Below are positions 1 through 61,867 of a stretch of 61,867 bases of DNA, one piece after another (the first letter of the stretch is position 1; the number at the start of each line of letters is the position of its first letter). The notes below the pieces were generated by a model that saw only the letters and a list, made by a program, of their open reading frames with translations, was not told the origin of the DNA and made no database searches. The translations under genes and the position numbers were made by a program. Location: positions 1-61,867 of the IMG/VR virus record IMGVR_UViG_3300025570_000015; one strand, 5' to 3'. Origin of the DNA: a virus (lineage: Duplodnaviria; Caudoviricetes).

Positions 1-127
1 TCGAGTTTAATTTCGATCTGGTTCACTGCACGCAGTATTGCGTGAGCATCTTCACGTACATCAACGTCTGATGCACTACTGTCAGCGAATAACCTTAGTT
101 GGTCATCGCGTACCTGTTGCATAAAAT
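1..127. repeat. Exact 127-nt direct repeat of 37458-37584
   Basis: Base-by-base identity from tcgagtttaa to ...gcataaaat; the next base differs (g vs t). Confidence 0.95.
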
Positions 128-194
128 GCACGAATGCCGTGTCGTTTTTCAGACGTTTAGCCTCTTCTGCATTTATGCGTATTTCTGTTGTCAT
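1..194 (-). CDS. Small head-associated protein between scaffold and portal (partial; homolog of 37409-37651)
   Basis: Reads MTTEIRINAEEAKRLKNDTAF..., nearly identical to the 80-aa ORF; truncated by the window edge. Confidence 0.8.
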   Translation of the reverse strand, partial: MTTEIRINAEEAKRLKNDTAFVHFMQQVRDDQLRLFADSSASDVDVREDAHAILRAVNQIEIKL

Positions 195-2275
195 TGCTGT
201 GGATTACCTTGTGCCATTTGACCAACCATGCGAACCTTATCTTGCTCCGCTTGTATGCGTGCCACATCAACTGATGTCCCATATTCACCATACACTTTAG
301 CTGCATCAACTAGCAAGTCTTGCGCCATCTGATCTCGCTTTAAATCGTTGTCTGCGGCGGCTTTCTGCGCGTCAAGCTGTAGCTTAGCCATGTCAGATTG
401 CATCTTAGCTTGAGCCTTCATTTGCTCTGCCTGCAAGAACGCTGCATTCGGGTCTTGCTCGCCGCCTTGCGCCTCTTGTGCTTGCTGTTGTTGCTGTAGC
501 ATTTGCTGTTCAATCTCTGGCGTAATTGGCGCAAAATACCTGTCAGCATTTCGTATGCCAGATACCGCCAATTGATCTGCAAGCGTGTTTCTAATGTTTG
601 TCATGCTTACTAAACCATTGTTAGGCCCATATGTCTGATACACAAGTTGTTGCATTTGCAATGCTTGATTTAGTGCTAAGGCTTTCTCTTCTTCTCTGCC
701 AGTGCCTAATCCAACGTTAATGCTAACGTCCATCGAGCCATCCCATACGCGGGGATCTACTGGGACAAATGAGCCGTTCATTCGCATCATTTGCTCTTCG
801 TCTACATTCTTGTGAGACAGGCGCAACATTATGCCAAACAAGTCTCTCATGCCGTCTGCTAGGTTACGCACCATAACCTCAACTTGCCCAGCCGCAGCTT
901 GCACAGTGGCTTGCACAGCCGCTTTAGTTGTAGACTGCATTGCATCTGGGTCTAACCCCATAGAAGCACGTGAGACGCCTGTTTTGCTCTCTACAAGGCC
1001 ATCTAGGTAAGTTAATGCACCTAACGTCTGCCCAGCGGTAAATGGCACTGACAAGTCTTGCACTGCACCAGCTTGGCGCATTCTCACAATTGCACCAATC
1101 TCGTTATTTAGCACGTCGTCAATGTTGGCTGCGCCCTCTATGACCGCCAGACGTGGATTGTTTGTCATTGCAACGTTATCTAAGATTGAGCGTAAAACTG
1201 ACGTTGCCGCGTCTTGGTCATCCATAACTATTTCAGCTAGTGAACGTCCATAGAATGTATGTGGCTCTGGGTCTATCTCAAACTTAGCAAAAGGTAACTC
1301 ATCACATGGCTCAAAGTCTAGCAATTCATATGATGTACCACCGCAAGTAATCTTGTGTAATATTGGTATGCCAGTGCCATCTGCGTCTATTCGCATGTAT
1401 GCTTCTGTTACACTCACGTTTTTCATTGCCGGATCTTGCTCATCCTCGTCAGATGTATCCAAGCTGTATCCACGTCTTTCATGTACTTCAGCTTCAGTCA
1501 TCTCTGACCCGCTATCGAAGCTATCTAAGTCTAATACAACGTCTGGGTCATATCCCATGCCGATTAAATCGCCTGCACGCATTTCAGTTCTGTGAGCCAC
1601 CAAGTAAGCATCTTTGAGATTGCGTGCGTCTCGGTTAATGAAAAATTCTTCTGGCGGAACACTCTCTATACACAGCTCGCCTTGCTCTTGCTTGCGACTA
1701 ATTTTTATGTCGTGCTTTGGTACTTCTACTTCCATGCCCATCTCATCCATTGAGATACTCATTTCTGTAGTTTGCTCGATTACTGTAACTTCATCGTCAT
1801 CTGTGAGATATGTCAGCTCGTCATCATTTAAGTCTGTGAACGTGTATATCTCTGCTTCTGGATATGTCATCCAGTATGCCTTTACGATACCTTGCTTCTT
1901 CACAAGTGCATCTTGGAATGCATCGTTTATCACCCGGTAGCCATTTAAACGTGTAAACTCGTGGTGCATAAATTCAGTGGCTTGCTCTGCCATTGCTACA
2001 TCTTCTGGGCCACGCGGGACAAACTCCACTGGCTTTGCTGTACTTAGGAATATACGCATTAGGCTTGGTTTTACAGCACGTACAGTATCACGTACTTTTG
2101 TGGCTACAACTTTGCTTCTGCCATCTTCATAACCAAGGTCAACTTCGCCGTCATAGTATCGCTGCGCCTTAATTCTATCTTGGCTTATCTCGCTTTCAAC
2201 GAAATCTACTGCGCTGGCAATGGCGTCTTGGACAATGCCTTCAATTTCCATACGTGACTTTGGTTTTAATTCCAT
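191..2275 (-). CDS. Portal (head-tail connector) protein
   Basis: 694 aa; P22/podovirus portal-like motifs (RYYDGE, PHTFYGRSLAE, TGVSRASMG); Gln-rich helical C-terminal barrel; position next to head genes. Confidence 0.9.
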   Translation of the reverse strand: MELKPKSRMEIEGIVQDAIASAVDFVESEISQDRIKAQRYYDGEVDLGYEDGRSKVVATKVRDTVRAVKPSLMRIFLSTAKPVEFVPRGPEDVAMAEQATEFMHHEFTRLNGYRVINDAFQDALVKKQGIVKAYWMTYPEAEIYTFTDLNDDELTYLTDDDEVTVIEQTTEMSISMDEMGMEVEVPKHDIKISRKQEQGELCIESVPPEEFFINRDARNLKDAYLVAHRTEMRAGDLIGMGYDPDVVLDLDSFDSGSEMTEAEVHERRGYSLDTSDEDEQDPAMKNVSVTEAYMRIDADGTGIPILHKITCGGTSYELLDFEPCDELPFAKFEIDPEPHTFYGRSLAEIVMDDQDAATSVLRSILDNVAMTNNPRLAVIEGAANIDDVLNNEIGAIVRMRQAGAVQDLSVPFTAGQTLGALTYLDGLVESKTGVSRASMGLDPDAMQSTTKAAVQATVQAAAGQVEVMVRNLADGMRDLFGIMLRLSHKNVDEEQMMRMNGSFVPVDPRVWDGSMDVSINVGLGTGREEEKALALNQALQMQQLVYQTYGPNNGLVSMTNIRNTLADQLAVSGIRNADRYFAPITPEIEQQMLQQQQQAQEAQGGEQDPNAAFLQAEQMKAQAKMQSDMAKLQLDAQKAAADNDLKRDQMAQDLLVDAAKVYGEYGTSVDVARIQAEQDKVRMVGQMAQGNPQQ

Positions 2276-2285
2276 GATCTATTCC

Positions 2286-4523
2286 TTAATTCACAAGATT
2301 TGATGCGGCTTCAGATGCAGTTGGTGTAGCTCCGCCAAACAAAGTTACTGATATTTGTTGTGCTAAAAATCTGTTTTGAGCTTCCGTTAAGTCTTGCCCT
2401 TTTATAGCGCCAGATATTAACTTTAATGCTTCTTGTGCAGATCTGCCTTTGCGCTGCGTTAGTGCTGTAGCTATTTCCACAAAAACTTTTTGCTTTTGGC
2501 TTTCAGTAAATTCATCAGTCATTCCAGATATAGCTTGAATTAACCTCTGTGAAGTCTGCAAAGGCTCACCCCTAAGTGCAGTACCAACTACACCGGGTTT
2601 TGTTATTTCTTTGATTGTTTCGTTAATTGCAGTACGTTGTGCTGTTTTGGAATTAACCGCCATAGATGCCTTAACAACTGCTGATTGAGACGCTGCATCT
2701 ATTTGCTTTAGTAGCGCATCCGCTTCAGCTCCCAGTAAAGCTTTTATTTTATTTCTTGAGCTACCAGAACTTAAATCAGTTACAACTTTTATAACTTGTC
2801 TGGCGTCAATGGCTTCTGCCGTAGGGTCAGATGCAATAGCTTTTACGTCATTCATTGCCTTATCAATATAATTGCGCAAGCCTGTCTTTGCAGCTTCAAG
2901 CTGCGCCACTGGTGTGCTTGCATTAAATTGATCTAATACATCTTCAAGTTCTGTGTTTGGTTTAAGAAGGTCAGCACCTAATTTAAATGATCGCTCTTCA
3001 GCTATTTTATCGCCACCAAGTTTTACCGCATCACCATAAACAGGCACGGCGTCAGATACAGCATCACGTAAATCTGATGCTAGTTTATTATAGCTACTAC
3101 CTTTGCCAGTTAATCTGCCAAAATCATCAACATTCTCATATGCAATAGATTGCAAAGATTTCTTCAATTGGTCTAATTGCATAACATTTGGTAGTTCACT
3201 AAATATAATTTTTCCGTTGTCGCCAACTATAACTTTTATTTGTTGATTTGCGGGCATACCACTAATTTGTATAGCCTCATTAGCATCTGCGATTGCCTTT
3301 GATAAAACATTATCTGGGGTTCTATCTAAAACTTTAAATATTTGATCGCCTTTTTCTGAGCTATAATCAATTGCAGATTTCGGGCCTCTAAATGCTTCAT
3401 TATATAAATCGCTTCTTTGGGCTTGCGTTCTTTTTGCAATATTTTCTACAGCAGTTTTAGGGCCAATTTCAGCTTCTCCTAAAACTTCATTAAATGTAGC
3501 GTCCAAGTTTTGACCAGTTCTTGCCATGCGCTCATTTATGGCAGTGCGCGCCACCATTGAAGACTGACCGCCACTTGAGGCGGATGCATCTAACAATGCT
3601 TGCGCCGCAGATCCTGCATCAGCAAGCATTCCCTCATCACCAGCTCTTTGTATAGATGATAGTGCGCTATTAACATCTCCGCCTAGCTCAAATGTGTTCT
3701 TAATTACTCTAGCCGCATTCCCAGATATATTTAAAGCATTTGAGATTAACCCAACGTCAGTTTGTTTTACCCAATCTGCTAAGTTTTTAACACCCTTACC
3801 AACTATAGGTGCTGCTGTACCTAAAACTGCGCCAGCTCCTGCGCCAAACATTACGCCCTGTTTTGCGCTTTCAATTCGCTCTTGCGTTGTTGACCCGTCG
3901 CCATACCCAGATATAAGTCCCTCTGATGCTCCCAATCCAGAACCAGTTGCAACGCCACGCGCAATTGTTGCTGGTAAGGTTTGCGTCAATGGCCCAGCAA
4001 GGGCTGCTGTAGCTTTAGCTGGTAAAGCCGCCAACATAGCCGCAGAGTTAATCACGCCGCTACCCAGACCTATTGCAGCGTTTTCTATTGGACGTTCGCT
4101 TGCCATAGCCGATTGAGCTGCGCGTGTTGCTATTGCCGCTTGTTCTCCAAAAGTTTGACCCATAGCTTCATCAGTGTATTTGCCAGCAAATGGAGTTGCA
4201 CCAAGATATACCGCAGCTCTTGAAGCTAGTGGATATTTATCTAGTACATCTTGGTAAAAGCTAGACTTAGACGCTTGCCCTGCGTCTGTTTCTCCTGCCA
4301 TGATAGTGTTAATTCTATCTTGGTCAGATGTAGAGTATGACGGGCTTACCAAATATCTCTGCCCATCCTTACGCTCAAATATGCGTACATTACCATCCAT
4401 CTTTTTAATAATGCGTGGTAATTTTTTATAGTTAGATTTTGCTTTTTCTAATGCTTCTTCTTGGCTAGACGCAGATATTTCAACTTCATAGCCATCGGGT
4501 GTCATTATTTGAAATTTATCCAT
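2286..4523 (-). CDS. Putative internal virion / DNA ejection protein (large)
   Basis: 745 aa, Ala/Gly-rich helical with hydrophobic Gly-rich segments; last gene of the post-tail block, where podoviruses encode ejection proteins. Confidence 0.6.
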   Translation of the reverse strand: MDKFQIMTPDGYEVEISASSQEEALEKAKSNYKKLPRIIKKMDGNVRIFERKDGQRYLVSPSYSTSDQDRINTIMAGETDAGQASKSSFYQDVLDKYPLASRAAVYLGATPFAGKYTDEAMGQTFGEQAAIATRAAQSAMASERPIENAAIGLGSGVINSAAMLAALPAKATAALAGPLTQTLPATIARGVATGSGLGASEGLISGYGDGSTTQERIESAKQGVMFGAGAGAVLGTAAPIVGKGVKNLADWVKQTDVGLISNALNISGNAARVIKNTFELGGDVNSALSSIQRAGDEGMLADAGSAAQALLDASASSGGQSSMVARTAINERMARTGQNLDATFNEVLGEAEIGPKTAVENIAKRTQAQRSDLYNEAFRGPKSAIDYSSEKGDQIFKVLDRTPDNVLSKAIADANEAIQISGMPANQQIKVIVGDNGKIIFSELPNVMQLDQLKKSLQSIAYENVDDFGRLTGKGSSYNKLASDLRDAVSDAVPVYGDAVKLGGDKIAEERSFKLGADLLKPNTELEDVLDQFNASTPVAQLEAAKTGLRNYIDKAMNDVKAIASDPTAEAIDARQVIKVVTDLSSGSSRNKIKALLGAEADALLKQIDAASQSAVVKASMAVNSKTAQRTAINETIKEITKPGVVGTALRGEPLQTSQRLIQAISGMTDEFTESQKQKVFVEIATALTQRKGRSAQEALKLISGAIKGQDLTEAQNRFLAQQISVTLFGGATPTASEAASNLVN

Positions 4524-4527
4524 ATTA

Positions 4528-5409
4528 TTATCTTCCCGGTACTACACTTGTTACAGAAAATCCATTGCCGTTGCCGTTAGCTTGGTTGTTAACATTTTGC
4601 CCTGCGGTATATTTTAAACCGCTAATTTTAGCTTCTCTTGCTTGTCTTTTCTGCTTTATAACTTCTGGCCCATCATTTGGCTGTGGAAAGTATTGCAATT
4701 CAGCATTGTCAAATTCATCCTTACCAATAGCTGCGCCACTTTCTTGACGTAGTATAGCATTAATAAAATCACGCTTTGCTTGATCATATTTTTGGCCTTC
4801 TGGGGTTCTAAGGAAATTACCAAAAGGTATAGAGCCAGCTATATAATTTCGCATCATAGTGCCTTGATTTTCTAAATCATTTAAAATGTTTTGTGAAAAT
4901 TCTGCTCTTTCAACAAAGCCTTTGGATTGAGCTTGAGCCGCAGTCAAATCTTTACTCATCTCAACTTTTTGTGTTGAGTAAAATTTACCACTGCTATCAA
5001 ATTGACCAGCAAGAGCGCCATATGCTTTCGCCTCTTCTGGCGTGGCTATTCTAAATGTATCTTTAGGCTTCATTCTGTTTGATAAAATTGCACTTACCAC
5101 ATTTGATGCGGCAGACGGATTAGCCTCTATAACAGCAGCCGCGTCTGCGTATCCGTTGTTTTTCAACCACTCAACAGTCTTATTCACATTACCAGCAGCT
5201 ACACGTTGCATACCACGTTCGCGTATTGCTTCGCCTGCACGCATCTCTGGCATAATTAATGGGTCAAGAGCTGCGGCAAAGTTTTGAAATCTGCTCAAAC
5301 CAGTGTTGGGGTTTTGCTCTCTGGCATAGTCAAGTAAGCCGCCTAAACCGCCACGAGACTGACTTGGGTTCATCCTATCTTGAATGATTTCTGCTGGCTT
5401 TTTTATCAT
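4528..5409 (-). CDS. Putative internal virion / ejection protein
   Basis: Start moved to MIKKPAEII by alignment with 41449-42582; shared N-terminus, different C-terminus. Confidence 0.55.
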   Translation of the reverse strand: MIKKPAEIIQDRMNPSQSRGGLGGLLDYAREQNPNTGLSRFQNFAAALDPLIMPEMRAGEAIRERGMQRVAAGNVNKTVEWLKNNGYADAAAVIEANPSAASNVVSAILSNRMKPKDTFRIATPEEAKAYGALAGQFDSSGKFYSTQKVEMSKDLTAAQAQSKGFVERAEFSQNILNDLENQGTMMRNYIAGSIPFGNFLRTPEGQKYDQAKRDFINAILRQESGAAIGKDEFDNAELQYFPQPNDGPEVIKQKRQAREAKISGLKYTAGQNVNNQANGNGNGFSVTSVVPGR

Positions 5410-5413
5410 ATGC

Positions 5414-6229
5414 TTATCCCATCCCGCCAAATGCTTGTAGATAACTTAACAAGCCCGGACTTTGGCTTTCTGTTGTTGTTTTTGCGCCGCCTTCTTGCGC
5501 AACACCAAGCGCAGCAAGTGGCGCTGATAATGCTTGCTGTGGCGCTCCAGTGTAACTATCATACTGCTGTTTAGCCGCATCAATGAGTGCTTGCTGTAAA
5601 CCTTGCTGTAGTAAACCTTGTCGCTCTTGCCTGTCTTGAATTGCCTGACCTGTGTTAAATGCTTGGTTTGCGAGTGCGCCAGTTTGTGCAGCTCCGCCCA
5701 TTTGTAATTGCTGTTGGTTTTGCGCCGCACCTAATGCAGTGTTAAACCCTTGCTGTTGCAGATTACCAAATGCTTGTGCGCCTTGCCTTGCAAATCCTTC
5801 ATTAGTTAAAGCTTCTGCAACGCCGTGGCGCGAACCCCCAAACGCTCCCGCGTTTGATGCTTGCGCTCCCATTGTGTTCATCTGCATCTGCCTTTGGCGC
5901 TCAAGATCAGCTAACGTGTTTTGCGTAACTTGCTGGGTGTATGGGTTCATAAATTGACCAATGTTTGGCCCTTGCATCGCCGCTTGAGTGCCTTGCATAG
6001 CCTGCTGTAAACCACCAGCCGCCGCTTGGTTTACGTTGAAGCTACCTTGTGGAGCTATTGTAGGGTTGCTATTTAATCCTTGTCCGCCCTTGCCACCGGG
6101 CATTATGCCGCCATTAATAGCGCTATAATTATTACCCATTGGGTTATACGTTCCGTTTGGTTGTGCGGAAGAATTTTGTGCCGCATTGGCAACTTGAGCC
6201 GCATTCCATCCTGTAGTGCCATACGACAT
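5414..6229 (-). CDS. Gln/Gly/Ala-rich putative ejection (pilot-like) protein
   Basis: FMNPYTQQV and GAFGGSRHGVAEA motifs typical of podoviral ejection proteins; homolog at 42582-43412. Confidence 0.6.
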   Translation of the reverse strand: MSYGTTGWNAAQVANAAQNSSAQPNGTYNPMGNNYSAINGGIMPGGKGGQGLNSNPTIAPQGSFNVNQAAAGGLQQAMQGTQAAMQGPNIGQFMNPYTQQVTQNTLADLERQRQMQMNTMGAQASNAGAFGGSRHGVAEALTNEGFARQGAQAFGNLQQQGFNTALGAAQNQQQLQMGGAAQTGALANQAFNTGQAIQDRQERQGLLQQGLQQALIDAAKQQYDSYTGAPQQALSAPLAALGVAQEGGAKTTTESQSPGLLSYLQAFGGMG

Positions 6230-6274
6230 ATTAAGCCTCTTTTCTTTTAAAATTAGTCATCTTGTTCATAATGC

Positions 6275-7399
6275 TTACCTACCTTTGGTCTTCAGCCCAC
6301 CATATTTTTTTGCGGCACTAGCCTTGCGCTGATCTACAGATAATCCGCCGCCAGTTTTTTTATTAAGATTTTTTCTGCGCCTATCAGCAGAAGCAGATCG
6401 CCTTTCCCTAGCCGCTCTTTCAGAAGCCATTCTAGCCGCTTCTGCGTCTACTCTGCCCTGTATAACGTCAGGCGTATTGTAGCTAGTAAATCCAGTTGCG
6501 TCACCTATTGCCCCGCCTATATCGCCTAGTAATCCATACTCACCGCCTTTATTGCCAACGCCACTTGTTCTTCGTCCACGTCCGCTAAATAAATCATAAT
6601 TTCCGGGCTGTTTTTCAATAGGCAATCTGTAACCCGCAGCCATTGCAAGCCTCGGATCTACTTCGCCGACATCATATCCGCCGGCAACAATTGAAGTCGT
6701 GTTTGGATTTTGCAAGCCGTAATCTGATCCTGTAGCATCTGGTATTTTTGGGTCAAATATATTTTGAATTGCACCAAAGTATCCCGGAGCTGTAAAACCT
6801 TGCGATTTATCATAAACTGCGTAATTTGTGCCAGCAGTGCTTGAACCCGGCTGAAATGGAGAGGTAGCTTCCCTATTCATCATATCCAACATTCTTTGCT
6901 TGTTGCGATCGCTGCGATAATCACCCCGACTGTCTTGCATACTTTGTATAGCCGAAGCTTGCGTTCCATCATATGTTGGATACATCGCATTGGGAGATTG
7001 CACGTTAGCGCCCGGTGCGCCTGTGTATGGGTCAATAAAGAAACTATCCATGTACGCTTTTTGCGCTGGCCTGCGTGCGGCAAGCTCATTTAATGATTGC
7101 TCGTAAATTGGCGCAGATGAATAACCACGAACGCCGTTAGCATATTGTGTAGGCTCGCCCATGCCGCCCATTATATCAAAGCTACTGCTAGGCGCACCCA
7201 TACCAAATGCATCAGCAACATTTGCCGTATTTTGAAATGAAGCCTGTTGCATAGGTGTGAACGCAGCTACGTCTGGGCCATAGTATGGCGTGTAACCTAT
7301 TTGCGATATGCCTTCAGCTTTATTTAAATTACGTCGTGCCGCATCTTCTATATAATCTGGTACTGTAACACTTGATGATGTTGACCCGCCTTTAGACAT
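6275..7399 (-). CDS. Putative internal virion protein
   Basis: MSKGGSTSSSV...PYYGPDVAAFTPMQQA N-terminus shared with 43414-45159; low-complexity, basic C-terminus. Confidence 0.55.
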   Translation of the reverse strand: MSKGGSTSSSVTVPDYIEDAARRNLNKAEGISQIGYTPYYGPDVAAFTPMQQASFQNTANVADAFGMGAPSSSFDIMGGMGEPTQYANGVRGYSSAPIYEQSLNELAARRPAQKAYMDSFFIDPYTGAPGANVQSPNAMYPTYDGTQASAIQSMQDSRGDYRSDRNKQRMLDMMNREATSPFQPGSSTAGTNYAVYDKSQGFTAPGYFGAIQNIFDPKIPDATGSDYGLQNPNTTSIVAGGYDVGEVDPRLAMAAGYRLPIEKQPGNYDLFSGRGRRTSGVGNKGGEYGLLGDIGGAIGDATGFTSYNTPDVIQGRVDAEAARMASERAARERRSASADRRRKNLNKKTGGGLSVDQRKASAAKKYGGLKTKGR

Positions 7400-7761
7400 T
7401 ATTCAAACTCCTTAACATAAGACGAGTGAAGCTGATGCCAGCCATGTTTCGCCAATGGTTTTTTCCAGCCGACACGCCCCGTCATGGTTAGTGCCGCGCA
7501 TCCTTGCGCTTTAGCCCACTCTACCACATCTTGGTGCATATCCAAAATTTGATCCAATTCGCCACCGCCTAAAAACACGTTTAACATTCTTTTTCTTGGG
7601 TATACCACAATTTCTGTGACTATGCACCCCTTTGGTGAAGGCCACAACTGCAATGTACCCTTATATATTCCTTCAGCAATATCAATGAAGTCATGCGTGC
7701 CGCCAGAGTATTCTAGAGCTGCTTCTATCCAAGGCTTACATCTTTCTAATTCTTCATTCAT
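7399..7761 (-). CDS. GNAT-fold-like phage protein
   Basis: 120 aa, VFLGGGELD...WAKAQGC..LTMTGRVGWKK pattern; usual position after tail genes; conserved at 45159. Confidence 0.55.
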   Translation of the reverse strand: MNEELERCKPWIEAALEYSGGTHDFIDIAEGIYKGTLQLWPSPKGCIVTEIVVYPRKRMLNVFLGGGELDQILDMHQDVVEWAKAQGCAALTMTGRVGWKKPLAKHGWHQLHSSYVKEFE

Positions 7762-8423
7762 GCGTGCGTTCTCGTAATTGATAATGTTGAGGATGGTATT
7801 GATGGAACGGGTGATGATGCAGCAGTGTAATTTAAAAATCCGTCAGTGTTATCCATCATGTAATTTACTTCTAAATAATCACCAGCCGCCACAGTAAATA
7901 TCTGTGTTCGTGACGTAACAACTGTAGCGTTATTCTGGTGTAATGCAGTTGTCATAGCGCTATTATCTACATTCGTACCATTTATGCTAGGCCAGAAGTA
8001 AAAATGTACTGTGCTTGCGCTTGTTGATGATATTTGCGCAGAAAATGATAATACATATTCCCCAGCCTCTTCAAATACAATTCTACTTGCTGGTGTGCCT
8101 TGTGTGATTTTTGAATTACCAGTTGGTACGTCATAGGTCAGCTTGTATGCTGTATTTGCTAGAGCCGGTGTAACGTCTGATGTTTTAATAAAGTTAGCGT
8201 GTCCACCTTCCATTACAATTTGACGCCACTCTCCACCTTCACTTACAACTGGATATTTGTATACTCGATTCCACATAAGAGTGCCATCTTCTGCTGCATT
8301 CTCATCTCCATTCTGTTGAACTAGCGTGGATCTCGTTTGGGCAATATATGCAACTAATCGGCGACCCCACGTTCGCCAATCATTACCAATTACATCTGGC
8401 GCTCGCTGTTGCTGCTCGCTCAT
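7758..8423 (-). CDS. Tail-associated protein with C1q/BclA-like beta C-terminal domain
   Basis: Beta-rich C-terminus (EAGEYVLSFSAQ...AGDYLEV); follows tail tube B; conserved at 45518. Confidence 0.5.
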   Translation of the reverse strand: MSEQQQRAPDVIGNDWRTWGRRLVAYIAQTRSTLVQQNGDENAAEDGTLMWNRVYKYPVVSEGGEWRQIVMEGGHANFIKTSDVTPALANTAYKLTYDVPTGNSKITQGTPASRIVFEEAGEYVLSFSAQISSTSASTVHFYFWPSINGTNVDNSAMTTALHQNNATVVTSRTQIFTVAAGDYLEVNYMMDNTDGFLNYTAASSPVPSIPSSTLSITRTHA

Positions 8424-9901
8424 CTTCTACCGCCCGGTGTGATGTTTATCCTATTAATACCAACACGCCAATCTCCTAAAGTATTGCCGTCTATCCTTAA
8501 TCTGATCTGTCGCCCTGTAAACCTTAATGAAGTTGGATTTGACATTACAAAAGATCCATATGATCTTTCTGTTCCGTTTGGATAAAACCTTGATTTAAAT
8601 GTTACAGTAACATCGCCCTGCGTCTTTTCATCTGGGATCATCTCAGTTACCGCCATAACATTATCGCCAGTTCCTAATGATATAGACCCGCTCTCTGCAA
8701 ATGGTGACATGCTGCCATAGTTAAACCCAATCTCATGCTCGTATAATTTATTGTCATCTGCTGAAACCCAGAACGGCTGCTTAAACGTACCCATATCAGC
8801 GCCTGCCGTTCTGCCAAGTTCGCCAATGTACCAAGTGCGTTCAACATAATTATAAACAACGTATCTATCATTTTCAGTAGACGAACCTGATGGGTAAAAC
8901 CAGAATATCTCGCCATATGTACTGTTCGGCACAGCAAAAGCCTTGCTAATTTGCGCTCGATTTATATCGCCAAATACATAGTCAGATACTTCACTTTCAA
9001 GCTGTTGAGCTACACCGCCTGCATAAACATAAAACGAGTGATTACCCATCCAGAATGCACCTTGATCAACTGATGCATATGCCTTACTAGCTACCAAACC
9101 ACAGCTAGAGCCAACACGCTCAATACCATAAACGTATGGTGCGCCAATGTAATTTGCAACGTGCGCATCTGTGCTTGTTAATATCAATGTCTGGCCTTGC
9201 ACTCGAACACCAGCCATAATTCTGCCACTTGTGTTTAATTCAATATCACCAGCCTCATTTGTAGCTGCGGGCGTCCATGTCGTGTTATCTTCTCGATCAC
9301 TAAATTGTATTTTACGTTGATTGCCGCCTGCACCAAGTGCAAACACAAATCTTTCTTCAGTGACAACAATTGCCTCATTATTAATTGGCGCGTTTGCCAC
9401 TACAGCAGCAGGGGTAGAATTACTTAATTGCCACTCGTATATCTTCCCATCATCTGGGCTACATGCTAAGAGATACTCGCCCCAATTTTCTAATGACCAA
9501 GTTGTGGCAGGCTGTGTTCTTGCCGTGTCTGGCCTTGCTACGCCGTATGCATAATTGCCATAGAAGCTACCGCCATACCCTGTAAATGCTTCTGCACTTT
9601 CTCTGCCTGATGCAAAACTTGTTGGGGTTATATCGTGGCGCACTCCAGCAGAAGTCCAACTATATAATTTATCATACGTGCCACCAACAATGTATCTGCT
9701 TTGGTCATTAGAAACCCACGTAAGTAAACCGCGCACCTTTGCGTCCGCCGCAGTATCAGATCGGGTGCGCCAGCCACCAATTGGACGCATAGTGCCATCT
9801 ACCCAACGTATTAAATTACTGTCTCGCCAACGATTTGACGATTGTAATTCAGTGCCATTTCGGTAAATGCCGGGTTGTATATCTAGCGGTATTAATGGCA
9901 T
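8420..9901 (-). CDS. Tail tubular protein B / DNA stabilization protein (P22 gp10-like)
   Basis: 493 aa, beta-propeller-like, Trp-rich (EIFWFYPS, YVVYNY...WYIG); conserved at 46177. Confidence 0.7.
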   Translation of the reverse strand: MPLIPLDIQPGIYRNGTELQSSNRWRDSNLIRWVDGTMRPIGGWRTRSDTAADAKVRGLLTWVSNDQSRYIVGGTYDKLYSWTSAGVRHDITPTSFASGRESAEAFTGYGGSFYGNYAYGVARPDTARTQPATTWSLENWGEYLLACSPDDGKIYEWQLSNSTPAAVVANAPINNEAIVVTEERFVFALGAGGNQRKIQFSDREDNTTWTPAATNEAGDIELNTSGRIMAGVRVQGQTLILTSTDAHVANYIGAPYVYGIERVGSSCGLVASKAYASVDQGAFWMGNHSFYVYAGGVAQQLESEVSDYVFGDINRAQISKAFAVPNSTYGEIFWFYPSGSSTENDRYVVYNYVERTWYIGELGRTAGADMGTFKQPFWVSADDNKLYEHEIGFNYGSMSPFAESGSISLGTGDNVMAVTEMIPDEKTQGDVTVTFKSRFYPNGTERSYGSFVMSNPTSLRFTGRQIRLRIDGNTLGDWRVGINRINITPGGRR

Positions 9902-10657
9902 TTATCTTAGCTCCGCCCATGTTGTAATTGAAGCACCACTAGCAAACCTGTAATAATAATTATTAGGTATTACCGCGTTCATACATTGTCCACTGTTTGG
10001 GTGAAAGCGACCAACAGTAATCCACGATGAGTTATCTGTGCTGACTTCAAAATTTCTAAAAGATCCATTGCCGTAACCAGTAATAGCAACCGAAATAGAT
10101 TTACCTGTTGTGTTCTGATATGAAGTACCATCTGTACGGCTTGATTCAACATCCTGCCAAGTCTGGCCCACGCCAATTCCATTATCGGGGGCAAGAGCTT
10201 CGATCGCCGCTTTAACTTTAGCTGGCGAAACAATGCTTTCAGTTGTGCTAGTACCTGTCTCCCAAACTGCCTCGGCTTGAGTTGTAGATACATACTTTGT
10301 ATCAAGCTGCGTCTGTATATTGCTTGTAACGCCGTCAACGTAATTTAATTCAGCAGTTGTAGCTGTCACGCCATCTAGCAAGTTAATATCAGCAGTTGTA
10401 GCTGTCACGCCATCTAGCAAGTTAATATCAGCAGTTGTAGCTGTCACGCCATCTAACTTGTTTAACTCAGTGACGGATGCTGTGACTGTAGCCCCGCCAA
10501 TCTTTAACGCTGTTAAGTCCGGGCTTATTGCAGTTGTCCCATCCAGTAAATTATCAACGCTGTCCAAGTTGGTGTTTATTTTAGTACCCCAAGTATCCTC
10601 AGATGCACCGACTTCTGGCTTAACTAAGTTATATGTGGTTGTTGTAGTATCAGCCAT
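9902..10657 (-). CDS. Tail fibre protein (short)
   Basis: N-terminal anchor [20 protein letters not shown] shared with the 759-aa fibre; LDGVTATT repeats; C-terminal GVGQTWQDV...[11 protein letters not shown] tip domain. Confidence 0.75.
10350..10455. repeat. 39-bp tandem repeat (about 2.7 units) within the tail fibre gene
   Basis: tcagcagttgtagctgtcacgccatctagcaagttaata starts at 10350, 10389 and (partial) 10428; encodes [13 protein letters not shown]. Confidence 0.9.
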
Positions 10658-10711
10658 TATTTAGTCTCCTATTTGGCAACACATTGCCATAAATTATGCA
10701 AATTTGCAACA

Positions 10712-11182
10712 TTAACAAAGCGTCCATGTTTCCGGTGTTGGTTGCACTTCTATCCAAGTTTCGCTTGCCTTAACGTAGTCAACCCACGTTTCAGGTGTAT
10801 CTGCATCTTCTTCCCATTTTTCTATAGCTGATACCAACATACTAGAAGCTACGTTTAATTGGCTGCTATTTGATAAAAGTCTTTCGTAATTTGTGGATAA
10901 TGCAGAATTTGGGTTTATACTTGATGACCCAGAGGAAACCACAACGGAACTCGTTGAAAATAAAAGATTTGGCGCAACATTACCATCAACATTTCTAAAC
11001 CTATTGTATGAAATTGTTAGCGAAGATGACGGCAATACGCTTAAAGAGCAATCCTTAACAGTTAATGCAGATGACGTAACATTAGATGAAACAGACACAC
11101 TAGCCTGTACTCCTGCTCCTATTGCTATATTTTCAAATGATGAAAATGCTGTACTTGAAAAAGGGGCTGTACTAAATGTCAT
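10712..11182 (-). CDS. Ser-rich tail-associated protein
   Basis: C-terminal AIEKWE...PETW repeats shared with 50599-51264. Confidence 0.55.
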   Translation of the reverse strand: MTFSTAPFSSTAFSSFENIAIGAGVQASVSVSSNVTSSALTVKDCSLSVLPSSSLTISYNRFRNVDGNVAPNLLFSTSSVVVSSGSSSINPNSALSTNYERLLSNSSQLNVASSMLVSAIEKWEEDADTPETWVDYVKASETWIEVQPTPETWTLC

Positions 11183-11183
11183 T

Positions 11184-11669
11184 CTACATTCCTATACCTT
11201 CAGGCCAATGCTCATCTAACCAGTAATCATGCGGTATAGGTGACATAGCTTCTAGTGTATTAGATGCATCACGTATCTCTTTTATCTTAGTCCAAATAGC
11301 TTGATTAGCATTATACTCAGCTAGTTCTTCTGCTGTCCAATTATCTGAACCTTTTTGAACTAACTCCATTGACCTGTTGGTTATGTTTCTTTGCTTCCAC
11401 TCAGGACAGTAACCAAGTATTAACTCTTGAGCATAATTTCTTACATCGTATTCGTTACCTGTCATGTCTTGCACATACCAATCAGTATTATTCCAGAATA
11501 CTTGTTGATCACTTGTATGTGAAGGTATGTCAGGTGCTACAGTATAACCAGCATCAGCTATCTCAACATCAGTAAATGTTGTGTTGTCAGTACGAGTTGT
11601 ACCGTCTGAGAGAACTATCCTGTGTGGTAAAGTTTTAGGATAGGTTTGATTAATTGTGTATAGTGTCAT
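11184..11669 (-). CDS. Tail fibre-associated / assembly protein
   Basis: 161 aa within the fibre cluster; PEWKQRN...IWTKIKEIRDASN motif resembles fibre assembly proteins. Confidence 0.45.
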   Translation of the reverse strand: MTLYTINQTYPKTLPHRIVLSDGTTRTDNTTFTDVEIADAGYTVAPDIPSHTSDQQVFWNNTDWYVQDMTGNEYDVRNYAQELILGYCPEWKQRNITNRSMELVQKGSDNWTAEELAEYNANQAIWTKIKEIRDASNTLEAMSPIPHDYWLDEHWPEGIGM

Positions 11670-11681
11670 GATATCATTCCT

Positions 11682-12506
11682 TTACCTTGTTAAGCCAAGG
11701 CCATGCTTGCTGTTTAAATAATCTTCTACATTTTCAATTTCTGAAGAAGTTAAATGTCGGTCATATCCTATCATCTCTATAATTTTGCCATTAAAAATAC
11801 TTGCAGTTGCTGAATTTTCTCGTCTACCAATATATGTTCCAGTAGAACCACCACCATGATTGTAAGGGCTATTGGATGAGTACTGTGTAAAATCCATACG
11901 CACAAAGTTTACTAAATCAACCATAAGAAGATGAACTCCTGTAGTAGGAATACCAGTATATCCACTTACTGTCTGATAAGATCCGGCAGTGCCATTTAAA
12001 TTTGGGGAAGAATTGTAAACTGTACCACCAGTATCATAATGTGCATATTGATTATCTGCATTATCAAATCCAAAAAGAACATGACTTGTTGTAGCAGTGG
12101 AACTCACTACTGCATATAACTGCTTAACAACTTTATCTGTGGCATTATACGTCCAATTAGTACCATCAAAATCTACACATTCTTGTGTGTGTGATTGAGT
12201 ATCGTAGGTAGGCTCGTAAGTAGAAACTGTAGTCATATCATAACCGCCTCCACTCTTATCAGCCCATAATCTAACAGTGTCGCCATGCGATGTTACATTT
12301 GTGGTTTTAGATGTGTCTGTAAACAAAGTTGTAATATCAGTAGCATCATACCACATGGTTAATCCACTAGTAATTGAAAGCTGATGAAACTTAGGCCAAG
12401 CATTATTAGTCTCTGCTTCGTATTGCTCTTGTAAACTCCAGACACCACTAGCTGAACTTGTTGTAGGAGTGTTTATTGTTTTAGTTATTAGTCCACTATT
12501 TTTCAT
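11682..12506 (-). CDS. Tail fibre/spike protein with LamG/concanavalin-like domain
   Basis: LTMWYDATD, WADKSG and FNGKIIEMIGYDRHLTSSEI motifs; N-terminal SGVWSLQEQY. Confidence 0.6.
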   Translation of the reverse strand: MKNSGLITKTINTPTTSSASGVWSLQEQYEAETNNAWPKFHQLSITSGLTMWYDATDITTLFTDTSKTTNVTSHGDTVRLWADKSGGGYDMTTVSTYEPTYDTQSHTQECVDFDGTNWTYNATDKVVKQLYAVVSSTATTSHVLFGFDNADNQYAHYDTGGTVYNSSPNLNGTAGSYQTVSGYTGIPTTGVHLLMVDLVNFVRMDFTQYSSNSPYNHGGGSTGTYIGRRENSATASIFNGKIIEMIGYDRHLTSSEIENVEDYLNSKHGLGLTR

Positions 12507-12518
12507 TTTGTAACCCTC

Positions 12519-13997
12519 CTAAAATGTACTTGTGTCAATGTAGGTTGTGATTTCTCGATACCTAGTTAGTGTACCTGTAAAAGCTGAGTTAGAATGACCA
12601 CCATGTACACTACTTCCTTGACTTCCTTGACCTACTCCTGCGGCATTATTACCAGCCCAATCGCCGTTACCATTAAAATCTACAGAAACTATTTGATTAA
12701 TTCCATTAGTGGTATCATTCCACCAACACTGAATATGGTTTTGATAATCAATAGTAACAATAAGTTGACCAGCTACACCAGCATAAGCAGACATATCTGT
12801 TGTTGTAGTAGATGTTTCGTTAGATACTCCTGATACTGCACCAGAAACAGACAACCTAAGATTGCCTCCTGACACCATACCTACATAAAGACCGTCTGTA
12901 GTTCCACCTTGGTCTAATATACATCCAGTATCTGTTGTACTGAAGGTCATATCAAATATAAAAGTCACATCAATTCGACCTGCACCTCCAGAGCCTGATG
13001 AAAACTCTTGTGGAAATGATGTTAATTCTCTTAGGTATGTAGTACCATAGACAGCATCTATATCTAAACCAGTATCTTGCAATTCTGCATTAAGGTAATC
13101 TGCATCCATACTCCAAACGCCAGTGTTCTTTTTGTTTTTATTAACTATGATACTAGATGCTGAGTATTGCCTTACCGTATCATTATTAAATTCTACTAAA
13201 TATAATTTTGAGTAATCAGATTTAAAGCTAATACCTCTAGTATTACCAGTTACAGAAAACCTACTATTAAATGTAGCAGTAGTAACATCATAAGCTGTAG
13301 ATAAATCCCAACTAGCAAAGTAATTACTTTCTCCAATAGCATACATTATAGTACCATCACTGTTAAAAGCTATATCTGTAGGCCAACCAACTTGTGAGTT
13401 TAAAGAAAGTTCATTTCCACTAAATGACTTTGTAGAAATATCCCATGCTGTAGTCATAGAATATTCATGCACATCACCAGTCATAAAACCAACTGTGTAA
13501 AACTTAGTGCCGTCAGGTTTAAAAGTTACATCCAAAACTCCTGACTCTTCAGATGTCACACCGCCAGCTGTAGTTATAGATGCTGTTGTAATATCCCAAG
13601 CTGTAGACAAAGAGTATTCACTAATGGAATTGGTAACTTCTCCAGCTATATAAAGTTTTGTACCATCTGGCTTAAAGTGTATACCACTAGGTACGATAGT
13701 TTGTGAAGCTACACTAAATGAATCTCCAGTATAACTAGCTGTAGATAAATCCCATGCTGTTGTAAGTCCATAAGAAAACACTTTATCTGTGTCTCTACCT
13801 ACCACAAATAAAAGAGTACCATCTGGCTTAAAAAATAAACCTGTAGGTCTAGTTAATTGAGAATTAATGCCAAAAGTAATATTATCAAAAGTAAAAGAAT
13901 ATGCCAAATACCCACTAATAGTTTGATAATAATCAGTAGCCGCATAGTCTGCTACACGTCCTATAAAACCACCATTATCATGCACACTGTTTTTCAT
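12519..13997 (-). CDS. Receptor-binding protein with beta-propeller repeats
   Basis: Repeated FKPDGTK.Y...Y.L.TAWD(L/I)STAS units, then a TGVWSM motif and a lectin-like C-terminus. Confidence 0.6.
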   Translation of the reverse strand: MKNSVHDNGGFIGRVADYAATDYYQTISGYLAYSFTFDNITFGINSQLTRPTGLFFKPDGTLLFVVGRDTDKVFSYGLTTAWDLSTASYTGDSFSVASQTIVPSGIHFKPDGTKLYIAGEVTNSISEYSLSTAWDITTASITTAGGVTSEESGVLDVTFKPDGTKFYTVGFMTGDVHEYSMTTAWDISTKSFSGNELSLNSQVGWPTDIAFNSDGTIMYAIGESNYFASWDLSTAYDVTTATFNSRFSVTGNTRGISFKSDYSKLYLVEFNNDTVRQYSASSIIVNKNKKNTGVWSMDADYLNAELQDTGLDIDAVYGTTYLRELTSFPQEFSSGSGGAGRIDVTFIFDMTFSTTDTGCILDQGGTTDGLYVGMVSGGNLRLSVSGAVSGVSNETSTTTTDMSAYAGVAGQLIVTIDYQNHIQCWWNDTTNGINQIVSVDFNGNGDWAGNNAAGVGQGSQGSSVHGGHSNSAFTGTLTRYREITTYIDTSTF

Positions 13998-14000
13998 GGA

Positions 14001-14357
14001 TTACTCAGATATAATTTCGTAACTACAGATAACCTGTAAGTCTCCATCTACACTAGCTGTTGCCCTTAGTGCATCACCTTCTTCTAAATATATTGCACTG
14101 TCTTTGCTTATAGCTACGAGAGTAGCATCTGCTGGTACTGTAACTGTACTTACTATCTTGTAAGCTGTACTCGACCTAAACAAATCAAGAGTGATATCAG
14201 CATCGTTTGTGCCATCAATGTTAGCTATGATAACTGAGTTTATCTTTAGTAATTTACCTGTTGCCGCAGTTGTTATTGCTGTGGCTGTTGTTGTTGCCGC
14301 AAGCACATCTGTCTTGCCTGTTATAGTTGCAACACTAACTACGTTTGGTGCAGTCAT
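14001..14357 (-). CDS. Tail fibre module adaptor protein
   Basis: 118 aa; IANIDGTNDADI...YLEEGDAL...SYEII pattern typical of marine phage fibre clusters. Confidence 0.5.
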   Translation of the reverse strand: MTAPNVVSVATITGKTDVLAATTTATAITTAATGKLLKINSVIIANIDGTNDADITLDLFRSSTAYKIVSTVTVPADATLVAISKDSAIYLEEGDALRATASVDGDLQVICSYEIISE

Positions 14358-14372
14358 TTTATTCTCCTGTTA

Positions 14373-15734
14373 TTATCCAAATACCATTGCCATAGCAATT
14401 GCTTTGCCTGTTGTTATTCCGCCGCCACCGCCAGAAGCATCAGCCCATTCAGTTGCTGTAGCCCCAGAGTTAACTGTAAGAACTTGACCTGATGTTCCCA
14501 AAGAGGATGGAATGTTTGTAGCTATATCTCGACCATCTACTGTACCTGTTACAAATACATTTCCAGCCACTGAAATTCCAGTTGAACTAGTTTGAAATCT
14601 TAAAGTATTATCGTGATAAAGGTTTACACTACCATCTAAATTAAATGTTGCATAAGTTTCACTAGCACTTGAGTTAGTTATACGAACTGCATTTGAGCCA
14701 GCTATAAATAAATCACCAGCACCAGCATCTTGTACAAAAGAATTACCAGCAGAATGAAACACTTGTAAGTCATCACTGTCACCAAACTTAGCTTTAATAT
14801 CATCACCAAAGTCTAAATCACCTGTCAGTGTACCACCAGCTTTTGGCAAAGCGGCATTAGCTGTTGTAGTTGTGCTTGTGAGTATGCCGTCTCTTGATGC
14901 TATGTCTACGCCATCTACTGTGCCAGATACTGCAACGTTGCCTGTTACGTTTACACCTGTTGAGTTAACTGTAAGACGTTCAGTATTACCATCAACTCTC
15001 ATTCGAATGTTACCAGTAGAATCATTATCTATATAAAGATGTGAACCTGATTGTGTTATATTAGCTAAATGATTTCCATCCGTATCAGTAAACTTTAGAT
15101 TAGGTGTTGTATCTGTAATGTTTACATCATTGGAAGTCACTGTGCCTGTTACGTCAATGCCTGTTGATGTTGTAGTTAGTTTTTCTGCGCCGTTGTGAAA
15201 CAGTCGTACAGAGCCTGTCGCTGTGGCTCTTAGTACAGCAGTTGAGCTACCCAAAATCTGAAATTCATCACCATCAGTGATGTTAACTAATAGATCACCA
15301 GATGTTACTAATCTATTGTTACCATCGTGATAAATCTGCAAGTCACTGCCAGCACCGAATATGGCTTTGTCGTTGTCACCCCAAGTTACGTTGCCTGTAA
15401 TTGCACCGCCAGATAAAGGTAAATTAGAAACAGACTGAGATGCAGGGTAGGTCATAAATACATCTTTAGAACCAGATGTAAAACTTACTGCTGCGTTACT
15501 GTTAGAGCTAGATAGTACAGTTGTCCGCGTTAATGTATTTCCAGTGTTCCAAGTGCCTAAACCAACTTCCCATTCATCAGCCGTGCTGTGTACTATCGCA
15601 TAATGCGTTGTATCCGCATTAGACATATGATCGCTAAATGCTTCAAAAGATGTGGATGTACCACCTAGCGATATTGCAGATGTGCCTGTCGTGGTTGTTG
15701 TTTCACGTACACGATCTTTAATTACAAATGCCAT
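14373..15734 (-). CDS. Tail fibre protein
   Basis: DRVRETTTTTGT N-terminus, repeated FGAGSDLQIYHDG units, C-terminal GKAIAMAMVFG. Confidence 0.7.
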   Translation of the reverse strand: MAFVIKDRVRETTTTTGTSAISLGGTSTSFEAFSDHMSNADTTHYAIVHSTADEWEVGLGTWNTGNTLTRTTVLSSSNSNAAVSFTSGSKDVFMTYPASQSVSNLPLSGGAITGNVTWGDNDKAIFGAGSDLQIYHDGNNRLVTSGDLLVNITDGDEFQILGSSTAVLRATATGSVRLFHNGAEKLTTTSTGIDVTGTVTSNDVNITDTTPNLKFTDTDGNHLANITQSGSHLYIDNDSTGNIRMRVDGNTERLTVNSTGVNVTGNVAVSGTVDGVDIASRDGILTSTTTTANAALPKAGGTLTGDLDFGDDIKAKFGDSDDLQVFHSAGNSFVQDAGAGDLFIAGSNAVRITNSSASETYATFNLDGSVNLYHDNTLRFQTSSTGISVAGNVFVTGTVDGRDIATNIPSSLGTSGQVLTVNSGATATEWADASGGGGGITTGKAIAMAMVFG

Positions 15735-15743
15735 TGTCTAACC

Positions 15744-16124
15744 TTATGATAAAGTAACATCCAAATCCCCGGCGGGGATACGCAATACATCTCCAGTAGA
15801 AATAGTTTTTGACACTGATAGAGCTGCATACGCTATTAAGTTACCGCCAGATGATGCGTCAAAAATACCAACGTGGCTAACTGTGCCATAATTTCCCGTT
15901 GCAGTTGGGTATTCAATTGCACCAGAGTTGCTTGCAGTATCCCCAGAAACTGTGAATGTTGCTGCTTTTCTCACATATCCGCCGCCACTAACTTCAGTGC
16001 CACCGCCCGTATCATTTGGAGCTGCAGTGTATAATGCTATAAACCACGCTGTCGGGCGTGTTGCTGAACTTGCAGTAAATACCCAAGTCAATACTCGTGT
16101 TTCAAATGTATCTGTAAAACTCAT
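15744..16124 (-). CDS. Tail fibre-associated structural protein
   Basis: LYTAAPNDTGGGTEVSGGGY and GIFDASSGGNL motifs; conserved at 51264. Confidence 0.6.
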   Translation of the reverse strand: MSFTDTFETRVLTWVFTASSATRPTAWFIALYTAAPNDTGGGTEVSGGGYVRKAATFTVSGDTASNSGAIEYPTATGNYGTVSHVGIFDASSGGNLIAYAALSVSKTISTGDVLRIPAGDLDVTLS

Positions 16125-16125
16125 T

Positions 16126-16746
16126 TTAATATGCCCTTATTTTCATACGACGGCCTGAACCGCCAAATTTAGCTTTTTCGCTTTCAGCGTTAATTGCGTC
16201 AATTGCGCTTTGGTATAACGCTGCCCACACTTGTATTCTAGCGTCATCCTTTAAGTATGGCGCAGAATGTATTAGTGAGCCATATAAATATGCGCTAGAA
16301 TAATAATCCAATACCCAATTTGATGTATTACTATCACTTAGCGCGGGTATTCGGCTGTAATAATACAATTCTGAAGTATATGTACCATCTGGCACTGGGT
16401 AAACTTCAATCTCGCCTGCTGTAAGTGCGTAATATGCTGGCTGACCGCTTGTGTTTAAATTTCTAAACTTGCGATCAAGCATTTCTGCTTGCGAAATTAG
16501 CTCAAGTGGGCGTGTATCTCCGCTTGTTATATAAAATCGTATTATTTCTAGCATATCTGCGGGAATTGCGCTGTATTGCGTGTCAATCTCGGCTGTGCTG
16601 CGCTTTTCTTGCCTCCAATGACGCAATCTAAGGTTTAGATCATCTTCAGCGAGCGATATAAACGTAGACGAAATTGATGCTAGATCATCTCGATTAAGAA
16701 AATCTGCAATATTTGTCTTTAATTCTGCATATGTTGTAATTGGCAT
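16126..16746 (-). CDS. Head-tail adaptor / tail tubular protein A
   Basis: TYAELKTNIADFLNRDDL, IEVYPVPD and YLYGSL...PYLKDD motifs; conserved at 51646. Confidence 0.7.
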   Translation of the reverse strand: MPITTYAELKTNIADFLNRDDLASISSTFISLAEDDLNLRLRHWRQEKRSTAEIDTQYSAIPADMLEIIRFYITSGDTRPLELISQAEMLDRKFRNLNTSGQPAYYALTAGEIEVYPVPDGTYTSELYYYSRIPALSDSNTSNWVLDYYSSAYLYGSLIHSAPYLKDDARIQVWAALYQSAIDAINAESEKAKFGGSGRRMKIRAY

Positions 16747-16801
16747 TAGTCAACTCTCAGTTTATTTCTGTATAACATATTTATGTAGATTGTACTAGGT
16801 A

Positions 16802-16830
16802 TTGCGTTTTGTAATATAAAAAGTTAAGAT
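16802..16830 (+). promoter_or_regulatory. Sigma70-like promoter for the 58-aa gene
   Basis: TTGCGT-N17-TAAGAT, followed by an AGGAGG RBS at 16841. Confidence 0.55.
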
Positions 16831-16853
16831 AATAATCCGTAGGAGGGATAATT

Positions 16854-17030
16854 ATGACAGACGCATATTTAGAAAAAATTCGTGAAGATATTGTTTTAAG
16901 GGCAATGTTTTTTGACCAAAAAGACCCAGTTGCTATTGAGCAATTTGATAGATTTGTTTGTTTACTGTTAAAAGTAGACGCAGACGAAGTACCACCACTA
17001 TTCATCGAAGAAGCCCTTGCGCATTCATAA
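16854..17030 (+). CDS. Small acidic protein (58 aa), candidate immunity protein; not in the ORF track
   Basis: MTDAYLEKIREDIVLRAMFFDQKDPVAIEQFDRFVCLLLKVDADEVPPLFIEEALAHS; AGGAGG RBS and its own promoter; convergent with and overlapping the 3' end of 17002-18396. Confidence 0.65.
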   Translation: MTDAYLEKIREDIVLRAMFFDQKDPVAIEQFDRFVCLLLKVDADEVPPLFIEEALAHS

Positions 17031-18396
17031 TATTTTGTAAAATTTCTTCAGTTAAAAGTTGGCCTGACATTTTAGTTTTTAATGCATGCGTTTTGTGCGC
17101 ATTGTTTAATGGCTTTCCTGCTTTTGTTGTTTTTCCAGACATAGAGTCCCAAAGATCCTTAAATACTTCACCTTGATAAACTGGAGTTTCCACGCCTCCT
17201 AAATATTCACCTTTTATTTGTGTATCATATGTGCTGTGGGGAACTTGAGCTAGTCCTTGAATATTAGAACCTTTTTTAAAATCTTTAGCATTATTATATA
17301 ATAAACCACTTTTTGGGTTAATTTTACCAACAGAAAGCCCAGCCATTCCACTTCCCATATTTACCTGATTAGGATCTGTTACCGATTTTCTTATCATAGC
17401 AGGACTTGGAAAGCCTGCATCTTGCATTGCCCTATTGTCCATACCTCTAATAAATGCTTTTCTAATGTCTGGTTTTACCATTTTTAAATAAGGTCTTAAA
17501 TCTGGACTTTCTAAACCTACCCAATTAGGGTCATACGCTTTCATATATTGGTCATATTGAATTACGTCAGATTTTTTAATTGGCGCAAACTTTACCATTT
17601 CTGCCATAACTTCAGACGTAAAATCAGCAAAATCAACTGCATCTGGAGACATTCCTAATGAAATACCAACTATATCCGCTCCATTATTAGCTTCTTGTAA
17701 TTTAGCAGCATTATTATCAATTCTTGATATAATTCCTTTTTTAGATGCCCAAATAGCATCATCTAATTGATTTGCTCCAGACCTCATAAAGTCTATACCG
17801 CCGCCAACATCTACAGGATTTTCAAATGTGTTTCCTAGTAGGCCTTTAACAGTGCCAACGCTTGACCTATCACCCATGAGAGGTACAGCCACTTTCCCTT
17901 CTAAGCTTTCTAAGTCTAATTTTTTCTTTGGTGAAAGATTGGGGTCTAGAGTAAAATCTACATCAACGTCTGAAAGAGGTATATCCATTTTTGTTTTTTG
18001 AAACCCGTATGGGTCTAGTTCTTCTTTAGTTGGCGGCTTTAACCTAATATTACCACCAGACATGCCCAGCGCGTTAGGATCAACTTCAATGCGGTTAACT
18101 ACGTCAAGTAATCCACGTCCACCTTTTTTAAGCGCATCACCAACGCCCGGTATAATGCCAACTAAAGCTAAAGCGCCTAATCCTGCTGCATATTTATAAT
18201 TAGGATTATCTTTTTGCAGCTCATCATATATTTCTTTAGCCGCCATAGCGTCGCCAATAATAGGCGTGGCCTCAGCTATAAATTTTGCGGCGTCCATTGC
18301 GGTAAAGCTCATTGGCGTTACCTTTAAGCTGTCTACATAGTCAGCCCATTGAGCGTTTGTCCCACCTTGGTATGTATTTTGATCTAACAAGCCCAT
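17002..18396 (-). CDS. Polymorphic effector-like virion protein (conserved N-terminus, unknown C-terminal domain)
   Basis: N-terminal ~120 aa homologous to 52304-53905; the rest is unrelated. Confidence 0.55.
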   Translation of the reverse strand: MGLLDQNTYQGGTNAQWADYVDSLKVTPMSFTAMDAAKFIAEATPIIGDAMAAKEIYDELQKDNPNYKYAAGLGALALVGIIPGVGDALKKGGRGLLDVVNRIEVDPNALGMSGGNIRLKPPTKEELDPYGFQKTKMDIPLSDVDVDFTLDPNLSPKKKLDLESLEGKVAVPLMGDRSSVGTVKGLLGNTFENPVDVGGGIDFMRSGANQLDDAIWASKKGIISRIDNNAAKLQEANNGADIVGISLGMSPDAVDFADFTSEVMAEMVKFAPIKKSDVIQYDQYMKAYDPNWVGLESPDLRPYLKMVKPDIRKAFIRGMDNRAMQDAGFPSPAMIRKSVTDPNQVNMGSGMAGLSVGKINPKSGLLYNNAKDFKKGSNIQGLAQVPHSTYDTQIKGEYLGGVETPVYQGEVFKDLWDSMSGKTTKAGKPLNNAHKTHALKTKMSGQLLTEEILQNIMNAQGLLR

Positions 18397-18914
18397 TACA
18401 AGTCTAAATTCTGCTGCTTCATTAAGTCAAATACTTTGCGCATCATCTCCAAGTTACCTTTGTAGACACCAAACGCTGGGTCATCTTTAAACTCTTCTAC
18501 AAAGTTAAAGAACTCTTGCTCGTCAGTTATGTCAGGCAAAACTGTTTCTTTTATAGGGCCAAGTGGCTTTACGCCGTATAATAAACTGTAATAGTCACTG
18601 TCTGGCACTTGCACGTCTTTATTTAGCAAACCAAACTTACGCGCTGCTTTATCGGGTGCTTCAGTCATTTTTGATAGCAAACCCTGCTTTACTGGGTCAT
18701 TGCCCGCAAAATTAGCTTGGCCTAGCGTGCCGTAATACGTTTTATCACCAATATTTTCAACAGGTTTGCCGCCAGTAGTCATAAGTTGACCATTAACGTA
18801 TTCCATCTCGTCACCGGGCGTCAAAACGTTAGCCAGAAACTCGGTAATGCTGTTCCTGTCACTCGCGCCTTTGTCTAACGAGTTTAAAAAGCTCATAAAT
18901 TGATTTTGTGGCAT
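18396..18914 (-). CDS. Hypothetical protein, conserved N-terminus and variable C-terminus
   Basis: First ~95 aa match 53905-54456; stop overlaps the effector start (TAATG). Confidence 0.6.
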   Translation of the reverse strand: MPQNQFMSFLNSLDKGASDRNSITEFLANVLTPGDEMEYVNGQLMTTGGKPVENIGDKTYYGTLGQANFAGNDPVKQGLLSKMTEAPDKAARKFGLLNKDVQVPDSDYYSLLYGVKPLGPIKETVLPDITDEQEFFNFVEEFKDDPAFGVYKGNLEMMRKVFDLMKQQNLDL

Positions 18915-18948
18915 AATTATAGCCTATACGTTGTTTTTTTACAAACTA

Positions 18949-19137
18949 TCACAATTTTTCCATATTAGCTAGTACAACGCGCATTCTATCTGATAACTTC
19001 CACGTCCCAGCGCGCCACCTAGCGGCATGTTGGGCATCTTCCAACGTCAAACCACGGCTCATATAGCTTTTTATCCATTTATTCATCATTAAATTTTTCA
19101 TCTTGGGTGACAAATTTGAAAATTTTTTTTGGTTCAT
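18949..19137 (-). CDS. Conserved small hypothetical protein
   Basis: 62 aa, near-identical at 54491; coupled to the TerL stop. Confidence 0.65.
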   Translation of the reverse strand: MNQKKFSNLSPKMKNLMMNKWIKSYMSRGLTLEDAQHAARWRAGTWKLSDRMRVVLANMEKL

Positions 19138-20531
19138 GCAATTCCCTTTAAATTGCGTTTAATTGACTTTTTCCAGCTTATATTTGCTCCAGATAGGGCT
19201 GTAGCTGCGTCGGAAGCCATAGTTAAGCATAATGCGTCGGCTAAATCGGGCGATTTTAGGCCACGCCTTCGCATTTCGTCTTTACTTTCGGCTTTCATCT
19301 TGCCTGCGCTGGTAAATGAGTACCTTATGCCAGTTAGCTCGGCTAAGAGTTGGTCATTCTTTGGTAATTTGCAGGATCTATCTTCGAGCCATCCCTTTGT
19401 CTTAAACCACAACTCGCTGCGTAAGTTTGTGTAGGTCTTGCCCATCGCGGGCGCTTCGCCAACATTAATTCCACGCACTGGCGCGCCTAACTCACGTAAT
19501 CTATCAACTACACCGCCGCCAACGCCAATACTATCCACGAGGATCTCGTTTGGGCGCAGGCTGGGCGATAGGCTTTCATATTCAGCCATTACTCTGCCCA
19601 CAGTCTGCATTAAGTCTAATCCCTGCCACGCGGTAATATCTGTCACGACATTGCCATACCTTTTGCATAATGCAGTCTTATCCGTGCCAAACCTTGCCAC
19701 GTCCAAGCCCCATATCGGCCTAATGTCGGGCGTAACCTCAATGTCTCGATGTATGGCGCTCTCGGCGACGTGAAACGGAATAATCGTATCATCGTCAGCC
19801 ATTGGAAACTCGCCAAGCACACGTATGCGAAACGCATTGCTATCCTCGCCGTAACGCTCACGCATTTCATCGACAAATTCTGTGGATACGAGAGGGCTAT
19901 CCACGCACGACCATCTGCGCGTCCACCAGCTCTTAGCCATTCTCGTTTGGCTCTCAAAGAATGTGCCAGAAGATCGCGTGGGGTTAGATAGGAGTAGCGT
20001 GGTTGCGCTGTGGCCTGACATCGAGCCAGCCGCAGCTTCGAAGACTTTCTCAGGCACACCTGACGCCTCATCTACCACCAATAAGACATTCTCGGAATGC
20101 ACACCAGCTAGTGCTTCTGGCGTTTCTGCGCGTGACGTTCTAGCTGATATGAAAGCCTCGGACGCTGCCGACGTTAGCTCGACGCGGTCTGATTTGGTGG
20201 TAATCAATTGCTGTAGGTGGGGTGGCAACTCGTTAATCCATCGTTTTAGCTCGGCAAACAATGCGTCAAACAATTGGGATGACGTGGGGGCTGTGACGAC
20301 TACTTTGTTGGGGAAGCGCAGTAGGAGAAACCAGAGCATAGCCCAAGACGCGGACGTTGACTTGCCCGTGCCGTGGCCTGATCTGACGGACATTTTACGC
20401 TCGCCGGATGCAATGGCGTTCAGAAACTCTTCCTGATAATCGTATGGCGTAGCGCCCAGCACCTCTTTGACGAATAGCACTGGCTCGTCCCGGTAACGTA
20501 GGACAAACTCTTGTAATGGGTTGTCACTCAT
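19134..20531 (-). CDS. terL: Terminase large subunit
   Basis: Walker A SVRSGHGTGKS, Walker B VVDEASG, nuclease GLDVARFGTD and SPDLADAL; start set at MSDNPLQ. Confidence 0.92.
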   Translation of the reverse strand: MSDNPLQEFVLRYRDEPVLFVKEVLGATPYDYQEEFLNAIASGERKMSVRSGHGTGKSTSASWAMLWFLLLRFPNKVVVTAPTSSQLFDALFAELKRWINELPPHLQQLITTKSDRVELTSAASEAFISARTSRAETPEALAGVHSENVLLVVDEASGVPEKVFEAAAGSMSGHSATTLLLSNPTRSSGTFFESQTRMAKSWWTRRWSCVDSPLVSTEFVDEMRERYGEDSNAFRIRVLGEFPMADDDTIIPFHVAESAIHRDIEVTPDIRPIWGLDVARFGTDKTALCKRYGNVVTDITAWQGLDLMQTVGRVMAEYESLSPSLRPNEILVDSIGVGGGVVDRLRELGAPVRGINVGEAPAMGKTYTNLRSELWFKTKGWLEDRSCKLPKNDQLLAELTGIRYSFTSAGKMKAESKDEMRRRGLKSPDLADALCLTMASDAATALSGANISWKKSIKRNLKGIA

Positions 20532-21024
20532 CGGATACATCCTCGTAATCTGCGTCAATCGTCTTTGCTTCACGCTCACGATCTTCGCGGTCTATTGCCG
20601 CCAAATCTGAATTAACTTTGCGTAGGGCGTCTAAATGCATGTCGCCCACGGATATTGTCACGTTTGTCTGGGGTCTGTTGCCGTATCGCTCTTGGTTGTA
20701 CGAGCCTGCCATGAATTTACGCCACTGCACCTTCTCTCGTGTGGCGGCTATTTCACTGCTGGTTGAGCCGCCATCCAAGTCATCTACCATTGTTAAGCCT
20801 TGCTCTACGAGTGCATCCGCTGCCTCTTGGCGGGCTTTGGCTAGGGCGTTGCCATACTCAGGGATAGTCTTGAGGGATGTGCTAAGATATTGCCTCGAGC
20901 AGTCATATTCTTTCGCAAGGGCTGTGAGGGTATTGCCAGAAGCTATCTGCTCAAACAAGTATTCAGCGCCGCCTTTGCTCAGTACATCAGCGAGTATTCT
21001 CCTGCGTAACGCTTTGCCTGCCAT
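20524..21024 (-). CDS. terS: Terminase small subunit
   Basis: N-terminal HTH (QIASGNTLTALAKEY), helical core, ERYG motif; directly upstream of and overlapping TerL. Confidence 0.8.
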   Translation of the reverse strand: MAGKALRRRILADVLSKGGAEYLFEQIASGNTLTALAKEYDCSRQYLSTSLKTIPEYGNALAKARQEAADALVEQGLTMVDDLDGGSTSSEIAATREKVQWRKFMAGSYNQERYGNRPQTNVTISVGDMHLDALRKVNSDLAAIDREDREREAKTIDADYEDVSDE

Positions 21025-21246
21025 TGATGCTCTCCTATTTTTTTTAAATTTTACAGTAGTTGTGCGTTATATTGCAAGGGGTGTGGGGGGGCTAATTTTT
21101 GGCTCTCGTGTGCGTGAGATTATACACACACACTACCCCCGTACAATCCGTTGACGGGGGGGCTTCCTCGCTGCGCCAGATGTGTAGTTTCGCCTAAATG
21201 GAACAACGCATAGCTCATATTGGCTGTATATTGACCGATATTGGGC

Positions 21247-21259
21247 TAACCTATTGATA
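21247..21259. promoter_or_regulatory. IHF binding site
   Basis: TAACCTATTGATA matches the IHF consensus YAANNNNTTGATW; conserved at 57386. Confidence 0.6.
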
Positions 21260-21289
21260 TCATTAGATATACTGTGGATTTACCTGTGT

Positions 21290-21317
21290 ATGTCCGATAA
21301 TGTATATTATGTTAACT
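21290..21317 (+). other. dif: dif-like XerC/XerD recombination site (candidate attP)
   Basis: ATGTCCGATAA-TGTATA-TTATGTTAACT; 19 contiguous nt identical to E. coli dif (GGTGCGCATAA TGTATA TTATGTTAAAT). Confidence 0.85.
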
Positions 21318-21448
21318 TTCAGTTTATCCGAAAGTATTGACTATAGATTTGCTTATTGCTACGCGGATGCGCGCCTGTAACAGTGCGCCAATGTGCTTTA
21401 TCGCACGCAATCTACACGCATTACCCACGCTGTTATGCCGCCAGTAAG

Positions 21449-21652
21449 TCAATGTACTGTCTGCTCTGCTTGCTCTAGCACTTGCTCGTGCAGCTCTATG
21501 AGCGCCTCTGCTAACGATTGTAGCACAGTCTGAGCTGGCACAATGGTAAGCCTATCAGTTAAATAGTCGCACAGCTCGTTAAGCTCGTTGTCCGCATCAT
21601 CACTGTCATCACAATGTAAATCTAATGTTAAGTTGATGATAAATTCAGACAA
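21449..21652 (-). CDS. Small acidic hypothetical protein
   Basis: 67 aa, TTG start with AGGAG RBS; conserved at 57588. Confidence 0.6.
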   Translation of the reverse strand: MSEFIINLTLDLHCDDSDDADNELNELCDYLTDRLTIVPAQTVLQSLAEALIELHEQVLEQAEQTVH

Positions 21653-21664
21653 TGTCTTGCTCCT

Positions 21665-21770
21665 TGAAATGTGGGCGTGCAGTGAGGAAAGATAACCGCA
21701 CGCCCTAGTTAAGCGGGCATCGCATTGAAATGCAAAACAATGCGTCGGGAGGAGGAGAACCCGCTAACTA
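21665..21770 (-). ncRNA. Putative structured antisense sRNA
   Basis: Stems gggcgtgc/gcacgccc, cgcattg/caatgcg and agcggg/cccgct; conserved at 57805-57909; upstream promoter; loops complementary to phage RBS/start regions. Confidence 0.65.
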
Positions 21771-21771
21771 T

Positions 21772-21800
21772 ACTATGCCCCATGAAGGGCTGTTGTTCAA
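21772..21800 (-). promoter_or_regulatory. Sigma70-like promoter of the sRNA
   Basis: Minus strand TTGAAC-N17-CATAGT; the right copy has TTGATC-N17-CATAGT. Confidence 0.5.
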
Positions 21801-21802
21801 GC

Positions 21803-22096
21803 CTATCCAACCTCATTTGATAGCTCGTGAGCCAGCGCAAGGTAGCCGCACCCATCAATGCTACTATCCTCGTGCGACCCATTGCGTAACCTCGCAATCT
21901 TCAGCAGCGCCATCATGTTTGCCACGTCAGCCGCATTGATCCGCGTGCCAGTGTAAGCCGACCACATACTCGCAATACATCCAAAGTTATCCTGCGCGCT
22001 TCCGTACTGCCTCGCCCTATCCCCGTTGATCAATTGCTTTGCCGTGTCCAATACCTCAGACCTCATCATACCATCACTACTCATCTGCTTAACCAT
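21803..22096 (-). CDS. DUF6378-like phage protein
   Basis: LINGDRARQYG...NF..IA.MWSAY...MALLKIAR...DS.IDGCGY pattern. Confidence 0.7.
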   Translation of the reverse strand: MVKQMSSDGMMRSEVLDTAKQLINGDRARQYGSAQDNFGCIASMWSAYTGTRINAADVANMMALLKIARLRNGSHEDSSIDGCGYLALAHELSNEVG

Positions 22097-22199
22097 TGTT
22101 AATACCCCGTTTCCCTAGCTCGTCCCTCGCTTGCCACCAAGCCAGACATTTGTTGTTCTTTTCTTTCATCTTATGTTCCATAATTCTTTACCCCGATTT

Positions 22200-22355
22200 T
22201 ACCCTACTATTATTTACCTACTATTATATTACACCTATAGGTGTAATAATATAATAATAGGTTTGGTACGAGCTATTATTAATGATTAATAGGTTATGCT
22301 CTAAGTCATTGATATTGTTATTATTAATGCCAATTAATAGGTAATTAATAGGTAT
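22200..22355. other. Putative replication origin
   Basis: AT-rich; 22-bp perfect palindrome at 22227-22248; ATTAATAGGT repeats at 22285, 22333 and 22344; IHF box TAAGTCATTGATA at 22302; directly downstream of the primase-helicase. Confidence 0.65.
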
Positions 22356-22359
22356 CATT

Positions 22360-24237
22360 TTACTTCACTTTACCAAAACTATCGGTAAACCATATAAATC
22401 CCTCATTTTGGACAATATGACCGCCGCCAATTAGGCCATTGTAAGCTTGTTTGTACGTGCTAGTTGGATTGCTCGCGGATACTTTGCCCATGAAGTGCGA
22501 CTTGATTTCTTCCTCATTTATGCACCAATACGTGTTGGGTTCAGGCCAACCAACGCCAGCAGGGTTAGATTTGCCAACACCCTCGCCTCGCAATTGCTGG
22601 AAGCACGTCTTAAATAAGATCTGCTGCTTGCCCTTAATAGCTTTCTTATTGGCGGTTTCAATATCATCACTGCTTGCCGGCACAATCACGCACGTTGTCA
22701 CTGGATCGCCGTCAGCGTCATGCCCTAGCTCGATGACATTCAACTTAAAGTGAAACTTACGCCCACCCTCGAGATCTCTCTGCTTGGTGGACAACGCAGT
22801 GCGCAAGCCTGTCGCCTCGTCGTAACTCAGCTCTATCTCAGTCTCAACAGCAGCTCTCAGTGAACTATGACCACGAGCCTTTGCGTCCAAGTTCTTGCCA
22901 GAGTGATGCACGAGCAATAGATGAGCGCCCGTCTCGCCGCGTATCCTGTCACACGCAGCTATCACAGCCGTTGATGATGCAGGCGAGTTCTCATCACCGC
23001 CCGGCATTGATCTGGATAGCGTATCAACGATAATCATTGCGATGTCGCCATGCGCTCTCTTCACCTCGTCGCATAAGTCTATGATAAGCTGCACGTCAGC
23101 GTTTTCCTCAAGTAAATTCACTGGCAATGCACGCATAGCTAATTTAGCCTCATGCTCTGGATATTGCTGGCGTAAGGCCACGATCCTATTATGCGTTGTC
23201 ATACCGCCCTCAAGAGCCAGAAACAGCACCACACCGCCCTTTACCTTATTGCCATGCCAATCCTGCCCAGCAGATACATGCCAAGCCACATCCTGCACAA
23301 AGAATGACTTACCAACATTGCTTGGCCCATACACCATTGATAGCTGCCCAGCGCCAAACCAACCCTTGACAAGATAACTCCTGTCTAGCTGTGGTACTGC
23401 GTCGCCCGGAAAGAATACCTGATCTAACAAGCTTTTCACTTCCAATGCCTTGGCAGTCGCCTCTTTGCCCTGATTAATCCACATATCAGAGAAGTCCCAG
23501 CCGCCAATCTCTGGCACAATAGATTGCACCCCATGATCAGCAACGCATTTCTCAATCGCTTTTAAGCCTGCCTCGTCATTATCACCCGCAATTACCAAAC
23601 GCAAATTAGGACGTGCCTCTAACAGCTCACCTATCACAGCCGTCATATTGCCCGCAGATAATGCAAATACTGCCGGCCTACCCGTCGCCATATTCACTGA
23701 CATTGCAGTTGCCCATCCCTCGCATATGTAAACCAGATCATCTAATTTGCCGCCAATTACGCTAAAATTACCCACAACAGGCATTCCCGCAGAAAATTTC
23801 TTTGCGCCTGTCGGATTAATGTTCTGCGTGCCTACACGCTTACCCTTGGCATTAATGACCGGGATAACCAATATGTCACCCTTTATATCGGCATTGCCAA
23901 GCCCGATCTTTTTCTTAACCAAATATGGATGCGTAGCCTCTGCCTCTGGTTCAGGCCAACTTATGTTATATTCTTTTGTCATAGGCTTCTCATTCTCGTC
24001 AGGCCATAGCCTCTGCCTTCGCAGCGCATCTTTTATGCCAGCAAAGTCTGAGCATTTACGGCAGCTCACCATCACGCAGTTCTGAGCATCTTCCCTAATC
24101 CAGAACCTATCTTCACCCTGACATACCGGGCAAGCGCCATGATATTCGCCAATAGCCGTCTTTTTCAATGATAGTGCGCTTATAATTTTATCTGAGTATC
24201 TATCCCAGCTTGCATTTGGAAATTTCGTATTTTGCAT
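22360..24237 (-). CDS. Primase-helicase (Zn finger + TOPRIM + RecA/AAA_25 helicase + C-terminal wHTH)
   Basis: CPVC..DRF...CRKC zinc finger; CEGWATA and AGDND TOPRIM motifs; GPSNVGKS Walker A; IIVDT Walker B; VHHSGK and RGHSSL. Confidence 0.9.
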   Translation of the reverse strand: MQNTKFPNASWDRYSDKIISALSLKKTAIGEYHGACPVCQGEDRFWIREDAQNCVMVSCRKCSDFAGIKDALRRQRLWPDENEKPMTKEYNISWPEPEAEATHPYLVKKKIGLGNADIKGDILVIPVINAKGKRVGTQNINPTGAKKFSAGMPVVGNFSVIGGKLDDLVYICEGWATAMSVNMATGRPAVFALSAGNMTAVIGELLEARPNLRLVIAGDNDEAGLKAIEKCVADHGVQSIVPEIGGWDFSDMWINQGKEATAKALEVKSLLDQVFFPGDAVPQLDRSYLVKGWFGAGQLSMVYGPSNVGKSFFVQDVAWHVSAGQDWHGNKVKGGVVLFLALEGGMTTHNRIVALRQQYPEHEAKLAMRALPVNLLEENADVQLIIDLCDEVKRAHGDIAMIIVDTLSRSMPGGDENSPASSTAVIAACDRIRGETGAHLLLVHHSGKNLDAKARGHSSLRAAVETEIELSYDEATGLRTALSTKQRDLEGGRKFHFKLNVIELGHDADGDPVTTCVIVPASSDDIETANKKAIKGKQQILFKTCFQQLRGEGVGKSNPAGVGWPEPNTYWCINEEEIKSHFMGKVSASNPTSTYKQAYNGLIGGGHIVQNEGFIWFTDSFGKVK

Positions 24238-24258
24238 TTTATTCCTTCCTCAGTTTAT

Positions 24259-24333
24259 CGGACATGGTGGACATGTCTCGCAAATGTCCTGTCGTGTCCG
24301 TATGACAAAACCTCGTAAAGTTCTGTCATACGG
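24259..24333. promoter_or_regulatory. Tandem hairpins upstream of the primase RBS
   Basis: cggaca..ggacat/atgtcc..tgtccg and ccgtatgaca/tgtcatacgg; compensatory changes in the right copy. Confidence 0.6.
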
Positions 24334-24342
24334 AATGTTTAA

Positions 24343-24987
24343 TTAAAATGGGATGTCATCTTCCAGATCATTAGATGGTGTTGGCGTAGCTGGTGGCAAT
24401 CCAAATGGATCATGCTCCACACCATTTATTGGTGTTGCCCCACCAGAAAATCCGCCTGCAACTTCAGTGAATGGATCATCTGCTTCCTGCTTTTCAGCTA
24501 GTTCCAACACTTGCACTGCACGTAGTCTCAACGACACGCCATTAATTGTGCCTGTGTTGTATGGCACGACTGTCACTGCAATATTTACAGTTGACCCTGA
24601 TGTTAGCTCAAATCCGTCAGGCAATTTCTTGCGTGATGCATCGACCTGACGTGGTGGGTTTGTAGCTTCGCCAGAGTATGCGCCTTTTAGTTTGGCTTTA
24701 CCAATCCAGTGACCCTGCTTGTTGTCATCAATCTTATATGGCAAACTTAAAGGCTTCTCAGGCCATTTGCGTTTGCTAGTCTCTAAAGCCGCCGCGTTTT
24801 TATATGACTGCATACAAATAGCGTTCAGCTCCTTGCACTGCTCACCTGTCAGATTGAACGACATTTCGTAAGCCGCCCCTTCCGCAGTGGGGTCACATTT
24901 CTGGCTCTTGTACTCATCCTGATCAAATCGGTAAGTAGCATTTAGTCTTGGGTATAGCGCTTTCACGCCGCTTATTATGTGTTGCAT
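24343..24987 (-). CDS. ssb: Single-stranded DNA-binding protein (T7 gp2.5-like)
   Basis: GVSLRLRAVQVLEL motif and acidic C-terminal tail EDDIPF. Confidence 0.8.
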   Translation of the reverse strand: MQHIISGVKALYPRLNATYRFDQDEYKSQKCDPTAEGAAYEMSFNLTGEQCKELNAICMQSYKNAAALETSKRKWPEKPLSLPYKIDDNKQGHWIGKAKLKGAYSGEATNPPRQVDASRKKLPDGFELTSGSTVNIAVTVVPYNTGTINGVSLRLRAVQVLELAEKQEADDPFTEVAGGFSGGATPINGVEHDPFGLPPATPTPSNDLEDDIPF

Positions 24988-25033
24988 TTTACAACTCCTT
25001 TAAATGTGTGCAGCACCCCTGCACTGGGATTTC

Positions 25034-25828
25034 TTATAAGCCGTGGTTCTCATCTAACCAAGCAGGCAAATGTAATGTTTCAAGTTCAGGCCACCCGGTA
25101 TCAAACGTGTTTGTATCTTGTGCCACTTTAATTTTACGCAATGTCTTAAACATCTCATCTTCCGCATACTTATTGTATTTATCTGATAATTCATAGCAAG
25201 CTGTGGCATAGCTGTTCTTCTCAGTTGCAATAAAAATAAAATTTGTAGTTTCATAACCGCATAACTTTAATACATATCGATAGAAACACGCCTGCAAATC
25301 ATATCTATAATTACGCACCGACTTATCAAAGCCACGCTGCGATGCATCCAAACAAGACTTTAAGTCAACCACAATGCCTGCCTCTTTTAGCAATCCATCA
25401 GGCCTGCACTTTAACTCAAGTCCCGTCTCTGGGCATTCAGCTATGAAGCTGTATTCAGCAAGCATGTCTTTGTTGGTCAGTAAGTTGCGCGCCATTTTAT
25501 TTTGCAGGCAACCATCAACCATTTTCTGACACTGCTCAAACTCGCCCTCTGGCAATAGGATCTCATCGTCACCTAGAAAATTTTCCTGATCTTTCCAAGC
25601 CTTACTGCCACGACGTTGCAACCCAGAGTTAGTTACCAAGTTTTTCTCTGGCTCTAACACCATAGCATGAAATGCTGATCCTAAAACCATAGCTGGCGTG
25701 GAGTTAAACGTGGTGTTCTTCCAGTGGTATAGCGATGACGTTGCAACTGTCTTTACCGCGCTTGATGATATTGCAGGCATTTCGTGGTATGCCTTATTTG
25801 ATAGTTCTTCACTTGGTATTATCTGCAT
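25034..25828 (-). CDS. Exonuclease VIII/RecE-like PD-(D/E)XK nuclease (DUF3799-like)
   Basis: YH...ISSS, GSAFHAMVLEP, KCRPD, VDLKS and YDLQACFY motifs. Confidence 0.85.
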   Translation of the reverse strand: MQIIPSEELSNKAYHEMPAISSSAVKTVATSSLYHWKNTTFNSTPAMVLGSAFHAMVLEPEKNLVTNSGLQRRGSKAWKDQENFLGDDEILLPEGEFEQCQKMVDGCLQNKMARNLLTNKDMLAEYSFIAECPETGLELKCRPDGLLKEAGIVVDLKSCLDASQRGFDKSVRNYRYDLQACFYRYVLKLCGYETTNFIFIATEKNSYATACYELSDKYNKYAEDEMFKTLRKIKVAQDTNTFDTGWPELETLHLPAWLDENHGL

Positions 25829-25843
25829 TTGTATTCTCCTAAT

Positions 25844-26314
25844 TTATTTATTTAAAACTTCTGCTCCATACAGAGCAATTAAACTAGCTTCCGCACGCCC
25901 ATCATCTTTTTTGCGTGCGAACCTCTCATAATGGTCTGGAAATCTTTGAATTGCAAGTTGGCGGCTAGTGTCTTTATCAGATGATAAATTAAAGTGTTTC
26001 TTCCACTTGCTAGGCGTAACTAAGTGCATAGGCGTCTTATTAGCTGCCACACACGCAATCAACGCGCCGTATCCCATACCAAACCTAAATGTAGCGACTG
26101 AAGATTGACCGGGACGTGACGCAACTTGCTCAAGCACAGCCATACGATCCTTCGCTTCTGGCTCAAGCATGTGCAGTAACGAGTGTATGTCTATCTCAAT
26201 TTTACCGCGATTATTTAAAATGGTGGGCATGTCTTGCACGTCTAAATCTTTAGTGCGCGTGCAATAATGTGCAATTGCCCCAGAGAAACCCGGATCAACG
26301 CCAACAATAATCAT
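25844..26314 (-). CDS. RuvC-like Holliday junction resolvase
   Basis: VGVDPGFSGA, VLEQV, FRFGMGYG, PSKWKK and DDGRAEA motifs. Confidence 0.8.
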   Translation of the reverse strand: MIIVGVDPGFSGAIAHYCTRTKDLDVQDMPTILNNRGKIEIDIHSLLHMLEPEAKDRMAVLEQVASRPGQSSVATFRFGMGYGALIACVAANKTPMHLVTPSKWKKHFNLSSDKDTSRQLAIQRFPDHYERFARKKDDGRAEASLIALYGAEVLNK

Positions 26315-26511
26315 TCTACAACATCCGACGCAATTATTTCAGCTTCAGCCTCATTGTCTGGCTTTGCAACTTCCACGCCCGCTTTGGTTGCTTCCATATA
26401 TGAAGCCATGCGAACAAACGAGCTGAAAGGCAATGCAGATTTATGCGCAGCCTTTGCCACAGCATCATATTGCTGCTCGCTAAAATTAATTAATACTCTT
26501 TTATCAACCAT
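26311..26511 (-). CDS. Ribbon-helix-helix-like transcription regulator
   Basis: KRVLINFSEQQYDAVAKAA...FSSFVRMA; first gene of the leftward early operon; start set at MVDKRV. Confidence 0.55.
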   Translation of the reverse strand: MVDKRVLINFSEQQYDAVAKAAHKSALPFSSFVRMASYMEATKAGVEVAKPDNEAEAEIIASDVVE

Positions 26512-26603
26512 TTTAAATCTCCTTGGGTCTGATAAATTTAGCAATAAAGCAATGTAAATAGATGCACAAGTACATTATGATATAAAAATGATATATAAAG
26601 TGT

Positions 26604-26631
26604 TTGACCCCCACGCAAAAATACTTATAAT
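26604..26631 (+). promoter_or_regulatory. Strong sigma70 promoter of the rightward early operon
   Basis: TTGACC-N16-TATAAT. Confidence 0.7.
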
Positions 26632-26665
26632 GGCTGTATAAATGCAAAATATGAGGAAATATAAA

Positions 26666-26998
26666 ATGACAAAATATGTAGTAATAGCAAACCTAACCAT
26701 TGCTGATCAAACAAAATTGGGCTTTGAGGTTAAGTCAAAATTTGTTTCTAATTATTTGGATACATCAACCAAAGATAATCCTAACAAACCTTTAATCGCA
26801 CTTTATGGTGAAAAGCCAAAATTGTTTGACAATATTGCTTTTGCGGACGCATTTGCAGAAAGGTTGCGTAGGTATAGATATGATGGTCAACAAATCACAG
26901 TGGCTTGGTTTGAAACGATTGAGTACAATGCAAAATTAGCAGAGGCTTCATTTGCTGATCAAGTTGAAAACTTTCTATTTGGTGGGGTGCAGGCATGA
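26666..26998 (+). CDS. Early hypothetical protein
   Basis: GAGGA RBS before ATG 26666 (alternative start 26642). Confidence 0.65.
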   Translation: MTKYVVIANLTIADQTKLGFEVKSKFVSNYLDTSTKDNPNKPLIALYGEKPKLFDNIAFADAFAERLRRYRYDGQQITVAWFETIEYNAKLAEASFADQVENFLFGGVQA

Positions 26999-27582
26999 GC
27001 TGGCACGAAAATGATTATCACGATAAATGGGATAACCCAAGATATGTAGCCGCAGTTGAGGCAAGCATAAAAGCCAATGCTAGAAAAAGCAGGGCTAAAA
27101 AGTTTTACGCTAATGATGAGCGAGCGCAGGAAATTACAGAATTTTTAGCTGGCTCTAGTTATGATAATGCAGATAGCTTTCTTGGCAAAATGGAAACAGC
27201 ATTAAATGACTATGGATCTTTAACTGAAAGCCAACGCAATGCGGTTGTAAAAATTATTGACAAACGTGCGGCTCTGGTTGCCGAGCGCCAAGCGGCTGAC
27301 GCTGACTGTAAGTGGGTGGGCGTTGTTGGTGAACGTCAGGCGTTCAGCCTAACAGTACAGCACGTTGTGGCTCTGGAAGGATATTACGGCACGACATACA
27401 TTAACATATGCCGCGATGAGAATAATGACATCGTTATCTATAAAGGATCTAATGGTTGGTCAAAAAAAGGCACTGATGTAACTTGCATGGCAAAAATTAA
27501 AGAGCATGGCGAGCGCGATGGTGTTAAGCAAACTATTATCCAGCGCCCTACAAAAGTAAAAATCAATGGTGAGGATTGGTAA
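26995..27582 (+). CDS. Early protein with C-terminal OB-fold-like domain
   Basis: VGVVGERQ...IKEHGERDGVKQTIIQRP pattern common in phage early genes. Confidence 0.6.
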   Translation: MSWHENDYHDKWDNPRYVAAVEASIKANARKSRAKKFYANDERAQEITEFLAGSSYDNADSFLGKMETALNDYGSLTESQRNAVVKIIDKRAALVAERQAADADCKWVGVVGERQAFSLTVQHVVALEGYYGTTYINICRDENNDIVIYKGSNGWSKKGTDVTCMAKIKEHGERDGVKQTIIQRPTKVKINGEDW

Positions 27583-27698
27583 TGAACATCACAATGATCA
27601 AAGACGGATTGGCTATGGCATTATTTGCTGTAGCCGCCGTACACTTGCCAGAGATTATAGTTTTTCTGGATCAATTTATTAATGTTTGGGGGAGATAA
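27582..27698 (+). CDS. 38-aa hydrophobic peptide (not in the ORF track)
   Basis: MNITMIKDGLAMALFAVAAVHLPEIIVFLDQFINVWGR; TAATG coupling at both ends. Confidence 0.55.
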   Translation: MNITMIKDGLAMALFAVAAVHLPEIIVFLDQFINVWGR

Positions 27699-28375
27699 TG
27701 GCTACACTAAAAAAATTAAAATCTGACTATGAGTTTTGGAGTGGCGCTTATGCTGATGTTGCTTGTAGTGCTGATTTAAAAGGTATTGATAGGCTTAATG
27801 ATCAAGCTGAAGCCTCACGTTCGCTTGCTGTAGATGCATTTAATGCTTACTTGGATGAACTAAAAAACCAAGAAAAAGTCAAAAAAACCAGAGAAGCATT
27901 AGATCAAGTCATGGATACAATTGCGCCAACAGAAACACCTTTTTTTGCAAAACCAAAACTACTGACAAGTAATGACCAAAAAATGACAATATCTTTAATT
28001 GAAAAAATGGATGAATTGAAGTTAAAGATATTCTTATTCCATAATCTTAAAAATATTGACCCACATTTATATAAATTATTGTTTACAGAAATAGATAAAA
28101 ATAAATTTCCAGTCAGAGTTAAAAATTGTTTTTTCCATACATTTAAATTTGAAGTCTTTCATTATGATTTAATATTAAGAAACGATAAGTTTTTTAAATA
28201 TATACCAAATTTTGGCAAAAAATCATTAAAACTCGTAAAAGAATATTTAGATGAATACGGCTTGAAGTTAAATACAGATTTAAAAGATATTAAATATGAA
28301 GCGTTAAAATCTTTAAACCTTATTAATTTAAAGCATGATTATTTGTTTGTTGAAAAAAGAGGTTTTGTTCAATGA
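27698..28375 (+). CDS. Early protein with RNA polymerase alpha-CTD-like domain
   Basis: FPVRVKNCF...DLI...IPNFGKKSLKLVKEYLDEYGLKL resembles RpoA CTD (LSVRSANCL...PNFGRKSL.EIK..L...GL.L). Confidence 0.7.
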   Translation: MATLKKLKSDYEFWSGAYADVACSADLKGIDRLNDQAEASRSLAVDAFNAYLDELKNQEKVKKTREALDQVMDTIAPTETPFFAKPKLLTSNDQKMTISLIEKMDELKLKIFLFHNLKNIDPHLYKLLFTEIDKNKFPVRVKNCFFHTFKFEVFHYDLILRNDKFFKYIPNFGKKSLKLVKEYLDEYGLKLNTDLKDIKYEALKSLNLINLKHDYLFVEKRGFVQ

Positions 28376-28602
28376 CATTCTACACAACACTCATTATCAC
28401 ATACGTCATTGGTGGCGTGGAGTTGAGTAATGACACATTGTATCGCAGCGCAATGGAGTGCGGCGATGCATTGCCGGCAGCGTATCAGCCATATGAACAT
28501 TTGGATAGCATGGCGCAATGCATTGAGACAAACTATGTCAGCTCTGCATCAATATCAATTGAGCCAACGCTCAGACCGAAAGGATTAAACAATGGCGGGT
28601 AA
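28372..28602 (+). CDS. Hypothetical protein
   Basis: 76 aa, translationally coupled in the early operon. Confidence 0.55.
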   Translation: MTFYTTLIITYVIGGVELSNDTLYRSAMECGDALPAAYQPYEHLDSMAQCIETNYVSSASISIEPTLRPKGLNNGG

Positions 28603-28816
28603 AGAAATATACATCCCATGCCCGGAATGCGCGGGCAATGGTACTACATTGTATGAAAAGGATTTCGATATTTTTCATCAAAGTTATATGTATGAAAAAA
28701 GTGAATGCAAAAATTGCGCTGGTACTGGCTTAATTACTCCAGAAGAAATCAGTAAACGCACAAAAATCCCAGCGCTTGATAAGGCTGGCAAATTTGAAGA
28801 TTGGAATAAAAAATGA
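28592..28816 (+). CDS. Small zinc-finger protein (DnaJ-type CxxCxGxG repeats)
   Basis: CPECAGNG and CKNCAGTG. Confidence 0.65.
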   Translation: MAGKEIYIPCPECAGNGTTLYEKDFDIFHQSYMYEKSECKNCAGTGLITPEEISKRTKIPALDKAGKFEDWNKK

Positions 28817-28831
28817 TTGAGGAGAATACAA

Positions 28832-29038
28832 ATGGCAATGGGTTCGAAAGAAGTACACCAATATGTGAGGCGTCTGCAAAAGATGAACCGCGAAATAATC
28901 AAAGACATGAAGACGCCAGACCCCACACGAAATCGTGGTTACTACCTTTGGTTCATGAAAGAGCAGCAGGCGATACTGGACAACCTAGAGCAACGCCTTA
29001 CGCTTATGCGACGTTCGAAAAAACCAGAGAAGCCATGA
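28832..29038 (+). CDS. Hypothetical helical protein
   Basis: GAGGAG RBS before ATG 28832; stop overlaps the next start (ATGA). Confidence 0.55.
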   Translation: MAMGSKEVHQYVRRLQKMNREIIKDMKTPDPTRNRGYYLWFMKEQQAILDNLEQRLTLMRRSKKPEKP

Positions 29039-29454
29039 AAGGCCAATCAAAGAGCGTTCGCTATGAGATGATGTATGGTCACTTGCTCTACACGTTTGAG
29101 AAAAAGCAAATTAAGCTTGGCCTCAGAAATAATTTAAACAGGAGTGACAGGCCACGTCAGGTCATCGCTAATAAATCATCGCATAAAAATTTTGTGACCG
29201 CCAATGATGTGAGAAACATCAAACCAATACCGCAAAAAAAATATGATCAGATATTGAAGTATGTCAATCGTGGCGGCGAATACACGACAACTATGGTTTC
29301 GAATGGCACTGGTCTATCTGTATCAGATTTGGCGTGGACGCTGAATGTCATGTATAAGGGCAAGCTTGTGGATCGTGTAAGTAAGAGAACCACGCCAATC
29401 ATCGGCAACCCCGGGCCTAAGTCGTGGCGGTACGTTTACTTTAAGAAGAAATAA
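29035..29454 (+). CDS. Winged-helix DNA-binding protein
   Basis: YDQILKYV...TTTMVSNGTGLSVSDLAWTLNVMYKGKLVDR; start re-placed at MKGQSK. Confidence 0.55.
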   Translation: MKGQSKSVRYEMMYGHLLYTFEKKQIKLGLRNNLNRSDRPRQVIANKSSHKNFVTANDVRNIKPIPQKKYDQILKYVNRGGEYTTTMVSNGTGLSVSDLAWTLNVMYKGKLVDRVSKRTTPIIGNPGPKSWRYVYFKKK

Positions 29455-29460
29455 TATATC

Positions 29461-29494
29461 GTGTGGGTAGCTTCATGCCCGACGCTACCCACAC
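29461..29494. terminator. Hairpin between convergent operons
   Basis: gtgtgggtagc/gctacccacac 11-bp stem. Confidence 0.6.
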
Positions 29495-29535
29495 ATCTAA
29501 TTATGTCCTGCACATAATATATTCAAGCAGTTTAT

Positions 29536-29928
29536 TTAAACTTCAAAGCTGTTTATGACTTGCTTTAATAATTCGTTTTCATTGCCAAATGCTTCTGGGT
29601 GTAAACGAGTTGACGTTCTCTTAATTATCTTATCATCGCCACGCACCCAGTAAACTTTGTTTATCTCGTAAGCCACCAGAGCATATATGTCTGATTTTTT
29701 CTTACCTTCGACAGAACTCGTATGCCATCTATATTGATTACGATTTCCTGATTTTGTATTTGCTGTTTTGATTTGCAGGGTCAGCAGCTTGCCGCTTGGC
29801 GTTTTAATATATGCATCATCTATATCATGTTGAACTAGAGTGCATGAAATGCCAACGAAAGCTAACTTAGATAGAGCCAGAAATTCACCAGCTCTACCAA
29901 TGTTATTATTATGATGTGAGCCATTCAT
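29536..29928 (-). CDS. PD-(D/E)XK endonuclease (possible free-standing homing endonuclease)
   Basis: GRAGEFLA...DDAYI...LQIKT...DIYALV motifs. Confidence 0.65.
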   Translation of the reverse strand: MNGSHHNNNIGRAGEFLALSKLAFVGISCTLVQHDIDDAYIKTPSGKLLTLQIKTANTKSGNRNQYRWHTSSVEGKKKSDIYALVAYEINKVYWVRGDDKIIKRTSTRLHPEAFGNENELLKQVINSFEV

Positions 29929-30523
29929 AGATTTTGTTTGTTTCGCCTGTCCGGTCAACAATGCCATGTGTCCCGCCATTGACGCGGCGAGTTATCTTTA
30001 AGATTGTCTCGTCATTCACACCATCATCAGCAATGTCAAACAACTTGTTTTTCTGGAAGAACCATAGCGCAGTATCAAATGCATAATCTGTGGATACCAA
30101 GTCTGGATCTGTCATTATATCTGGCAAGCCCATGTCAGAGCTAAATGCCCTGTAGTTGTTCTTCCCGGTCAATTGCAAAAATCCGCGACCAATATAGACA
30201 GAACCTTCATCAGCTCCATTACCCATGCGCCCACCATAGACCTTGTTTGCTAATGCAGATGGGTTGCGCGAATAACCTTCGCAAGACGCTAAATCAGGGA
30301 AGCGGCTAGGCCATACACGCATCATGCTTTCAGCACTATAATTTAGGTTTTCCCTTGTATGACGCCAGTGACCGCTCTCGTGGCTTGCCTGACCCATCAA
30401 ATGCGCAGCTCTTTCATTAGATAGCTCGTAATGCTCTACGATGGCTTTTGCCGTGTTCTTTCCAAAATGTCCATCAGCACCAACGCCAACTTTCTCTTGG
30501 AGCTTTTTCATTGCTTCACTCAT
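29909..30523 (-). CDS. Endolysin, glycoside hydrolase family 19 with N-terminal PG-binding motif
   Basis: LQEKVGVGADGHFGKNT, HESG, ENLNYS, GRGFLQLTGKNNY and RRVNGG motifs. Confidence 0.88.
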   Translation of the reverse strand: MSEAMKKLQEKVGVGADGHFGKNTAKAIVEHYELSNERAAHLMGQASHESGHWRHTRENLNYSAESMMRVWPSRFPDLASCEGYSRNPSALANKVYGGRMGNGADEGSVYIGRGFLQLTGKNNYRAFSSDMGLPDIMTDPDLVSTDYAFDTALWFFQKNKLFDIADDGVNDETILKITRRVNGGTHGIVDRTGETNKIYEWLTS

Positions 30524-30527
30524 AATA

Positions 30528-30680
30528 CTACTTCTTTTTCTTGGCAGTTTTAGCTGCTTGTTTAAATGCATTTGCAGTTGGCGCGCCTTTTGTACCGGGC
30601 TTGCGCATTTTCTCGCCGCTACCAGCTTTTATGCGCTTACGTTTCTTTGCAATATTTCCATATAATGAATTTTCTGGCAT
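30528..30680 (-). CDS. 50-aa highly basic protein (not in the ORF track)
   Basis: MPENSLYGNIAKKRKRIKAGSGEKMRKPGTKGAPTANAFKQAAKTAKKKK; AGGAG RBS. Confidence 0.65.
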   Translation of the reverse strand: MPENSLYGNIAKKRKRIKAGSGEKMRKPGTKGAPTANAFKQAAKTAKKKK

Positions 30681-30690
30681 TATCTATCTC

Positions 30691-31095
30691 CTATTTTTCA
30701 ATTTTCTTTAGCTTTTCTATTGATCTCATGCCGCCTAATCCGAGCATACCCATCATAACAGTCATCAAGCTACCCATATCAAACTCTGGTAGCTCTGGTA
30801 TATCAACGCCAGCAGCGCTTACACCAAACACGATCAATGGCTGCAATACAAAGTGATAAGCAAATGCCACACCACATACCCAACCGATAAATGGACGCCA
30901 TCCACCTTTGAATAACGAGCCAGACGCAGCTTCAGCTTTGTTTATTTCCAATTGACCCATTAATGCTTGCTGGGCGTGGTTATCAGACATCGTTGCTATT
31001 TCGTGAGCCAACTGTGCCTTCTGGTCTTTGTCTTCAATTACTTTGTCTAACAGGCCAGTTACCGGGCCAATTAAATTACCTACTAGATTCATCAT
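30691..31095 (-). CDS. Holin (3TM / GTA-type holin family)
   Basis: EINKAEA...GGWRPFIGWVCG and MLGLGGMRSIEK motifs. Confidence 0.8.
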   Translation of the reverse strand: MMNLVGNLIGPVTGLLDKVIEDKDQKAQLAHEIATMSDNHAQQALMGQLEINKAEAASGSLFKGGWRPFIGWVCGVAFAYHFVLQPLIVFGVSAAGVDIPELPEFDMGSLMTVMMGMLGLGGMRSIEKLKKIEK

Positions 31096-31408
31096 TTTGC
31101 TTACCTTTCGCTAATGCGTTTGCACCAAAGAATACTGACACTATGCCAGCAACAGACACAAAATATATACTCGCCATTGAACCTAATATTTTGGCGGCTT
31201 CTACTAACCCAAATACATCTGCTAGAATGACCGCAAAGGGGTATAGGAGCATCCCTGACAGGGCGTACCACGTCATTCTGCGTTGTGCATCACGCTGGGC
31301 GTCTTCGTCCTGCATTCGCAAGCGCCTGTCTTCCAGAGCCATGCGATCCCACTCAGATTGATCAATCGTGCCATTGCCATCTACATCAAATTTTTTAAAT
31401 TCATCCAT
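31076..31408 (-). CDS. Two-TM membrane protein with N-terminal EF-hand
   Basis: DVDGNGTIDQSE canonical EF-hand loop; two hydrophobic helices. Confidence 0.65.
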   Translation of the reverse strand: MDEFKKFDVDGNGTIDQSEWDRMALEDRRLRMQDEDAQRDAQRRMTWYALSGMLLYPFAVILADVFGLVEAAKILGSMASIYFVSVAGIVSVFFGANALAKGKQNDESSR

Positions 31409-31416
31409 ATTTTCAC

Positions 31417-31905
31417 CTAATCTGCTAACGGGTTATCAAGCGCTCTCTGCAACTTACCCATCAATTTATCTTCCAGCTCTTTCATTTCGCCACTTTGGGA
31501 AACCCTAACACGTTCACGCTGATTTTCAAAGCGTACCTCGGCAGCGTCTATCATGTCCCTGACTTTGTCTTCAGATTTGCGCACCATGTCCTCAATTCTG
31601 TCGGCCTGACGCTCAATACTCAAAATATCATCACGCAATCCAGTTTTGATCTCTCGCGTGTAATCCATAGTTTGCTGTATATTAGCATCCATTAAATCCA
31701 TCTGAGTTTGATATTCGTTTAAGTCTAGCCCAGCGACCTCTTCTATCTTTTGGTACATAACAAAGCCGCCATACAGGCCACCAACAATAGTAGACACAAA
31801 CGCAAATATAGCCATGATAGAACCAGCCGTAAGCTTCATGCCACCAGCTTTAATTTGGCGGTCTGCCAAGCCATCAATCCCATCTGCTATCTTTGTTGTA
31901 TCCAT
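31417..31905 (-). CDS. Membrane-anchored coiled-coil protein (exported module)
   Basis: One TM segment (IMAIFAFVSTIVGGLYGGFVMY) then a long heptad-rich region. Confidence 0.65.
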   Translation of the reverse strand: MDTTKIADGIDGLADRQIKAGGMKLTAGSIMAIFAFVSTIVGGLYGGFVMYQKIEEVAGLDLNEYQTQMDLMDANIQQTMDYTREIKTGLRDDILSIERQADRIEDMVRKSEDKVRDMIDAAEVRFENQRERVRVSQSGEMKELEDKLMGKLQRALDNPLAD

Positions 31906-32303
31906 TATTCTACAAAGTCCATTTCATTGCCCTTTGCTTGCAGGCTTTTAAGTTGCTCTAGCTCATCACGTAGCATTTGTATCTCAAGCCTACGCTGTGC
32001 CAGCTCTACTTGGTATAGGTCATCGCAGTTAATACGAGACTTGGGCTTGTCTAATGGTATGACTATGCGGGCATATACGCCAATATCTTTTGCCCTGTCG
32101 ATTGTGTCAAAATTAGATAAGACGCCAGTTACGCCATACTCAAGGTTTACTCCGCCACCGACTGCGTTACTGCAATCAAGATTGCCTGCGCGAAACCTGT
32201 CACTCTGGTAGTTCATTGGTGGATTTGGCAGTGATAAACTAAGGTTGCTACTCTCAGCTAATGCAGCGCCGCCGATTATGGATAAAACAAACGCTAATTT
32301 CAT
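31905..32303 (-). CDS. Secreted protein with Cys-flanked beta-hairpin and coiled coil (exported module)
   Basis: Signal peptide (ALA-ES); GVNLEYGVTG and DIGVYARIVIPL strands between two Cys. Confidence 0.6.
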   Translation of the reverse strand: MKLAFVLSIIGGAALAESSNLSLSLPNPPMNYQSDRFRAGNLDCSNAVGGGVNLEYGVTGVLSNFDTIDRAKDIGVYARIVIPLDKPKSRINCDDLYQVELAQRRLEIQMLRDELEQLKSLQAKGNEMDFVE

Positions 32304-32686
32304 TTAGTTTCCTCCATAACTTTAGAGCATATCCTAGATGATATTAGTGGGCTTGAGCTGCGTGGCTTAACCACCTTTGATATTGTGCATAAGTATAATG
32401 GATTATCTAAGTCTGATTTTCGGATATACACCTCAAAATCTTTACGCTCTTTGTAATCAACTTTCATAATTCTATATGTAGTTGAAAATGGCATACTGTT
32501 AAAGTCCAAGTCAAACAGCTCTACCTGATAATATTTAACGTCTTCTCGCTGATTAAACAAAGACATTTGTACCTTCATTACGCCAGATACGTGTGATGGT
32601 TTTAGCTTTGGATAGGCTGGCGTCATCTCATGTGCATGAACTATAGACGCCAAGCCTATGAATAATATGGATAATTTATTTAGCAA
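32300..32686 (-). CDS. Secreted Ig-fold protein, pilus chaperone-like
   Basis: Signal peptide (VHA-HE); MTP...SLFN pattern resembles the N-terminal domain of PapD-type chaperones. Confidence 0.5.
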   Translation of the reverse strand: MLNKLSILFIGLASIVHAHEMTPAYPKLKPSHVSGVMKVQMSLFNQREDVKYYQVELFDLDFNSMPFSTTYRIMKVDYKERKDFEVYIRKSDLDNPLYLCTISKVVKPRSSSPLISSRICSKVMEETK

Positions 32687-33167
32687 TGCATTCTGCTTGC
32701 ACTACAGCCGTATATGTACCGCCAGTAAATGGCTTGGAAGCTGCGTAGGCTGCAGTGCTTGACGTGCTAAACCACGTCGATCCCGCAACGCTTAAATCAA
32801 ACACTGTAGTATTGTCATACACAACTTTTGCACTGTCATACCCAGACATGCCTGCGTCTGATGTTTTTGACACGCTTGTTGAGCCTGTCCAAGCTACGCT
32901 ATCTGTTAAGGCGGGTGATGAACTAAACGAGCTAGGGTGCGTGATGTTTGCCGTATAGTAATCAGCTATTGCTACATCAAATCTAACTACAGGTAAAACG
33001 CCGCCATCACTTGGAGATGTACTTAGTGTACTTGCAGTTGGGTTGCCATAAACCCCAGATTTGTCCGTTTGTATAACGCACTTTGCTTCCACGTTACCTA
33101 CTATGTCCACACTTCCGGCAAGAGCTGGTGAAGCTAGTGCGATAAGTGGTATTGCTAAATATTTCAT
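32676..33167 (-). CDS. Secreted fimbrial/pilin-like subunit
   Basis: Signal peptide (ALA-GS); VDIVGNVEAKCVI N-terminal strand; C-terminal GGTYTAVVQAEC; size and pattern of chaperone-usher pilins. Confidence 0.6.
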   Translation of the reverse strand: MKYLAIPLIALASPALAGSVDIVGNVEAKCVIQTDKSGVYGNPTASTLSTSPSDGGVLPVVRFDVAIADYYTANITHPSSFSSSPALTDSVAWTGSTSVSKTSDAGMSGYDSAKVVYDNTTVFDLSVAGSTWFSTSSTAAYAASKPFTGGTYTAVVQAECIAK

Positions 33168-33174
33168 ATTAACC

Positions 33175-34047
33175 TCACTTGTTGTATTGCATGTCTACCA
33201 TTTGCTCATGCAGGATTTGTTGCGCTAAATTATTTCGTAAGCCTTTTTTGTTATCCGATATATTGCCACCATCTAATGATGCTACGTCATCATATATACC
33301 ACCATTTATTGCAGAATTATAGTACATAGCTATATTCGTTTGCTGGTTCATCTGATTTATAATATTTGATTGCCCTTGCGTTTTAAATAACGTCAATGCA
33401 TTCTCGGATGCTATCAAGCCAAGCTCAATGCGCGTTTCCTTCTCTTCATTATCATCCTCAGATATAATATTACCATCCTCATCGTATTCGTAGTCTTGCT
33501 CAGTGTCTATTGCGTCTAGCACGGCGTCATCTTCCAGAGCTGCGTATACTTCAATTTCTGGTAAATCTGGTACAGGCTTGATGTACCCGGGGCATGATGG
33601 GTTTAACTGCGGGTCAAAACATTCATCTATTCTAAAATTATATATTACCACGGCGTCTTCTACAGTGCCTTCACCCTCAACAGTGATTGAACCATCACCC
33701 CAGTTTTCGATAGGTATATTTGGTATGGGAAAAGTTTTAACGATTGTATTGCTAGGCATTCCAGACCAATCATCAACTTCTTTAAACGTGTAGCCATCGC
33801 CGGCAGAATTAAGATTACCAACGCTAACTTTCATGTCTGCGTCAGTCTCTTTTACAGTTCTATATTTATATGTGAGGCCATTTATATCTAACCCCGGCAC
33901 ATCTGGGAACATGGGCGTCATACTCCAGTTTAATGAGTAGTAAGCCGCATTGCCAGAGAAGCCGTATAAGTATGGCTCAGAGTGCGAGTAAGAGGGATAG
34001 AGTGCTAATAATAACGCCCAACCCAATCTTTGTTTCACTGTTATCAT
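33175..34047 (-). CDS. Secreted acidic protein (exported module)
   Basis: Signal-peptide-like N-terminus; beta domain, CFDPQLNPSCPGY, Asp/Glu-rich linker. Confidence 0.6.
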   Translation of the reverse strand: MITVKQRLGWALLLALYPSYSHSEPYLYGFSGNAAYYSLNWSMTPMFPDVPGLDINGLTYKYRTVKETDADMKVSVGNLNSAGDGYTFKEVDDWSGMPSNTIVKTFPIPNIPIENWGDGSITVEGEGTVEDAVVIYNFRIDECFDPQLNPSCPGYIKPVPDLPEIEVYAALEDDAVLDAIDTEQDYEYDEDGNIISEDDNEEKETRIELGLIASENALTLFKTQGQSNIINQMNQQTNIAMYYNSAINGGIYDDVASLDGGNISDNKKGLRNNLAQQILHEQMVDMQYNK

Positions 34048-34525
34048 TAAACATCCTTTTAACTACGTTTTGCTGATCTCTTTCAATTTCTTCTTTCACA
34101 GCTTCCATTTCCCACGCTAATCTAGCTTTATCTCCAACTAAACCATCTTTGGGGCAAGGCGTGCCAGCATTTAACATAGCGTCGAATACACGTTCATCTT
34201 GGCACATTACAGATACAGCAGCTACCTTCATTCCCATATCATACATGGTTTTAGCATTTTTGAGCTTTTCGCAATTCATATCACGCACTGTTCTGCCGGC
34301 AGATATACCAAGTATTTGCGTTTGCACTGCTCCAGCTACACCTACAGTACATAGGTCAGAGTTGCTTGTGTTTATGTTAGGAGATATTGCAGAAGGTGGC
34401 GGGCTAACTATTGTAGTTTCCATCGAGCCATTTGAAGTTACAGTGCTTTCTGATCGTATTACGTCATCATCTTCTGCGTATGCAGCGCCACCAATGAGTA
34501 ATACGATTAAAGCTATGCGTATCAT
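33977..34525 (-). CDS. Secreted Cys-rich protein (exported module)
   Basis: Signal peptide (AYA-ED); C-TVGVAGAVQTQILGISAGRT-C hairpin; four Cys; hydrophobic C-terminus. Confidence 0.65.
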   Translation of the reverse strand: MIRIALIVLLIGGAAYAEDDDVIRSESTVTSNGSMETTIVSPPPSAISPNINTSNSDLCTVGVAGAVQTQILGISAGRTVRDMNCEKLKNAKTMYDMGMKVAAVSVMCQDERVFDAMLNAGTPCPKDGLVGDKARLAWEMEAVKEEIERDQQNVVKRMFNDNSETKIGLGVIISTLSLLLAL

Positions 34526-34746
34526 TTTCGCTCCACTAACCTGTCTAGCTTTTCCTCAATGCGATCAAACTTACCCATTATTTGGCTAAGCACTTGCGAG
34601 CTATCTGCCTTAGTTACATACTCTTCCCTAGTACGATTTAATAAGATTTGCAATCTTTGCACTTCAAGCACGTAACCACGTAGGACAAAGCCTATAAAAC
34701 CAACGCCTAGCGTTAGTACGCTGCTCCATAGGTCTGTCATTTCCAT
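34522..34746 (-). CDS. Small TM + coiled-coil protein (holin/antiholin-like)
   Basis: N-terminal TM; REEYVTK...FDRIEEKLDRL. Confidence 0.55.
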   Translation of the reverse strand: MEMTDLWSSVLTLGVGFIGFVLRGYVLEVQRLQILLNRTREEYVTKADSSQVLSQIMGKFDRIEEKLDRLVERK

Positions 34747-35048
34747 TAGTAGCTACCTTCCCAGACACGCAGTCCGCTAAATTCGTTACTCATTAGCTTC
34801 CTCTTTAACACATCTTTGACTGCTTGTGTATCCGTCCATTCAACACCAGCTTCTTTTAACCATATACCAAGCATAGCCATATCAACATTGCCTACATGCT
34901 TATAGTCTGATCCAAATGAGTTATCAGTGACTTCACGCGCATAAGACGCATCTCTTAACGCTTGCCCGCCATCATGTGTTTTCTTAATAAGTATCTGATC
35001 GCCTTCAAAGTACATTTTTTCTGATATTTTGTTTGATAAATTTGCCAT
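34746..35048 (-). CDS. Conserved virion-associated hypothetical protein
   Basis: 100 aa downstream of the capsid gene. Confidence 0.55.
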   Translation of the reverse strand: MANLSNKISEKMYFEGDQILIKKTHDGGQALRDASYAREVTDNSFGSDYKHVGNVDMAMLGIWLKEAGVEWTDTQAVKDVLKRKLMSNEFSGLRVWEGSY

Positions 35049-35055
35049 CTATCAT

Positions 35056-35313
35056 TCATTCCCATGCTTCATTTACATCAGGTGTAGATGGATCATCAGA
35101 CTTGAGTGTGCCATTTTCATTTCTAGCACGCTTACGTTTAGCGGGTGCTTTCTTTGCAGGCTTCTCTACAACGTCTTCAATAACTGTAATTACGTGAGGG
35201 CGTAGTTTATTTATCTTTGCCACTTCCTCATCTGGCAGTATAGCAGTCTCGCCTTTTTCAATTCGGCCTACGCTGCAATGTAGTTTAATTGCATTAACTA
35301 ATACTTTTTTCAT
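35056..35313 (-). CDS. Hypothetical protein downstream of capsid
   Basis: KRARNENGTLKSDDPSTPDVNEAW motif; GGAG RBS before MKKVLV. Confidence 0.55.
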   Translation of the reverse strand: MKKVLVNAIKLHCSVGRIEKGETAILPDEEVAKINKLRPHVITVIEDVVEKPAKKAPAKRKRARNENGTLKSDDPSTPDVNEAWE

Positions 35314-35332
35314 TATGTTCTCCAATGATGTT

Positions 35333-35357
35333 AAAAGGGGCAACCGAAGCTGCCCCT
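35333..35357 (-). terminator. Rho-independent terminator after the capsid gene
   Basis: aggggca/tgcccct stem followed by a U-tract on the minus strand. Confidence 0.7.
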
Positions 35358-35370
35358 AGATTTACACTAC

Positions 35371-36327
35371 TTATGAAGTTGTGTTGTCAGCAATGATACC
35401 ATTTGCTTTTTCATTTTTAGCGCACAGTGTTAGCTCTGTGGTGACTTGTCTTGTGGAATTATCTCCAGTTTTTGCGAGTGCAACATTCTTTGTTGGACGT
35501 AAAACTGCAACTTCCCACATATTGTCCTGCATGATGAAAACATCGCGTGATCTGTTCTCCCGGCTGGGCATAAATTCAACAGATCCCCAAGGTGTTACAT
35601 ATACAGCAAGTGATTTGATTACTTTCTCATCACCAGCTTGTACTGCTGAACGCTGGTTGTTGTTACCAGTGAAGCCTAAAGCTAGGTTCATTTGGAATGC
35701 AGACAAGTAAACTGTGTCTGGCTTTCCGCCCTCTTCCCAAATTGACTGCATAACGCCATCAAATTTAGTTTGTGAAAATGCTGTTGGCGTACCATCATCA
35801 GTACGCGCATCAGAACCATCACCAGTTGGGTTTGCGCCAGAGTTTCCAGATTGGAAGTCTACGTTTGTAATCATCCATGCTGGAGCGCCTGCAAGTTCGC
35901 GTGCTGTTGATGAATTACCAGCAACTCTTGCGTTGTTTGCGAATAGAGCTTTTTCTATATCGAGCTTCTGCTCTTTCGCCACTTTTAAGGTGTGATAAGC
36001 TAACTCACGACCCCGGCCTGCTTTATTTAGACCTTCATCTGTGTCAGGAACTACAACTGCGTTTTTAAAGATTTGCGTGTAATTGCCTAAACGAGATGTT
36101 GCTGTACGTGCTTCAGCAGTAGTTGCATCGCCTTCAATGTGAGCGTTTGCGCCAGATGCACGTAGTGAATCTGTCTGCCACTCGGTAAAAGTGTTGCGTG
36201 CAGTAGTTTTCTTACACTTAGAATATAGTGGAGTTTCCTCCGGGCTTACGTTGTAAATCACGTCAGATAAATCTTCACGTATCCCCACAGCATCATAGCT
36301 GTCAAATGTGTTGGATGGTTGTGCCAT
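35371..36327 (-). CDS. Major capsid protein (SU10/DUF5309-like)
   Basis: REDLSDVIYNVSPEETP, EWQTDSL, NYTQIF and LAKTGD motifs; downstream of scaffold, followed by a terminator. Confidence 0.88.
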   Translation of the reverse strand: MAQPSNTFDSYDAVGIREDLSDVIYNVSPEETPLYSKCKKTTARNTFTEWQTDSLRASGANAHIEGDATTAEARTATSRLGNYTQIFKNAVVVPDTDEGLNKAGRGRELAYHTLKVAKEQKLDIEKALFANNARVAGNSSTARELAGAPAWMITNVDFQSGNSGANPTGDGSDARTDDGTPTAFSQTKFDGVMQSIWEEGGKPDTVYLSAFQMNLALGFTGNNNQRSAVQAGDEKVIKSLAVYVTPWGSVEFMPSRENRSRDVFIMQDNMWEVAVLRPTKNVALAKTGDNSTRQVTTELTLCAKNEKANGIIADNTTS

Positions 36328-36368
36328 GTTTTTTCCCTTTCAAGGATTAAGAAGCAATACTTAATGTA

Positions 36369-37403
36369 TTAGCTATCACCAATTATCAAGTTCAATGCAT
36401 CATCGATTGAACCTGTCTTCTGCAAGCGCTGTTGCGCTTTTTTACGAGTTGCGGAATTTCCTTCTTGACGCTTTTTAGCACCAGCCTTCACTACAGGGCT
36501 TGGCTTCTTACCACTAGCCTTTGCAGATTTCTTCTTGGCTACCAACTCCTGCCACTTGCGAGCATCGTTTGTAAGTCTTACAGCTCTTGCATCTTTGACG
36601 CTTTGCATCTCTTCAACAGTGTAGCCGTAAGATACACCGACATTTACGAGTGCATCCTTAATTTGCTGGCCTTTAACTGGGTCAGCTATTTCTGGAATAT
36701 ATTGTTGCAAAAGTCTAACCTGTTCAAGATCGTATTCTTGTTCGGCGGCAAGAGATGCCTGCTGCTTTTGCATTGCAATATTCTGGAGTTGTGTTTGATT
36801 TTGGTTGTATTCCTGCACCTTCTTATCATACAAAGCTTTCTCAGTCATATATCCAATTGGATCATCATTGAGTAATTGTTCGGATGGTTCGATTGGGCGC
36901 TGTAATCCACCAGCTTCAAACGATTGGTGCAACCGCATAAATTGGTCTTCCCGCTGTTGCAACGCGGCTTCCTTTTGATCAAAATGTGCTTTGATCCTAA
37001 CTTGAGCCTGTTCGACTTGCTTTCGCTCCTCGGCAGCCTCTTGAAACCGCTTATTAATTGCCGCTTGTCCCGCATATGATTGCTTTAACTGCTCCAGTGT
37101 AGCCTGCTCTATCTTGCCGTCAGCTTTGACGGAATAAAGGACATCTTCTTCAGTAGCCTCTTGAGGGTCTTCATCGTCAATTTCCACATCATCAAGATCA
37201 TATTCTTCATCATCTTGTTCGCTGGATGCTTCTAGTTCAGCGTCATCTTCGCTCTCGGCTGTTGCCTCAATCGCTTCACTTTGATCGTCATCTTCAGTCT
37301 CAGTGATTTGATCAACGGCTTCGCTCAGATTATCGCCACCAGTGTCTTCTGGGGCGGGTGATAATAAGCTGTTTACAGCTTGGTCTAGGCTAGTCGATTC
37401 CAT
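36369..37403 (-). CDS. Scaffolding protein
   Basis: Acidic N-terminus, VKADGKIEQATLEQL, coiled coil, C-terminal LQKTGSIDDA; upstream of capsid. Confidence 0.8.
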   Translation of the reverse strand: MESTSLDQAVNSLLSPAPEDTGGDNLSEAVDQITETEDDDQSEAIEATAESEDDAELEASSEQDDEEYDLDDVEIDDEDPQEATEEDVLYSVKADGKIEQATLEQLKQSYAGQAAINKRFQEAAEERKQVEQAQVRIKAHFDQKEAALQQREDQFMRLHQSFEAGGLQRPIEPSEQLLNDDPIGYMTEKALYDKKVQEYNQNQTQLQNIAMQKQQASLAAEQEYDLEQVRLLQQYIPEIADPVKGQQIKDALVNVGVSYGYTVEEMQSVKDARAVRLTNDARKWQELVAKKKSAKASGKKPSPVVKAGAKKRQEGNSATRKKAQQRLQKTGSIDDALNLIIGDS

Positions 37404-37408
37404 CGGTG

Positions 37409-37651
37409 CTAGTTCCTTTGTTTGCGATCTAAAATTAACTCTGCCGCCAAAGCAGCGTCGAGTTTAATTTCGATCTGGTTCACTGCACGCAGTATTGCGT
37501 GAGCATCTTCACGTACATCAACGTCTGATGCACTACTGTCAGCGAATAACCTTAGTTGGTCATCGCGTACCTGTTGCATAAAATTTATAAAAGCTGTGTC
37601 GTTTTTTAGACGCTTAGCTTCATCTGCGTTTATGCGTATTTCTGTTGTCAT
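37409..37651 (-). CDS. Small head-associated protein
   Basis: 80 aa between portal and scaffold. Confidence 0.7.
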   Translation of the reverse strand: MTTEIRINADEAKRLKNDTAFINFMQQVRDDQLRLFADSSASDVDVREDAHAILRAVNQIEIKLDAALAAELILDRKQRN

Positions 37652-39732
37652 TGCTGTGGAGTACCTTGTGCCATCTCACCAATCATTCTCACTTTATCTT
37701 GCTCCGCTTGTATGCGTGCAACATCAACTGATGTTCCATACTCACCATATACTTTAGCTGCATCAACGAGCAAGTCTTGCGCCATCTGATCTCGCTTTAA
37801 ATCATTGTCTGCGGCGGCTTTCTGCGCATCTAATTGCATCTTGGCGGCGTCTGATTGCATCTTAACTTGTGCTTTCATTTGTTCTGCCTGCAAGAATGCA
37901 GCATTCGGGTCTTGGCCTTCGCCTTGTTGTGCTTGTGCTGCTTGTTGCTGCTGTAGCATTTGAGCTTCAATTTCTTCAGTAATTGGCGCAAAATATCTGT
38001 CAGCGTTTCGTATTCCAGATACAGCTAATTGATCCGCCAGAGTATTGCGGATGTTAGTCATGCTAACTAAACCATTCATAGGCCCGTATGTCTGGTAAAC
38101 CATAGTCTGCATTTGTAATGCTTGGCTAAGTGCCATAGCTTTCTCTTCTTCACGTCCAGTACCTAATCCAACATTAATGCTAACGTCCATTGAGCTATCC
38201 CATACTCTAGGATCAACTGGCACAAATGTGCCATTCATACGCATCATTTGTTCTTCATCTACATTCTTGTTTGATAAACGTAGCATTATGCCAAACAAGT
38301 CTCTCATGCCATCTGCTAGGTTACGCACCATAACTTCAACTTGGCCTGCTGCGGCTTGCACAGTAGCTTGCACAGCTGCTTTAGTTGTAGATTGCATTGC
38401 ATCTGGGTCTAACCCCATAGAAGCCCGTGAGACGCCTGTTTTAGTCTCTACAAGGCCATCTAGGTAAGTTAATGCACCTAACGTCTGCCCAGCAGTAAAT
38501 GGCACTGACAAGTCTTGTACTGCACCAGCTTGGCGCATTCTTACAATTGCACCAATCTCGTTGTTTAACACGTCATCAATGTTAGCTGCGCCTTCTATGA
38601 CCGCCAAACGTGGATTATTCGTCATTGCTACGTTGTCTAAGATTGAGCGTAATATTGATGTAGCTGCGTCTTGGTCATCCATAACTATTTCAGCTAGTGA
38701 ACGTCCATAGAATGTGTGTGGTTCTGGGTCTATTTCAAACTTAGCAAAAGGCAATTCATCGCATGGCTCAAAGTCTAGCATCTCATATGATGTACCACCG
38801 CATGTAATCTTGTGTAATACGGGTATGCCAGTGCCATCAGCATCTATTCTCATATATGCTTCTGTCACAGTTACATTCTTCATTGACGGGTCTTGCTCAT
38901 CTTCATCAGATGTATCTAAGCTGTAGCCACGTCTTTCATGCACTTCAGCTTCAGTCATCTCTGACCCATTATCAAAGCTGTTTAAATCCAGTACAACTTC
39001 AGGGTCATACCCCATTGCTATTAAATCGCCTGCACGCATTTCCGTTCTGTGAGCCACCAAGTAAGCATCTTTGAGGTTACGTGCATCTCGGTTAATGAAG
39101 AATTCTTCAGGCGGCACGCTTTCAATGCATAGTTCGCCTTTTTCTTGCTGGCGGCTAATCTTTATACTGTGTGAGGGTGTTTCTATTTCCATGCCCATCT
39201 CGTCCATTGAGATGCTCATTTCTGTAGTTTGCTCCAATATGCTTACTTCATCATCATCTGTAAGATATGCAAGTTCATCATCGTTAAGGTCTGTGAACGT
39301 GTATATTTCTGCTTCCGGGTAAGTCATCCAGTATGCTTTTACGATACCTTGTTTCTTCACAAGTGCATCTTGAAATGCATCATTAATTACCCGGTAGCCA
39401 TTTAAGCGTGTAAACTCATGGTGCATAAATTCAGTGGCTTGTTCTGCCATTGCTACATCTTCTGCACCATGTGGAACAAACTCCACTGGCTTTGCTGTAC
39501 TTAGGAATATACGCATTAAGCTTGGCTTCACAGCACGTACGGTATCACGTACTTTTGTAGCTACAACTTTGCTTCTGCCATCTTCATAACCAAGGTCAAC
39601 TTCACCATCATAATATCGCTGTGCTTTAATTCTGTCTTGGCTTATTTCGCTTTCAACAAAATCCACTGCACTTGCAATAGCATCTTGAACTATGCCTTCG
39701 ACTTCTCTACGTGACTTTGGTTTTAATTCCAT
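37648..39732 (-). CDS. Portal protein (right copy)
   Basis: Same length as and highly similar to 191-2275. Confidence 0.9.
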   Translation of the reverse strand: MELKPKSRREVEGIVQDAIASAVDFVESEISQDRIKAQRYYDGEVDLGYEDGRSKVVATKVRDTVRAVKPSLMRIFLSTAKPVEFVPHGAEDVAMAEQATEFMHHEFTRLNGYRVINDAFQDALVKKQGIVKAYWMTYPEAEIYTFTDLNDDELAYLTDDDEVSILEQTTEMSISMDEMGMEIETPSHSIKISRQQEKGELCIESVPPEEFFINRDARNLKDAYLVAHRTEMRAGDLIAMGYDPEVVLDLNSFDNGSEMTEAEVHERRGYSLDTSDEDEQDPSMKNVTVTEAYMRIDADGTGIPVLHKITCGGTSYEMLDFEPCDELPFAKFEIDPEPHTFYGRSLAEIVMDDQDAATSILRSILDNVAMTNNPRLAVIEGAANIDDVLNNEIGAIVRMRQAGAVQDLSVPFTAGQTLGALTYLDGLVETKTGVSRASMGLDPDAMQSTTKAAVQATVQAAAGQVEVMVRNLADGMRDLFGIMLRLSNKNVDEEQMMRMNGTFVPVDPRVWDSSMDVSINVGLGTGREEEKAMALSQALQMQTMVYQTYGPMNGLVSMTNIRNTLADQLAVSGIRNADRYFAPITEEIEAQMLQQQQAAQAQQGEGQDPNAAFLQAEQMKAQVKMQSDAAKMQLDAQKAAADNDLKRDQMAQDLLVDAAKVYGEYGTSVDVARIQAEQDKVRMIGEMAQGTPQQ

Positions 39733-39742
39733 GTTCTATTCC

Positions 39743-41443
39743 TTAATTCACCATTTTATCTACAGCGTATTGCGTTTGGTCTGCGCCAGCAGCAATAGTG
39801 CCTTTTGTTGCGCCAGATGTAAACGAGCGCGTGGCAGCTTCTAATGCTCTAAAGGCAGAAGGATTTGCGGTCTTAACTTGCTCGGCTAAACCGTTCGACA
39901 CAATTGCCTGAAACAGCTCAACTCGATTCTTCATGGACATTTCCCTAACATATCTTAATCCAGTTGTGGCTGCTCCAGTTATTAATGGAGCAACTAAAGC
40001 TCCAACAGGGCCACCAACCAATGCACCGGCTGCGGATGATACGCCCATTGCACCAGTAGCAACACCACCACTAAGTGGGTTTCTACCACCTGTCATAGAG
40101 AAACCTGCTTGGCTTATATTTGCTATTAAATTACCTAATGGTGTGCCTTGTTGTATTTGAGCTAATAATGTCAGTTCTTCTTTGTTAAATTGCTTTCTTT
40201 TTTTAGGATTGTTTAACAATGTTCGTATTTGATTTTTTAATCCACTTTCTAATCCGCCAGCATAATTTGGGGCTGCTTCGAGTAAATCATTTATTACTCT
40301 AGTCTTACTCATTACAGACCAAGTTTTTTGCGCTTCCTTTAATGTTCTCATAGCATTTGCAGGATCTCCAGATATTAATTGGTCTGGTGTTAGTTTAGCT
40401 ACATAGTTATCAATTGCATCACTAATAATTCCACCAACTCGACGTTCAGCATTGTTAGTAAAATCAGATTTAGGCGCTTGTGTTAATTTGCTAAGAAAAT
40501 CAATATCCTTCATGCCAGCACTTTTTGTAATATCGCTAGCAAAATCTTTGGCTGCGGCTTCAATCTCCTGAAGAACACCTTTACTTTTAGGAAATAATGT
40601 TTTGCTTAATGGCCTTCCGCTCGTACCTACCTCTTCTAAAACATCATCAATTATTTTATTTAAACCTACTGGGTCAATTTGCACGCCAGAGTTTTCTGCT
40701 AATTTATATAAATTATTTGCAGACTGCTTTAGCTCTTCAACTGACTTTGCGCCTTGAGCCGCCGCTTGTTGTGCTTTTTTAGTTAGGAAATCCTTAAAAA
40801 CATCTGACACAGTTCTGCCGGCTACTTGAAATGTGCCGCCAAGTATTGAGCCTAAAGCAACGCCTGTCGGCATAGCCATTAAGCGATCCATCATGTCACC
40901 TTCTGATGTCCCTGCTGCATAAAGCCCGCCTGTTACACCACCAAGTGTAGCCGCTTGTTTTAAGTTTTTTGCAGCCCCAAAAGGGACAGCAGCGCCGCCA
41001 ATAAATTCAGAGCCATATGCCTTTATAGGGTCTGTTTCTTTAAATTCACCAATTCTTTCACGCTCTCTTTGTAGCTCTTGCTGGTATATATCACCTAAAG
41101 GCCTATCATCGCCGCTTACAATTTTTTTAAGGCCAGCAGTACCACCCGCTATAATTTCATCTCCAGTGCCAATAGTTCCGCCTTGGAATAATCCGCGAAC
41201 TGTGCCTAAGAAACCACCGCCAACTTCAGGCTTATCTTTATTAGTAAAGCCAAACGGCTTGCCAGCCTTGTTAGCTTCAACAAGTAAATCGCCAGCTTGC
41301 GTCTTATCTAAACCAAGCTTTTTAGCAAAACCCACTACAGGCATTTCAGAATAAAACTTGTTATAAACGCCATACAATAATTCGGCGTCTGTTTTATCTT
41401 GATATTGCGGAAACTTTTTTCGTAATGTTTCTATATCACTCAT
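39743..41443 (-). CDS. Putative ejection protein (replaces the 745-aa gene)
   Basis: Same position as 2286-4523 but little recognisable similarity; Gly/Ala-rich hydrophobic segments. Confidence 0.55.
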   Translation of the reverse strand: MSDIETLRKKFPQYQDKTDAELLYGVYNKFYSEMPVVGFAKKLGLDKTQAGDLLVEANKAGKPFGFTNKDKPEVGGGFLGTVRGLFQGGTIGTGDEIIAGGTAGLKKIVSGDDRPLGDIYQQELQRERERIGEFKETDPIKAYGSEFIGGAAVPFGAAKNLKQAATLGGVTGGLYAAGTSEGDMMDRLMAMPTGVALGSILGGTFQVAGRTVSDVFKDFLTKKAQQAAAQGAKSVEELKQSANNLYKLAENSGVQIDPVGLNKIIDDVLEEVGTSGRPLSKTLFPKSKGVLQEIEAAAKDFASDITKSAGMKDIDFLSKLTQAPKSDFTNNAERRVGGIISDAIDNYVAKLTPDQLISGDPANAMRTLKEAQKTWSVMSKTRVINDLLEAAPNYAGGLESGLKNQIRTLLNNPKKRKQFNKEELTLLAQIQQGTPLGNLIANISQAGFSMTGGRNPLSGGVATGAMGVSSAAGALVGGPVGALVAPLITGAATTGLRYVREMSMKNRVELFQAIVSNGLAEQVKTANPSAFRALEAATRSFTSGATKGTIAAGADQTQYAVDKMVN

Positions 41444-41448
41444 TGTAA

Positions 41449-42582
41449 TTACCTTATTCCAAGAGGGTCATCATCGTCACTCTGCGCTGTGCTTTGTCCA
41501 TTATCTATACCCACAATATCTGTATAGTAATCTTTAATTGAACCCTGATTTGTAAAATGTCTTAGCGTATCATTTACAGCAGAAAGGGCTTTGCGCTGTG
41601 CGTCGATTCTATCTGTAATCCATTTTCTTAACTCGACAGGACTTAAGTTATCATCTGGAAGGCCTGTATCCATAGCAAGCTTTAACTCACCTTCGCTCAG
41701 TGCGCCGAATGTAACAGAGCCAATAATGTCTAAACCTAATTTTGACTTAGCAGTTCTTAAAGATTGTGCCGCCGCAGTAATATCAGGTATAAATTGGCTT
41801 ATTCTACCAGATATTGCAATTCCACCTTCGCCAGCATCCAATGCATCAAGAGCTATTTGGTAATTTGCTAAATTTTGCTTTATTTTTGACATACTTTCAC
41901 CAGACAGTTTAATCATATCTGATCTTAATATCGCATTTTTCTTTTGGAACTCAACGTCACCTATTAAATCAGCTTGAGCTGTTAACGTACCAGTTTCCCT
42001 ACTTTGATATATGCCCTTTTGCAACTCAGCGTAGTTTGATTGTGATTTCCGCACAAATTCCATTGCGGCTTCTCCTGTTAACTCTTGCCCACCAGAAGTT
42101 TTAACAACAACGCTGCCATCTTTCATTTTTACCAATACACCTGATTGGTCTGGTAAGTCTGATACAGATTGCACGTTTACATTACCCGTAAGAGAATTTT
42201 TAAATAATTCTAATTGTTGCTGCCTTCCAAACTGCTTATCCGCACTTGTTTCTTGCATCATATAATTTATAGCTTGACCAGCGTCTATTGCGCCTGACTC
42301 TACAGCCCCGGCTAATTTCTCCTGATTATTTGCCCGCAAGTAAGCTACAGTTTTATTTAAATTCCCAGCAGCTACACGTTGCATACCACGCTCACGAATG
42401 CCTTCACCTGCACGCATCTCTGGCATAATTAATGGATCAAGTGCGGCGGCAAAGTTTTGCGCTCTACTTAGCCCGGTGTTTTCGTTACGCTTTCTAGCAT
42501 AATCTAGTAAGCCACCAAAGCCACCTCGAGATTGCGATGGGTTTACTTGCTCTTGAATAATTTCTGCTGGCTTTTTTATCAT
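41449..42582 (-). CDS. Putative ejection protein
   Basis: N-terminus shared with 4528-5409; C-terminal FGALSEGEL motif. Confidence 0.55.
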   Translation of the reverse strand: MIKKPAEIIQEQVNPSQSRGGFGGLLDYARKRNENTGLSRAQNFAAALDPLIMPEMRAGEGIRERGMQRVAAGNLNKTVAYLRANNQEKLAGAVESGAIDAGQAINYMMQETSADKQFGRQQQLELFKNSLTGNVNVQSVSDLPDQSGVLVKMKDGSVVVKTSGGQELTGEAAMEFVRKSQSNYAELQKGIYQSRETGTLTAQADLIGDVEFQKKNAILRSDMIKLSGESMSKIKQNLANYQIALDALDAGEGGIAISGRISQFIPDITAAAQSLRTAKSKLGLDIIGSVTFGALSEGELKLAMDTGLPDDNLSPVELRKWITDRIDAQRKALSAVNDTLRHFTNQGSIKDYYTDIVGIDNGQSTAQSDDDDPLGIR

Positions 42583-43412
42583 TACATTAACCCCGCACCA
42601 AGTTGTAGATAACTAAATAAACCGGGGTTCATTGTCTTGGTTTCTGATTGTGGAACTGGCGTAACACCAAGAGCAGCAAGTGGTGCATTAAGTGCAGCCG
42701 TTGGAGCGCCAGTGTAACCAGCATATTGTTGTTTAGCTGCATCAATGAGTGATTGCTGTAAACCTTGCTGTAGCAGACCTTGTTGGGCTTGCTGTTGCTG
42801 TATCGCTTGGCCTGTACCAAATGCTTGCTGACCAAGTTGACCAAGTTGAGCCGCGCCAGCCATTTGTCTGCCCTGCTGTGCTTGTGCTGCTTGCAGTGCT
42901 GTGTTGAACCCTTGCTGTTGCAGATTGCCAAATGCTTGTGCGCCTTGCCTTGCAAATCCTTCGTTTGTCAAAGCTTCTGCTACGCCATGCCTTGAGCCGC
43001 CAAATGCCCTAGCACCTGAAGCTTGCGCTCCTAAAGTGTTCATCTGCATTTGCCGTTGTCTTTCAAGATCAGCTAACGTGTTTTGCGTAACTTGCCTTGT
43101 ATATGGGTTCATAAACTGACCAATGTTTGGGGCTTGCATTGCAGCTCTCGTACCCTGAAATGCTTGCTGTAATCCGCCAGCCGCAGCTTGGTTTACGTTA
43201 AACCCTTGTGGCTGGGCAGGCGCAGCAGTTGGAGCTGCCATTGGTGAATATTGTGTAGATGGAGATGGAGCTGGCATAGCTCTTGGCATTTCACCATTCC
43301 CACCACCTTTGCCGCCAGACATTGGTGGTGATGGTAATGGAGTGAAATCACTTACGCCTGTTGCAGGCATTCCATCTTTTCCCATTGGTCTTACTTGTCC
43401 GCCGCCAGCCAT
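42582..43412 (-). CDS. Gln/Gly/Ala-rich putative ejection protein
   Basis: Homolog of 5414-6229. Confidence 0.6.
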   Translation of the reverse strand: MAGGGQVRPMGKDGMPATGVSDFTPLPSPPMSGGKGGGNGEMPRAMPAPSPSTQYSPMAAPTAAPAQPQGFNVNQAAAGGLQQAFQGTRAAMQAPNIGQFMNPYTRQVTQNTLADLERQRQMQMNTLGAQASGARAFGGSRHGVAEALTNEGFARQGAQAFGNLQQQGFNTALQAAQAQQGRQMAGAAQLGQLGQQAFGTGQAIQQQQAQQGLLQQGLQQSLIDAAKQQYAGYTGAPTAALNAPLAALGVTPVPQSETKTMNPGLFSYLQLGAGLM

Positions 43413-43413
43413 C

Positions 43414-45159
43414 TTATGCTTCCTTCTTATTGTTTTTTGGTAGCAATACTGCGCCTACTGCATATGAGAATGCTTCGCCAACTGTAGCTATCACTTTACC
43501 AACTTTATTAGACTTATGTTTTTCTGGACTCATTGTGTGAGCCATTTCTTCTGCCCATGCTTTAACAATAGGCCACATAACTTTACGTGCAACTTTACCG
43601 CCAACTGTGTCTCTCTTAACAAAGTCTGCTAGAGGCGCAGCCCATGCATGGTATCCGTTCATTAGTTTTCTATTGTTTCTATGCAACCAGACGCCGTATC
43701 TTTGGTCTAACCGCCATATCTCGCGCGGCAAATAACCTAGCTCATAATATGCACAACATAGGATTTTTGATGATCCGCCGCCGCTTGAGCTTGAGCCACC
43801 GCCGCTACTTACATTGGGGCCGGGCGCTCTAACTGCATTGCCGCTTCCATCTTTCACAGCGTTACCTTTAGAGTCTCTAACAACTCCGCCAGTATATGTT
43901 GGTGTAGGGTTTGAATTATCACGTCTACGTGCAGCCTCTTGAGCAACTAATGCTGCTTCATTTCTTATTGCCAGCTCTTGAGCTTCTCTTTCAGCTACAA
44001 CTTGAGCATTGTATGCCGCTTGCTCTGCCGCAGATTTATTAGCGTATGCATCCTGTTGTGATTGCGTTGGAGTATTTACATCAAACATTGCATAATTATT
44101 TGGGTCAAACCCACCAGCCGCAGCTTTTGCCGCAAGGTCTTTGCTTTGAGCATCAACTGCGCCCTCAAAATTAATTGCTGGATAAATATTATCAGCAACA
44201 CCTCCAGCAAAACCAGCCAAGCCTACTTCTGGTAAGCCTGTTAAATTGCCGCTTAGACCTCCAGTGACAAGTGAGCCACCATACGATCCGCCAGTGCTAT
44301 CATAGCCTCTTCGAGTAGGGTTTCCATCTGCGTCTGGGAAGGTGTTATAGTATGCCATTCCGCCTGATGGATTTTGTTTAGATGGTTCTTGGTTTTGCAG
44401 CATCTTTAAGTTATCATAAAAACCCATTTGGTTTGAGCCTACAGCACCCATTGCTATATCTTCTTGGGCTAACCTAGCCGCAGCGCCTTCTGGACTTTCG
44501 ACATATCTTCTCTGGGCTTCGTTCAATACTTGTGTCTTAGGATCGTAGCCGCTTCCGGGTGCTATAGTTTCTGCATACCTAGCCATTTCTTTTTGCGTAA
44601 GAGAAGAGCCACTAACTTGCTGACCCATTAAATCATCTAACCTTTGACGATTTTCATCACTGCGAGATTTTCTGCGCATATCTTCCATTGTTAAAGCGTC
44701 TTGTGCTGCGCGCTGTGTCTCTGCGTATGTTGGATACATATTATAATCTATTGGAGCGAATGAGTTTTGCCCGCCAGAATATGGATTGATAAAGAAGCTA
44801 TCCATATATGCTTTCTGCGCTGGCCTTTCCATTGCAAGCGCATTTAAAGATTGCTCATATATTGGAGCTGATGAATAACCACTTACGCCGCCAGCATATT
44901 GTGTAGGATCACCCATACCGCCCATTATGTCTTGCTGGCTTGTCGGTGCGCCCATTCCAAATGCGCCAGCAACGTCAGCAGTGTTTTGAAACGCGGCTTG
45001 TTGCATAGGCGTGAATGCAGCTACGTCTGGGCCATAGTATGGAACATAACCAAGCTGTGAAATACGTTCAGCTTTGTTTAGGTTACGCTGCGCCGCTTTC
45101 TCAATGTATTCTGGGATTTCAACACTTGATGATGTTGATCCGCCTTTGCCACCTGACAT
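43414..45159 (-). CDS. Putative internal virion protein with extra C-terminal domain
   Basis: N-terminus shared with 6275-7399; Gly/Ser linker then KILCCAYYELG...GYHAWA domain. Confidence 0.55.
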   Translation of the reverse strand: MSGGKGGSTSSSVEIPEYIEKAAQRNLNKAERISQLGYVPYYGPDVAAFTPMQQAAFQNTADVAGAFGMGAPTSQQDIMGGMGDPTQYAGGVSGYSSAPIYEQSLNALAMERPAQKAYMDSFFINPYSGGQNSFAPIDYNMYPTYAETQRAAQDALTMEDMRRKSRSDENRQRLDDLMGQQVSGSSLTQKEMARYAETIAPGSGYDPKTQVLNEAQRRYVESPEGAAARLAQEDIAMGAVGSNQMGFYDNLKMLQNQEPSKQNPSGGMAYYNTFPDADGNPTRRGYDSTGGSYGGSLVTGGLSGNLTGLPEVGLAGFAGGVADNIYPAINFEGAVDAQSKDLAAKAAAGGFDPNNYAMFDVNTPTQSQQDAYANKSAAEQAAYNAQVVAEREAQELAIRNEAALVAQEAARRRDNSNPTPTYTGGVVRDSKGNAVKDGSGNAVRAPGPNVSSGGGSSSSGGGSSKILCCAYYELGYLPREIWRLDQRYGVWLHRNNRKLMNGYHAWAAPLADFVKRDTVGGKVARKVMWPIVKAWAEEMAHTMSPEKHKSNKVGKVIATVGEAFSYAVGAVLLPKNNKKEA

Positions 45160-45521
45160 TAATCAAACTCCTTAATATACGACGAGTGTAGCTGATTCCA
45201 GCCATGCTTCGCCAATGGTTTTTTCCAGCCTACACGCCCCGTCATGGTTAGTGCTGTGCATCCTTGCGCTTTAGCCCACTGTATCACATCTTGATGCATA
45301 TCCAAAATCTGATCCAATTCACCACCGCCAAGGAACACGTTTAACATTCGTTTACGTGGATATACCACAATTTCTGTTACTATGCACCCCTTTGGCGTAG
45401 GCCACAACTGCATTGTCCCTTTATATATTCCCTCGGCCACATCAATAAAATCATGCGTGCCGCCAGAATACTCCAAAGCGGCTTCAATCCAAGTTCTGCA
45501 ACGCTCTAATTCTTCATTCAT
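45159..45521 (-). CDS. GNAT-fold-like phage protein
   Basis: Homolog of 7399-7761. Confidence 0.55.
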   Translation of the reverse strand: MNEELERCRTWIEAALEYSGGTHDFIDVAEGIYKGTMQLWPTPKGCIVTEIVVYPRKRMLNVFLGGGELDQILDMHQDVIQWAKAQGCTALTMTGRVGWKKPLAKHGWNQLHSSYIKEFD

Positions 45522-46180
45522 GCGTGCGTCCTCGTAATCGCTAGTGTTGAGGACGGTATTGCTGGCACTGGAGATGATGCTGCTGTGTAATTTAAAAATC
45601 CAGATGTATTATCCATCATGTAATTTATTTCAAGATAATCATTAGCCGCCACAGTAAATATCTGCGTTCTGGATGTAACGAGTGTAGCATTATTCTGATG
45701 TAATGCAGTTGTCATAGCGCCATTTGCTGTATCAACACCATTTATACTAGGCCAAAAATAAAAGTGTATTGTGCTTGCACTTGTCGATGATATTTGTGCT
45801 GAAAATGATAATACATATTCACCAGCCTCTTCAAATACAATTCTACTTGTTGGCGTACCTTGTGTAATCTTTGAATGGCCAGACGGTGCATCATAGGTCA
45901 GCTTGTATGCCGTATTTGCTAGGGCTGGTGTAACATCTGATGTTTTAATAAAGTTAGCGTGTCCGCCCTCTACTACGATTTGACGCCACTCTCCGCCTTT
46001 GCTTACGACTGGATATTCATATGATCTATCCCACATAAGCGTACCATCATCAGCTGCGGTTTCCCCACCAGTTTGCTGAACAAGAGGTGATCTTGTCTGG
46101 GACATAAACTGCATGAGGCGTCTGCCCCATGTTTTCCAATCATCTCCATATGGTTCTGGTGGCCTTTGCTGTTGCGTCAT
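45518..46180 (-). CDS. Tail-associated protein
   Basis: Homolog of 7758-8423. Confidence 0.5.
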   Translation of the reverse strand: MTQQQRPPEPYGDDWKTWGRRLMQFMSQTRSPLVQQTGGETAADDGTLMWDRSYEYPVVSKGGEWRQIVVEGGHANFIKTSDVTPALANTAYKLTYDAPSGHSKITQGTPTSRIVFEEAGEYVLSFSAQISSTSASTIHFYFWPSINGVDTANGAMTTALHQNNATLVTSRTQIFTVAANDYLEINYMMDNTSGFLNYTAASSPVPAIPSSTLAITRTHA

Positions 46181-47658
46181 CTTCTACCGCCTGCAACGAC
46201 ATCAATTCTATTTACGCCAACACGCCAATCGCCAAGTGTAACTGCGCTAACACGCATTCTCATTTGACGCCCTGTAAATCTTAGTGAGGTTGGTGTGGAC
46301 ATTGTGTATGGCCCGTAATCACGTTCAGTTCCATTTGGATAGAAGCGTGTCTTAAATGTAACATTCACATCACCTTGCGTTTTCTCGTCGGGCAACATTT
46401 CAGTTACAGATGCCACTGTATCGCCAGAGCCAAGCATAATAGGGCCAGTTTCAGCAAATGGCACAAGTGTTCCATAATCAAAGCCAATTTCATGCTCATA
46501 TATTTTGTAGTTATCTGCGTCTACCCAAAGAGGTTTTCTAAATGCGCCTGCGTCTACTCCAGCAGTTCTTGCCAATTCACCAATATACCATGTGTTTTCA
46601 ATATAGTTAAATACAACGTAGCGATTGTTTTCGGTAGATGAAGCAGATGGGTAAAACCAGAATATCTCACCAAAGTTACTATTTGTTACGCAGAACGCTT
46701 TACTTATTTGGCCTCGGTTCATGTCGTTAAACACGTAATCTGCAACTTCGCTTTGTATCTCTTGAACCGCACCGCCTGTATAAGCATAAAATGCGTGTGC
46801 GCCCATCCAGAATGCACCGCTATCAACTACTGATACTGCTTTATTTGCAGCTAATCCACATGACGAACCAACACGCTCAATACCATAAACATATGGTGGG
46901 CCTACATAATTTGCTACGTGTGCGTCTGTGCTGGTTAAGATAAGCGTTTGGCCTCGCACTTTAATGCCTGCCATAATTTGACCGCTTGTGTTTAACTCTA
47001 AATCACCAGCTTCATTTGTGGCGGCTGGCGTCCATAGTGTATTATCTTCTCGATCAGACCATTGCACTTTGCGCGGGTTTCCACCCGCTCCAAGAGCAAA
47101 TAAGAAACGCTCTTCTGTCACCACCAATGATCTATTATTTATTGGAGCGTTTGCTATAGCTGCGGCTGGTGTGCCTGTAGCCAATGCCCACTCGTATATT
47201 TTACCATCATCTTCCGTACATCCCACAAGGTTTTCGCCCCACGTGTCTAATGCCCAAGATGTTGCTGGCTGTATTCTTACTGTGTCTGGACGTTCTACAC
47301 CAAATGCGTAGCTGCCGTATAAACTACCGCCATACCCCGTAAATGATATTGCGTCATCTCTGCCCGCAGTAAATGAAGTTGGAGTTATATCAAACCTAGA
47401 GCCAGTTTGATTCCAGATATATAATTTATTATATGATCCGCCAGCTATCCACCGGGCATTGCTATTATCTATCCAAGATAACATGCCACGCACTGGAGCT
47501 GCGGCTGCGTTATCCGAACGTGTACGCCAGCCACCCATTGGGCGCATAGTATTATCTATCCATCGAATTAAATTTGCATCACGCCAGCGACCATTGGATT
47601 GCAGGTCAGTTCCGTTACGGTAAACTCCAGAAGGAATATCTAGTGGAATAAGTGGCAT
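46177..47658 (-). CDS. Tail tubular protein B
   Basis: Homolog of 8420-9901, same length. Confidence 0.7.
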   Translation of the reverse strand: MPLIPLDIPSGVYRNGTDLQSNGRWRDANLIRWIDNTMRPMGGWRTRSDNAAAAPVRGMLSWIDNSNARWIAGGSYNKLYIWNQTGSRFDITPTSFTAGRDDAISFTGYGGSLYGSYAFGVERPDTVRIQPATSWALDTWGENLVGCTEDDGKIYEWALATGTPAAAIANAPINNRSLVVTEERFLFALGAGGNPRKVQWSDREDNTLWTPAATNEAGDLELNTSGQIMAGIKVRGQTLILTSTDAHVANYVGPPYVYGIERVGSSCGLAANKAVSVVDSGAFWMGAHAFYAYTGGAVQEIQSEVADYVFNDMNRGQISKAFCVTNSNFGEIFWFYPSASSTENNRYVVFNYIENTWYIGELARTAGVDAGAFRKPLWVDADNYKIYEHEIGFDYGTLVPFAETGPIMLGSGDTVASVTEMLPDEKTQGDVNVTFKTRFYPNGTERDYGPYTMSTPTSLRFTGRQMRMRVSAVTLGDWRVGVNRIDVVAGGRR

Positions 47659-47712
47659 ATAGACCTCATGGCGTTAAACTTATGGGACTATAACACATTT
47701 TGTAGTAAAATA

Positions 47713-47744
47713 ACAACAGGGGCAATGCATGTCGCCCCTGTTGT
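47713..47744 (-). terminator. Hairpin/terminator after the tail fibre cluster
   Basis: acaacaggggc/gcccctgttgt stem. Confidence 0.55.
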
Positions 47745-47753
47745 GTATATTTA

Positions 47754-47981
47754 TTATTCTGCAGCTTCAACTTCAGCTTCAGGTTCTTCTAGTGATACAG
47801 CTAAATGCTTCACAAATGCTTCACGACCAATGTTTAGCTGGTCTAGGTTAAATCGAGCATTGTCTAATTTACGGCCCAGATCATTTATGTGGTTTAGCAT
47901 TATCTTTTGCTCGTCAGTGAAGTCATCAACATTATATTCTATGTCGTTGACTGTAATGAGGTTCTTTTCTTTTTTACTCAT
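47754..47981 (-). CDS. Small tail-fibre-associated coiled-coil protein
   Basis: ITVNDIEYNVDDFTDEQK...LDQL motif, downstream of the fibre gene. Confidence 0.55.
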   Translation of the reverse strand: MSKKEKNLITVNDIEYNVDDFTDEQKIMLNHINDLGRKLDNARFNLDQLNIGREAFVKHLAVSLEEPEAEVEAAE

Positions 47982-48006
47982 TGTAGTCTCCTTTGGTTAG
48001 GTTAAT

Positions 48007-48252
48007 TTAGGAAGCGGTGTATCCGTTCCCTGCTGTGATAGCCGCATTAGCCGCTGTCATATCTTCTGATGTCCAGTAATCTTTAGCAACCATTAGTTCT
48101 AGGTGCTGAGTATTACGATCCACACAGTCTTGTCGATCTTCTGCATCATCATCTGCCATAACATTACCAGCAATAACATCATTGATAAGTGCAACTGAGT
48201 CACCCATTGCTGAGTAGTTCTGTGCGATTTGTTCTGCTGTTAAGTCATCCAT
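48007..48252 (-). CDS. Small tail-fibre-associated protein
   Basis: 81 aa directly after the fibre gene. Confidence 0.55.
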   Translation of the reverse strand: MDDLTAEQIAQNYSAMGDSVALINDVIAGNVMADDDAEDRQDCVDRNTQHLELMVAKDYWTSEDMTAANAAITAGNGYTAS

Positions 48253-48255
48253 GGG

Positions 48256-50535
48256 TTATGCTCCTTCTAAAGCTGTAATACGAGCCTCTAGCTCTTGGAT
48301 TGTTTTTACTAATAGTGGTACAAGTTTAGACTGATCTATACCTTGGTACTCTGGGTTGCCGTCTGCATCGACTGCATCCTTTGTGCCTGTGATAGCCTCT
48401 GGCACGACTGCCTGAACCTCGTGTGCAAGGAAGCCATCAACCGTCTTTTCTGGCGTGCTAATAAAGTTAAACTGATGGACAGGAATTTGCTTGAGGCGGT
48501 CTGTTGCACCTGTCAGTTCAACTACGTTTTCTTTTAGGCGGTAGTCGGACGATGTGTTGTATGCGGTACTTGATGTGCCAACATTGATGTTCCCCACTCC
48601 AATTCCCGAACTATTTAAGAAAAACCCTGCATAATAATTATGATTTGCTGAAGGTCTGGTTCCAAGTCCAACCTCAGCTGCGCCAATGCCACTAGCGCCA
48701 ATAGCAGAACCGCCTGATTTTTCTACAGTTAAATTAGGGTTTATGCCTGAACCCACGAAAACACTAGTAGTCCCGATCATAGCACGACCACTGCTGTCAA
48801 CACGAACCCTAGGATTACCATCCCCATCAGACAGCACGATGTTGTTGCTTGAGGTGCGGATGTCTAGGCCGTGTTGGTTGCCGTTGTATAGGCCAACAAT
48901 AGTGTTCTTAGCTCCAGAAGTTACTCCAGACCCAGAACTATAGCCTACGAAAGTGTTATTACCACCTGTAGTATCAAATCCAGAGCCTCTCCCAAGAAAG
49001 GTACAGTTGCCATTACCATTTAATGTGTAGCCAGCATTTCTACCTATAACTACGTTATCTCCACCTGTTTGGTATGCTCTTAGGGCATTATCTCCAATAG
49101 CTACGTTGCCTGATGCGGTGGTGTTGTTTTCTAGAGCCTGTGCACCAACAGATACGTTGCTTGAGCCTGTAGTGTTACTAAATAAAGCACTTCTACCATG
49201 AGCCGTGTTACTAGCGCCTGTCGTGTTAGTGTATAAAGAATACATACCACTAGCAGTGTTGTCATCTGCGGTAGTGTTGGCTTGTAAAGAGTTTCTACCA
49301 ATAGCAGTGTTAGCTGTACCAGTAGTATTCGCAGAAAGAGATTGATACCCAACTGCGGTGTTGTTGGATGCGGTGGTGATCGCATCACCAGCTAATGCAC
49401 CGATGAGGGTGTTCTGTACACCTGTTGTGATTTGCTCACCAGCATTAGCTCCTACAGCCGTATTAAAACTATTTGTAGCTGAAGCATAGTTTTGATTTGC
49501 TAATGTACCTCTTCCTATTGCTGTACTAAAACTGCCTAAATCATCTGCACCTAAAGAACCGCTACCTAATGCTGTATTGTAATTAGATGTTGTGATAGCA
49601 TCACCTGCAAGACTACCAATGAAAGTGTTTTCTGTACCCGTAGTATTACTAAGCCCAGCCTGATAACCAACAGCAGTGTTGTTATTTGCGGTGGTGTTTG
49701 AGTATAAAGAGCTATGCCCTAAAGCTACATTATTACTTCCTGTAGTATTAGTATAAAAAGCATTACGCCCTAATACTGAGTTAAGATTGCCAGTAGTAGT
49801 ATTATATAAAGCATTCATACCAACCACAGTGTTGTTTGAACCTGTAGTATTACTGTACCCTGCACCTTTACCTATAAAAACAACTTCACCCGTAGTATTA
49901 CTAAACCCAGCTTGATAACCTACTGCCGTGTTGTAGCTTGCGGTGGTGTTGTTGGTTAGTGCTTCTGCGCCCAAAGCTGTGTTATATTGACCAGAAGTAT
50001 TGTCATATAAAGCGAGAGAACCAAAGCCGCTGTTTTGAGAACCTGTGGTTGAGTTTAAAACCGCACGACCCATTGCGGTGTTTGCGTTACCACTAGCGTT
50101 AGAAGTTAATGCCTCTGTTCCTACCGCAGTGTTGTTTCCACCAGAAGTTAAGCTATCCAACGCAGTATCACCTAACGCCACATTGCCTGTACCCGTAGGA
50201 TAGTTCCCGTCCAGCTTGATTGTGCCGCCGTCTACTGAAACATTACCTGCAACTGTAAGGGATGTAAGGCTTCCAAGTGACGTAATGTTAGTTTGTGCAG
50301 CAGTTGTTAGCGTACCCGCAATATTTGTAAATGTACCAGCCGCAGCTGATGCTCCGCCAATGACTGTGCCATCAATCGTACCAGAGTTAATATCAATACC
50401 CGTGACAGGTGTTGTCCCGTCTAGCAGATTATCAACGCTATCTAAATTGGTGTTTATCTTTGTACCCCAAGTATCTTCAGACGCGCCAACTTCTGGCTTC
50501 ACTAAGCTATATGTCGTTGTTGTAGTATCAGCCAT
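48256..50535 (-). CDS. Long tail fibre with C-terminal intramolecular chaperone (peptidase S74-like)
   Basis: Shared N-terminal anchor; many NTAVG..AL..NTTG repeats; SSDYRLKEN...GFLAHEVQ...[12 protein letters not shown]. Confidence 0.85.
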
Positions 50536-50598
50536 GTTAATCTCCTATGCGGCGTTAGCCAAAGTTATACTTCTTGCCTATGAAGCTGTCCATTCCAT

Positions 50599-51264
50599 CT
50601 ATGTAGGGGAAGTGGCAGACCAATCATTGACTGCGTTAGGCACATATTGCCACGTTTCGGGTGTCTTTTCAAGGGGTGTCCATATTTCAGGCGTATTTTG
50701 TTCAACTTCCCACTTCTCAATTGCTCGGCATGTCGTAGACAATGCTGTTGCAATTGCTGACGCGGAGAACTGCACCCGGTTAACTGTAGCAGTTGTGCTT
50801 AGTGCTGTATTGATTTGCGATGCACCGCTAAATACAACAACTGCGTTTGATGATGTGCTAGATGATGGTGTTATATTTGATATTGCATGTCTCACACGCA
50901 CCATATCTGAGCTGGTTGTAGATGTTGTTGCTATTGCGCTGCTTGAGTTACGTGTTCTTGCGCCTACAGCAGATGTAGATGAGCTAGCAGGTATTGCTGA
51001 TGCAACTTCACGCACACGCTGGGCAGAACCAGACGTTGTTGATGATGTTGTGCTACTTGCGGATGCTTCACGCACTCTTTGCGCTTGCGTTGCAGTAGTG
51101 GATACTGTGATTATGTCAGATGCACTTAACCTAACACGCACTGAAGCTGACGCTGTAGACGCAACTGTGATAATTGTGCCAGCGCCATCCGTGACAAAGC
51201 CATCTAGCCCAAAATTATATGAGCCATATGTACTGCGTCCATATCCACTGCGGTATTCAGCCAT
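50599..51264 (-). CDS. Ser/Thr-rich tail-associated protein
   Basis: C-terminal AIEKWE...PETW shared with 10712-11182. Confidence 0.55.
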   Translation of the reverse strand: MAEYRSGYGRSTYGSYNFGLDGFVTDGAGTIITVASTASASVRVRLSASDIITVSTTATQAQRVREASASSTTSSTTSGSAQRVREVASAIPASSSTSAVGARTRNSSSAIATTSTTSSDMVRVRHAISNITPSSSTSSNAVVVFSGASQINTALSTTATVNRVQFSASAIATALSTTCRAIEKWEVEQNTPEIWTPLEKTPETWQYVPNAVNDWSATSPT

Positions 51265-51644
51265 TAGTCTAGGGTAATATCAAGATCGCCTGATGGTAAG
51301 CGGAAAACATCACCTGTATCAATTGTTTTGCTTGTGGTTAATGCAGCATACGCAATTAAATTGCCGCCAGATGCAGCATCAAACACGCCTACGTGTGTTA
51401 CTGTGCCATATCCTGATGTAGCTGTATCCCACTCAATAGCTGCGTTATTTGACGCTGTATTTCCTGATATTGTGAATGTTACAGCTTGACGACCATATCC
51501 ACCGCCAGACACTTCTGTGCCACCGCCTGTATCATCTGGTGCGCCAGTGTATAATGCTATGTGCCACGCTGTGGGGCGTGTTGCGCTACCTGTTGTAAAC
51601 ACCCACGTTAGAACTGTTGTCTCGAATGTATTAGAAAAACTCAT
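51264..51644 (-). CDS. Tail fibre-associated structural protein
   Basis: Homolog of 15744-16124. Confidence 0.6.
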   Translation of the reverse strand: MSFSNTFETTVLTWVFTTGSATRPTAWHIALYTGAPDDTGGGTEVSGGGYGRQAVTFTISGNTASNNAAIEWDTATSGYGTVTHVGVFDAASGGNLIAYAALTTSKTIDTGDVFRLPSGDLDITLD

Positions 51645-51645
51645 T

Positions 51646-52266
51646 TTAATATGCCCTTATTTTCATACGACGACCAGAGCCGCCAAATTTAGCTTTTTCA
51701 CTTGCTTGGTTTATTGAATCAATTGCGCTTTGGTATAATGCCGCCCATACTTGTATTCTAGCGTCATCTTTTAGATATGGCGCAGAATGTATTAGTGAAC
51801 CATACAAATATGCGTCAGGGTAATGCTCCAATATCCAATTTGACGTATTACTATCAGATAATGCGTCTGTTTTACCAAAATAATACAATTCTGACGTGTA
51901 TGTGCCATCTGGAACTGGATAAACCTCTAATTCACCTGCTGTAACTGCATAATATGCTGGTTGCCCGCTCGTGTTTAGGTTTCTAAACTTACGATCAAGC
52001 ATTTCTGCTTGTGATATTAGCTCAAGTGGGCGTGTATCTCCGCTTGTAATATAAAACCGTATAACTTCGAGCATATCTGCGGGTATTGCACTATATTGCG
52101 TGTCAATCTCGGCTGTGCTGCGCTTTTCTTGCCGCCAATGACGGATTTGCCTGTTTAAATCTGCTTCTGCGAGTGAGACAAACGTAGATGACACAGATGT
52201 TAAGTCATCTCTATTCAGAAAATCTGCAATATTTGTCTTTAATTCTGCATATGTTGTAATTGGCAT
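51646..52266 (-). CDS. Head-tail adaptor / tail tubular protein A
   Basis: Homolog of 16126-16746. Confidence 0.7.
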   Translation of the reverse strand: MPITTYAELKTNIADFLNRDDLTSVSSTFVSLAEADLNRQIRHWRQEKRSTAEIDTQYSAIPADMLEVIRFYITSGDTRPLELISQAEMLDRKFRNLNTSGQPAYYAVTAGELEVYPVPDGTYTSELYYFGKTDALSDSNTSNWILEHYPDAYLYGSLIHSAPYLKDDARIQVWAALYQSAIDSINQASEKAKFGGSGRRMKIRAY

Positions 52267-52303
52267 TATTCAACTCTCAGTTTATTTCTGTATAACATAT
52301 TTA

Positions 52304-53905
52304 TTAATAAGATAGTAGCCCACGTTCTAACTCTTGTTGTTTTTTATATTCTTGCATAGCGGTCAATACACCCGGTGCTAATAATCCAGCAGCAGTTAAA
52401 TTTTTTAAATGTTTAAATTCTGGATCAAATCTTGCAAATTTTGACCTTAATGTTGTTGGGTCAAATGTAACTGCTGTTGTCGCCATCTCTGGGCTTAGTC
52501 CAATATGATCTGGGTGAGGAAACTGACTTCCAATATCAACGACATCTTTAATAAGTAATCCGCTACTATCTGTAGTTCTTGCCGCCCTAGCCGCCTCTGG
52601 AGATGATGCCCAAGATGCCCAATCTTGTGTCATATCTGATATTTTTTTACGAGTAGGTATTCCATCTTGTTTGAAATTCATTCTAGCGTACTTTGGGGCG
52701 TCACCCCAATTTGCACCTTCAAAATTTGTTTTTGCGTAATTATCTGTTTTACCTAACAATGGGTAAACTGCACCTCTATCATCGTATAGATTGAAAGCAT
52801 CTGTTGAAAAATCTCGACCAGCAGTAGGATTTTCAGTTGGGCTTCCAGCATACCTATTCGCATTATACCTATCTGTTGTACTCCAAATGCCAGTGTCGTA
52901 ATCTTGACCGCCAGCTATGTCAGCATCCATAGCTTTTATTCCACCTTGTCCGCCATGAAATAATTCTTTGTTATAGCCAAGCTGGTCAGCTCGTAACTTT
53001 CTAGCGCCCTCACTCATATTTAACGGCGTGTTATTAAACATATATTGTGGGTCTGCCATAGACATCATTTCGTCAGTAACATACTTTGCCTCACCCTTTG
53101 CGCGTAGCTCTAGAATTTCTTTTGCAGTTTTTTCTGCTTTATTTTTAGGCTTGGGTAGTGATGGGCTAGAAAGAGCATCAAGTATACCTTTAACCTCTGA
53201 ATTAAAATTTGGATCGTAATCAAGCAGTGGCGTCGATGTGTCAGCGCCATCTAAATCAATAAAACGCACTTTTGCATTTTGCACGCCCTCTTCCGCCACT
53301 TTAGTCAACCTATGATGTCCATCTTGAACAAACATTTTTCCGTTTTTTCTAACGACAAAGGGCAACTCACCAGCGCTAGAAGATGTAGTAGAGAAATCTG
53401 GGTTTACTGTAGGTTGCGTAGCATAAATCTGATTAATCGGCACTTCCTCAACACGAGAAGTAAGTGCTGATACACGTCGATTTTCTTCTTTATTTAATGT
53501 GGGTTTTTCTACATCTCTAAACGTCCAGCCTGTTTGTGTTGGGTCAGCTTTAGGATTTAACTTTATATTACCAAAAGACATGCCCAGCGCGTTTGGATCA
53601 ACTTCAATCCGTTTAGCTTTATCAAGTAATCCCCTTGCGCCCTTCTTAATGCCGGCAGCCATAGCGTCGCCAAGGCCGGGGACTAATCCAACGAGAGCTG
53701 CGCCGCCTAGAGCTGCCACCATTGCATAATTAGGGTCTGGCTTTTGTAATTCGTCGTAAACTTCTTTGGCTGCCATAGCGTCGCCAATGATAGGCGTGGC
53801 TTCAGCTACAAATCTTGCGGCGTCCATTGCTGTAATACCTTGGTATGGCGTCGCCGTTCTCTTTCCAGAGAAACTCATTGGCCTTTGTTGATCTAGTAAG
53901 CCCAT
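52304..53905 (-). CDS. Polymorphic/polyvalent effector with ParB/Srx-like and ADP-ribosyltransferase-like domains
   Basis: VPINQIYATQ...FVQDGHHRL (ParB/Srx); LFHG...IWSTTDRYNANRYA...VYPL...FDPTTLRSKFARFDP (ART-PolyVal-like). Confidence 0.7.
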   Translation of the reverse strand: MGLLDQQRPMSFSGKRTATPYQGITAMDAARFVAEATPIIGDAMAAKEVYDELQKPDPNYAMVAALGGAALVGLVPGLGDAMAAGIKKGARGLLDKAKRIEVDPNALGMSFGNIKLNPKADPTQTGWTFRDVEKPTLNKEENRRVSALTSRVEEVPINQIYATQPTVNPDFSTTSSSAGELPFVVRKNGKMFVQDGHHRLTKVAEEGVQNAKVRFIDLDGADTSTPLLDYDPNFNSEVKGILDALSSPSLPKPKNKAEKTAKEILELRAKGEAKYVTDEMMSMADPQYMFNNTPLNMSEGARKLRADQLGYNKELFHGGQGGIKAMDADIAGGQDYDTGIWSTTDRYNANRYAGSPTENPTAGRDFSTDAFNLYDDRGAVYPLLGKTDNYAKTNFEGANWGDAPKYARMNFKQDGIPTRKKISDMTQDWASWASSPEAARAARTTDSSGLLIKDVVDIGSQFPHPDHIGLSPEMATTAVTFDPTTLRSKFARFDPEFKHLKNLTAAGLLAPGVLTAMQEYKKQQELERGLLSY

Positions 53906-54456
53906 TAGTCAAGAAAACTTTCTGCCATACTTATTGTATTAAAAGCTCTAGCCAATGCAGCTAATCCGTCAGGCTGTGACATGCTATAAGAATAATTTTG
54001 TGGGTCTCTATTATACATATCTGTCAGGTATTTAACAAAACCTTGCTTGTTTGGTATCGCCATATCTTGCAATTGAAGCATGTCTTCATATGGAAGCAGA
54101 CTGGTAAAAGGAGAAATATCTGAGCTAGGCGCTTGGCTTGACCTTAGTGGCGGCGGGCTAGTCTCAAGTAAACCAAGTTTTCTTTTAGTATTTGCAGGCG
54201 CTTCAGTCATCTTTGACAGCAAACCTTCTTTGACAGGATCATTGCCAGCAAAGTTAGCTTGGCCTAGCGTGCCGTAATATGTTTTTTCACCAATATTTTC
54301 TACAGGTTTGCCGCCAGTAGTCATAAGCGATCCATTAACATATTCCATCTCGTCGCCGGGTGTTAAGACATTAGCCAAAAACTCAGTAATGCTGTTTCTA
54401 TCGCTTGCACCTTTATCTAGCGAGTTAAGAAAACTTAAAAATTTATTTTGTGCCAT
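53905..54456 (-). CDS. Hypothetical protein, conserved N-terminus and variable C-terminus
   Basis: Homolog of 18396-18914. Confidence 0.6.
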   Translation of the reverse strand: MAQNKFLSFLNSLDKGASDRNSITEFLANVLTPGDEMEYVNGSLMTTGGKPVENIGEKTYYGTLGQANFAGNDPVKEGLLSKMTEAPANTKRKLGLLETSPPPLRSSQAPSSDISPFTSLLPYEDMLQLQDMAIPNKQGFVKYLTDMYNRDPQNYSYSMSQPDGLAALARAFNTISMAESFLD

Positions 54457-54490
54457 AATCCTAGCCTATTTAATATATTAACTGAACTTA

Positions 54491-54679
54491 TCACAATTTT
54501 TCCATATTAGCTAGTACCACACGCATTCTATCTGATAGCTTCCACGTTCCAGCTCTCCAGCGGGCGGCGTGTTGTGCATCTTCCAAAGATAGGCCTCGGC
54601 TCATATAATTTCTAATCCACTTATTCATCATTAAATTTTTCATCTTAGGTGACAAATTGTCGAATTTTTTTTTATTCAT
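54491..54679 (-). CDS. Conserved small hypothetical protein
   Basis: Homolog of 18949-19137. Confidence 0.65.
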   Translation of the reverse strand: MNKKKFDNLSPKMKNLMMNKWIRNYMSRGLSLEDAQHAARWRAGTWKLSDRMRVVLANMEKL

Positions 54680-56073
54680 GCAATGCCTTTAAGGTTTCGC
54701 TTGATAGACCTATTCCAGCTCACACTTGCGCCAGACAGGGCTGTGGCTGCGTCTGATGCCATAGTTAAACATAATGCATCCGCCAAGTCAGGCGATTTTA
54801 GCCCACGCTTGCGCATCGCGTCCTTACTCTCAGCCTTCATCTTGCCTGCGCTGGTAAATGCGTACCTTATGCCAGTTAGCTCGGCTAGGAGCTGATCATT
54901 TTTTGGCAGCTTGCATGACCTGTCTTCCAGCCACGCTTTAGTCTTAAACCATAACTCGCTGCGCAGATTCATGTAAGTCTTGCCCATAGCAGGCGCTTCG
55001 CCAACATTAATTCCACGCACTGGAGCGCCTAACTCACGTAATCTATCAACTACTCCGCCGCCAACGCCGATACTGTCCACAAGTATTTCGTTTGGGCGTA
55101 GGCTTGGCGATAAATTATCATATTCAGCCATTACTCTGCCCACAGTCTGCATTAAGTCTAAGCCTTGCCACGCTTCAATATCAGTTACAACATTGCCATA
55201 CCTTTTGCACAATGCAGTCTTATCTGTGCCAAACCTAGCAACATCCAAGCCCCATATAGGTCTAATGTCAGGCGTAATCTCAATATCACGGTGTATTGCG
55301 CTCTCTGCGAGATGAAACGGTATAATCGTATCATCATCAGCCATAGGGAACTCACCTAGCACACGTATGCGGAATGCATTTGAATCCTCGCCGTAACGCT
55401 CACGCATTTCATCGACAAACTCTGTTGATACAAGCGGGCTATCGACGCACGACCATCTGCGCGTCCACCAGCTCTTAGCTAATCTAGTTTGGCTCTCAAA
55501 AAATGTGCCTGACGAACGTGTGGGGTTAGACAAGAGTAACGTGGTAGCATTATGCCCTGACATTGACCCAGCGGCTGCCTCAAAGACTTTCTCAGGTACA
55601 CCTGATGCCTCATCTACCACCAATAAAACATTCTCAGAGTGAACGCCTGCTAACGCTTCTGGCGTTTCTGCGCGTGACGTTCTAGCGGATATGAAAGCCT
55701 CTGACGCTGCCGACGTTAGCTCGACGCGGTCTGATTTGGTGGTTAGCAATTGCTGTAGATGGGGTGGCAACTCGTTAATCCATCGTTTTAGCTCGGCAAA
55801 CAATGCGTCAAACAATTGGCTAGACGTGGGCGCTGTGACGACGACTTTATTGGGAAAGCGTAGCAGGAGAAACCAGAGCATAGCCCAAGAGGCTGACGTG
55901 GACTTGCCTGTACCGTGGCCTGACCTTACGGACATTTTACGCTCGCCATTCGCTATGGCCTCCAGAAACTCTGCTTGGTAATCGTATGGCTCTGCGCCTA
56001 GCACCTCTTTGACGAACAGCACTGGGTCATCCCGGTAACGTAGGACAAACTCTTGTAACGGATTGTCACTCAT
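54676..56073 (-). CDS. terL: Terminase large subunit (right copy)
   Basis: Same motifs as 19134-20531. Confidence 0.92.
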   Translation of the reverse strand: MSDNPLQEFVLRYRDDPVLFVKEVLGAEPYDYQAEFLEAIANGERKMSVRSGHGTGKSTSASWAMLWFLLLRFPNKVVVTAPTSSQLFDALFAELKRWINELPPHLQQLLTTKSDRVELTSAASEAFISARTSRAETPEALAGVHSENVLLVVDEASGVPEKVFEAAAGSMSGHNATTLLLSNPTRSSGTFFESQTRLAKSWWTRRWSCVDSPLVSTEFVDEMRERYGEDSNAFRIRVLGEFPMADDDTIIPFHLAESAIHRDIEITPDIRPIWGLDVARFGTDKTALCKRYGNVVTDIEAWQGLDLMQTVGRVMAEYDNLSPSLRPNEILVDSIGVGGGVVDRLRELGAPVRGINVGEAPAMGKTYMNLRSELWFKTKAWLEDRSCKLPKNDQLLAELTGIRYAFTSAGKMKAESKDAMRKRGLKSPDLADALCLTMASDAATALSGASVSWNRSIKRNLKGIA

Positions 56074-56566
56074 CTGATACATCCTCATAATCTGCGTCAA
56101 TCGTCTTGGCTTCACGCTCTTGGTCTTCTTTATGGATAGCTGCCAGATCGGAATTGACTTTGCGTAATGCGTCTAAATGCATGTCACCCACAGATATAGT
56201 CACGTTTGTCTGGGGTCTATTGCCGTATCGCTCCTGATTATACGAGCCTGCCATAAATTTGCGCCACTGCACCTTTTCTCGGGTGGCGGCTATTTCGCTT
56301 GATGTGCTGCCGCCATCCAGATCATCTACCATTGTTAAGCCTTGCTCTACGAGTGCATCAGCTGCCTCTTGCCTAGCTTTGCGTAGGGCTTGCTCGTACT
56401 CAGGTATGGTCTTGAGAGATGTGCTGAGATACTGCCGGGAGCAATCATATTCTTTTGCAAGGGCTGTGAGTGTCGTGCCTGAAGCTATCTGCTCAAACAA
56501 GTATTCAGCACCGCCTTTGCTTAGTACATCGGCAAGTATTCTTCTGCGTAATGCTTTGCCAGCCAT
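56066..56566 (-). CDS. terS: Terminase small subunit (right copy)
   Basis: MAGKALRRR start, homolog of 20524-21024. Confidence 0.8.
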   Translation of the reverse strand: MAGKALRRRILADVLSKGGAEYLFEQIASGTTLTALAKEYDCSRQYLSTSLKTIPEYEQALRKARQEAADALVEQGLTMVDDLDGGSTSSEIAATREKVQWRKFMAGSYNQERYGNRPQTNVTISVGDMHLDALRKVNSDLAAIHKEDQEREAKTIDADYEDVSDE

Positions 56567-56576
56567 TGTTGTTCTC

Positions 56577-57134
56577 CTATCTACCGTGGTTAGGGTGAAA
56601 ATTATATTTTTTTTCGGCGGCACTTCTAGCGGATGCTGCTTCTGTAATATTATCATAATATCCAAGGTTAATTGTTTTTCGATTAACGCCTATTTGTGCT
56701 GACCACTTTGATAATTTTTTATTCCAAGATACACCAATAATCCCGCTAGTATTAGTGCTAGGGCGTTTTTTATTTTTACCATTTTCACGAACACTAACAA
56801 CTCTCATATTTTTTATGCGGTTGTCTAATGGGTTTCCATTGATATGATCGATTTGTTTATTAGGCCATTTGCCGTGATATAATGCCCAAGCAACTCTGTG
56901 AGCGCCGTAAGCTATCTTGTTAACCTTGCATTTAAGATATCCTCTGCCATCCTTGTAGGTTGCAGTTTCTTTGCCGGCATAGTTACTATTCCAATATTTA
57001 ACTGATCTTTCGATGTTTGCTGTTTTAGGCGGGTAATGCTCTTTGGTTCTCTTGAGCCAATACATTCTGCCCGTCTTTGGGTTATAACGTATTGTCTTGC
57101 GTAAATACTCTACAGTTGGTAATTCTTTTTTCAT
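56577..57134 (-). CDS. HNH-AP2 homing endonuclease
   Basis: YNPKTG, AHRVAW, IDHINGNPLDNRIKNMR (HNH); NTSGIIGVSW...WSAQI...LGYY (AP2); absent from the left copy. Confidence 0.88.
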   Translation of the reverse strand: MKKELPTVEYLRKTIRYNPKTGRMYWLKRTKEHYPPKTANIERSVKYWNSNYAGKETATYKDGRGYLKCKVNKIAYGAHRVAWALYHGKWPNKQIDHINGNPLDNRIKNMRVVSVRENGKNKKRPSTNTSGIIGVSWNKKLSKWSAQIGVNRKTINLGYYDNITEAASARSAAEKKYNFHPNHGR

Positions 57135-57244
57135 CGCGGCTATCCTTTCATAGCTATTGCCGTGTAGGTGCATTACTTTTTGCAGTTTAAGTAATGCACC
57201 ATTATACTTTAAATTATTTTTTTTCGAGAAGCAACATAGGCAAT

Positions 57245-57485
57245 TGTGTGCGTGAGATTATACACACACACTACCCCCGTAGAATCCGTTGACGGGGGGG
57301 CTTCCTCGCTGCGCCAGATGTACTAGTTTCGCCTAAATGGAACAACGCATAGCTCATATTGGCTGTATATTGGCCTATATTTGGCTAACCTATTGATATC
57401 ATTAGATATACTGTAGATTTACCTGTATATGTCCGATAATGTATATTATGTTAACTTTCAGTTTATCCGAAACTGTTGACTATAG
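57245..57485. other. Conserved non-coding region with IHF box (57386-57398)
   Basis: Near-identical to 21108-21345. Confidence 0.65.
57429..57456 (+). other. dif: dif-like XerC/XerD site (second copy, direct repeat)
   Basis: ATGTCCGATAATGTATATTATGTTAACT, identical to 21290-21317. Confidence 0.85.
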
Positions 57486-57587
57486 TTTTGCTTTCTATTA
57501 CGCGGATGCGCCCGTGCAACGGCGTGCCAATGTGTTGTATCGCACGTAATCTACATGTAATGCAGAGCATGTTATGCCGCCAGTAAG

Positions 57588-57791
57588 TCAATGCACTGTC
57601 TTCTCTGCTTCCTCAAGCACTTGCTCATGCAGCTCTATGAGCGCCTCTGCCAATGATTGCAGTACAGTCTGAGCCGGCACAATAGTAAGCCTATCAGTTA
57701 TATAATCGCATAGCTCGTTTAGCTCATGGTCAGCATCGTCACTGTCAGCACAATGTAAATCTAAGGTTAAGTTTATGACAAACTCAGACAA
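57588..57791 (-). CDS. Small acidic hypothetical protein
   Basis: Homolog of 21449-21652. Confidence 0.6.
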   Translation of the reverse strand: MSEFVINLTLDLHCADSDDADHELNELCDYITDRLTIVPAQTVLQSLAEALIELHEQVLEEAEKTVH

Positions 57792-57804
57792 TGCTTTGCT
57801 CCGT

Positions 57805-57909
57805 GTTATGTGGGCGTGCAGTGAGGAAAGACAACCGCACGCCCCAGTTAAGCGGGCGTCGCATTGAAATGCAAAACAATGCGTCGGGAGGAGGAGAACC
57901 CGCTAACTA
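57805..57909 (-). ncRNA. Putative antisense sRNA (right copy)
   Basis: Same stems and loops as 21665-21770; promoter at 57911-57939. Confidence 0.65.
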
Positions 57910-57941
57910 TACTATGCCTTATGAAAGGCTGTTGATCAAGC

Positions 57942-58307
57942 CTATCCGACCTCATTTGCCAGCTCATGTGCCAATGCTAAATAACCGCAGCCATCAATGC
58001 TGCTATCCTCATGCACGCCACCGCGTAGCCTCGCAATCTTCAGCAAGGCCATCATGTTCGCCACGTCAGATGCAGCTACATCCCTGCCAAGATACGCGCT
58101 CCACATGCGAGCAATTGTCGTGAAGTTTTCCGCAGCACTTCCATACTGCCTCGCCCTATCCCCGTTAATCAAAAGATCAGCCGTGTCCAATACCTCAGAC
58201 CTCGACTTACCCCGGCCAACCTTCGCTTGATCTACTTCGCCCTCGCTTGCCTCGGTCTTGCCGCCAGCCGTTCTAATGTTTATCTTTTTCTTCATCTCTT
58301 GTTCCAT
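57942..58307 (-). CDS. DUF6378-like phage protein
   Basis: Homolog of 21803-22096 with an N-terminal extension. Confidence 0.7.
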   Translation of the reverse strand: MEQEMKKKINIRTAGGKTEASEGEVDQAKVGRGKSRSEVLDTADLLINGDRARQYGSAAENFTTIARMWSAYLGRDVAASDVANMMALLKIARLRGGVHEDSSIDGCGYLALAHELANEVG

Positions 58308-58334
58308 ATTATTTAACCCCGATTTTCCTTATCT

Positions 58335-58492
58335 CATACTATTCGCTTAACTACATACTAATATACTATACCTTAAGGTATATAGTATTAGTAGTAGATT
58401 GGTTACGATATACTAATTGCAATTAGTAGTTTGTCGTGTAAGTCATTGATATTGTTGCTACTAATGCTAATTAGTAGGTAATTAGTAGGTTG
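58335..58492. other. Putative replication origin (right copy)
   Basis: Palindrome TATACCTTAAGGTATA at 58367-58382; ATTAGTAG repeats at 58387, 58422, 58470 and 58481; IHF box at 58439. Confidence 0.65.
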
Positions 58493-58496
58493 CATT

Positions 58497-60377
58497 TTAG
58501 CTCATTTTCCCGAAATCATCGCAAAACCATATATAGCCTTCATTTTGCACAATATGACCAGCACTTGTGAGGCCTGCAATTGACTGCTTGTAGGTTTGTG
58601 ATGGGTTCGCTACGCCAGATACTTTACCCATGAAATGCTTCTTAATATCCTCCTCTTTAATAACCCAGAACGTGCTAGGTTCAGGCCAACCAACGCCGGC
58701 AGGATTGGACATGCCAATGCCCTCGCCTCGCAGCTGTTGGAAGCACGTCTTAAATAATATCTGATTCTTGCCCTTTATGGCTTTCTTATTGGCAGCTTCA
58801 ACGTCATCACTGCTTGCCGGCACGATCACACATGTCGTCACAGCATCGCCGTCCATATCATGCCCTAGCTCAATTACATTCAACTTAAAGTGAAACTTAC
58901 GCCCACCCTCCAAGTCTCTCTGCTTGGTGGCTAATGCAGTACGCAAGCCCGTCGCCTCGTCGTATGATAGCTCTATCTCAGTTTCCACAGCAGCTCTCAG
59001 TGAGCTATGCCCACGCGCCTTTGCGTCTAAGTTCTTGCCAGAGTGATGCACAAGCAATAGGTGGGCATCAGTCTCACCGCGTATCTTATCACACGCAGCT
59101 ATCACAGCCGTTGATGATGCAGGCGAGTTCTCATCGCCGCCGGGCATTGATCTCGATAGCGTATCCACGATAATCATAGCAATATCGCCATGCGCTTGTT
59201 TAACCTCGTCACACAAATCAATGATCAGCTGCACGTCAGCGTTTTCCTCAAGCAAATTCACTGGCAATGCACGCATAGCTAATTTAGCCTCATGCTCTGG
59301 ATATTGCTGGCGTAAGGCTACGATCCTATTATGCGTCGTCATACCGCCCTCAAGAGCTAAAAACAGCACGACGCCTCCCTTAACCTTATTGCCATGCCAA
59401 TCTTGCCCCGCAGATACATGCCACGCCACATCTTGCACAAAGAATGACTTACCAACATTGCTTGGCCCATACACCATCGAGAGCTGCCCAGCGCCAAACC
59501 ATCCTTTGACAAGATAACTCCTGTCTAGCTGTGGCATTGCATCGCCCGGAAAGAACACCTGATCAAGTAAGCTCTTCACTTCCAATGCCTTAGCAGTCGC
59601 TTCTTTACCTCGATTAACCCACATATCATTGAAGTCCCATCCGCCAACATCAGGCACAATAGACTTCACACCATGATCTGCCACGCATTTTTCAATGGCT
59701 TTAATGCCTGCCTCGTCGTTATCACCAGCCACCACTATGCGTAAATTAGGTCTAGCTTCAAGCAGCTCACCTATCACGGCAGTCATATTGCCCGCAGATA
59801 ATGCGAATACTGTTGGCCTATCTGTCGCCATATGCACTGACATTGCAGTTGCCCAACCTTCGCAAACGTAAATCAAATCGTTTAATTTACCACCAATTAC
59901 ACTAAAATTACCAACAACTGGCATACCTGACGAAAATTTCTTTGCGCCTGTCGGATTAATGCTCTGCGTGCCTACACGCTTACCTTTGGCATTTATTACA
60001 GGTATATCTAATATGTCACCCTTTATAGACGCATTGCCTAATCCAATCTTTTTCTTAATCAGGTATGGATGCGTTGCTTCTAGCTCTGCTTCAGGCCAAC
60101 TTATTGTATATTCTCTCGTCATTGGCTTCTCATTCTCATCAGGCCATAAACTCTGCCTTCGCAGCGCATCCTTTATGCCTGCATAATCTGAGCATTTACG
60201 GCACGTAACCATCACTTCATTATCAGACGTTTCCTTAATCCAGAACCGATCTTCACCCTGACATACCGGGCAAGCACCATGATATTCGCCTATGGCAGTC
60301 TTTTTCAATGATAATGCACTAATAATTTTATCTGAATATCTATCCCAGCTTGCATTTGGAAATTTCGTGTTTTGCAT
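58497..60377 (-). CDS. Primase-helicase (right copy)
   Basis: Homolog of 22360-24237. Confidence 0.9.
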   Translation of the reverse strand: MQNTKFPNASWDRYSDKIISALSLKKTAIGEYHGACPVCQGEDRFWIKETSDNEVMVTCRKCSDYAGIKDALRRQSLWPDENEKPMTREYTISWPEAELEATHPYLIKKKIGLGNASIKGDILDIPVINAKGKRVGTQSINPTGAKKFSSGMPVVGNFSVIGGKLNDLIYVCEGWATAMSVHMATDRPTVFALSAGNMTAVIGELLEARPNLRIVVAGDNDEAGIKAIEKCVADHGVKSIVPDVGGWDFNDMWVNRGKEATAKALEVKSLLDQVFFPGDAMPQLDRSYLVKGWFGAGQLSMVYGPSNVGKSFFVQDVAWHVSAGQDWHGNKVKGGVVLFLALEGGMTTHNRIVALRQQYPEHEAKLAMRALPVNLLEENADVQLIIDLCDEVKQAHGDIAMIIVDTLSRSMPGGDENSPASSTAVIAACDKIRGETDAHLLLVHHSGKNLDAKARGHSSLRAAVETEIELSYDEATGLRTALATKQRDLEGGRKFHFKLNVIELGHDMDGDAVTTCVIVPASSDDVEAANKKAIKGKNQILFKTCFQQLRGEGIGMSNPAGVGWPEPSTFWVIKEEDIKKHFMGKVSGVANPSQTYKQSIAGLTSAGHIVQNEGYIWFCDDFGKMS

Positions 60378-60398
60378 TTTATCCCTTCCTCAATTTAT

Positions 60399-60513
60399 CG
60401 GACACGTTGGACATGTCCCGCTTTTGTCTTGTCCTGTCTCGGACATAGTGGACATGTCTCGCAAATGTCCTGTCGTGTCCGTTAGACAAAACCTCGATCA
60501 GTTCTGTCTAACG
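60399..60513. promoter_or_regulatory. Hairpin cluster upstream of primase (with duplicated unit)
   Basis: Two cggaca..ggacatgtc units plus a cgttagaca/tgtctaacg stem. Confidence 0.55.
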
Positions 60514-60524
60514 CTGTGATTAAT

Positions 60525-61169
60525 TTAAAATGGAATGTCATCTTCCAAATCATTTGATGGTGTAGGCGTAGCTGGTGGCAATCCAAATGGGTCTTGCTCC
60601 ACACCATTTATTGGTGTTGCTCCACCAGAAAATCCGCCTGCAACTTCAGTAAATGGATCATCTGCTTCCTGCTTTTCAGCCAACTCCAACACCTGCACTG
60701 CACGTAATCTTAACGACACGCCATTAATTGTGCCAGTGTTGTATGGCACGACTGTCACTGCGATATTTACAGTTGACCCTGATGTCAGCTCAAATCCATC
60801 AGGCAATTTCTTGCGTGATGCATCTACTTGGCGTGGTGGGTTTGTAGCTTCGCCAGAATATGCGCCTTTTAGTTTAGCTTTACCGATCCAGTGACCCTGC
60901 TTGTTGTCATCGATTTTATACGGCAAACTTAATGGCTGTTCAGGCCACTTGCGTTTGCTAGTCTCCAACGCCGCCGCATTTTTGTATGACTGCATACAAA
61001 TAGTGTTCAGCTCTTTGCACTGCTCACCTGTCAGATTGAACGACATTTCGTATGCCGCGCCCTCTGCTGTAGGATCGCACTTTTGTGATTTGTACTCATC
61101 TTGATCAAATCTATATGTAGCATTTAATCTTGGGTATAGCGCTTTCACGCCGCTTATTATGTGTTGCAT
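60525..61169 (-). CDS. ssb: Single-stranded DNA-binding protein (right copy)
   Basis: Near-identical to 24343-24987. Confidence 0.8.
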   Translation of the reverse strand: MQHIISGVKALYPRLNATYRFDQDEYKSQKCDPTAEGAAYEMSFNLTGEQCKELNTICMQSYKNAAALETSKRKWPEQPLSLPYKIDDNKQGHWIGKAKLKGAYSGEATNPPRQVDASRKKLPDGFELTSGSTVNIAVTVVPYNTGTINGVSLRLRAVQVLELAEKQEADDPFTEVAGGFSGGATPINGVEQDPFGLPPATPTPSNDLEDDIPF

Positions 61170-61216
61170 TTTACAACTCCTTTAAATGTGTGCAGCACCC
61201 CTGCACTGGGATTAGT

Positions 61217-61867
61217 TTATAAGCCGTGGTTTTCGTCTAACCATGCTGGCAAATGTAATGTCTCAAGTTCAGGCCATCCAGTGTCGTAAACATTTGTCTC
61301 TTGAGCCACTTTAATTTTGCGCAATGTTTTAAACATTTCATCTTCAGCATACTTATTGTATTTATCTGATAATTCATAGCAGGCCGTGGCATAGCTGTTC
61401 TTCTCAGTTGCAACAAATATAAAGTTTGTAGTTTCAATTCCGCATAGCTTTAATACATAACGATAGAAACATGCCTGCAAATCATATCGGAAGTTTCTTA
61501 CTGACTTATCAAAGCCGCGCTGTGATGCATCCAAGCAAGACTTTAAGTCTATCACTATGCCTGCCTCTTTTAACAATCCATCCGGGCGGCATTTAAGCTC
61601 AAGCCCTGTTTTTGGGCATTCAGCTATAAAGCTGTATTCAGCAAGCATGTCCTTATTAGTCAGTAAGTTACGCGCCATTTTATTTTGCAGGCAACCATCT
61701 ACCATTTTCTGACACTGTTCATATTCACCACTTGGCAACAGTATTTCATCTTGAGTTAAGAACTCTTCCTGATCCTTCCAAGCCTTGCTGCCACGACGTG
61801 ATAAACCAGAGTCATGTACTAAATTTTTCTCTGGCTCTAACACCATAGCATGGAATGCAGAGCCTAA
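61217..61867 (-). CDS. Exonuclease VIII-like nuclease (5'-truncated by window end)
   Basis: Homolog of 25034-25828. Confidence 0.85.
   Translation of the reverse strand, partial: LGSAFHAMVLEPEKNLVHDSGLSRRGSKAWKDQEEFLTQDEILLPSGEYEQCQKMVDGCLQNKMARNLLTNKDMLAEYSFIAECPKTGLELKCRPDGLLKEAGIVIDLKSCLDASQRGFDKSVRNFRYDLQACFYRYVLKLCGIETTNFIFVATEKNSYATACYELSDKYNKYAEDEMFKTLRKIKVAQETNVYDTGWPELETLHLPAWLDENHGL

What the first reader, a model, noticed from the sequence alone, without database searches (positions are those of the whole stretch)
21247..21317. Integrase-less tailed phage with a dif-like XerCD site: candidate Xer-exploiting element (IMEX) forming tandem arrays
Seen: ATGTCCGATAA-TGTATA-TTATGTTAACT occurs identically and in direct orientation at 21290 and 57429 (36,139 bp apart), each about 30 bp from a perfect IHF consensus box. 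The gene set, which spans more than one genome unit, has no recognisable tyrosine or serine recombinase. Known: this 11-6-11 layout, with a TGTATA core and a TTATGTTAA XerD arm, is proteobacterial dif. The best-known Xer-exploiting elements are filamentous phages and satellites (CTXphi, VGJphi, TLC) and islands such as the GGI; the Vibrio elements stack in tandem at dif. Inference: this podovirus-like phage either integrates at host dif through XerCD, which would explain head-to-tail related genomes with junctions at the dif sites, or persists as a plasmid and uses dif to resolve dimers. The XerC arm differs from E. coli dif, and the IHF box may be an accessory site that sets directionality.
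Basis: partly seen in the sequence, partly recalled or inferred. Interest (0 to 1): 0.92.

Follow-up and report, generated by a model that had tools for sequence, protein, structure and literature searches.

The report
Host-type dif site in marine phage
An abundant marine tailed phage with no integrase carries, next to its DNA-packaging genes, one copy of a site matching the chromosome-unlinking (dif) site of its likely roseobacter host, but the apparent tandem array is an assembly artefact.

Summary
The 28-mer is real, at both coordinates. It is a genuine dif-type Xer site. Across relatives the two 11-bp arms are invariant while only centre positions 2 and 4 vary. Both arms equal the single-copy chromosomal dif of HTCC2255-group roseobacters, an arm pair found in only 2 of 301 sampled family genomes. 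Six-frame searches found no tyrosine or serine recombinase, DDE integrase or XafT domain.

The "tandem array" is not supported. The window is a whole 61.9-kb metagenomic viral contig whose first 127 bases exactly repeat 37458-37584, a k-mer-sized join. So it is one 37,457-bp circle plus 24.4 kb of a co-occurring strain. Of five complete relatives, four carry one site and one carries none. The A:B variant depth ratios differ between runs. No host junction was found in any search.

New observations: the core travels with a ~105-bp conserved block on its XerC side, including an IHF-like box at a fixed 30 bp. This cassette occurs in both orientations just upstream of TerS. Unrelated tailed-phage lineages also place dif-like cores beside terminase genes.

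Best reading (about 0.4): a cer/psi-like site for intramolecular recombination of phage DNA by host XerCD. Integration at dif (about 0.25) is not excluded.

The parts
21290..21317 (+). dif-type core of unit A: XerC-type arm ATGTCCGATAA, centre TGTATA, XerD-type arm TTATGTTAACT
   Evidence: Arms invariant and centre variable in relatives. Identical 28-mer is a single-copy chromosomal site in three bacterial genomes.
57429..57456 (+). the same core in unit B (second strain)
21247..21259 (-). IHF-consensus box, 30 nt from the XerC-side edge of the core (unit A). The unit B copy is at 57386-57398.
   Evidence: Same spacing in 35 of 65 distinct contexts, and no other position in the left 150 bp.
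21185..21233 (.). strongly conserved block on the XerC side of the core (unit A; unit B copy at 57324-57372), a candidate accessory sequence
   Evidence: Conservation profile. Travels with the core when the cassette is flipped. Coordinates.
21135..21162 (.). G+C-rich inverted repeat between the cassette and TerS; no T-run, function unknown
   Evidence: No terminator call.
20524..21024 (-). small terminase subunit, Sf6-like (unit A). The unit B homologue is at 56066-56665.
   Evidence: phrog_1482; Pfam PF20901 at E 1.5e-9
19134..20579 (-). large terminase subunit (unit A). The unit B homologue is at 54676-56115.
   Evidence: phrog_2/phrog_5902. One search confirmed 587 relatives in viral contigs.
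56577..57173 (-). HNH endonuclease inserted between cassette and TerS in unit B only
   Evidence: phrog_99 at E 1.4e-61. It explains the ~1335-bp versus ~725-bp site-to-TerL spacing classes.
21449..21652 (-). 67-aa ORF on the XerD side (unit A; unit B copy at 57588-57791), no family match
   Evidence: Absent near the site in flipped-cassette relatives.
22360..24237 (-). primase-helicase, last large gene of the replication/recombination module (with Gp2.5-like SSB 24343-24987, exonuclease 25034-25828, RuvC-like resolvase 25844-26314)
1..127 (.). 127-bp stretch identical to 37458-37584: the assembly join. The genome unit is 1-37457.
   Evidence: exact identity; the next base differs
37458..37584 (.). 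second copy of the 127-bp join. The 24.4 kb of the second strain (unit B) runs from here to 61867.

Best explanation
The 28-mer is a functional mimic of the host chromosome's dif site, i.e. a Xer recombination site. There is one copy per ~37.5-kb genome of an abundant, uncultured roseobacter podophage that encodes no site-specific recombinase of its own.

Shown: the core has the 11-6-11 layout, both arms are identical to the dif arms of the probable hosts, and it forms a ~140-bp cassette with a conserved block and an IHF-like box on its XerC side.

Inferred: host XerC and XerD bind the two arms. Host architectural proteins on the XerC-side block make the reaction FtsK-independent and selective for two sites on the same molecule, as at plasmid cer/psi. 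The outcome would be intramolecular recombination, turning multimeric circular phage DNA (or the repeated ends of a terminally redundant, headful-packaged genome) into monomer circles, rather than stable insertion in the chromosome.

The two copies in the window do not mark an array. They belong to two strains joined by the assembler.
For: 1. Real Xer-type site. In 74 viral contigs found with the centre left free, the arms are fixed and the centre takes only four forms: TGTATA 56, TATGTA 8, TATCTA 5, TGTCTA 5. Only positions 2 and 4 vary.

2. Unbiased tally. 43 of 52 TerL-selected relatives with at least 1600 bp upstream carry the site, and 9 of 52 do not.

3. The core is the best-conserved block of the intergenic region: 1.87 bits per position against 0.97 and 1.12 in the adjacent 30 bp. 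The arms were the selection criterion for this set.

4. The same pattern is a single-copy chromosomal site in many phyla. The exact 28-mer is single-copy in three genomes.

5. Host match. HTCC2255 (G005), G339 and G342 each have one ATATCCGATAA-TATATA-TTATGTTAACT. Only 2 of 301 sampled family genomes have this arm pair. G339 also holds many small contigs of this phage group.

6. No recombinase of its own and no XafT domain.

7. Cassette. In genomes where the site is flipped relative to TerS, the 110-bp XerC-side flank is still homologous to the window's (z 5.6-9.5), while the 'stays with TerS' model gives z about 0. The IHF box sits at exactly 30 bp in 35 of 65 contexts.

8. Benchmark from PMC11724359 (passages read). 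[quoted passage not shown] Bare 28-bp sites are almost restricted to large replicons.

9. One site per genome in 4 of 5 complete relatives.
Against: No experiment or read-level evidence shows recombination at the site.

No partition or plasmid-maintenance gene and no recognisable repressor was found. Only weak atlas leads point to a winged-helix regulator. So a plasmid-like state is unproven, and a headful-packaging lytic phage needs concatemers, not monomers.

The conserved XerC-side block is about 105 bp, shorter than the ~180-200 bp of cer/psi, and its binding proteins are unknown. In standard genomes it could equally serve TerS expression or pac.

A third flank type keeps the core without the block (L049, L050, L067, L343).

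One complete relative (G360) and 9 of 52 relatives lack the site, so it is dispensable.

L343, a member of the group, has the host-type centre TATATA, which would permit full recombination with host dif.

The host assignment rests on arm identity plus co-binning, not on an isolate.
Confidence: 0.4

Rival explanations
1. Tailed IMEX. The circular phage genome integrates at the host's chromosomal dif through XerCD, using the 28-mer as attP, and lysogenises without an integrase.
For: No recombinase of its own. Both arms are identical to the probable host's dif. One group member (L343) and an unrelated lineage (L321-323) carry the host's exact TATATA centre. The TATCTA/TATGTA variants keep XerC-side homology with TATATA, as described for VGJphi (PMC5357621, passages). 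Full-length 28-bp dif mimics are reported for double-jelly-roll IMEXs (PMC12715192, passages). A divergently transcribed cluster with a possible winged-helix regulator exists.
Against: No integrated copy or junction was found:
- 103 site-bearing viral contigs show only phage-type flanks.
- TerL was found in 1 of 56 genus-group genomes, and only on small phage-only contigs.
- The portal was found in 3 of 401 family genomes, none informative.
- No phage genes lie within 20 kb of dif in G005, G339 or G342.
- No phage-left/host-right hybrid appears among 118 metagenome loci.

The XerD arm and 6-bp centre are canonical. Characterised IMEX sites deviate in ways that block FtsK/XerD excision. No DUF3653/XafT domain is present. 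In the centre-free scan, 0 of 74 contigs had the candidate host's centre. The window's 'array' is an artefact.
Confidence: 0.25
2. Not a Xer substrate. The block would be a packaging or regulatory element of the terminase operon (pac recognition site, late promoter or operator) that merely resembles dif, or a neutral remnant of a past exchange with host DNA.
For: The site always lies within about 0.15-1.5 kb upstream of TerS. Dif-like cores lie beside terminase genes in other lineages too. The upstream-of-TerS gap is one of the few large non-coding stretches where an AT-rich motif could persist.
Against: Identity of both 11-bp arms to the bacterial dif family and to the probable host. Variation is confined to the central spacer, which is the signature of a tyrosine-recombinase core. 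The cassette works in either orientation relative to TerS. Unrelated terminases would not all recognise host dif. No promoter or terminator signal beyond shuffles. A neutral remnant would not keep 22 arm positions invariant while flanks drop to about 70% identity.
Confidence: 0.1
3. One reading: two related genomes are physically joined head to tail (a tandem prophage array or a heterodimer made by Xer recombination) with joints at the dif sites.
For: The contig holds two diverged units with a site in each, 36,139 bp apart, close to one genome length. Some relatives share one flank and diverge at the core. There are 18 discordant against 31 concordant pairs at the core, versus 2/35 and 1/44 at right-hand control boundaries.
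Against: The longest exact repeat between the units is exactly 127 bp and begins at contig base 1, the mark of a de Bruijn join. That k=127 is a usual maximum k-mer is recalled, not from a call. A single crossover in 24.9-37 kb explains the contig, whereas joints at both dif sites would need three genomes. The A:B variant depth is 1333:940, 211:83 and 9.1:5.9 in three runs, so it is neither 1:1 nor constant. The source runs are shredded into 81-553-bp unitigs by strain variation. No complete relative has more than one site. Discordance is just as high at the -200 control boundary, 47/70.
Confidence: 0.04

Closest known systems
Plasmid Xer sites with accessory sequences (ColE1 cer, pSC101 psi)
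   Same: The replicon has no recombinase of its own. A dif-type core is bound by host XerC/XerD (psi is also 28 bp). A conserved block lies directly next to the XerC arm. The replicon is small to mid-size, the class that uses FtsK-independent, accessory-sequence-dependent resolution (PMC11724359 and PMC5357621, passages read).
   Different: The carrier is a tailed phage, not a plasmid. The conserved block is ~105 bp rather than ~180-200 bp and carries an IHF-like box instead of ArgR/ArcA boxes. The host is an alphaproteobacterium. No plasmid-maintenance genes are present. Activity is untested.
IMEXs (CTXphi, VGJphi, TLCphi, gonococcal island, Vibrio double-jelly-roll phages, microviruses)
   Same: A virus without integrase carries a dif-like site that matches the host's XerC and XerD arms.
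   Different: It is a tailed dsDNA phage of 37 kb. The XerD arm and 6-bp centre are canonical. No XafT/DUF3653 domain is present. No integrated copy or attL/attR was found in any search. The apparent array is an assembly artefact.
Chromosomal dif of HTCC2255-group roseobacters (G005, G339, G342)
   Same: 22 of 22 arm positions are identical in the ATAT variant of the phage site and 21 of 22 in the window's ATGT variant. Same 6-bp spacing.
   Different: The centre is TGTATA (or TATGTA, TATCTA, TGTCTA) against TATATA; only L343 has TATATA. The flanks are unrelated. The phage site has its own conserved XerC-side block.
Phage P1 loxP/Cre near pac
   Same: A site-specific recombination site is kept close to the packaging genes of a headful-packaging phage. 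In P1 it serves both to cyclise terminally redundant virion DNA and to resolve plasmid-prophage dimers.
   Different: P1 encodes its own recombinase; here the enzyme would be the host's XerCD. The pac site and packaging direction are unknown here.

Membership tests
dif-type Xer recombination site (xrs) | Two 11-bp arms around a 6-8-bp centre, with inner inverted repeat ATAA/TTAT | tested here: met
   ATGTCCGATAA-TGTATA-TTATGTTAACT. Layout as described in PMC11724359.
dif-type Xer recombination site (xrs) | Arms match those of bacterial chromosomal dif sites, especially of the host | tested here: met
The exact 28-mer is single-copy in 3 genomes. Both arms equal the dif of G005, G339 and G342.
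dif-type Xer recombination site (xrs) | Arms conserved while the central spacer is free to vary among relatives | tested here: met
   74 contigs with four centres; only positions 2 and 4 vary. Only the outermost 4 nt of the XerC arm vary.
dif-type Xer recombination site (xrs) | Bound and recombined by XerC/XerD | not testable with these tools
   Needs gel shifts and recombination assays.
IMEX | No recombinase of its own | tested here: met
   PF00589, PF00239, PF07508 and PF00665 are absent in six frames. No integrase PHROG among 44 window proteins scanned against PHROGs.
IMEX | Found integrated at host dif, flanked by hybrid dif-like sites | tested here: not met
   No junction or 105-107. The searches are samples, so this means 'not found', not 'absent'.
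IMEX | attP deviates from dif (degenerate XerD arm, non-homologous XerD-side centre, longer centre) or a Xer activation factor (DUF3653) is encoded | tested here: not met
   Canonical XerD arm and 6-bp centre. No PF12375. The minor variants TATCTA/TATGTA would be VGJ-like against a TATATA host.
IMEX | Tandem arrays at dif | tested here: not met
   127-bp assembly join. One site per complete genome in 4 of 5 relatives, none in the fifth. Unequal A:B depth.
cer/psi-type plasmid resolution site | Accessory sequence directly adjacent to the XerC arm | tested here: inconclusive
   A ~105-bp conserved block on the XerC side is inherited with the core in both orientations. It is shorter than 180-200 bp and absent in the third flank type.
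cer/psi-type plasmid resolution site | Carrier is maintained as a circular extrachromosomal replicon in dividing cells | not testable with these tools
   The contig closes on itself as a 37,457-bp circle in the assembly graph. No partition genes were recognised.
P1-type recombination site linked to pac | Site close to the packaging origin of a headful-packaging phage | tested here: inconclusive
   The site lies 265 nt upstream of an Sf6-like TerS. Terminase adjacency holds in 6 of 19 other sequence groups; the binomial p is 0.003 to 0.16 depending on the assumed baseline. pac itself is not mapped.

The most novel reading that the evidence does not exclude
Several unrelated headful-packaging tailed phages keep a copy of their host's dif site next to the packaging origin. 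Virion DNA would then carry the site in its terminal redundancy, and the host's resident XerCD could cyclise the genome on entry and monomerise it later. This would be the P1 Cre/lox logic with the recombinase outsourced to the host, working in purely lytic phages and needing no phage gene expression.
Probability: 0.15. Interest if true: 0.85.

Novelty: new variant of a known kind. Interest (0 to 1): 0.6.

Why it matters
Exploitation of host XerCD is documented for plasmids, filamentous phages, satellites, islands and, recently, double-jelly-roll phages. In three literature searches, none of the listed papers, nor the passages I read, described a tailed phage that does so.

This group is very abundant. 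One search confirmed 587 TerL relatives in the viral collection, and depth reaches about 1000-3000 in one run. Its probable hosts are an ecologically important coastal roseobacter lineage.

If the site works, it gives three things:
- A sequence-only handle for host prediction, by matching phage dif arms to host dif.
- A new route by which integrase-less tailed phages could persist, or process their DNA, using host enzymes.
- A testable link between Xer recombination and DNA packaging.

The case is also a caution. Contigs longer than one genome in viral catalogues can be strain chimeras, and repeats in them should not be read as arrays.

Tried and rejected
- Breakpoint test. Pairs of relatives that are at least 95% alike on one side and at most 80% on the other gave 18 discordant/31 concordant at the core, against 47/70 at -200, 11/48 at -300, 2/35 at +200 and 1/44 at +300. 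This is suggestive of exchange at the core but not specific, and assembly crossovers could mimic it. My motif-based flank typing misclassified right flanks and was dropped.
- Distant prophages in G135 and G260 (portal 24% and 23% identical by tblastn; 27% and 26%) share only portal and MCP and have no dif-like site within 40 kb. Uninformative.
- The variable island beside dif in G005/G339 versus G342 has no convincing second dif-like site.
- Laying reads. All holders but one are stored as contigs. The raw-read run gave only 46 reads and no pile-up of molecule ends, so nothing can be said about pac or cos. Loose ends at 21108 and 21292 correspond to co-occurring strain variants, not host DNA.
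- Protein atlas on p229 and p213 gave scores of 0.81-0.89, which are leads only.
- The promoter/terminator scan found nothing above shuffles.
- A half-site-like repeat at 21232-21243 is not conserved in relatives.
- The plasmid collection has no DNA relative of 20501-28500.
- L476 looked like a possible junction but is an ordinary bacterial dif locus.
- A source for P1 lox/pac cyclisation could not be retrieved.
- Complex prediction, structure prediction and the large protein searches were not used; none would have decided between the readings.
- Supplementary files of PMC3025954 and PMC11724359, which list predicted dif and xrs sites, were not seen and may hold roseobacter or phage entries.

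Full report
**What the window is**

The window is the whole of a 61,867-bp IMG/VR viral contig. It is classed linear, has no host flanks, and CheckV puts it at 100% complete. Self-comparison shows two related but diverged units. Blocks of 1-25684 match 37458-61867 at 74-88% identity, separated by unmatched stretches.

Gene content is that of a podovirus-like phage. Almost all genes are on the - strand:
- small and large terminase at 20524-21024 and 19134-20579
- tail and virion proteins
- portal at 191-2275 (and 37648-39732)
- scaffold and major head protein at 36369-37403 and 35371-36327
- holin and endolysin
- a replication/recombination module: RuvC-like resolvase, exonuclease, Gp2.5-like SSB, primase-helicase

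A small cluster (26642-29454) is transcribed the other way.

The closest cultured phage is Octadecabacter Antarctic DB virus 2, with a portal 47.5% identical. It shares the structural gene order. The only DNA-level hits are to roseobacter phages.

**Observation**

The 28-mer is present exactly at 21290 and 57429, both on the + strand. The IHF consensus lies 30 nt to its left in both units. No tyrosine or serine recombinase or DDE integrase is detectable in six frames. The two copies are simply the homologous positions of two units.

**The array is an assembly artefact**

- The longest exact stretch shared by the units is exactly 127 bp and begins at contig base 1 (1-127 = 37458-37584). The next base differs, and the next longest shared stretches are 86, 65 and 60 bp.
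- A join of exactly k-mer size at a contig end is what a de Bruijn assembler leaves when a path closes a circle and then continues along a second strain's branch. That 127 is a usual maximum k is my recollection.
- The circle is 37,457 bp, matching the complete relatives of 36.4-39.9 kb. Of five such relatives, four carry exactly one site and one carries none.
- In the likely source runs this region is broken into 81-553-bp unitigs. Depth is about 1000-3000 in X1 and about 150-370 in X2.
- The A-type and B-type variants to the right of the core have depths of 1333 vs 940 (X1), 211 vs 83 (X2) and 9.1 vs 5.9 (X6). These are neither equal nor constant, as physically linked units would be.
- One bacterial bin (G339) holds many small contigs from several strains of this phage, another sign of microdiversity.

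**The site is a real Xer-type site**

- One search confirmed 587 TerL relatives in the viral collection.
- Of the 80 best, 52 have at least 1600 bp upstream of TerL. 43 of those carry the site (35 in the window's orientation, 8 flipped) and 9 do not.
- With the centre left free, 74 contigs show only TGTATA (56), TATGTA (8), TATCTA (5) and TGTCTA (5).
- Besides centre positions 2 and 4, only the four outermost bases of the left arm vary.
- The core is the most conserved stretch of the intergenic region. Since the arms were used to collect the set, the 43-of-52 tally is the fairer measure.
The exact 28-mer is single-copy in three genomes. The plasmid collection gives Acinetobacter, Priestia and Klebsiella hits.

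**Host link**

The marine roseobacter HTCC2255 (G005) and two further genomes of its group (G339, G342) each have one ATATCCGATAA-TATATA-TTATGTTAACT in AT-rich, otherwise unrelated flanks. Only 2 of 301 sampled family genomes have this arm pair. The same host locus recurs in four marine metagenome contigs. The phage's second commonest variant (ATAT..., 20 of 133 loci) differs from it by one central base.

**New anatomy**

The core forms a cassette with about 105 bp on its XerC side. This contains a strongly conserved block (21185-21233) and the IHF-like box at exactly 30 bp in 35 of 65 distinct contexts.

In a subgroup with an inverted replication module, the cassette is flipped relative to TerS. 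Its XerC-side flank is still homologous to the window's (z 5.6-9.5), whereas the alternative that the flank stays with TerS scores z about 0.

A third flank type keeps the core alone. The 67-aa neighbour does not follow the cassette. In unit B and many relatives an HNH endonuclease sits between cassette and TerS.

**How it most likely works**

According to PMC11724359 (passages):
- Bare 28-bp sites are nearly confined to replicons above about 180-250 kb.

A 37-kb replicon with a conserved XerC-side block fits the first class. I therefore favour intramolecular recombination of phage DNA by host XerCD (confidence about 0.4). The binding, the role of the block and the plasmid-like or cyclising context are all inferred.

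**Integration (IMEX) is the main rival (about 0.25)**

For it:
- No integrase.
- Arm identity with the probable host's dif.
- A few members carry the host's centre (L343).
- Full-length dif mimics are reported in double-jelly-roll IMEXs.

Against it:
- No junction in any search.
- A canonical XerD arm and centre, unlike characterised IMEX sites.
- No XafT domain.

**A wider pattern**

A scan for TATATA-centred sites with this XerD arm found 26 viral contigs in 19 sequence groups.
- Six groups (13 contigs) have a terminase gene within about 600 bp.
- Two lineages are TerS-site-TerL. I confirmed one member of each with PHROGs (L321, L353); for the other members of these two lineages the arrangement is inferred from sequence similarity or the same ORF layout.
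- Two have the site just upstream of TerL, and two just upstream of TerS.
- One group is a microvirus.
- Of the remaining 12 groups, four were not tested.

The terminases of L321 and the window are essentially unrelated. Enrichment is p 0.003 to 0.16, depending on the baseline assumed. This is suggestive only, because the gap before the terminase genes is one of the few large non-coding stretches.

It motivates the boldest reading not excluded: a host-dif site kept near pac so that XerCD cyclises terminally redundant DNA, as Cre does at P1 lox (recalled).

**Literature scope**

I read passages, not whole texts, of PMC5357621, PMC6744903, PMC12715192, PMC3025954, PMC11724359 and PMC8026635. In the searches, none of the listed papers, nor the passages I read, described a tailed phage using host XerCD. 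That is a statement about those searches only.

Noticed in passing
window 1-127 and 37458-37584: An exact 127-bp repeat at the contig start. The contig is one 37,457-bp circle plus 24.4 kb of a second strain, a caution for viral catalogues that list it as one 100%-complete genome.
   Followed up: yes
L321:454-481 (also L322, L323): An unrelated tailed-phage lineage has GATTCCGATAATATATATTATGTTAACT in a 456-bp gap between TerS and TerL, followed by portal, protease and MCP. No integrase was found on these 16-46%-complete contigs.
   Followed up: partly
L353:4072-4099 (cluster L342, L344, L352, L353, L357, L359); L354:448-475; L360:460-487; L350:1140-1167: Further unrelated viral contigs have a dif-like core between TerS and TerL, or just upstream of TerL or TerS.
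   Followed up: partly
L347:764-791, and the microvirus records: A microvirus contig has the core between its replication initiator and major capsid genes. Many rodent-gut microvirus records match the core at 86-96%, in line with suspected Xer use by microviruses.
   Followed up: no
L364:3494-3521 (Rheinheimera phage Barba2A; 17 Barba records): A cultured myovirus carries a full 11-6-11 dif-like site (ATAACTCATAA-TCTATA-TTATGTTAAAT) in a 1.27-kb intergenic gap among hypothetical genes.
   Followed up: partly
L343:1710-1737: A member of the window's own phage group (95% identical to L067/L050) carries the host-type centre TATATA. It was missed by the TTCA-anchored scan.
   Followed up: yes
window 56577-57173: An HNH endonuclease gene is inserted between the dif cassette and TerS in unit B and in many relatives, but not in unit A. 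It looks like a mobile homing-type insertion.
   Followed up: partly
L335+L336 (G005) vs L337+L338 (G342), at the XerD side of dif: Synteny between two candidate host genomes breaks exactly at dif: 9.5 kb versus 5.5 kb of unrelated genes. This dif-adjacent variable island has no detectable second dif-like site.
   Followed up: partly
L140, L199, L223 (G001-G003): The phage's exact 28-mer is the single-copy chromosomal site of three small (1.5-2.0 Mb) genomes titled Thermodesulfobacteriota. None has the phage's TerL.
   Followed up: partly
window 26642-29454: An oppositely transcribed, lower-GC cluster. p229, p76 and p213 recur in 25-30 relatives, while p118 and p195 are rare. m77 (26311-26544) always accompanies RuvC. 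It may be a regulatory switch region of unknown function.
   Followed up: partly
window 10325-10377/10403-10455 and 49636-49698/49888-49950: Short direct repeats (87% identical) inside structural or tail-region genes of each unit.
   Followed up: no
window 21803-22096: A 97-aa ORF matches PHROG families labelled 'phosphofructokinase' (phrog_474, E 3.8e-33). The label looks implausible for a protein of this size. The ORF is conserved next to the primase-helicase.
   Followed up: no

Follow-up and report, generated by a model that had tools for sequence, protein, structure and literature searches.

A structured RNA family of marine phages with an exposed anti-Shine-Dalgarno motif and, in one subclade, a loop complementary to early-gene starts

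To our knowledge, few phage-encoded trans-acting small RNAs (sRNAs) are understood. The C4 RNA of phage P1 and the CI RNA of phage P4 are released from a leader by RNase P, and their main target is the operon that encodes them; Rfam contains a C4 model. In phage T4, the translation of several early mRNAs is shut off by a protein, RegA, which occupies their initiation regions, and in plasmid copy control CopA and RNA I are cis-encoded, fully complementary antisense RNAs. On the bacterial side, the Cuckoo RNA family of Rhizobiales and Rhodobacterales is built of two to four adjacent hairpins, each with a loop carrying CCUCCUCCC (PMC4615179). CU-rich stretches of these cuckoo-type (CcsR/NfeR1) alphaproteobacterial sRNAs pair with Shine-Dalgarno (SD) sequences and block 30S binding, as described in part in PMC4615179, a paper whose main text does not use the word 'phage'. 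We found in the literature no phage-encoded sRNA of marine alphaproteobacterial phages, nor a phage-encoded sRNA with a cuckoo-type motif. Here, we describe a phage RNA element that carries such a motif and compare it with these systems.

The window analysed is an entire IMG/VR virus record of 61,867 bases, with a GC content of 38-48%, in which a scan found no tRNA or tmRNA. It spans about 1.7 units of a phage genome of ~36 kb, as two related but distinct genome versions, whose aligned blocks are 77-88% identical, with mosaic gaps. A long leftward (minus-strand) gene series starts at a divergent promoter region near 26545-26640 and begins with a RuvC-like resolvase, an exonuclease, a T7 gp2.5-like single-strand-binding protein (SSB), a primase-helicase and a DUF6378 protein; after these come the element, an acidic ORF of 67 aa and 425 nt of non-coding sequence, then the terminase and structural genes, with holin and endolysin last. 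The rightward early operon is short and has a promoter of its own (Table 1). The element sits near the packaging genes, at the border of the replication genes and the downstream module. The carriers are uncultured marine phages, probably with a Rhodobacteraceae host, to go by the weak evidence of the binning of two different element-bearing phage contigs, both short, in one Rhodobacteraceae metagenome-assembled genome (MAG). The nearest cultured relatives are an Octadecabacter virus (by the DUF6378 protein) and Sinorhizobium phage phiM5 (by the large terminase, 54%). The stretch is present in three metatranscriptome runs, as contigs only; in run X1, the parts 20995-21415 and 26386-26654 are uncovered, a pattern that is inconsistent between runs.

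Two copies of the element lie in the window. A 151-nt query around the left copy is 100% identical to the left and 93% to the right copy, compared with 84% between the copies of the surrounding 3.2-kb block, so the element is better conserved than its flanks. The left copy folds at -43.1 kcal/mol (z = -4.1), and 0 of 200 shuffles are as stable. The initial annotation had described an element of ~100 nt, kept in both copies, with three stems and three loops. Length, duplication, stems and the reading of the three unpaired stretches are all present in the sequence, but the first of these stretches, UUCUCCUCCUCCC, is an internal loop of the outer helix and not a hairpin loop. Hairpin P2 is nested in helix P1, which gives the RNA two domains and not a series of adjacent hairpins. 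The exact 9-mer CCUCCUCCC, an anti-Shine-Dalgarno (aSD) motif, occurs once in the window's element, within the P1 internal loop.

Table 1. Features of the RNA element, its flanks and its candidate target sites in the window.
Feature	Position	Strand	Remarks
Structured RNA element, left copy, 102 nt	21666..21767	-	covariance model R1 108.9 bits, E 2.9e-23; fold z = -4.1
Structured RNA element, right copy	57805..57906	-	covariance model R1 104.5 bits
DUF6378 gene, 5' of element	21803..22096	-	PF19905, 105.2 bits
-35-like hexamer TTGAAC, directly after DUF6378 stop codon	21795..21800	-	TTGA invariant in 37/37 distinct upstream sequences
-10-like hexamer CATAGT, 17 nt after -35-like hexamer	21772..21777	-	CATA.T invariant in 37/37, fifth base variable
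Helix P1, encloses L1 and P2	21710..21767 (21767-21760 with 21717-21710)	-	compensatory pairs 3/8 (A2), 4/8 (A4)
L1, single-stranded UUCUCCUCCUCCCGA, contains exact CCUCCUCCC aSD motif	21745..21759	-	unpaired in consensus structure
Hairpin P2, loop UUUUGCAUUU at 21737-21728	21721..21744	-	compensatory pairs 4/7
Hairpin P3, 11 bp, CU-rich loop UAUCUUUCCUC at 21694-21684	21673..21705	-	compensatory pairs 7/11 (A2), 10/11 (A4)
67-aa acidic ORF, TTG start, AAGGAG at 21665-21660	21449..21652	-	always 3' of element
AAAUGCAAAA across primase-helicase start codon, left copy; UGAGGAA precedes	24230..24239	-	exact complement of P2 loop
P2-loop-complementary 10-mer at primase-helicase start, right copy	60370..60379	-	same 10-mer as left copy
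Rightward early promoter TTGACC-N16-TATAAT	26604..26631	+	11/12 match
Leader of rightward early transcript: AAAUGCAAAA at 26640-26649, UGAGGAAAUAUAA at 26652-26664 with SD of likely true start 26666	26640..26664	+	loop complementarity

Relatives were collected in several ways. The DUF6378 protein led to 42 loci, with the element 3' of the gene in those 84-97% identical; a 17-mer from the element found 36 stretches, comprising 24 true elements and 12 chance matches in coding sequence; and a two-part pattern search returned at least 115 stretches. From these came alignment A2, with 29 distinct core sequences from 76 loci among the matches listed, which fall into two subgroups. A second set, alignment A4, consists of 21 distinct metagenome rows in an alignment fitted to the covariance model. 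RNAalifold on the 29 distinct sequences of A2 recovers the three helices, with 98.5% of the cells paired and compensatory changes, on both sides of the pair, in 14 of the 26 pairs. The covariation score of 0.449 compares with 0.238 for shuffles (0/500 reach 0.449) and with 0.026-0.084 for slid controls. In A4, 18 of 26 pairs show compensatory changes. Because many changes separate the two subgroups, the independent events are fewer than the cells; several compensatory changes also occur within subgroups (in L009, L011, L082 and L122). Across the relatives, the stems vary and the loops stay constant, and the covariation support is unusually clean.

The same alignment settles the strand. G-U pairs stand at columns 27-52 (17 of 29 sequences) and 78-101 (11 of 29), and on the opposite strand they would be C-A mismatches, which fixes the RNA strand as minus. 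The proposal of a structured minus-strand RNA is thereby borne out in two sets of sequences, and an Rfam search and a covariation count, of the kind that had been suggested for it, gave supported helices and no family match at cut-off. Rfam has no match for the element at gathering thresholds; when positions 21300-22200 were scanned with cmscan at E up to 10, the sole response was ar14 (19.5 bits, E 0.31, cut-off 58.8). The element is a new, well-supported phage RNA family, absent from Rfam 15. Neither Octadecabacter virus DB2, which has the DUF6378 gene in common with the window, nor L012 contains an element by covariance model R1 (best scores 8.2 and 8.6 bits, E 0.79 and 0.65, respectively). 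L012 does carry a hairpin with a CU-rich loop and a terminator, which is unrelated to the element.

Model R1 was also used to find divergent forms, and with these the element falls into four groups. In the Rhodobacteraceae MAG named above, where one 3997-nt contig carries a typical element, it found a second, divergent copy (39.5 bits); this form, group 3, is also present on four IMG/VR contigs. The P2 loop UUUUGCAUUU is invariant in groups 1-2 and absent outside them. Group 3 has a P2 stem of ACACU/AGUGU with the loop UGAUUGCUC, and the tail after its P3 is U4 in most members, U5 in L204 and U6 in L203. Group 4 (L240, L241) lacks P2 altogether, which leaves P1 as a simple hairpin with CCUCCUCCC in its loop and the RNA as two adjacent hairpins; P3 has a U6 tail and a loop that is not rich in C and U. 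L240 is an aSD-loop hairpin and a terminator only. A scan for P1 and L1 with any P2 returned 48 stretches, of which seven were new: three true elements, all with the same loop, and four chance matches. The single feature common to all four groups is an unpaired, CU-rich aSD stretch of the CCUCCUCCC type. Basal relatives that lack P2 and have a U-tailed P3 imply that the ancestral unit was a promoter, an aSD hairpin and a terminator, arranged as in an sRNA gene; in the subgroup to which the window belongs, decay of the U-tract has left ACAUUUC. The idea that a replication-directed loop forms the core of the element does not survive this comparison, for that loop is replaced in group 3 and missing in group 4.

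In the groups that have it, the UUUUGCAUUU loop has complements among the phage's own sequences. The 10-mer AAATGCAAAA is matched six times in the window (expectation 0.78; no shuffle out of 100 has as many); two of the matches are the element copies, two the primase-helicase starts, one lies at 26640-26649, and the sixth, at 53270-53279, is internal. The P2-loop complement at the primase start and at the 5' end of the early transcript, as first noticed, is exact and is kept in all loop-carrying relatives that reach these sites, including every group 1-2 relative that extends to the primase start. In the rightward operon, it lies 8-9 nt after the -10 of the early promoter, and in some relatives it heads further early-left genes (ORFs of 253, 214 and 282 aa). 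Among the relatives' non-self contexts, 48 of 49 distinct ones are gene starts or the rightward early leader, and in the same proportion (48/49 distinct contexts outside the element) the 10-mer stands in the mRNA sense. Its ATG opens only 3-7 codons in five of the seven distinct rightward-leader contexts, which makes the 10-mer there a conserved non-coding leader and not a Met-Gln start. The spacing from the 10-mer to the SD sequence varies by 1-3 nt.

Weaker matches occur as well. Within the window, matches of at least 7 nt to the P2 loop occur at 4/8 early-region starts and at 1/42 others; the partial matches at the SSB (8 nt) and exonuclease (7 nt) starts, and the Met-Gln beginnings of these ORFs, were all confirmed. 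A 12-nt match in the right copy exists as described, although two of its bases are stem bases. The UGAGGAA 5' of the primase AUG pairs with the third loop, and the order of the sites is colinear with the order of the loops. At the early-right leader, TGAGGAAATATAA (26652-26664) is the claimed 12/13 match to the third loop, but it is no better than chance by count and is not kept in relatives with a different third loop. With up to two mismatches, the complement of the third loop has three matches in the window against 2.21 expected (37 of 100 shuffles equal it), and the complement of the first loop matches only itself. Held against shuffled controls, then, the loops part company: by count alone, only the 10-mer beats chance.

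Pairing energies give a mixed picture. Loop-by-loop duplex energies do not stand out clearly from the background, either over 50 start regions or over 14354 windows. Among those windows, the primase start region comes first for the L2+L3 duplex energy, by a margin of 0.5 kcal/mol, and third for all three loops together. A cofold model that allows nested pairing only, without loop-loop kissing, places the same region at the 26th percentile of the background and has as its best target the 28813 gene, reached via L1.

A further expectation had been that loops and targets would change together among relatives. Groups 3 and 4 have neither the UUUUGCAUUU loop nor the 10-mer in the contigs examined, the primase start included; this fits co-evolution, but effectively counts as one evolutionary event. 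In groups 1 and 2, conservation extends over the entire promoter and start regions, and the SSB start is unchanged, keeping AAAUGCAA, in groups without the UUUUGCAUUU loop. The loop of group 3 has no match at the primase start region. In nine loci, the 3.4 kb before the element were scanned for its complement at up to three mismatches, and eight of the loci have none there; three weak matches lie downstream. The one good complement of this loop (11/13, -15.1 kcal/mol) covers codons 9-13 of the exonuclease in L189, the only contig long enough. A 7-nt match of group 3 that resembles a start codon proved to be internal to the primase gene and was rejected.

With moderate confidence, we read the element as a trans-acting, cuckoo-like anti-SD sRNA that blocks translation initiation, including that of phage early genes through a loop gained in one subclade. 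The minus-strand RNA of ~100 nt would act in trans, its CU-rich stretches pairing with SD sequences and blocking the 30S subunit. In the subclade of the window, the P2 loop UUUUGCAUUU would add a second contact over the primase-helicase start codon, and it would also touch the rightward early mRNA at its 5' end; weaker contacts are predicted at the SSB and exonuclease starts. As the level of the RNA rises in lytic infection, it would damp or shut off the translation of early and replication genes; such early-gene shut-off during lytic growth is plausible. Host mRNAs with strong SD sequences may be hit as well. A more specific version, which we put forward tentatively, is that these phages carry their own cuckoo-type aSD sRNA as a dual switch. 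It would take over a CcsR/NfeR1-like host regulon, or compete for strong host ribosome-binding sites, and would in addition exert a RegA-like early shut-off through the inserted hairpin as RNA dosage rises with genome copy number.

How the RNA would be made bears on this reading and on its strongest rival. The initial annotation had placed a minus-strand promoter before the element, and a promoter-like site does stand at the base of the first helix, with TTGA and GGCATA.T invariant in all 37 distinct upstream sequences and with a variable spacer and four variable bases after the hexamer. Yet TTGAAC-N17-CATAGT is an 8/12 match, under the threshold of 9 used in the promoter scan, which did not list it. 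The right copy has TTGATC as its -35-like hexamer, and in groups 3 and 4 the equivalent site, equally far from P1, is TTGCAA-N17/18-TATGCT or TATGGT. Four nucleotides separate the -10-like hexamer from the first paired base of P1. The site would start transcription at the base of that helix; a start ~7 nt after the hexamer would fall on an A/G, the third or fourth base of P1. At the other end, P3 is followed in the window by ACAUUUC, with only three U, and the scan called no rho-independent terminator in the window; U-tails are seen in L203 (U6), L204 (U5) and L240 (U6).

These features make it a serious rival, in our estimate possible if somewhat unlikely, that the element works in cis on the small acidic ORF, as its 5' leader or attenuator, in which P3 would be a conditional terminator setting the level of the 65-67-aa protein and the CU-rich stretches would act on the ORF's own weak SD or bind a factor. 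The lack of a U-tract in the window, together with the 8/12 promoter match, is what gives the proposal its weight: without a U-tract after P3, read-through into the ORF is expected, and with the SD of the ORF starting 8 nt after P3, the RNA may exist only as its 5' UTR. Synteny points the same way. The element always lies between the DUF6378 gene and the ORF, with 7-15 nt from it to the SD of the ORF in each of the four subgroups, and element and ORF always occur together: 25 distinct homologues of the ORF stand 3' of an element, and a metagenome search with its protein gave 47 loci, on 28 of which the model was run, finding the element immediately 5' of the ORF in 28/28. A terminator-like P3 directly precedes the ORF in L203, L204 and L240. 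The ORF, which belongs to no Pfam or PHROG family, has TTG or GTG starts and a weak, AAGG-type SD. Against a local role, however, the SD and start codon are unpaired with the CU-rich stretches in consensus and single-sequence folds, and the sequence shows no evident antiterminator fold as an alternative. A local SD mask would need less than two long exposed aSD stretches and an invariant P2 loop, and the exact complement of that loop at early-gene starts and in a non-coding leader would be left unexplained.

Convergent genes of the lysozyme type (lysis genes) come after the ORF in groups 3 and 4, so that the element and the ORF end the leftward unit. For this reason, a late-operon leader or an HK022 put-like antitermination leader was set aside as a candidate, the two groups having only the small ORF before the convergent genes; a processive-antitermination leader of that kind heads a long operon that must read through terminators.

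The covariation of the helices also bears on a second, unlikely alternative, namely that the element is an RNA processing or stability block at an operon junction (e.g., an RNase E or RNase III site, or a protective hairpin at a 3' end) that pairs with no target. Its place at the junction of the replication genes with the downstream module suits such a role. In group 2, moreover, the two outermost P1 pairs covary, though a start ~7 nt after the -10-like hexamer would exclude them from the transcript, and a small hairpin in the promoter spacer shows partial compensatory change; both suggest transcription from upstream too, and the covarying outermost pairs, set against the predicted start, hint at read-through transcripts or processing. 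Transcription that enters from upstream and is followed by processing is thus possible. The spacer hairpin is broken in L004, L009 and L011, however, and stabiliser hairpins need neither invariant loops nor an aSD motif conserved across subgroups whose stems have diverged.

Far less probable is the role initially suggested, a stand-in for the CI repressor in a lysogen, by which the element would act as an RNA-based immunity factor like P1 C4 or P4 CI and silence replication and early genes in a prophage. It is true that the loops have complements in transcripts of the phage itself, at early and replication start regions, and that no recognisable CI-like repressor was found among the early proteins scanned. 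But Phage_integrase and Resolvase have 0 matches in the window, which covers ~1.7 genome units, and a scan of 185,579 species genomes gave one true match, the 3997-nt contig of a MAG mentioned above, which is all phage and has no host flanks. Furthermore, the targeting loop is missing or different in sister subgroups, and Rfam at E up to 10 answers with ar14 only, so we do not retain the suggestion. Least probable of all is action at the DNA level, as an origin, a packaging site or an operator whose inverted repeats and 10-mers bind proteins as double-stranded sites: the 10-mer just downstream of the rightward early promoter has a typical operator position and packaging genes are near, but G-U pairs are kept on one strand only, stems covary around fixed loops, and the mRNA-sense bias of the 10-mer outside the element speaks for RNA.

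Whatever its action, the RNA family is common in ocean viromes: contigs from IMG/VR and from metagenomes carry it by the dozen, and the two independent sets contain 29 and 21 distinct variants. If the trans-acting sRNA proposed here is right, it would represent an RNA route to early-gene shut-off and a virus borrowing the logic of a host sRNA family, and the phage RNA offers clear seed-target pairs that can be tested.

Among known systems, the Cuckoo family (RSs0680/CcsR, NfeR1/C14; Rfam ar14, RF02344) shares with the phage RNA a CCUCCUCCC-type motif in an exposed position and a modular, hairpin-based build. The last hairpin with a CU-rich loop, followed by a U-tail in some phage relatives, is as in the RNA of the putative host (G001:C134), the Rhodobacteraceae MAG with the two phage contigs, which carries, on a contig of the 100-kb class, a classical three-hairpin RNA whose loops include ACCUCCUCCC and AACCUCCUCCC and whose last hairpin has a U-tail. 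The ar14 model is the only one in Rfam to respond to the phage RNA (window 19.5 bits, group 3 25.9 bits), and the putative host's own cuckoo RNA, at 46.9 bits, likewise stays under the cut-off of 58.8. Model R1, conversely, does not recognise the host RNA (11.1 bits, E 0.16). The phage RNA differs from cuckoo RNAs in being phage-encoded and always linked to a small acidic ORF, in holding its motif in the P1 internal loop, and in having a nested middle hairpin whose loop is unrelated to the motif; the window's third loop has only UUUCCUC. The window's element thus has no adjacent-hairpin layout, and neither its P2 loop UUUUGCAUUU nor its P3 loop UAUCUUUCCUC contains CCUCCUCCC. The cuckoo likeness seen at the outset is therefore real at the level of the motif but fails the structural definition and the Rfam cut-off, and by this comparison we regard the phage RNA as sharing the motif and apparently the logic of the family without filing it as a member.

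Like P1 C4 and P4 CI, the element is a structured phage RNA with loops complementary to sites in its own early transcripts. Those phages, however, are temperate and the window is without sign of lysogeny; neither RNA has a sequence or structure match to the element in Rfam. The phage element is, moreover, preceded by a promoter-like site, and its universal feature is the aSD motif. T4 RegA would do the same job as the one proposed here, as a protein where the phage RNA would use base pairing. With CopA and RNA I, finally, the likeness would lie in loop-first pairing to the initiation region of a replication gene, which would give dosage-dependent feedback; the difference is that the phage RNA is trans-encoded, with seeds of 10-12 nt.

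The record holds two related phage versions (1-29454 and 29536-61867) that together amount to about 1.7 genome units, and it is not a single genome. Identity within aligned blocks is 77-88% between the two versions, and their alignment also shows non-homologous mosaic stretches and shifting offsets. Two strains have been assembled into the record, either in tandem or as a chimera.

Around the structured RNA element, we identified further features on the minus strand (see table). The spacer of the element's promoter-like site contains a hairpin that shows some compensatory change among relatives (GCCUU/AAGGC, GCCUC/GAGGC) and is disrupted in three of them (L004, L009, and L011). The small ORF (21449-21652), constantly linked to the element, is strongly acidic, as are its homologues; Cys14 and Cys28 are invariant among them, an LAE..IE motif is conserved, and neither the ORF nor its homologues matched any known family. 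Between this ORF and the small terminase gene lies a non-coding gap, enclosing a hairpin and an inverted repeat, that could contain a packaging site or a late promoter.

Farther from the element, the palindromes resembling GGACATGTCC are present in more copies in the right version than in the left, and may serve as an operator or as origin iterons. The early rightward protein scores 23.2 bits against the RNA polymerase alpha C-terminal domain, under the cut-off of 23.8, and may target host transcription.

Features accompanying the RNA element in the record
Feature	Position	Strand	Description
5-bp hairpin GCCCU/GGGGC	21777-21790	minus	within promoter-like spacer of the element
Non-coding gap, 425 nt	21025-21448	minus	no ORF >42 aa
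C6/G5 hairpin	near 21160-21135	minus	inside the 425-nt gap
GT-rich inverted repeat	near 21130-21105	minus	inside the 425-nt gap
Repeated GGACATGTCC-like palindromes	24250-24310 and 60395-60480	minus	upstream of primase-helicase gene
229-aa protein, early rightward	27686-28375	+	marginal RNA polymerase alpha C-terminal domain match

Hairpins were also noted outside the record. Two unrelated IMG/VR phage contigs (L057 and L061) each carry, near their match to a 17-mer of the element, a single hairpin with the element's CU-rich loop. It is located ~30 nt downstream of a TATAAT, has a U-rich tail behind it, and scores 14.5 bits with R1, the covariance model of the element. Phage-borne anti-Shine-Dalgarno hairpin RNAs may be more widely spread. 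In a more distant phage, a DUF6378 gene that is 68% identical is followed by a different small hairpin (L012:2744-2900), with the loop AUUCCUCCCAGAU and then a clear U-tailed terminator; R1 did not detect this hairpin. Finally, the putative host, a Rhodobacteraceae MAG, contains an sRNA of the classical three-hairpin cuckoo type (G001:C134:98407-98532; L193), which lies in AT-rich sequence and scores 46.9 bits against the Rfam cuckoo-sRNA model ar14, under the cut-off of 58.8.

Follow-up and report, generated by a model that had tools for sequence, protein, structure and literature searches.

In the window, by which we mean the whole 61,867-nucleotide stretch of viral DNA that was analysed, reading of the ORFs confirmed that the minus strand carries six coupled genes at 31417-34525, where they had first been located (Table 1). 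Within the block, A182 and B290 overlap by 71 nt in different frames, C163 and D128 by 11 nt, D128 and E132 by 4 nt, and E132 and F162 by 1 nt, while a 7-nt spacer separates B290 from C163; at its edges, p74 overlaps A182 by 4 nt and F162 is separated from the EF-hand gene by 8 nt. The initial annotation was thus right to describe six tightly coupled genes, every junction being an overlap or a spacer of at most 8 nt.

Table 1. The six-gene block and its neighbours in the window (positions counted from the first nucleotide)
Feature	Position	Strand	Description
p74	34522..34746	(-)	74 aa; N-terminal TM span, charged helical tail; frequent neighbour upstream of the module
A182	33977..34525	(-)	Signal peptide, acidic/Ser-Thr-Pro linker, 4-Cys domain, short C-terminal hydrophobic anchor
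B290	33175..34047	(-)	Signal peptide, N-terminal 2-Cys domain, acidic linker, C-terminal region ending VDMQYNK
C163	32676..33167	(-)	Signal peptide, Ser/Thr-rich; predicted acceptor of donated strand
D128	32300..32686	(-)	Signal peptide and single PapD-like Ig domain; predicted strand donor to C163
E132	31905..32303	(-)	Signal peptide and Pro-rich start; two invariant Cys, segments resembling strands, coiled coil at the C-terminus
F162	31417..31905	(-)	One TM span after a short cytoplasmic N-terminus; coiled coil in the periplasm; invariant C-terminus ending NPLAD
EF110	31076..31408	(-)	N-terminal EF-hand and two hydrophobic spans; EF-hand_5 E 5.8e-6
Holin, 3-TM GTA type	30691..31095	(-)	PF11351 (GTA_holin_3TM) E 1.3e-24; phrog_3427 E 1.8e-34
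50-aa very basic protein	30528..30680	(-)	Between holin and lysin; phrog_16028 E 2.7e-23
GH19 endolysin	29909..30571	(-)	PF00182 (Glyco_hydro_19) E 4.5e-9; phrog_181 E 6.5e-47

The block is flanked by head genes on one side and by the genes for an EF-hand protein, a holin and a GH19 lysin on the other. These last three had been named from the sequence at the outset and are borne out by matches to EF-hand_5, GTA_holin_3TM and Glyco_hydro_19, the first being barely above threshold (26.0 bits against a cut-off of 25.9). For the endolysin, the ATG near 30523 is the probable true start. An ORF of 33-35 aa with a lipobox-like motif lies within the EF-hand gene, at 31273-31380; it falls below the minimum of 40 aa in the lipobox rule that we used. 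Upstream of the block, p74 has no Pfam match; it matches phrog_12220 (E 3.1e-6), phrog_462, annotated 'lipoprotein' (E 2.7e-5), and otherwise only PHROGs of unknown function, and these matches lend no support to its initial description as holin-like. Scans for promoters (19 found, 19.6 +/- 4.4 expected) and terminators (8 found, 7.4 +/- 2.6 expected) were at chance level.

The six genes are real and, judging by codon comparison, under strong purifying selection: their median dN/dS against relatives is 0.084-0.149, ratios that are only rough because dS (1.2-2.1) is near saturation. Signal peptides were called with a home-made rule rather than SignalP, which asks for a charged n-region, an uncharged 9-residue h-region and small residues at -3/-1. 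Among unique homologues, the rule was passed by 68/68 for A, 72/76 for B, 75/75 for C, 69/70 for D and 67/67 for E, compared with 0/67 for F and one of 55 other ORFs in the window. The five signal-peptide-like N-termini reported in the initial annotation are therefore found in nearly all homologues of A–E, and both the rule and the control ORFs support its proposal of Sec-type export to the host envelope. Furthermore, A–E contain two or four cysteines apiece, which are invariant among close relatives.

By sequence, none of the six proteins belongs to a described family; no member of the block matched Pfam, NCBIfam, PADLOC or the spanin families; the best PADLOC values (E 0.0096 and 0.0013) came from two unrelated models and carry no weight. 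A182 contains a highly conserved 4-Cys domain at about residues 57-158, and its alignment has 58 invariant columns. It matches phrog_20531 (E 5.8e-14), and the Cys domain matches 13 GenBank phage records, six of them Pelagibacter phages; Pfam, PDB, NCBIfam and PADLOC gave no match (best PDB profile E 5.3). B290 has no Pfam or PHROG match, and its best PDB profile match (E 0.03) is confined to the acidic stretch. The protein of 162 aa was initially described as having a TM anchor and a coiled coil, and this description stands: F162, which lacks cysteine, has a single hydrophobic stretch (in windows that start at residues 23-33), followed by a charged helical region and an invariant C-terminus; indels of 7, 11 and 11 residues, which are heptad- or hendecad-sized, change the length of its coiled coil. 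We read the N-terminal hydrophobic segment of F162 and the C-terminal one of A182 as putative inner-membrane anchors.

E132 matches phrog_37374 (E 3.9e-8), and a PDB profile search with it found nothing significant (best E 0.44). Neither in the window nor in any of the 67 unique close homologues does E132 have a lipobox, its signal peptide has no cysteine at the cleavage site in the window or the aligned relatives, and for this reason outer-membrane attachment of E132 remains a candidate only. The E homologue in a further locus, L154, does carry a lipobox (LLSGC) and is directly followed by an F homologue (180 aa; hhalign 95%, E 3.2e-8), a holin and a lysozyme.

AF2 modelled D128 with a pLDDT of 87.1 and a pTM of 0.77, and a Foldseek search of the PDB with this model returned 46 matches at E <= 0.001. 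Among the 38 matches listed, 28 come from chaperone-usher chaperone entries (Caf1M, SfaE, FimC, DraB, PapD, FaeE and SafB; E 6e-5 to 1e-3, query TM 0.47-0.60) and the other 10 are MSP or other Ig-like domains. The modelled fold of D128 is thus of the periplasmic chaperone type, a PapD-like Ig fold. A fold search of BFVD brought up generic Ig-like unknowns only. The mature part of D128, about 110 residues, is a single domain, where a chaperone of this class would have two Ig domains, and sequence does not place it with PapD_N or PapD_C: Pfam gave no match at E <= 0.1, hhalign against E. coli FimC gave a probability of 0.2%, PapD_N (PF00345) is matched nowhere in the 61.9-kb record, and a search among proteins of 236-2000 aa found one weak match (E 5.3e-4, 27% coverage). 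The fold thus agrees with the initial suggestion that the 128-aa protein looks like a chaperone Ig domain, whereas the two-domain architecture and the family membership of these chaperones are lacking. The mature N-terminus of D128 begins with an invariant histidine (HEMTPAYP in most sequences), which led us to consider a copper 'histidine brace' or CopC-like protein; this reading was dropped because there is no CopC Pfam match, the fold is PapD-like and the predicted contact surface with C163 includes residues 19-25.

C163 modelled alone, from a shallow alignment, reached a pLDDT of only 37.6. It matches no Pfam family, and the same holds for 14 distant or partial profile matches at E <= 1; PDB sequence-profile searches with C163 and with D128 gave 0 matches at E <= 10. 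The hhalign alignment with four E. coli Fim pilins, at a probability of 6.6% (E 0.0055), was confined to the signal peptide and the first strand, and the sole PF05229 (SCPU) match in the record, of 12 bits, is off-frame, has 2 stops and lies inside B290. By Pfam and hhalign, then, C163 is in neither the Fimbrial (PF00419) nor the SCPU (PF05229) family. An Atlas feature search did link it, at rank 25 with a score of 0.95 and 178 features in common, to a bacterial cluster that has SCPU in 15% of its members.

Prediction of a pilin-chaperone complex, which had been put forward as a check when the locus was first annotated, was run on C163 and D128 and gave docking with a score of 0.69, the best of three controls scoring 0.00. 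Of 80 solved complexes, 58 attained the mark used for this score, as did 2 of 110 mismatched pairs, counts that hold only roughly because our own alignments were used. Between runs, contacts agreed to at least 97%, with a partner pLDDT of at least 86. The predicted interface joins residues 27-34 and 150-163 of C163 to residues 19-25 and 107-122 of D128: the last strand of D128 enters a groove that lies between two strands of C163, its first (with the invariant Cys30) and its last (with the invariant Cys160), and runs parallel to the latter and antiparallel to the former. The score may, however, derive from likeness to solved chaperone-subunit complexes rather than from binding. The assignment of the 163-aa protein as a chaperone-usher pilin accordingly survives in part, the predicted docking being in its favour and the lack of a Fimbrial or SCPU sequence match against it.

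We compared the pair with the chaperone-usher systems FimC-FimA, PapD-PapA, Caf1M-Caf1, SafB-SafA and the archaic Csu. The features in common are (i) the PapD-like Ig fold of D128; (ii) a predicted strand completion parallel to the last strand of the acceptor, with the N-terminal strand of D128 in the interface; and (iii) the export of both proteins, each with conserved Cys pairs. The block differs, however, in that the known chaperones have two domains whereas D128 has one of about 110 residues, in that neither C163 nor D128 belongs to these families by sequence, and in that its genes belong to a phage, which carries them in a late operon next to the lysis genes. Furthermore, no match to the usher family (PF00577) occurs in the 61.9-kb record, the control giving matches in E. 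coli, and all large ORFs of the genome unit either lack a match or encode proteins of the virion, of packaging or of replication.

These comparisons bear on whether the phage builds a fibre or other surface structure, in which C163 would be a pilin-like subunit that D128 keeps assembly-competent and that polymerises by strand exchange, leaving through a host usher or pore, or through an opening in the envelope, to serve adhesion, aggregation or debris binding. The fold of D128, the predicted donor-strand-like docking and the Atlas lead to an SCPU-containing cluster are all in keeping with this idea, as is an alternation in C163 (V20, I22, G24, V26), invariant or nearly so among close relatives, which precedes the first contacted strand and which we take to resemble pilin N-terminal extensions. 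Nevertheless, we consider such a structure rather improbable: the record encodes no usher, secretin or other large outer-membrane protein, D128 is without a second chaperone domain, sequence membership in Fimbrial, SCPU and PapD_N is lacking, and expression together with the lysis genes, in phages that mostly look lytic, would allow little time for a surface organelle. The pilus or surface appendage proposed in the initial annotation was not supported, as the record contains neither an usher nor a PapD_N match.

It had been set beforehand that failure of the genes to co-occur elsewhere would count against the proposed module. We determined that they occur in identical order in 91/91 related loci with room for the whole block, a set that includes overlapping pieces of one contig and comprises 77-87 distinct DNA sequences per gene; the order is kept also in complete divergent copies of 30-60% identity. 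Downstream of F, in the 91 loci with at least 2.5 kb of sequence on that side, the EF-hand gene comes next in 75 and a holin or GH19 lysin of the window's type follows in 68. In eight diverse loci annotated with PHROGs, an endolysin lies downstream in seven and holin phrog_3427 in five, and the endolysins belong to three families (phrog_181, phrog_315 and phrog_7/13211). The upstream genes vary among these eight (tail fibres, tail spike, virion proteins), and one backbone is T7-like, with RNA polymerase and integrase. Where at least 2.5 kb of upstream sequence was available, p74 precedes A in 44 of 93 loci and the window's capsid gene lies upstream in just 20 of the 93. Judged by its neighbourhoods, the module is mobile between several phage backbones.

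The block is widespread in environmental sequence. At least 587 IMG/VR stretches encode a relative of A182, of 8000 metagenome proteins that were scored, 2328 match C163 at E <= 0.01, those listed being close relatives, and a C163 profile run against 1.84 billion representatives found 100 matches at E <= 0.001, of which about ten span the full length. Neither C163 (50,697 records searched) nor D128 has a match among GenBank phages. Similar clusters had been expected in marine gammaproteobacterial genomes; this was not upheld, as our genome scan found only seven short MAG contigs from six unrelated taxa, those with annotation being phage-like, and the C163 profile matched none of 400 other bacterial genomes of one phylum, the sole match among the 401 being the starting MAG. 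A host or chromosomal origin was likewise considered and set aside, members of eight distant C163 clusters all lying on metagenome contigs, none of them longer than 89,826 bases. Literature searches turned up no account of the block.

Mobility of this kind is also what might be expected of an accessory cassette, and the exported proteins could act in superinfection exclusion or receptor masking, remodelling or blocking receptors or the DNA-entry route late in infection and thereby shielding the infected cell from secondary phages or stopping progeny from adsorbing to debris. Phage exclusion proteins such as T4 Imm and Sp, T5 Llp and P22 SieA are likewise small exported or membrane proteins, and in several backbones the block follows tail-fibre and tail-fibre-assembly genes. 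We nonetheless regard exclusion as rather improbable: known exclusion systems use one or two proteins expressed early or from a prophage, in contrast to six genes in a late operon; PADLOC gave no match of weight; and the block is linked to lysis genes of three endolysin families and not to a particular fibre type. Still more doubtful, in our estimation, is control of lysis timing, in which the periplasmic proteins and the EF-hand membrane protein would sense the envelope or ions and restrain or trigger the holin in an antiholin-like manner. The EF-hand gene, frequent after F, does overlap the holin start by 20 nt, and the membrane-anchored A and F have large periplasmic parts, but nothing physically ties A–F to the holin, known antiholins are single proteins, unlike a six-gene block, and the chaperone-subunit-like pair has no obvious sensing role.

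Part of the block recurs in cultured phages. In Pelagibacter phage HTVC115P, gp54 is a homologue of A182 (tblastn E 3e-27), gp49 is one of F162 (E 2e-9), and gp53, which shares the C-terminal motif of B290 (hhalign probability 27.6%, E 6.5e-4), is probably homologous to it. The three share with A, B and F their order, a single strand and the overlapping A/B starts; however, three small unrelated genes (gp52-gp50) replace C, D and E, and no annotated lysis genes lie near. The freshwater podovirus MW202481 has A-like and F-like genes (a 135-aa ORF against F162: hhalign 76%, E 2.3e-5) three genes upstream of its lysozyme, with an intervening ORF that is holin-like by eye only, and HTVC202P has an A-like gene immediately before its terminase gene, away from known lysis genes. 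As homologues of F or B, CRP-810 gp52 and gp55 and a 368-aa protein of MW202481 were unsupported, as was HTVC202P gp25 for B; HTVC202P gp26 resembles F by eye only (hhalign probability 0.5%). From these alignments the block is composite, A, B and F representing a wider frame and C, D and E an insert found only in uncultured phages. Octadecabacter virus DB2, the closest cultured relative (its capsid is 69% identical), and Roseobacter phage CRP-701 both have related lysis genes without the block, which is therefore not a general requirement for lysis.

Because its place beside holin and endolysin is conserved, we favour a role in lysis over adhesion or lysogenic conversion. Our preferred reading, which we hold tentatively and at somewhat less than even confidence, is that the block encodes a late periplasmic complex acting in the final breakdown of the envelope. 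The products of its last two genes, E132 and F162, look spanin-like. As in two-component spanins of the lambda Rz/Rz1 type, F162 combines a membrane anchor with a periplasmic coiled coil, an i-spanin likeness of architecture only, with no family match, and E132, in the L154 lineage a lipoprotein, is a small exported Cys protein whose gene adjoins that of F162 with a 1-nt overlap. Classical spanin genes usually sit after the endolysin. The block resembles spanins in lying within the lysis cassette, but it is upstream of the holin, has six genes rather than one or two, and lacks sequence similarity to the spanin families. E132, having no lipobox in the window or the aligned relatives, is not an o-spanin of the usual small lipoprotein kind. 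A182, with a signal peptide and a C-terminal TM span, resembles end to end the layout of unimolecular spanins, examples of which are T1 gp11 and those of roseophage cobaviruses (PMC6775973); it differs from them in that the lipobox Cys is absent from the signal peptide in 25/25 aligned sequences.

A search for a separate lipoprotein near the module and lysis genes found lipobox ORFs of at least 40 aa in 0 of 43 distinct loci, with a rule that does detect the L154 variant of E; the window has no credible lipobox ORF there, and no canonical spanin candidate was found beside the block. Against this reading, six proteins far exceed the needs of any known spanin system, and disruption of the outer membrane could instead be the task of the conserved basic peptide between holin and lysin, which has no Pfam match and shows 87-100% identity across 23 related loci.

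If the block does act in lysis, the module would be a late-expressed, mobile envelope set of marine phages that cooperates with the lysis cassette. The one-domain, PapD-like D128 would hold C163 through donation of its last strand, F162 and E132 would bridge the periplasm as an i-spanin/o-spanin-like pair, and the C-D pair, together with B290, would be cargo or effectors delivered to the outer membrane by this scaffold. With the wall gone through the action of holin and endolysin, the complex would complete or control outer-membrane breakdown. A bolder version, which we think unlikely, is that F, E and A form a periplasm-spanning scaffold that, with pilus-type donor-strand chemistry from D to C, builds or inserts a structure opening the outer membrane, and that this new kind of lysis machine stands in for spanins in these very abundant ocean phages.

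Little is known of how lysis is completed by the phages that infect the dominant marine bacteria. If the block does the job of spanins, it would represent a new way of disrupting the outer membrane and would put the chaperone-subunit fold to a new use, apart from pili. The relatives of A, B and F in the cultured pelagiphage HTVC115P offer a possible experimental way in. Whatever its role, the module is common in abundant uncultured ocean phages and represents a large, strongly selected and unstudied investment on their part.

The window, which comprises the entire IMG/VR virus record (class linear; CheckV completeness 100), contains a phage genome of roughly 37 kb, repeated head to tail about 1.65 times. 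Sixteen families of direct repeats were detected in it, with spacings of 35.5–39.9 kb; identity between the copies is only 67–93%. The record probably represents either two strains joined in assembly or a real tandem, and the stated 61,867 bases do not correspond to a single genome. Most genes, including those for replication and late functions, lie on the minus strand, and six ORFs at 26.6–29.5 kb lie on the plus strand. The gene order runs from replication genes, an HNH endonuclease and the terminase, through virion and tail-fiber genes and ejection proteins, to the portal, scaffold, SU10-type major capsid protein, three small genes and a block of six genes (A182 to F162, or A–F), which is followed by an EF-hand membrane protein, a 3-TM holin and a GH19 endolysin. 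From this order and the 1.65-copy layout, we conclude that the six-gene block is present once in the window.

Features of the window in and around the six-gene block
Feature	Coordinates	Strand	Remarks
Portal	37648-39732		gene-order annotation of window
SU10-type major capsid protein	35371-36327		gene-order annotation of window
A182	33977-34525	-	
B290	33175-34047	-	
C163	32676-33167	-	
D128	32300-32686	-	
E132	31905-32303	-	
F162	31417-31905	-	
50-aa very basic ORF	30528-30680	-	between holin and lysin; good ribosome-binding site
147-aa ORF	29536-29979	-	overlaps lysin end by 71 nt

The positions of the six ORFs proposed in the initial annotation were borne out, and the genes are tightly coupled: across the block, neighboring genes either overlap (by 4, 71, 11, 4 and 1 nt) or lie 7 or 8 nt apart. 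Within the 71-nt overlap (33977–34047), A182 and B290 are read in different frames, both of which are conserved in relatives (e.g., 8001–8549 and 8479–9348 of the related locus L025); in Pelagibacter phage HTVC115P, gp54 and gp53 likewise overlap, the start of gp53 lying within gp54. Median dN/dS values for the six genes range from 0.084 to 0.149, with dS near saturation. Signal peptides had been claimed for five of the proteins, and a simple home-made rule agrees, passing A182, B290, C163, D128 and E132 in the window and, among unique homologues, 68 of 68, 72 of 76, 75 of 75, 69 of 70 and 67 of 67, respectively; as controls, none of 67 F162 homologues and one of 55 other window ORFs passed. 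Each of these five proteins contains two or four cysteines, and such paired cysteines would fit periplasmic disulfides. The C-terminus of A182 is hydrophobic over a short, conserved stretch. F162 crosses the membrane once, has a charged helical region that varies in length by 7- and 11-residue indels, and terminates in an invariant tail.

The six genes do form a unit, as first proposed: all 91 loci with room for the block contain it complete and in the same order, which is also maintained in complete divergent copies at 30–60% identity. Among IMG/VR marine viral contigs, at least 587 stretches encode A182 relatives (among the 595 matches listed) and 109 of 126 matched stretches encode C163 relatives; the C163 profile matched 2328 of 8000 scored metagenome proteins (E ≤ 0.01). 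Relatives of the block abound among marine viral contigs. The similar clusters that the initial annotation placed in marine gammaproteobacterial genomes were not found in a scan of 185,579 species genomes, which yielded seven loci, all on short MAG contigs of unrelated taxa; the annotated ones have phage gene content. Searching 401 genomes of one phylum with the C163 profile returned a single match, the starting MAG, and the members of eight distant C163 clusters are all on metagenome contigs of no more than 89,826 bases. Literature searches found no published description of the block.

The genes upstream of the block vary. A capsid gene of the window type is present there in only 20 of 93 loci, and PHROG annotation of eight diverse loci placed the block amid tail-fiber, tail-spike or virion-protein genes or in a T7-like backbone that has an integrase; from these varied neighbors it follows that the block moves between phage backbones. 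Among cultured phages the nearest is Octadecabacter Antarctic DB virus 2, whose capsid is 69.3% identical; it lacks the block, its capsid gene being followed by two small genes and then directly by a lysozyme.

Parts of the block do have cultured relatives. The A182 cysteine domain matched 13 GenBank phage records, six of them Pelagibacter phages, and HTVC115P encodes an F162 homologue (E 2e-9). The order in that phage is gp54, gp53, three small genes and gp49: gp54 is A-like, with a signal peptide and a C-terminal anchor; gp53 (466 aa, acidic) has the B290 terminal motif at its C-terminus (hhalign probability 27.6%, E 6.5e-4); and gp49 is F-like, sharing an NPL tail with F162. The freshwater podovirus MW202481 contains an A-like ORF (2848–3354, 168 aa) and an F-like ORF (4191–4598, 135 aa; hhalign 76%, E 2.3e-5 against F162), both unannotated in the GenBank record, which lists short ORFs on the opposite strand in their place. 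They are followed by an SprT-like gene, an ORF whose likeness to the window holin is visual only, and a lysozyme. C163 and D128 had no match in 50,697 GenBank phage records. The block is thus composite: the frame of A, B and F is more widespread, and the C–D–E part is an insert known so far from uncultured phages only.

A182–E132 had no Pfam match at E ≤ 0.1, NCBIfam and PADLOC searches gave nothing meaningful for the block proteins, and profile searches of PDB sequences with C163 and D128 were without matches. The D128 model (27-row alignment; pLDDT 87.1, pTM 0.77) is a beta sandwich with 46 Foldseek matches in the PDB at E ≤ 0.001; among the 38 listed, 28 belong to entries of chaperone-usher chaperones (Caf1M, SfaE, FimC, DraB, PapD, FaeE, SafB), matched with TM scores of 0.47–0.60 over 108–124 columns. 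As those proteins have 153–216 residues, the match spans about one of their two domains. C163 modeled alone reached a pLDDT of 37.6. When C163 (19–163) and D128 (19–128) were predicted as a complex, all three runs scored 0.69 and the best of three controls 0.00. Of 80 solved complexes, 58 attained that mark, as did two of 110 mismatched pairs; these counts apply only roughly here because custom alignments were supplied. Contacts agree by at least 97% between runs, with partner pLDDT of at least 86. The last strand of D128 (about 114–122) is predicted to lie between the first (27–34) and last (150–163) strands of C163, parallel to the last and opposite to the first by residue-pair order, and the interface also takes in the conserved D128 N-terminus (19–25). 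This predicted geometry is that of donor-strand complementation; the high score of the pair may reflect likeness to solved complexes.

The proposal that C163 is a pilin and D128 its chaperone therefore stands in part: the PapD-like fold of D128 and the predicted docking of C163 speak for it, and an usher, a second domain and family membership are missing. Neither an usher nor a PapD_N match was found in the window record, and no second chaperone domain was found for D128. Hhalign gave a probability of 0.2% for D128 against FimC and 6.6% for C163 against four Fim pilins; SCPU had no match in the record except a spurious off-frame one, and the sole SCPU lead for C163 came from an Atlas feature search (rank 25, score 0.95; SCPU on 15% of the cluster). 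We consider it unlikely that the block builds a fiber or surface structure. Five stretches of P0213, a 1609-aa metagenome protein bearing a type IX secretion sorting tail, weakly resemble C163 18–59 (E 1.4e-4), a resemblance that could be fortuitous or due to a strand motif in common.

Downstream, the block is accompanied by lysis genes. The EF-hand gene directly follows F162 in 75 of 91 loci, and a window-type holin or GH19 lysin lies downstream in 68 of 91. In the PHROG-annotated loci, an endolysin, from any of three PHROG families, is downstream in seven of eight and holin phrog_3427 in five of eight. The block is linked to lysis in general rather than to one cassette. A role for the block in superinfection exclusion or receptor masking appears improbable to us, and one in lysis timing more improbable still.

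Several features of the lysis region were noted in passing. In the related locus L062, the EF-hand gene and the holin are separated by an endonuclease gene (11510–11905; phrog_452, E 8.9e-50), apparently a mobile insertion within the lysis cassette. In the minus-strand region 30521–30571, the GH19 lysin as listed (start at 30571) runs into the 50-aa ORF; an ATG at about 30523, four bases past the stop of that ORF, is the more likely start. The 50-aa ORF matches phrog_16028 (E 2.7e-23), is conserved in 23 related loci, and its DNA is the stretch matching cyanophage and pelagiphage records at 70–76%; by analogy, its product could be a cationic outer-membrane peptide, or something unrelated. The 147-aa ORF, with a weak PHROG match only (phrog_5018, E 4.8e-4) and none in Pfam, is conserved in close relatives (65–97% identity).

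No credible ORF for a classical o-spanin or u-spanin lipoprotein was found in the window (25–48 kb searched), nor any lipoprotein ORF in 43 distinct loci containing the block and lysis genes. The rule used does detect a known lipoprotein variant, the E132 homologue of L154. This MAG contig (371–7355) derives from a T7-like phage that encodes an integrase and an RNA polymerase of the single-subunit type, and carries C, within which the contig ends, D, an E132 homologue that begins with a lipobox, a diverged homologue of F162 (hhalign 95%, E 3.2e-8), and then holin and lysozyme genes. Both in architecture and in where they lie, E and F are thus similar to an o-spanin/i-spanin pair; however, E132 of the window lacks the lipobox of an o-spanin, and neither protein is related in sequence to spanin families. 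According to PMC6775973, unimolecular spanins occur in roseophages of the cobavirus group; A182 has the same end-to-end layout, but without a lipobox.

Four observations argue against a part for the block in envelope breakdown: related cultured phages lyse without it, it lies upstream of the holin, E132 has no lipid anchor in the window, and the conserved 50-aa basic peptide could itself be the outer-membrane agent. Our tentative reading, held with somewhat less than even confidence, is that the block encodes a late periplasmic complex acting in, or controlling, the final stage of breaking down the envelope; in this complex, E132 and F162 would form a spanin-like bridge and C163–D128 would be chaperone-held cargo.
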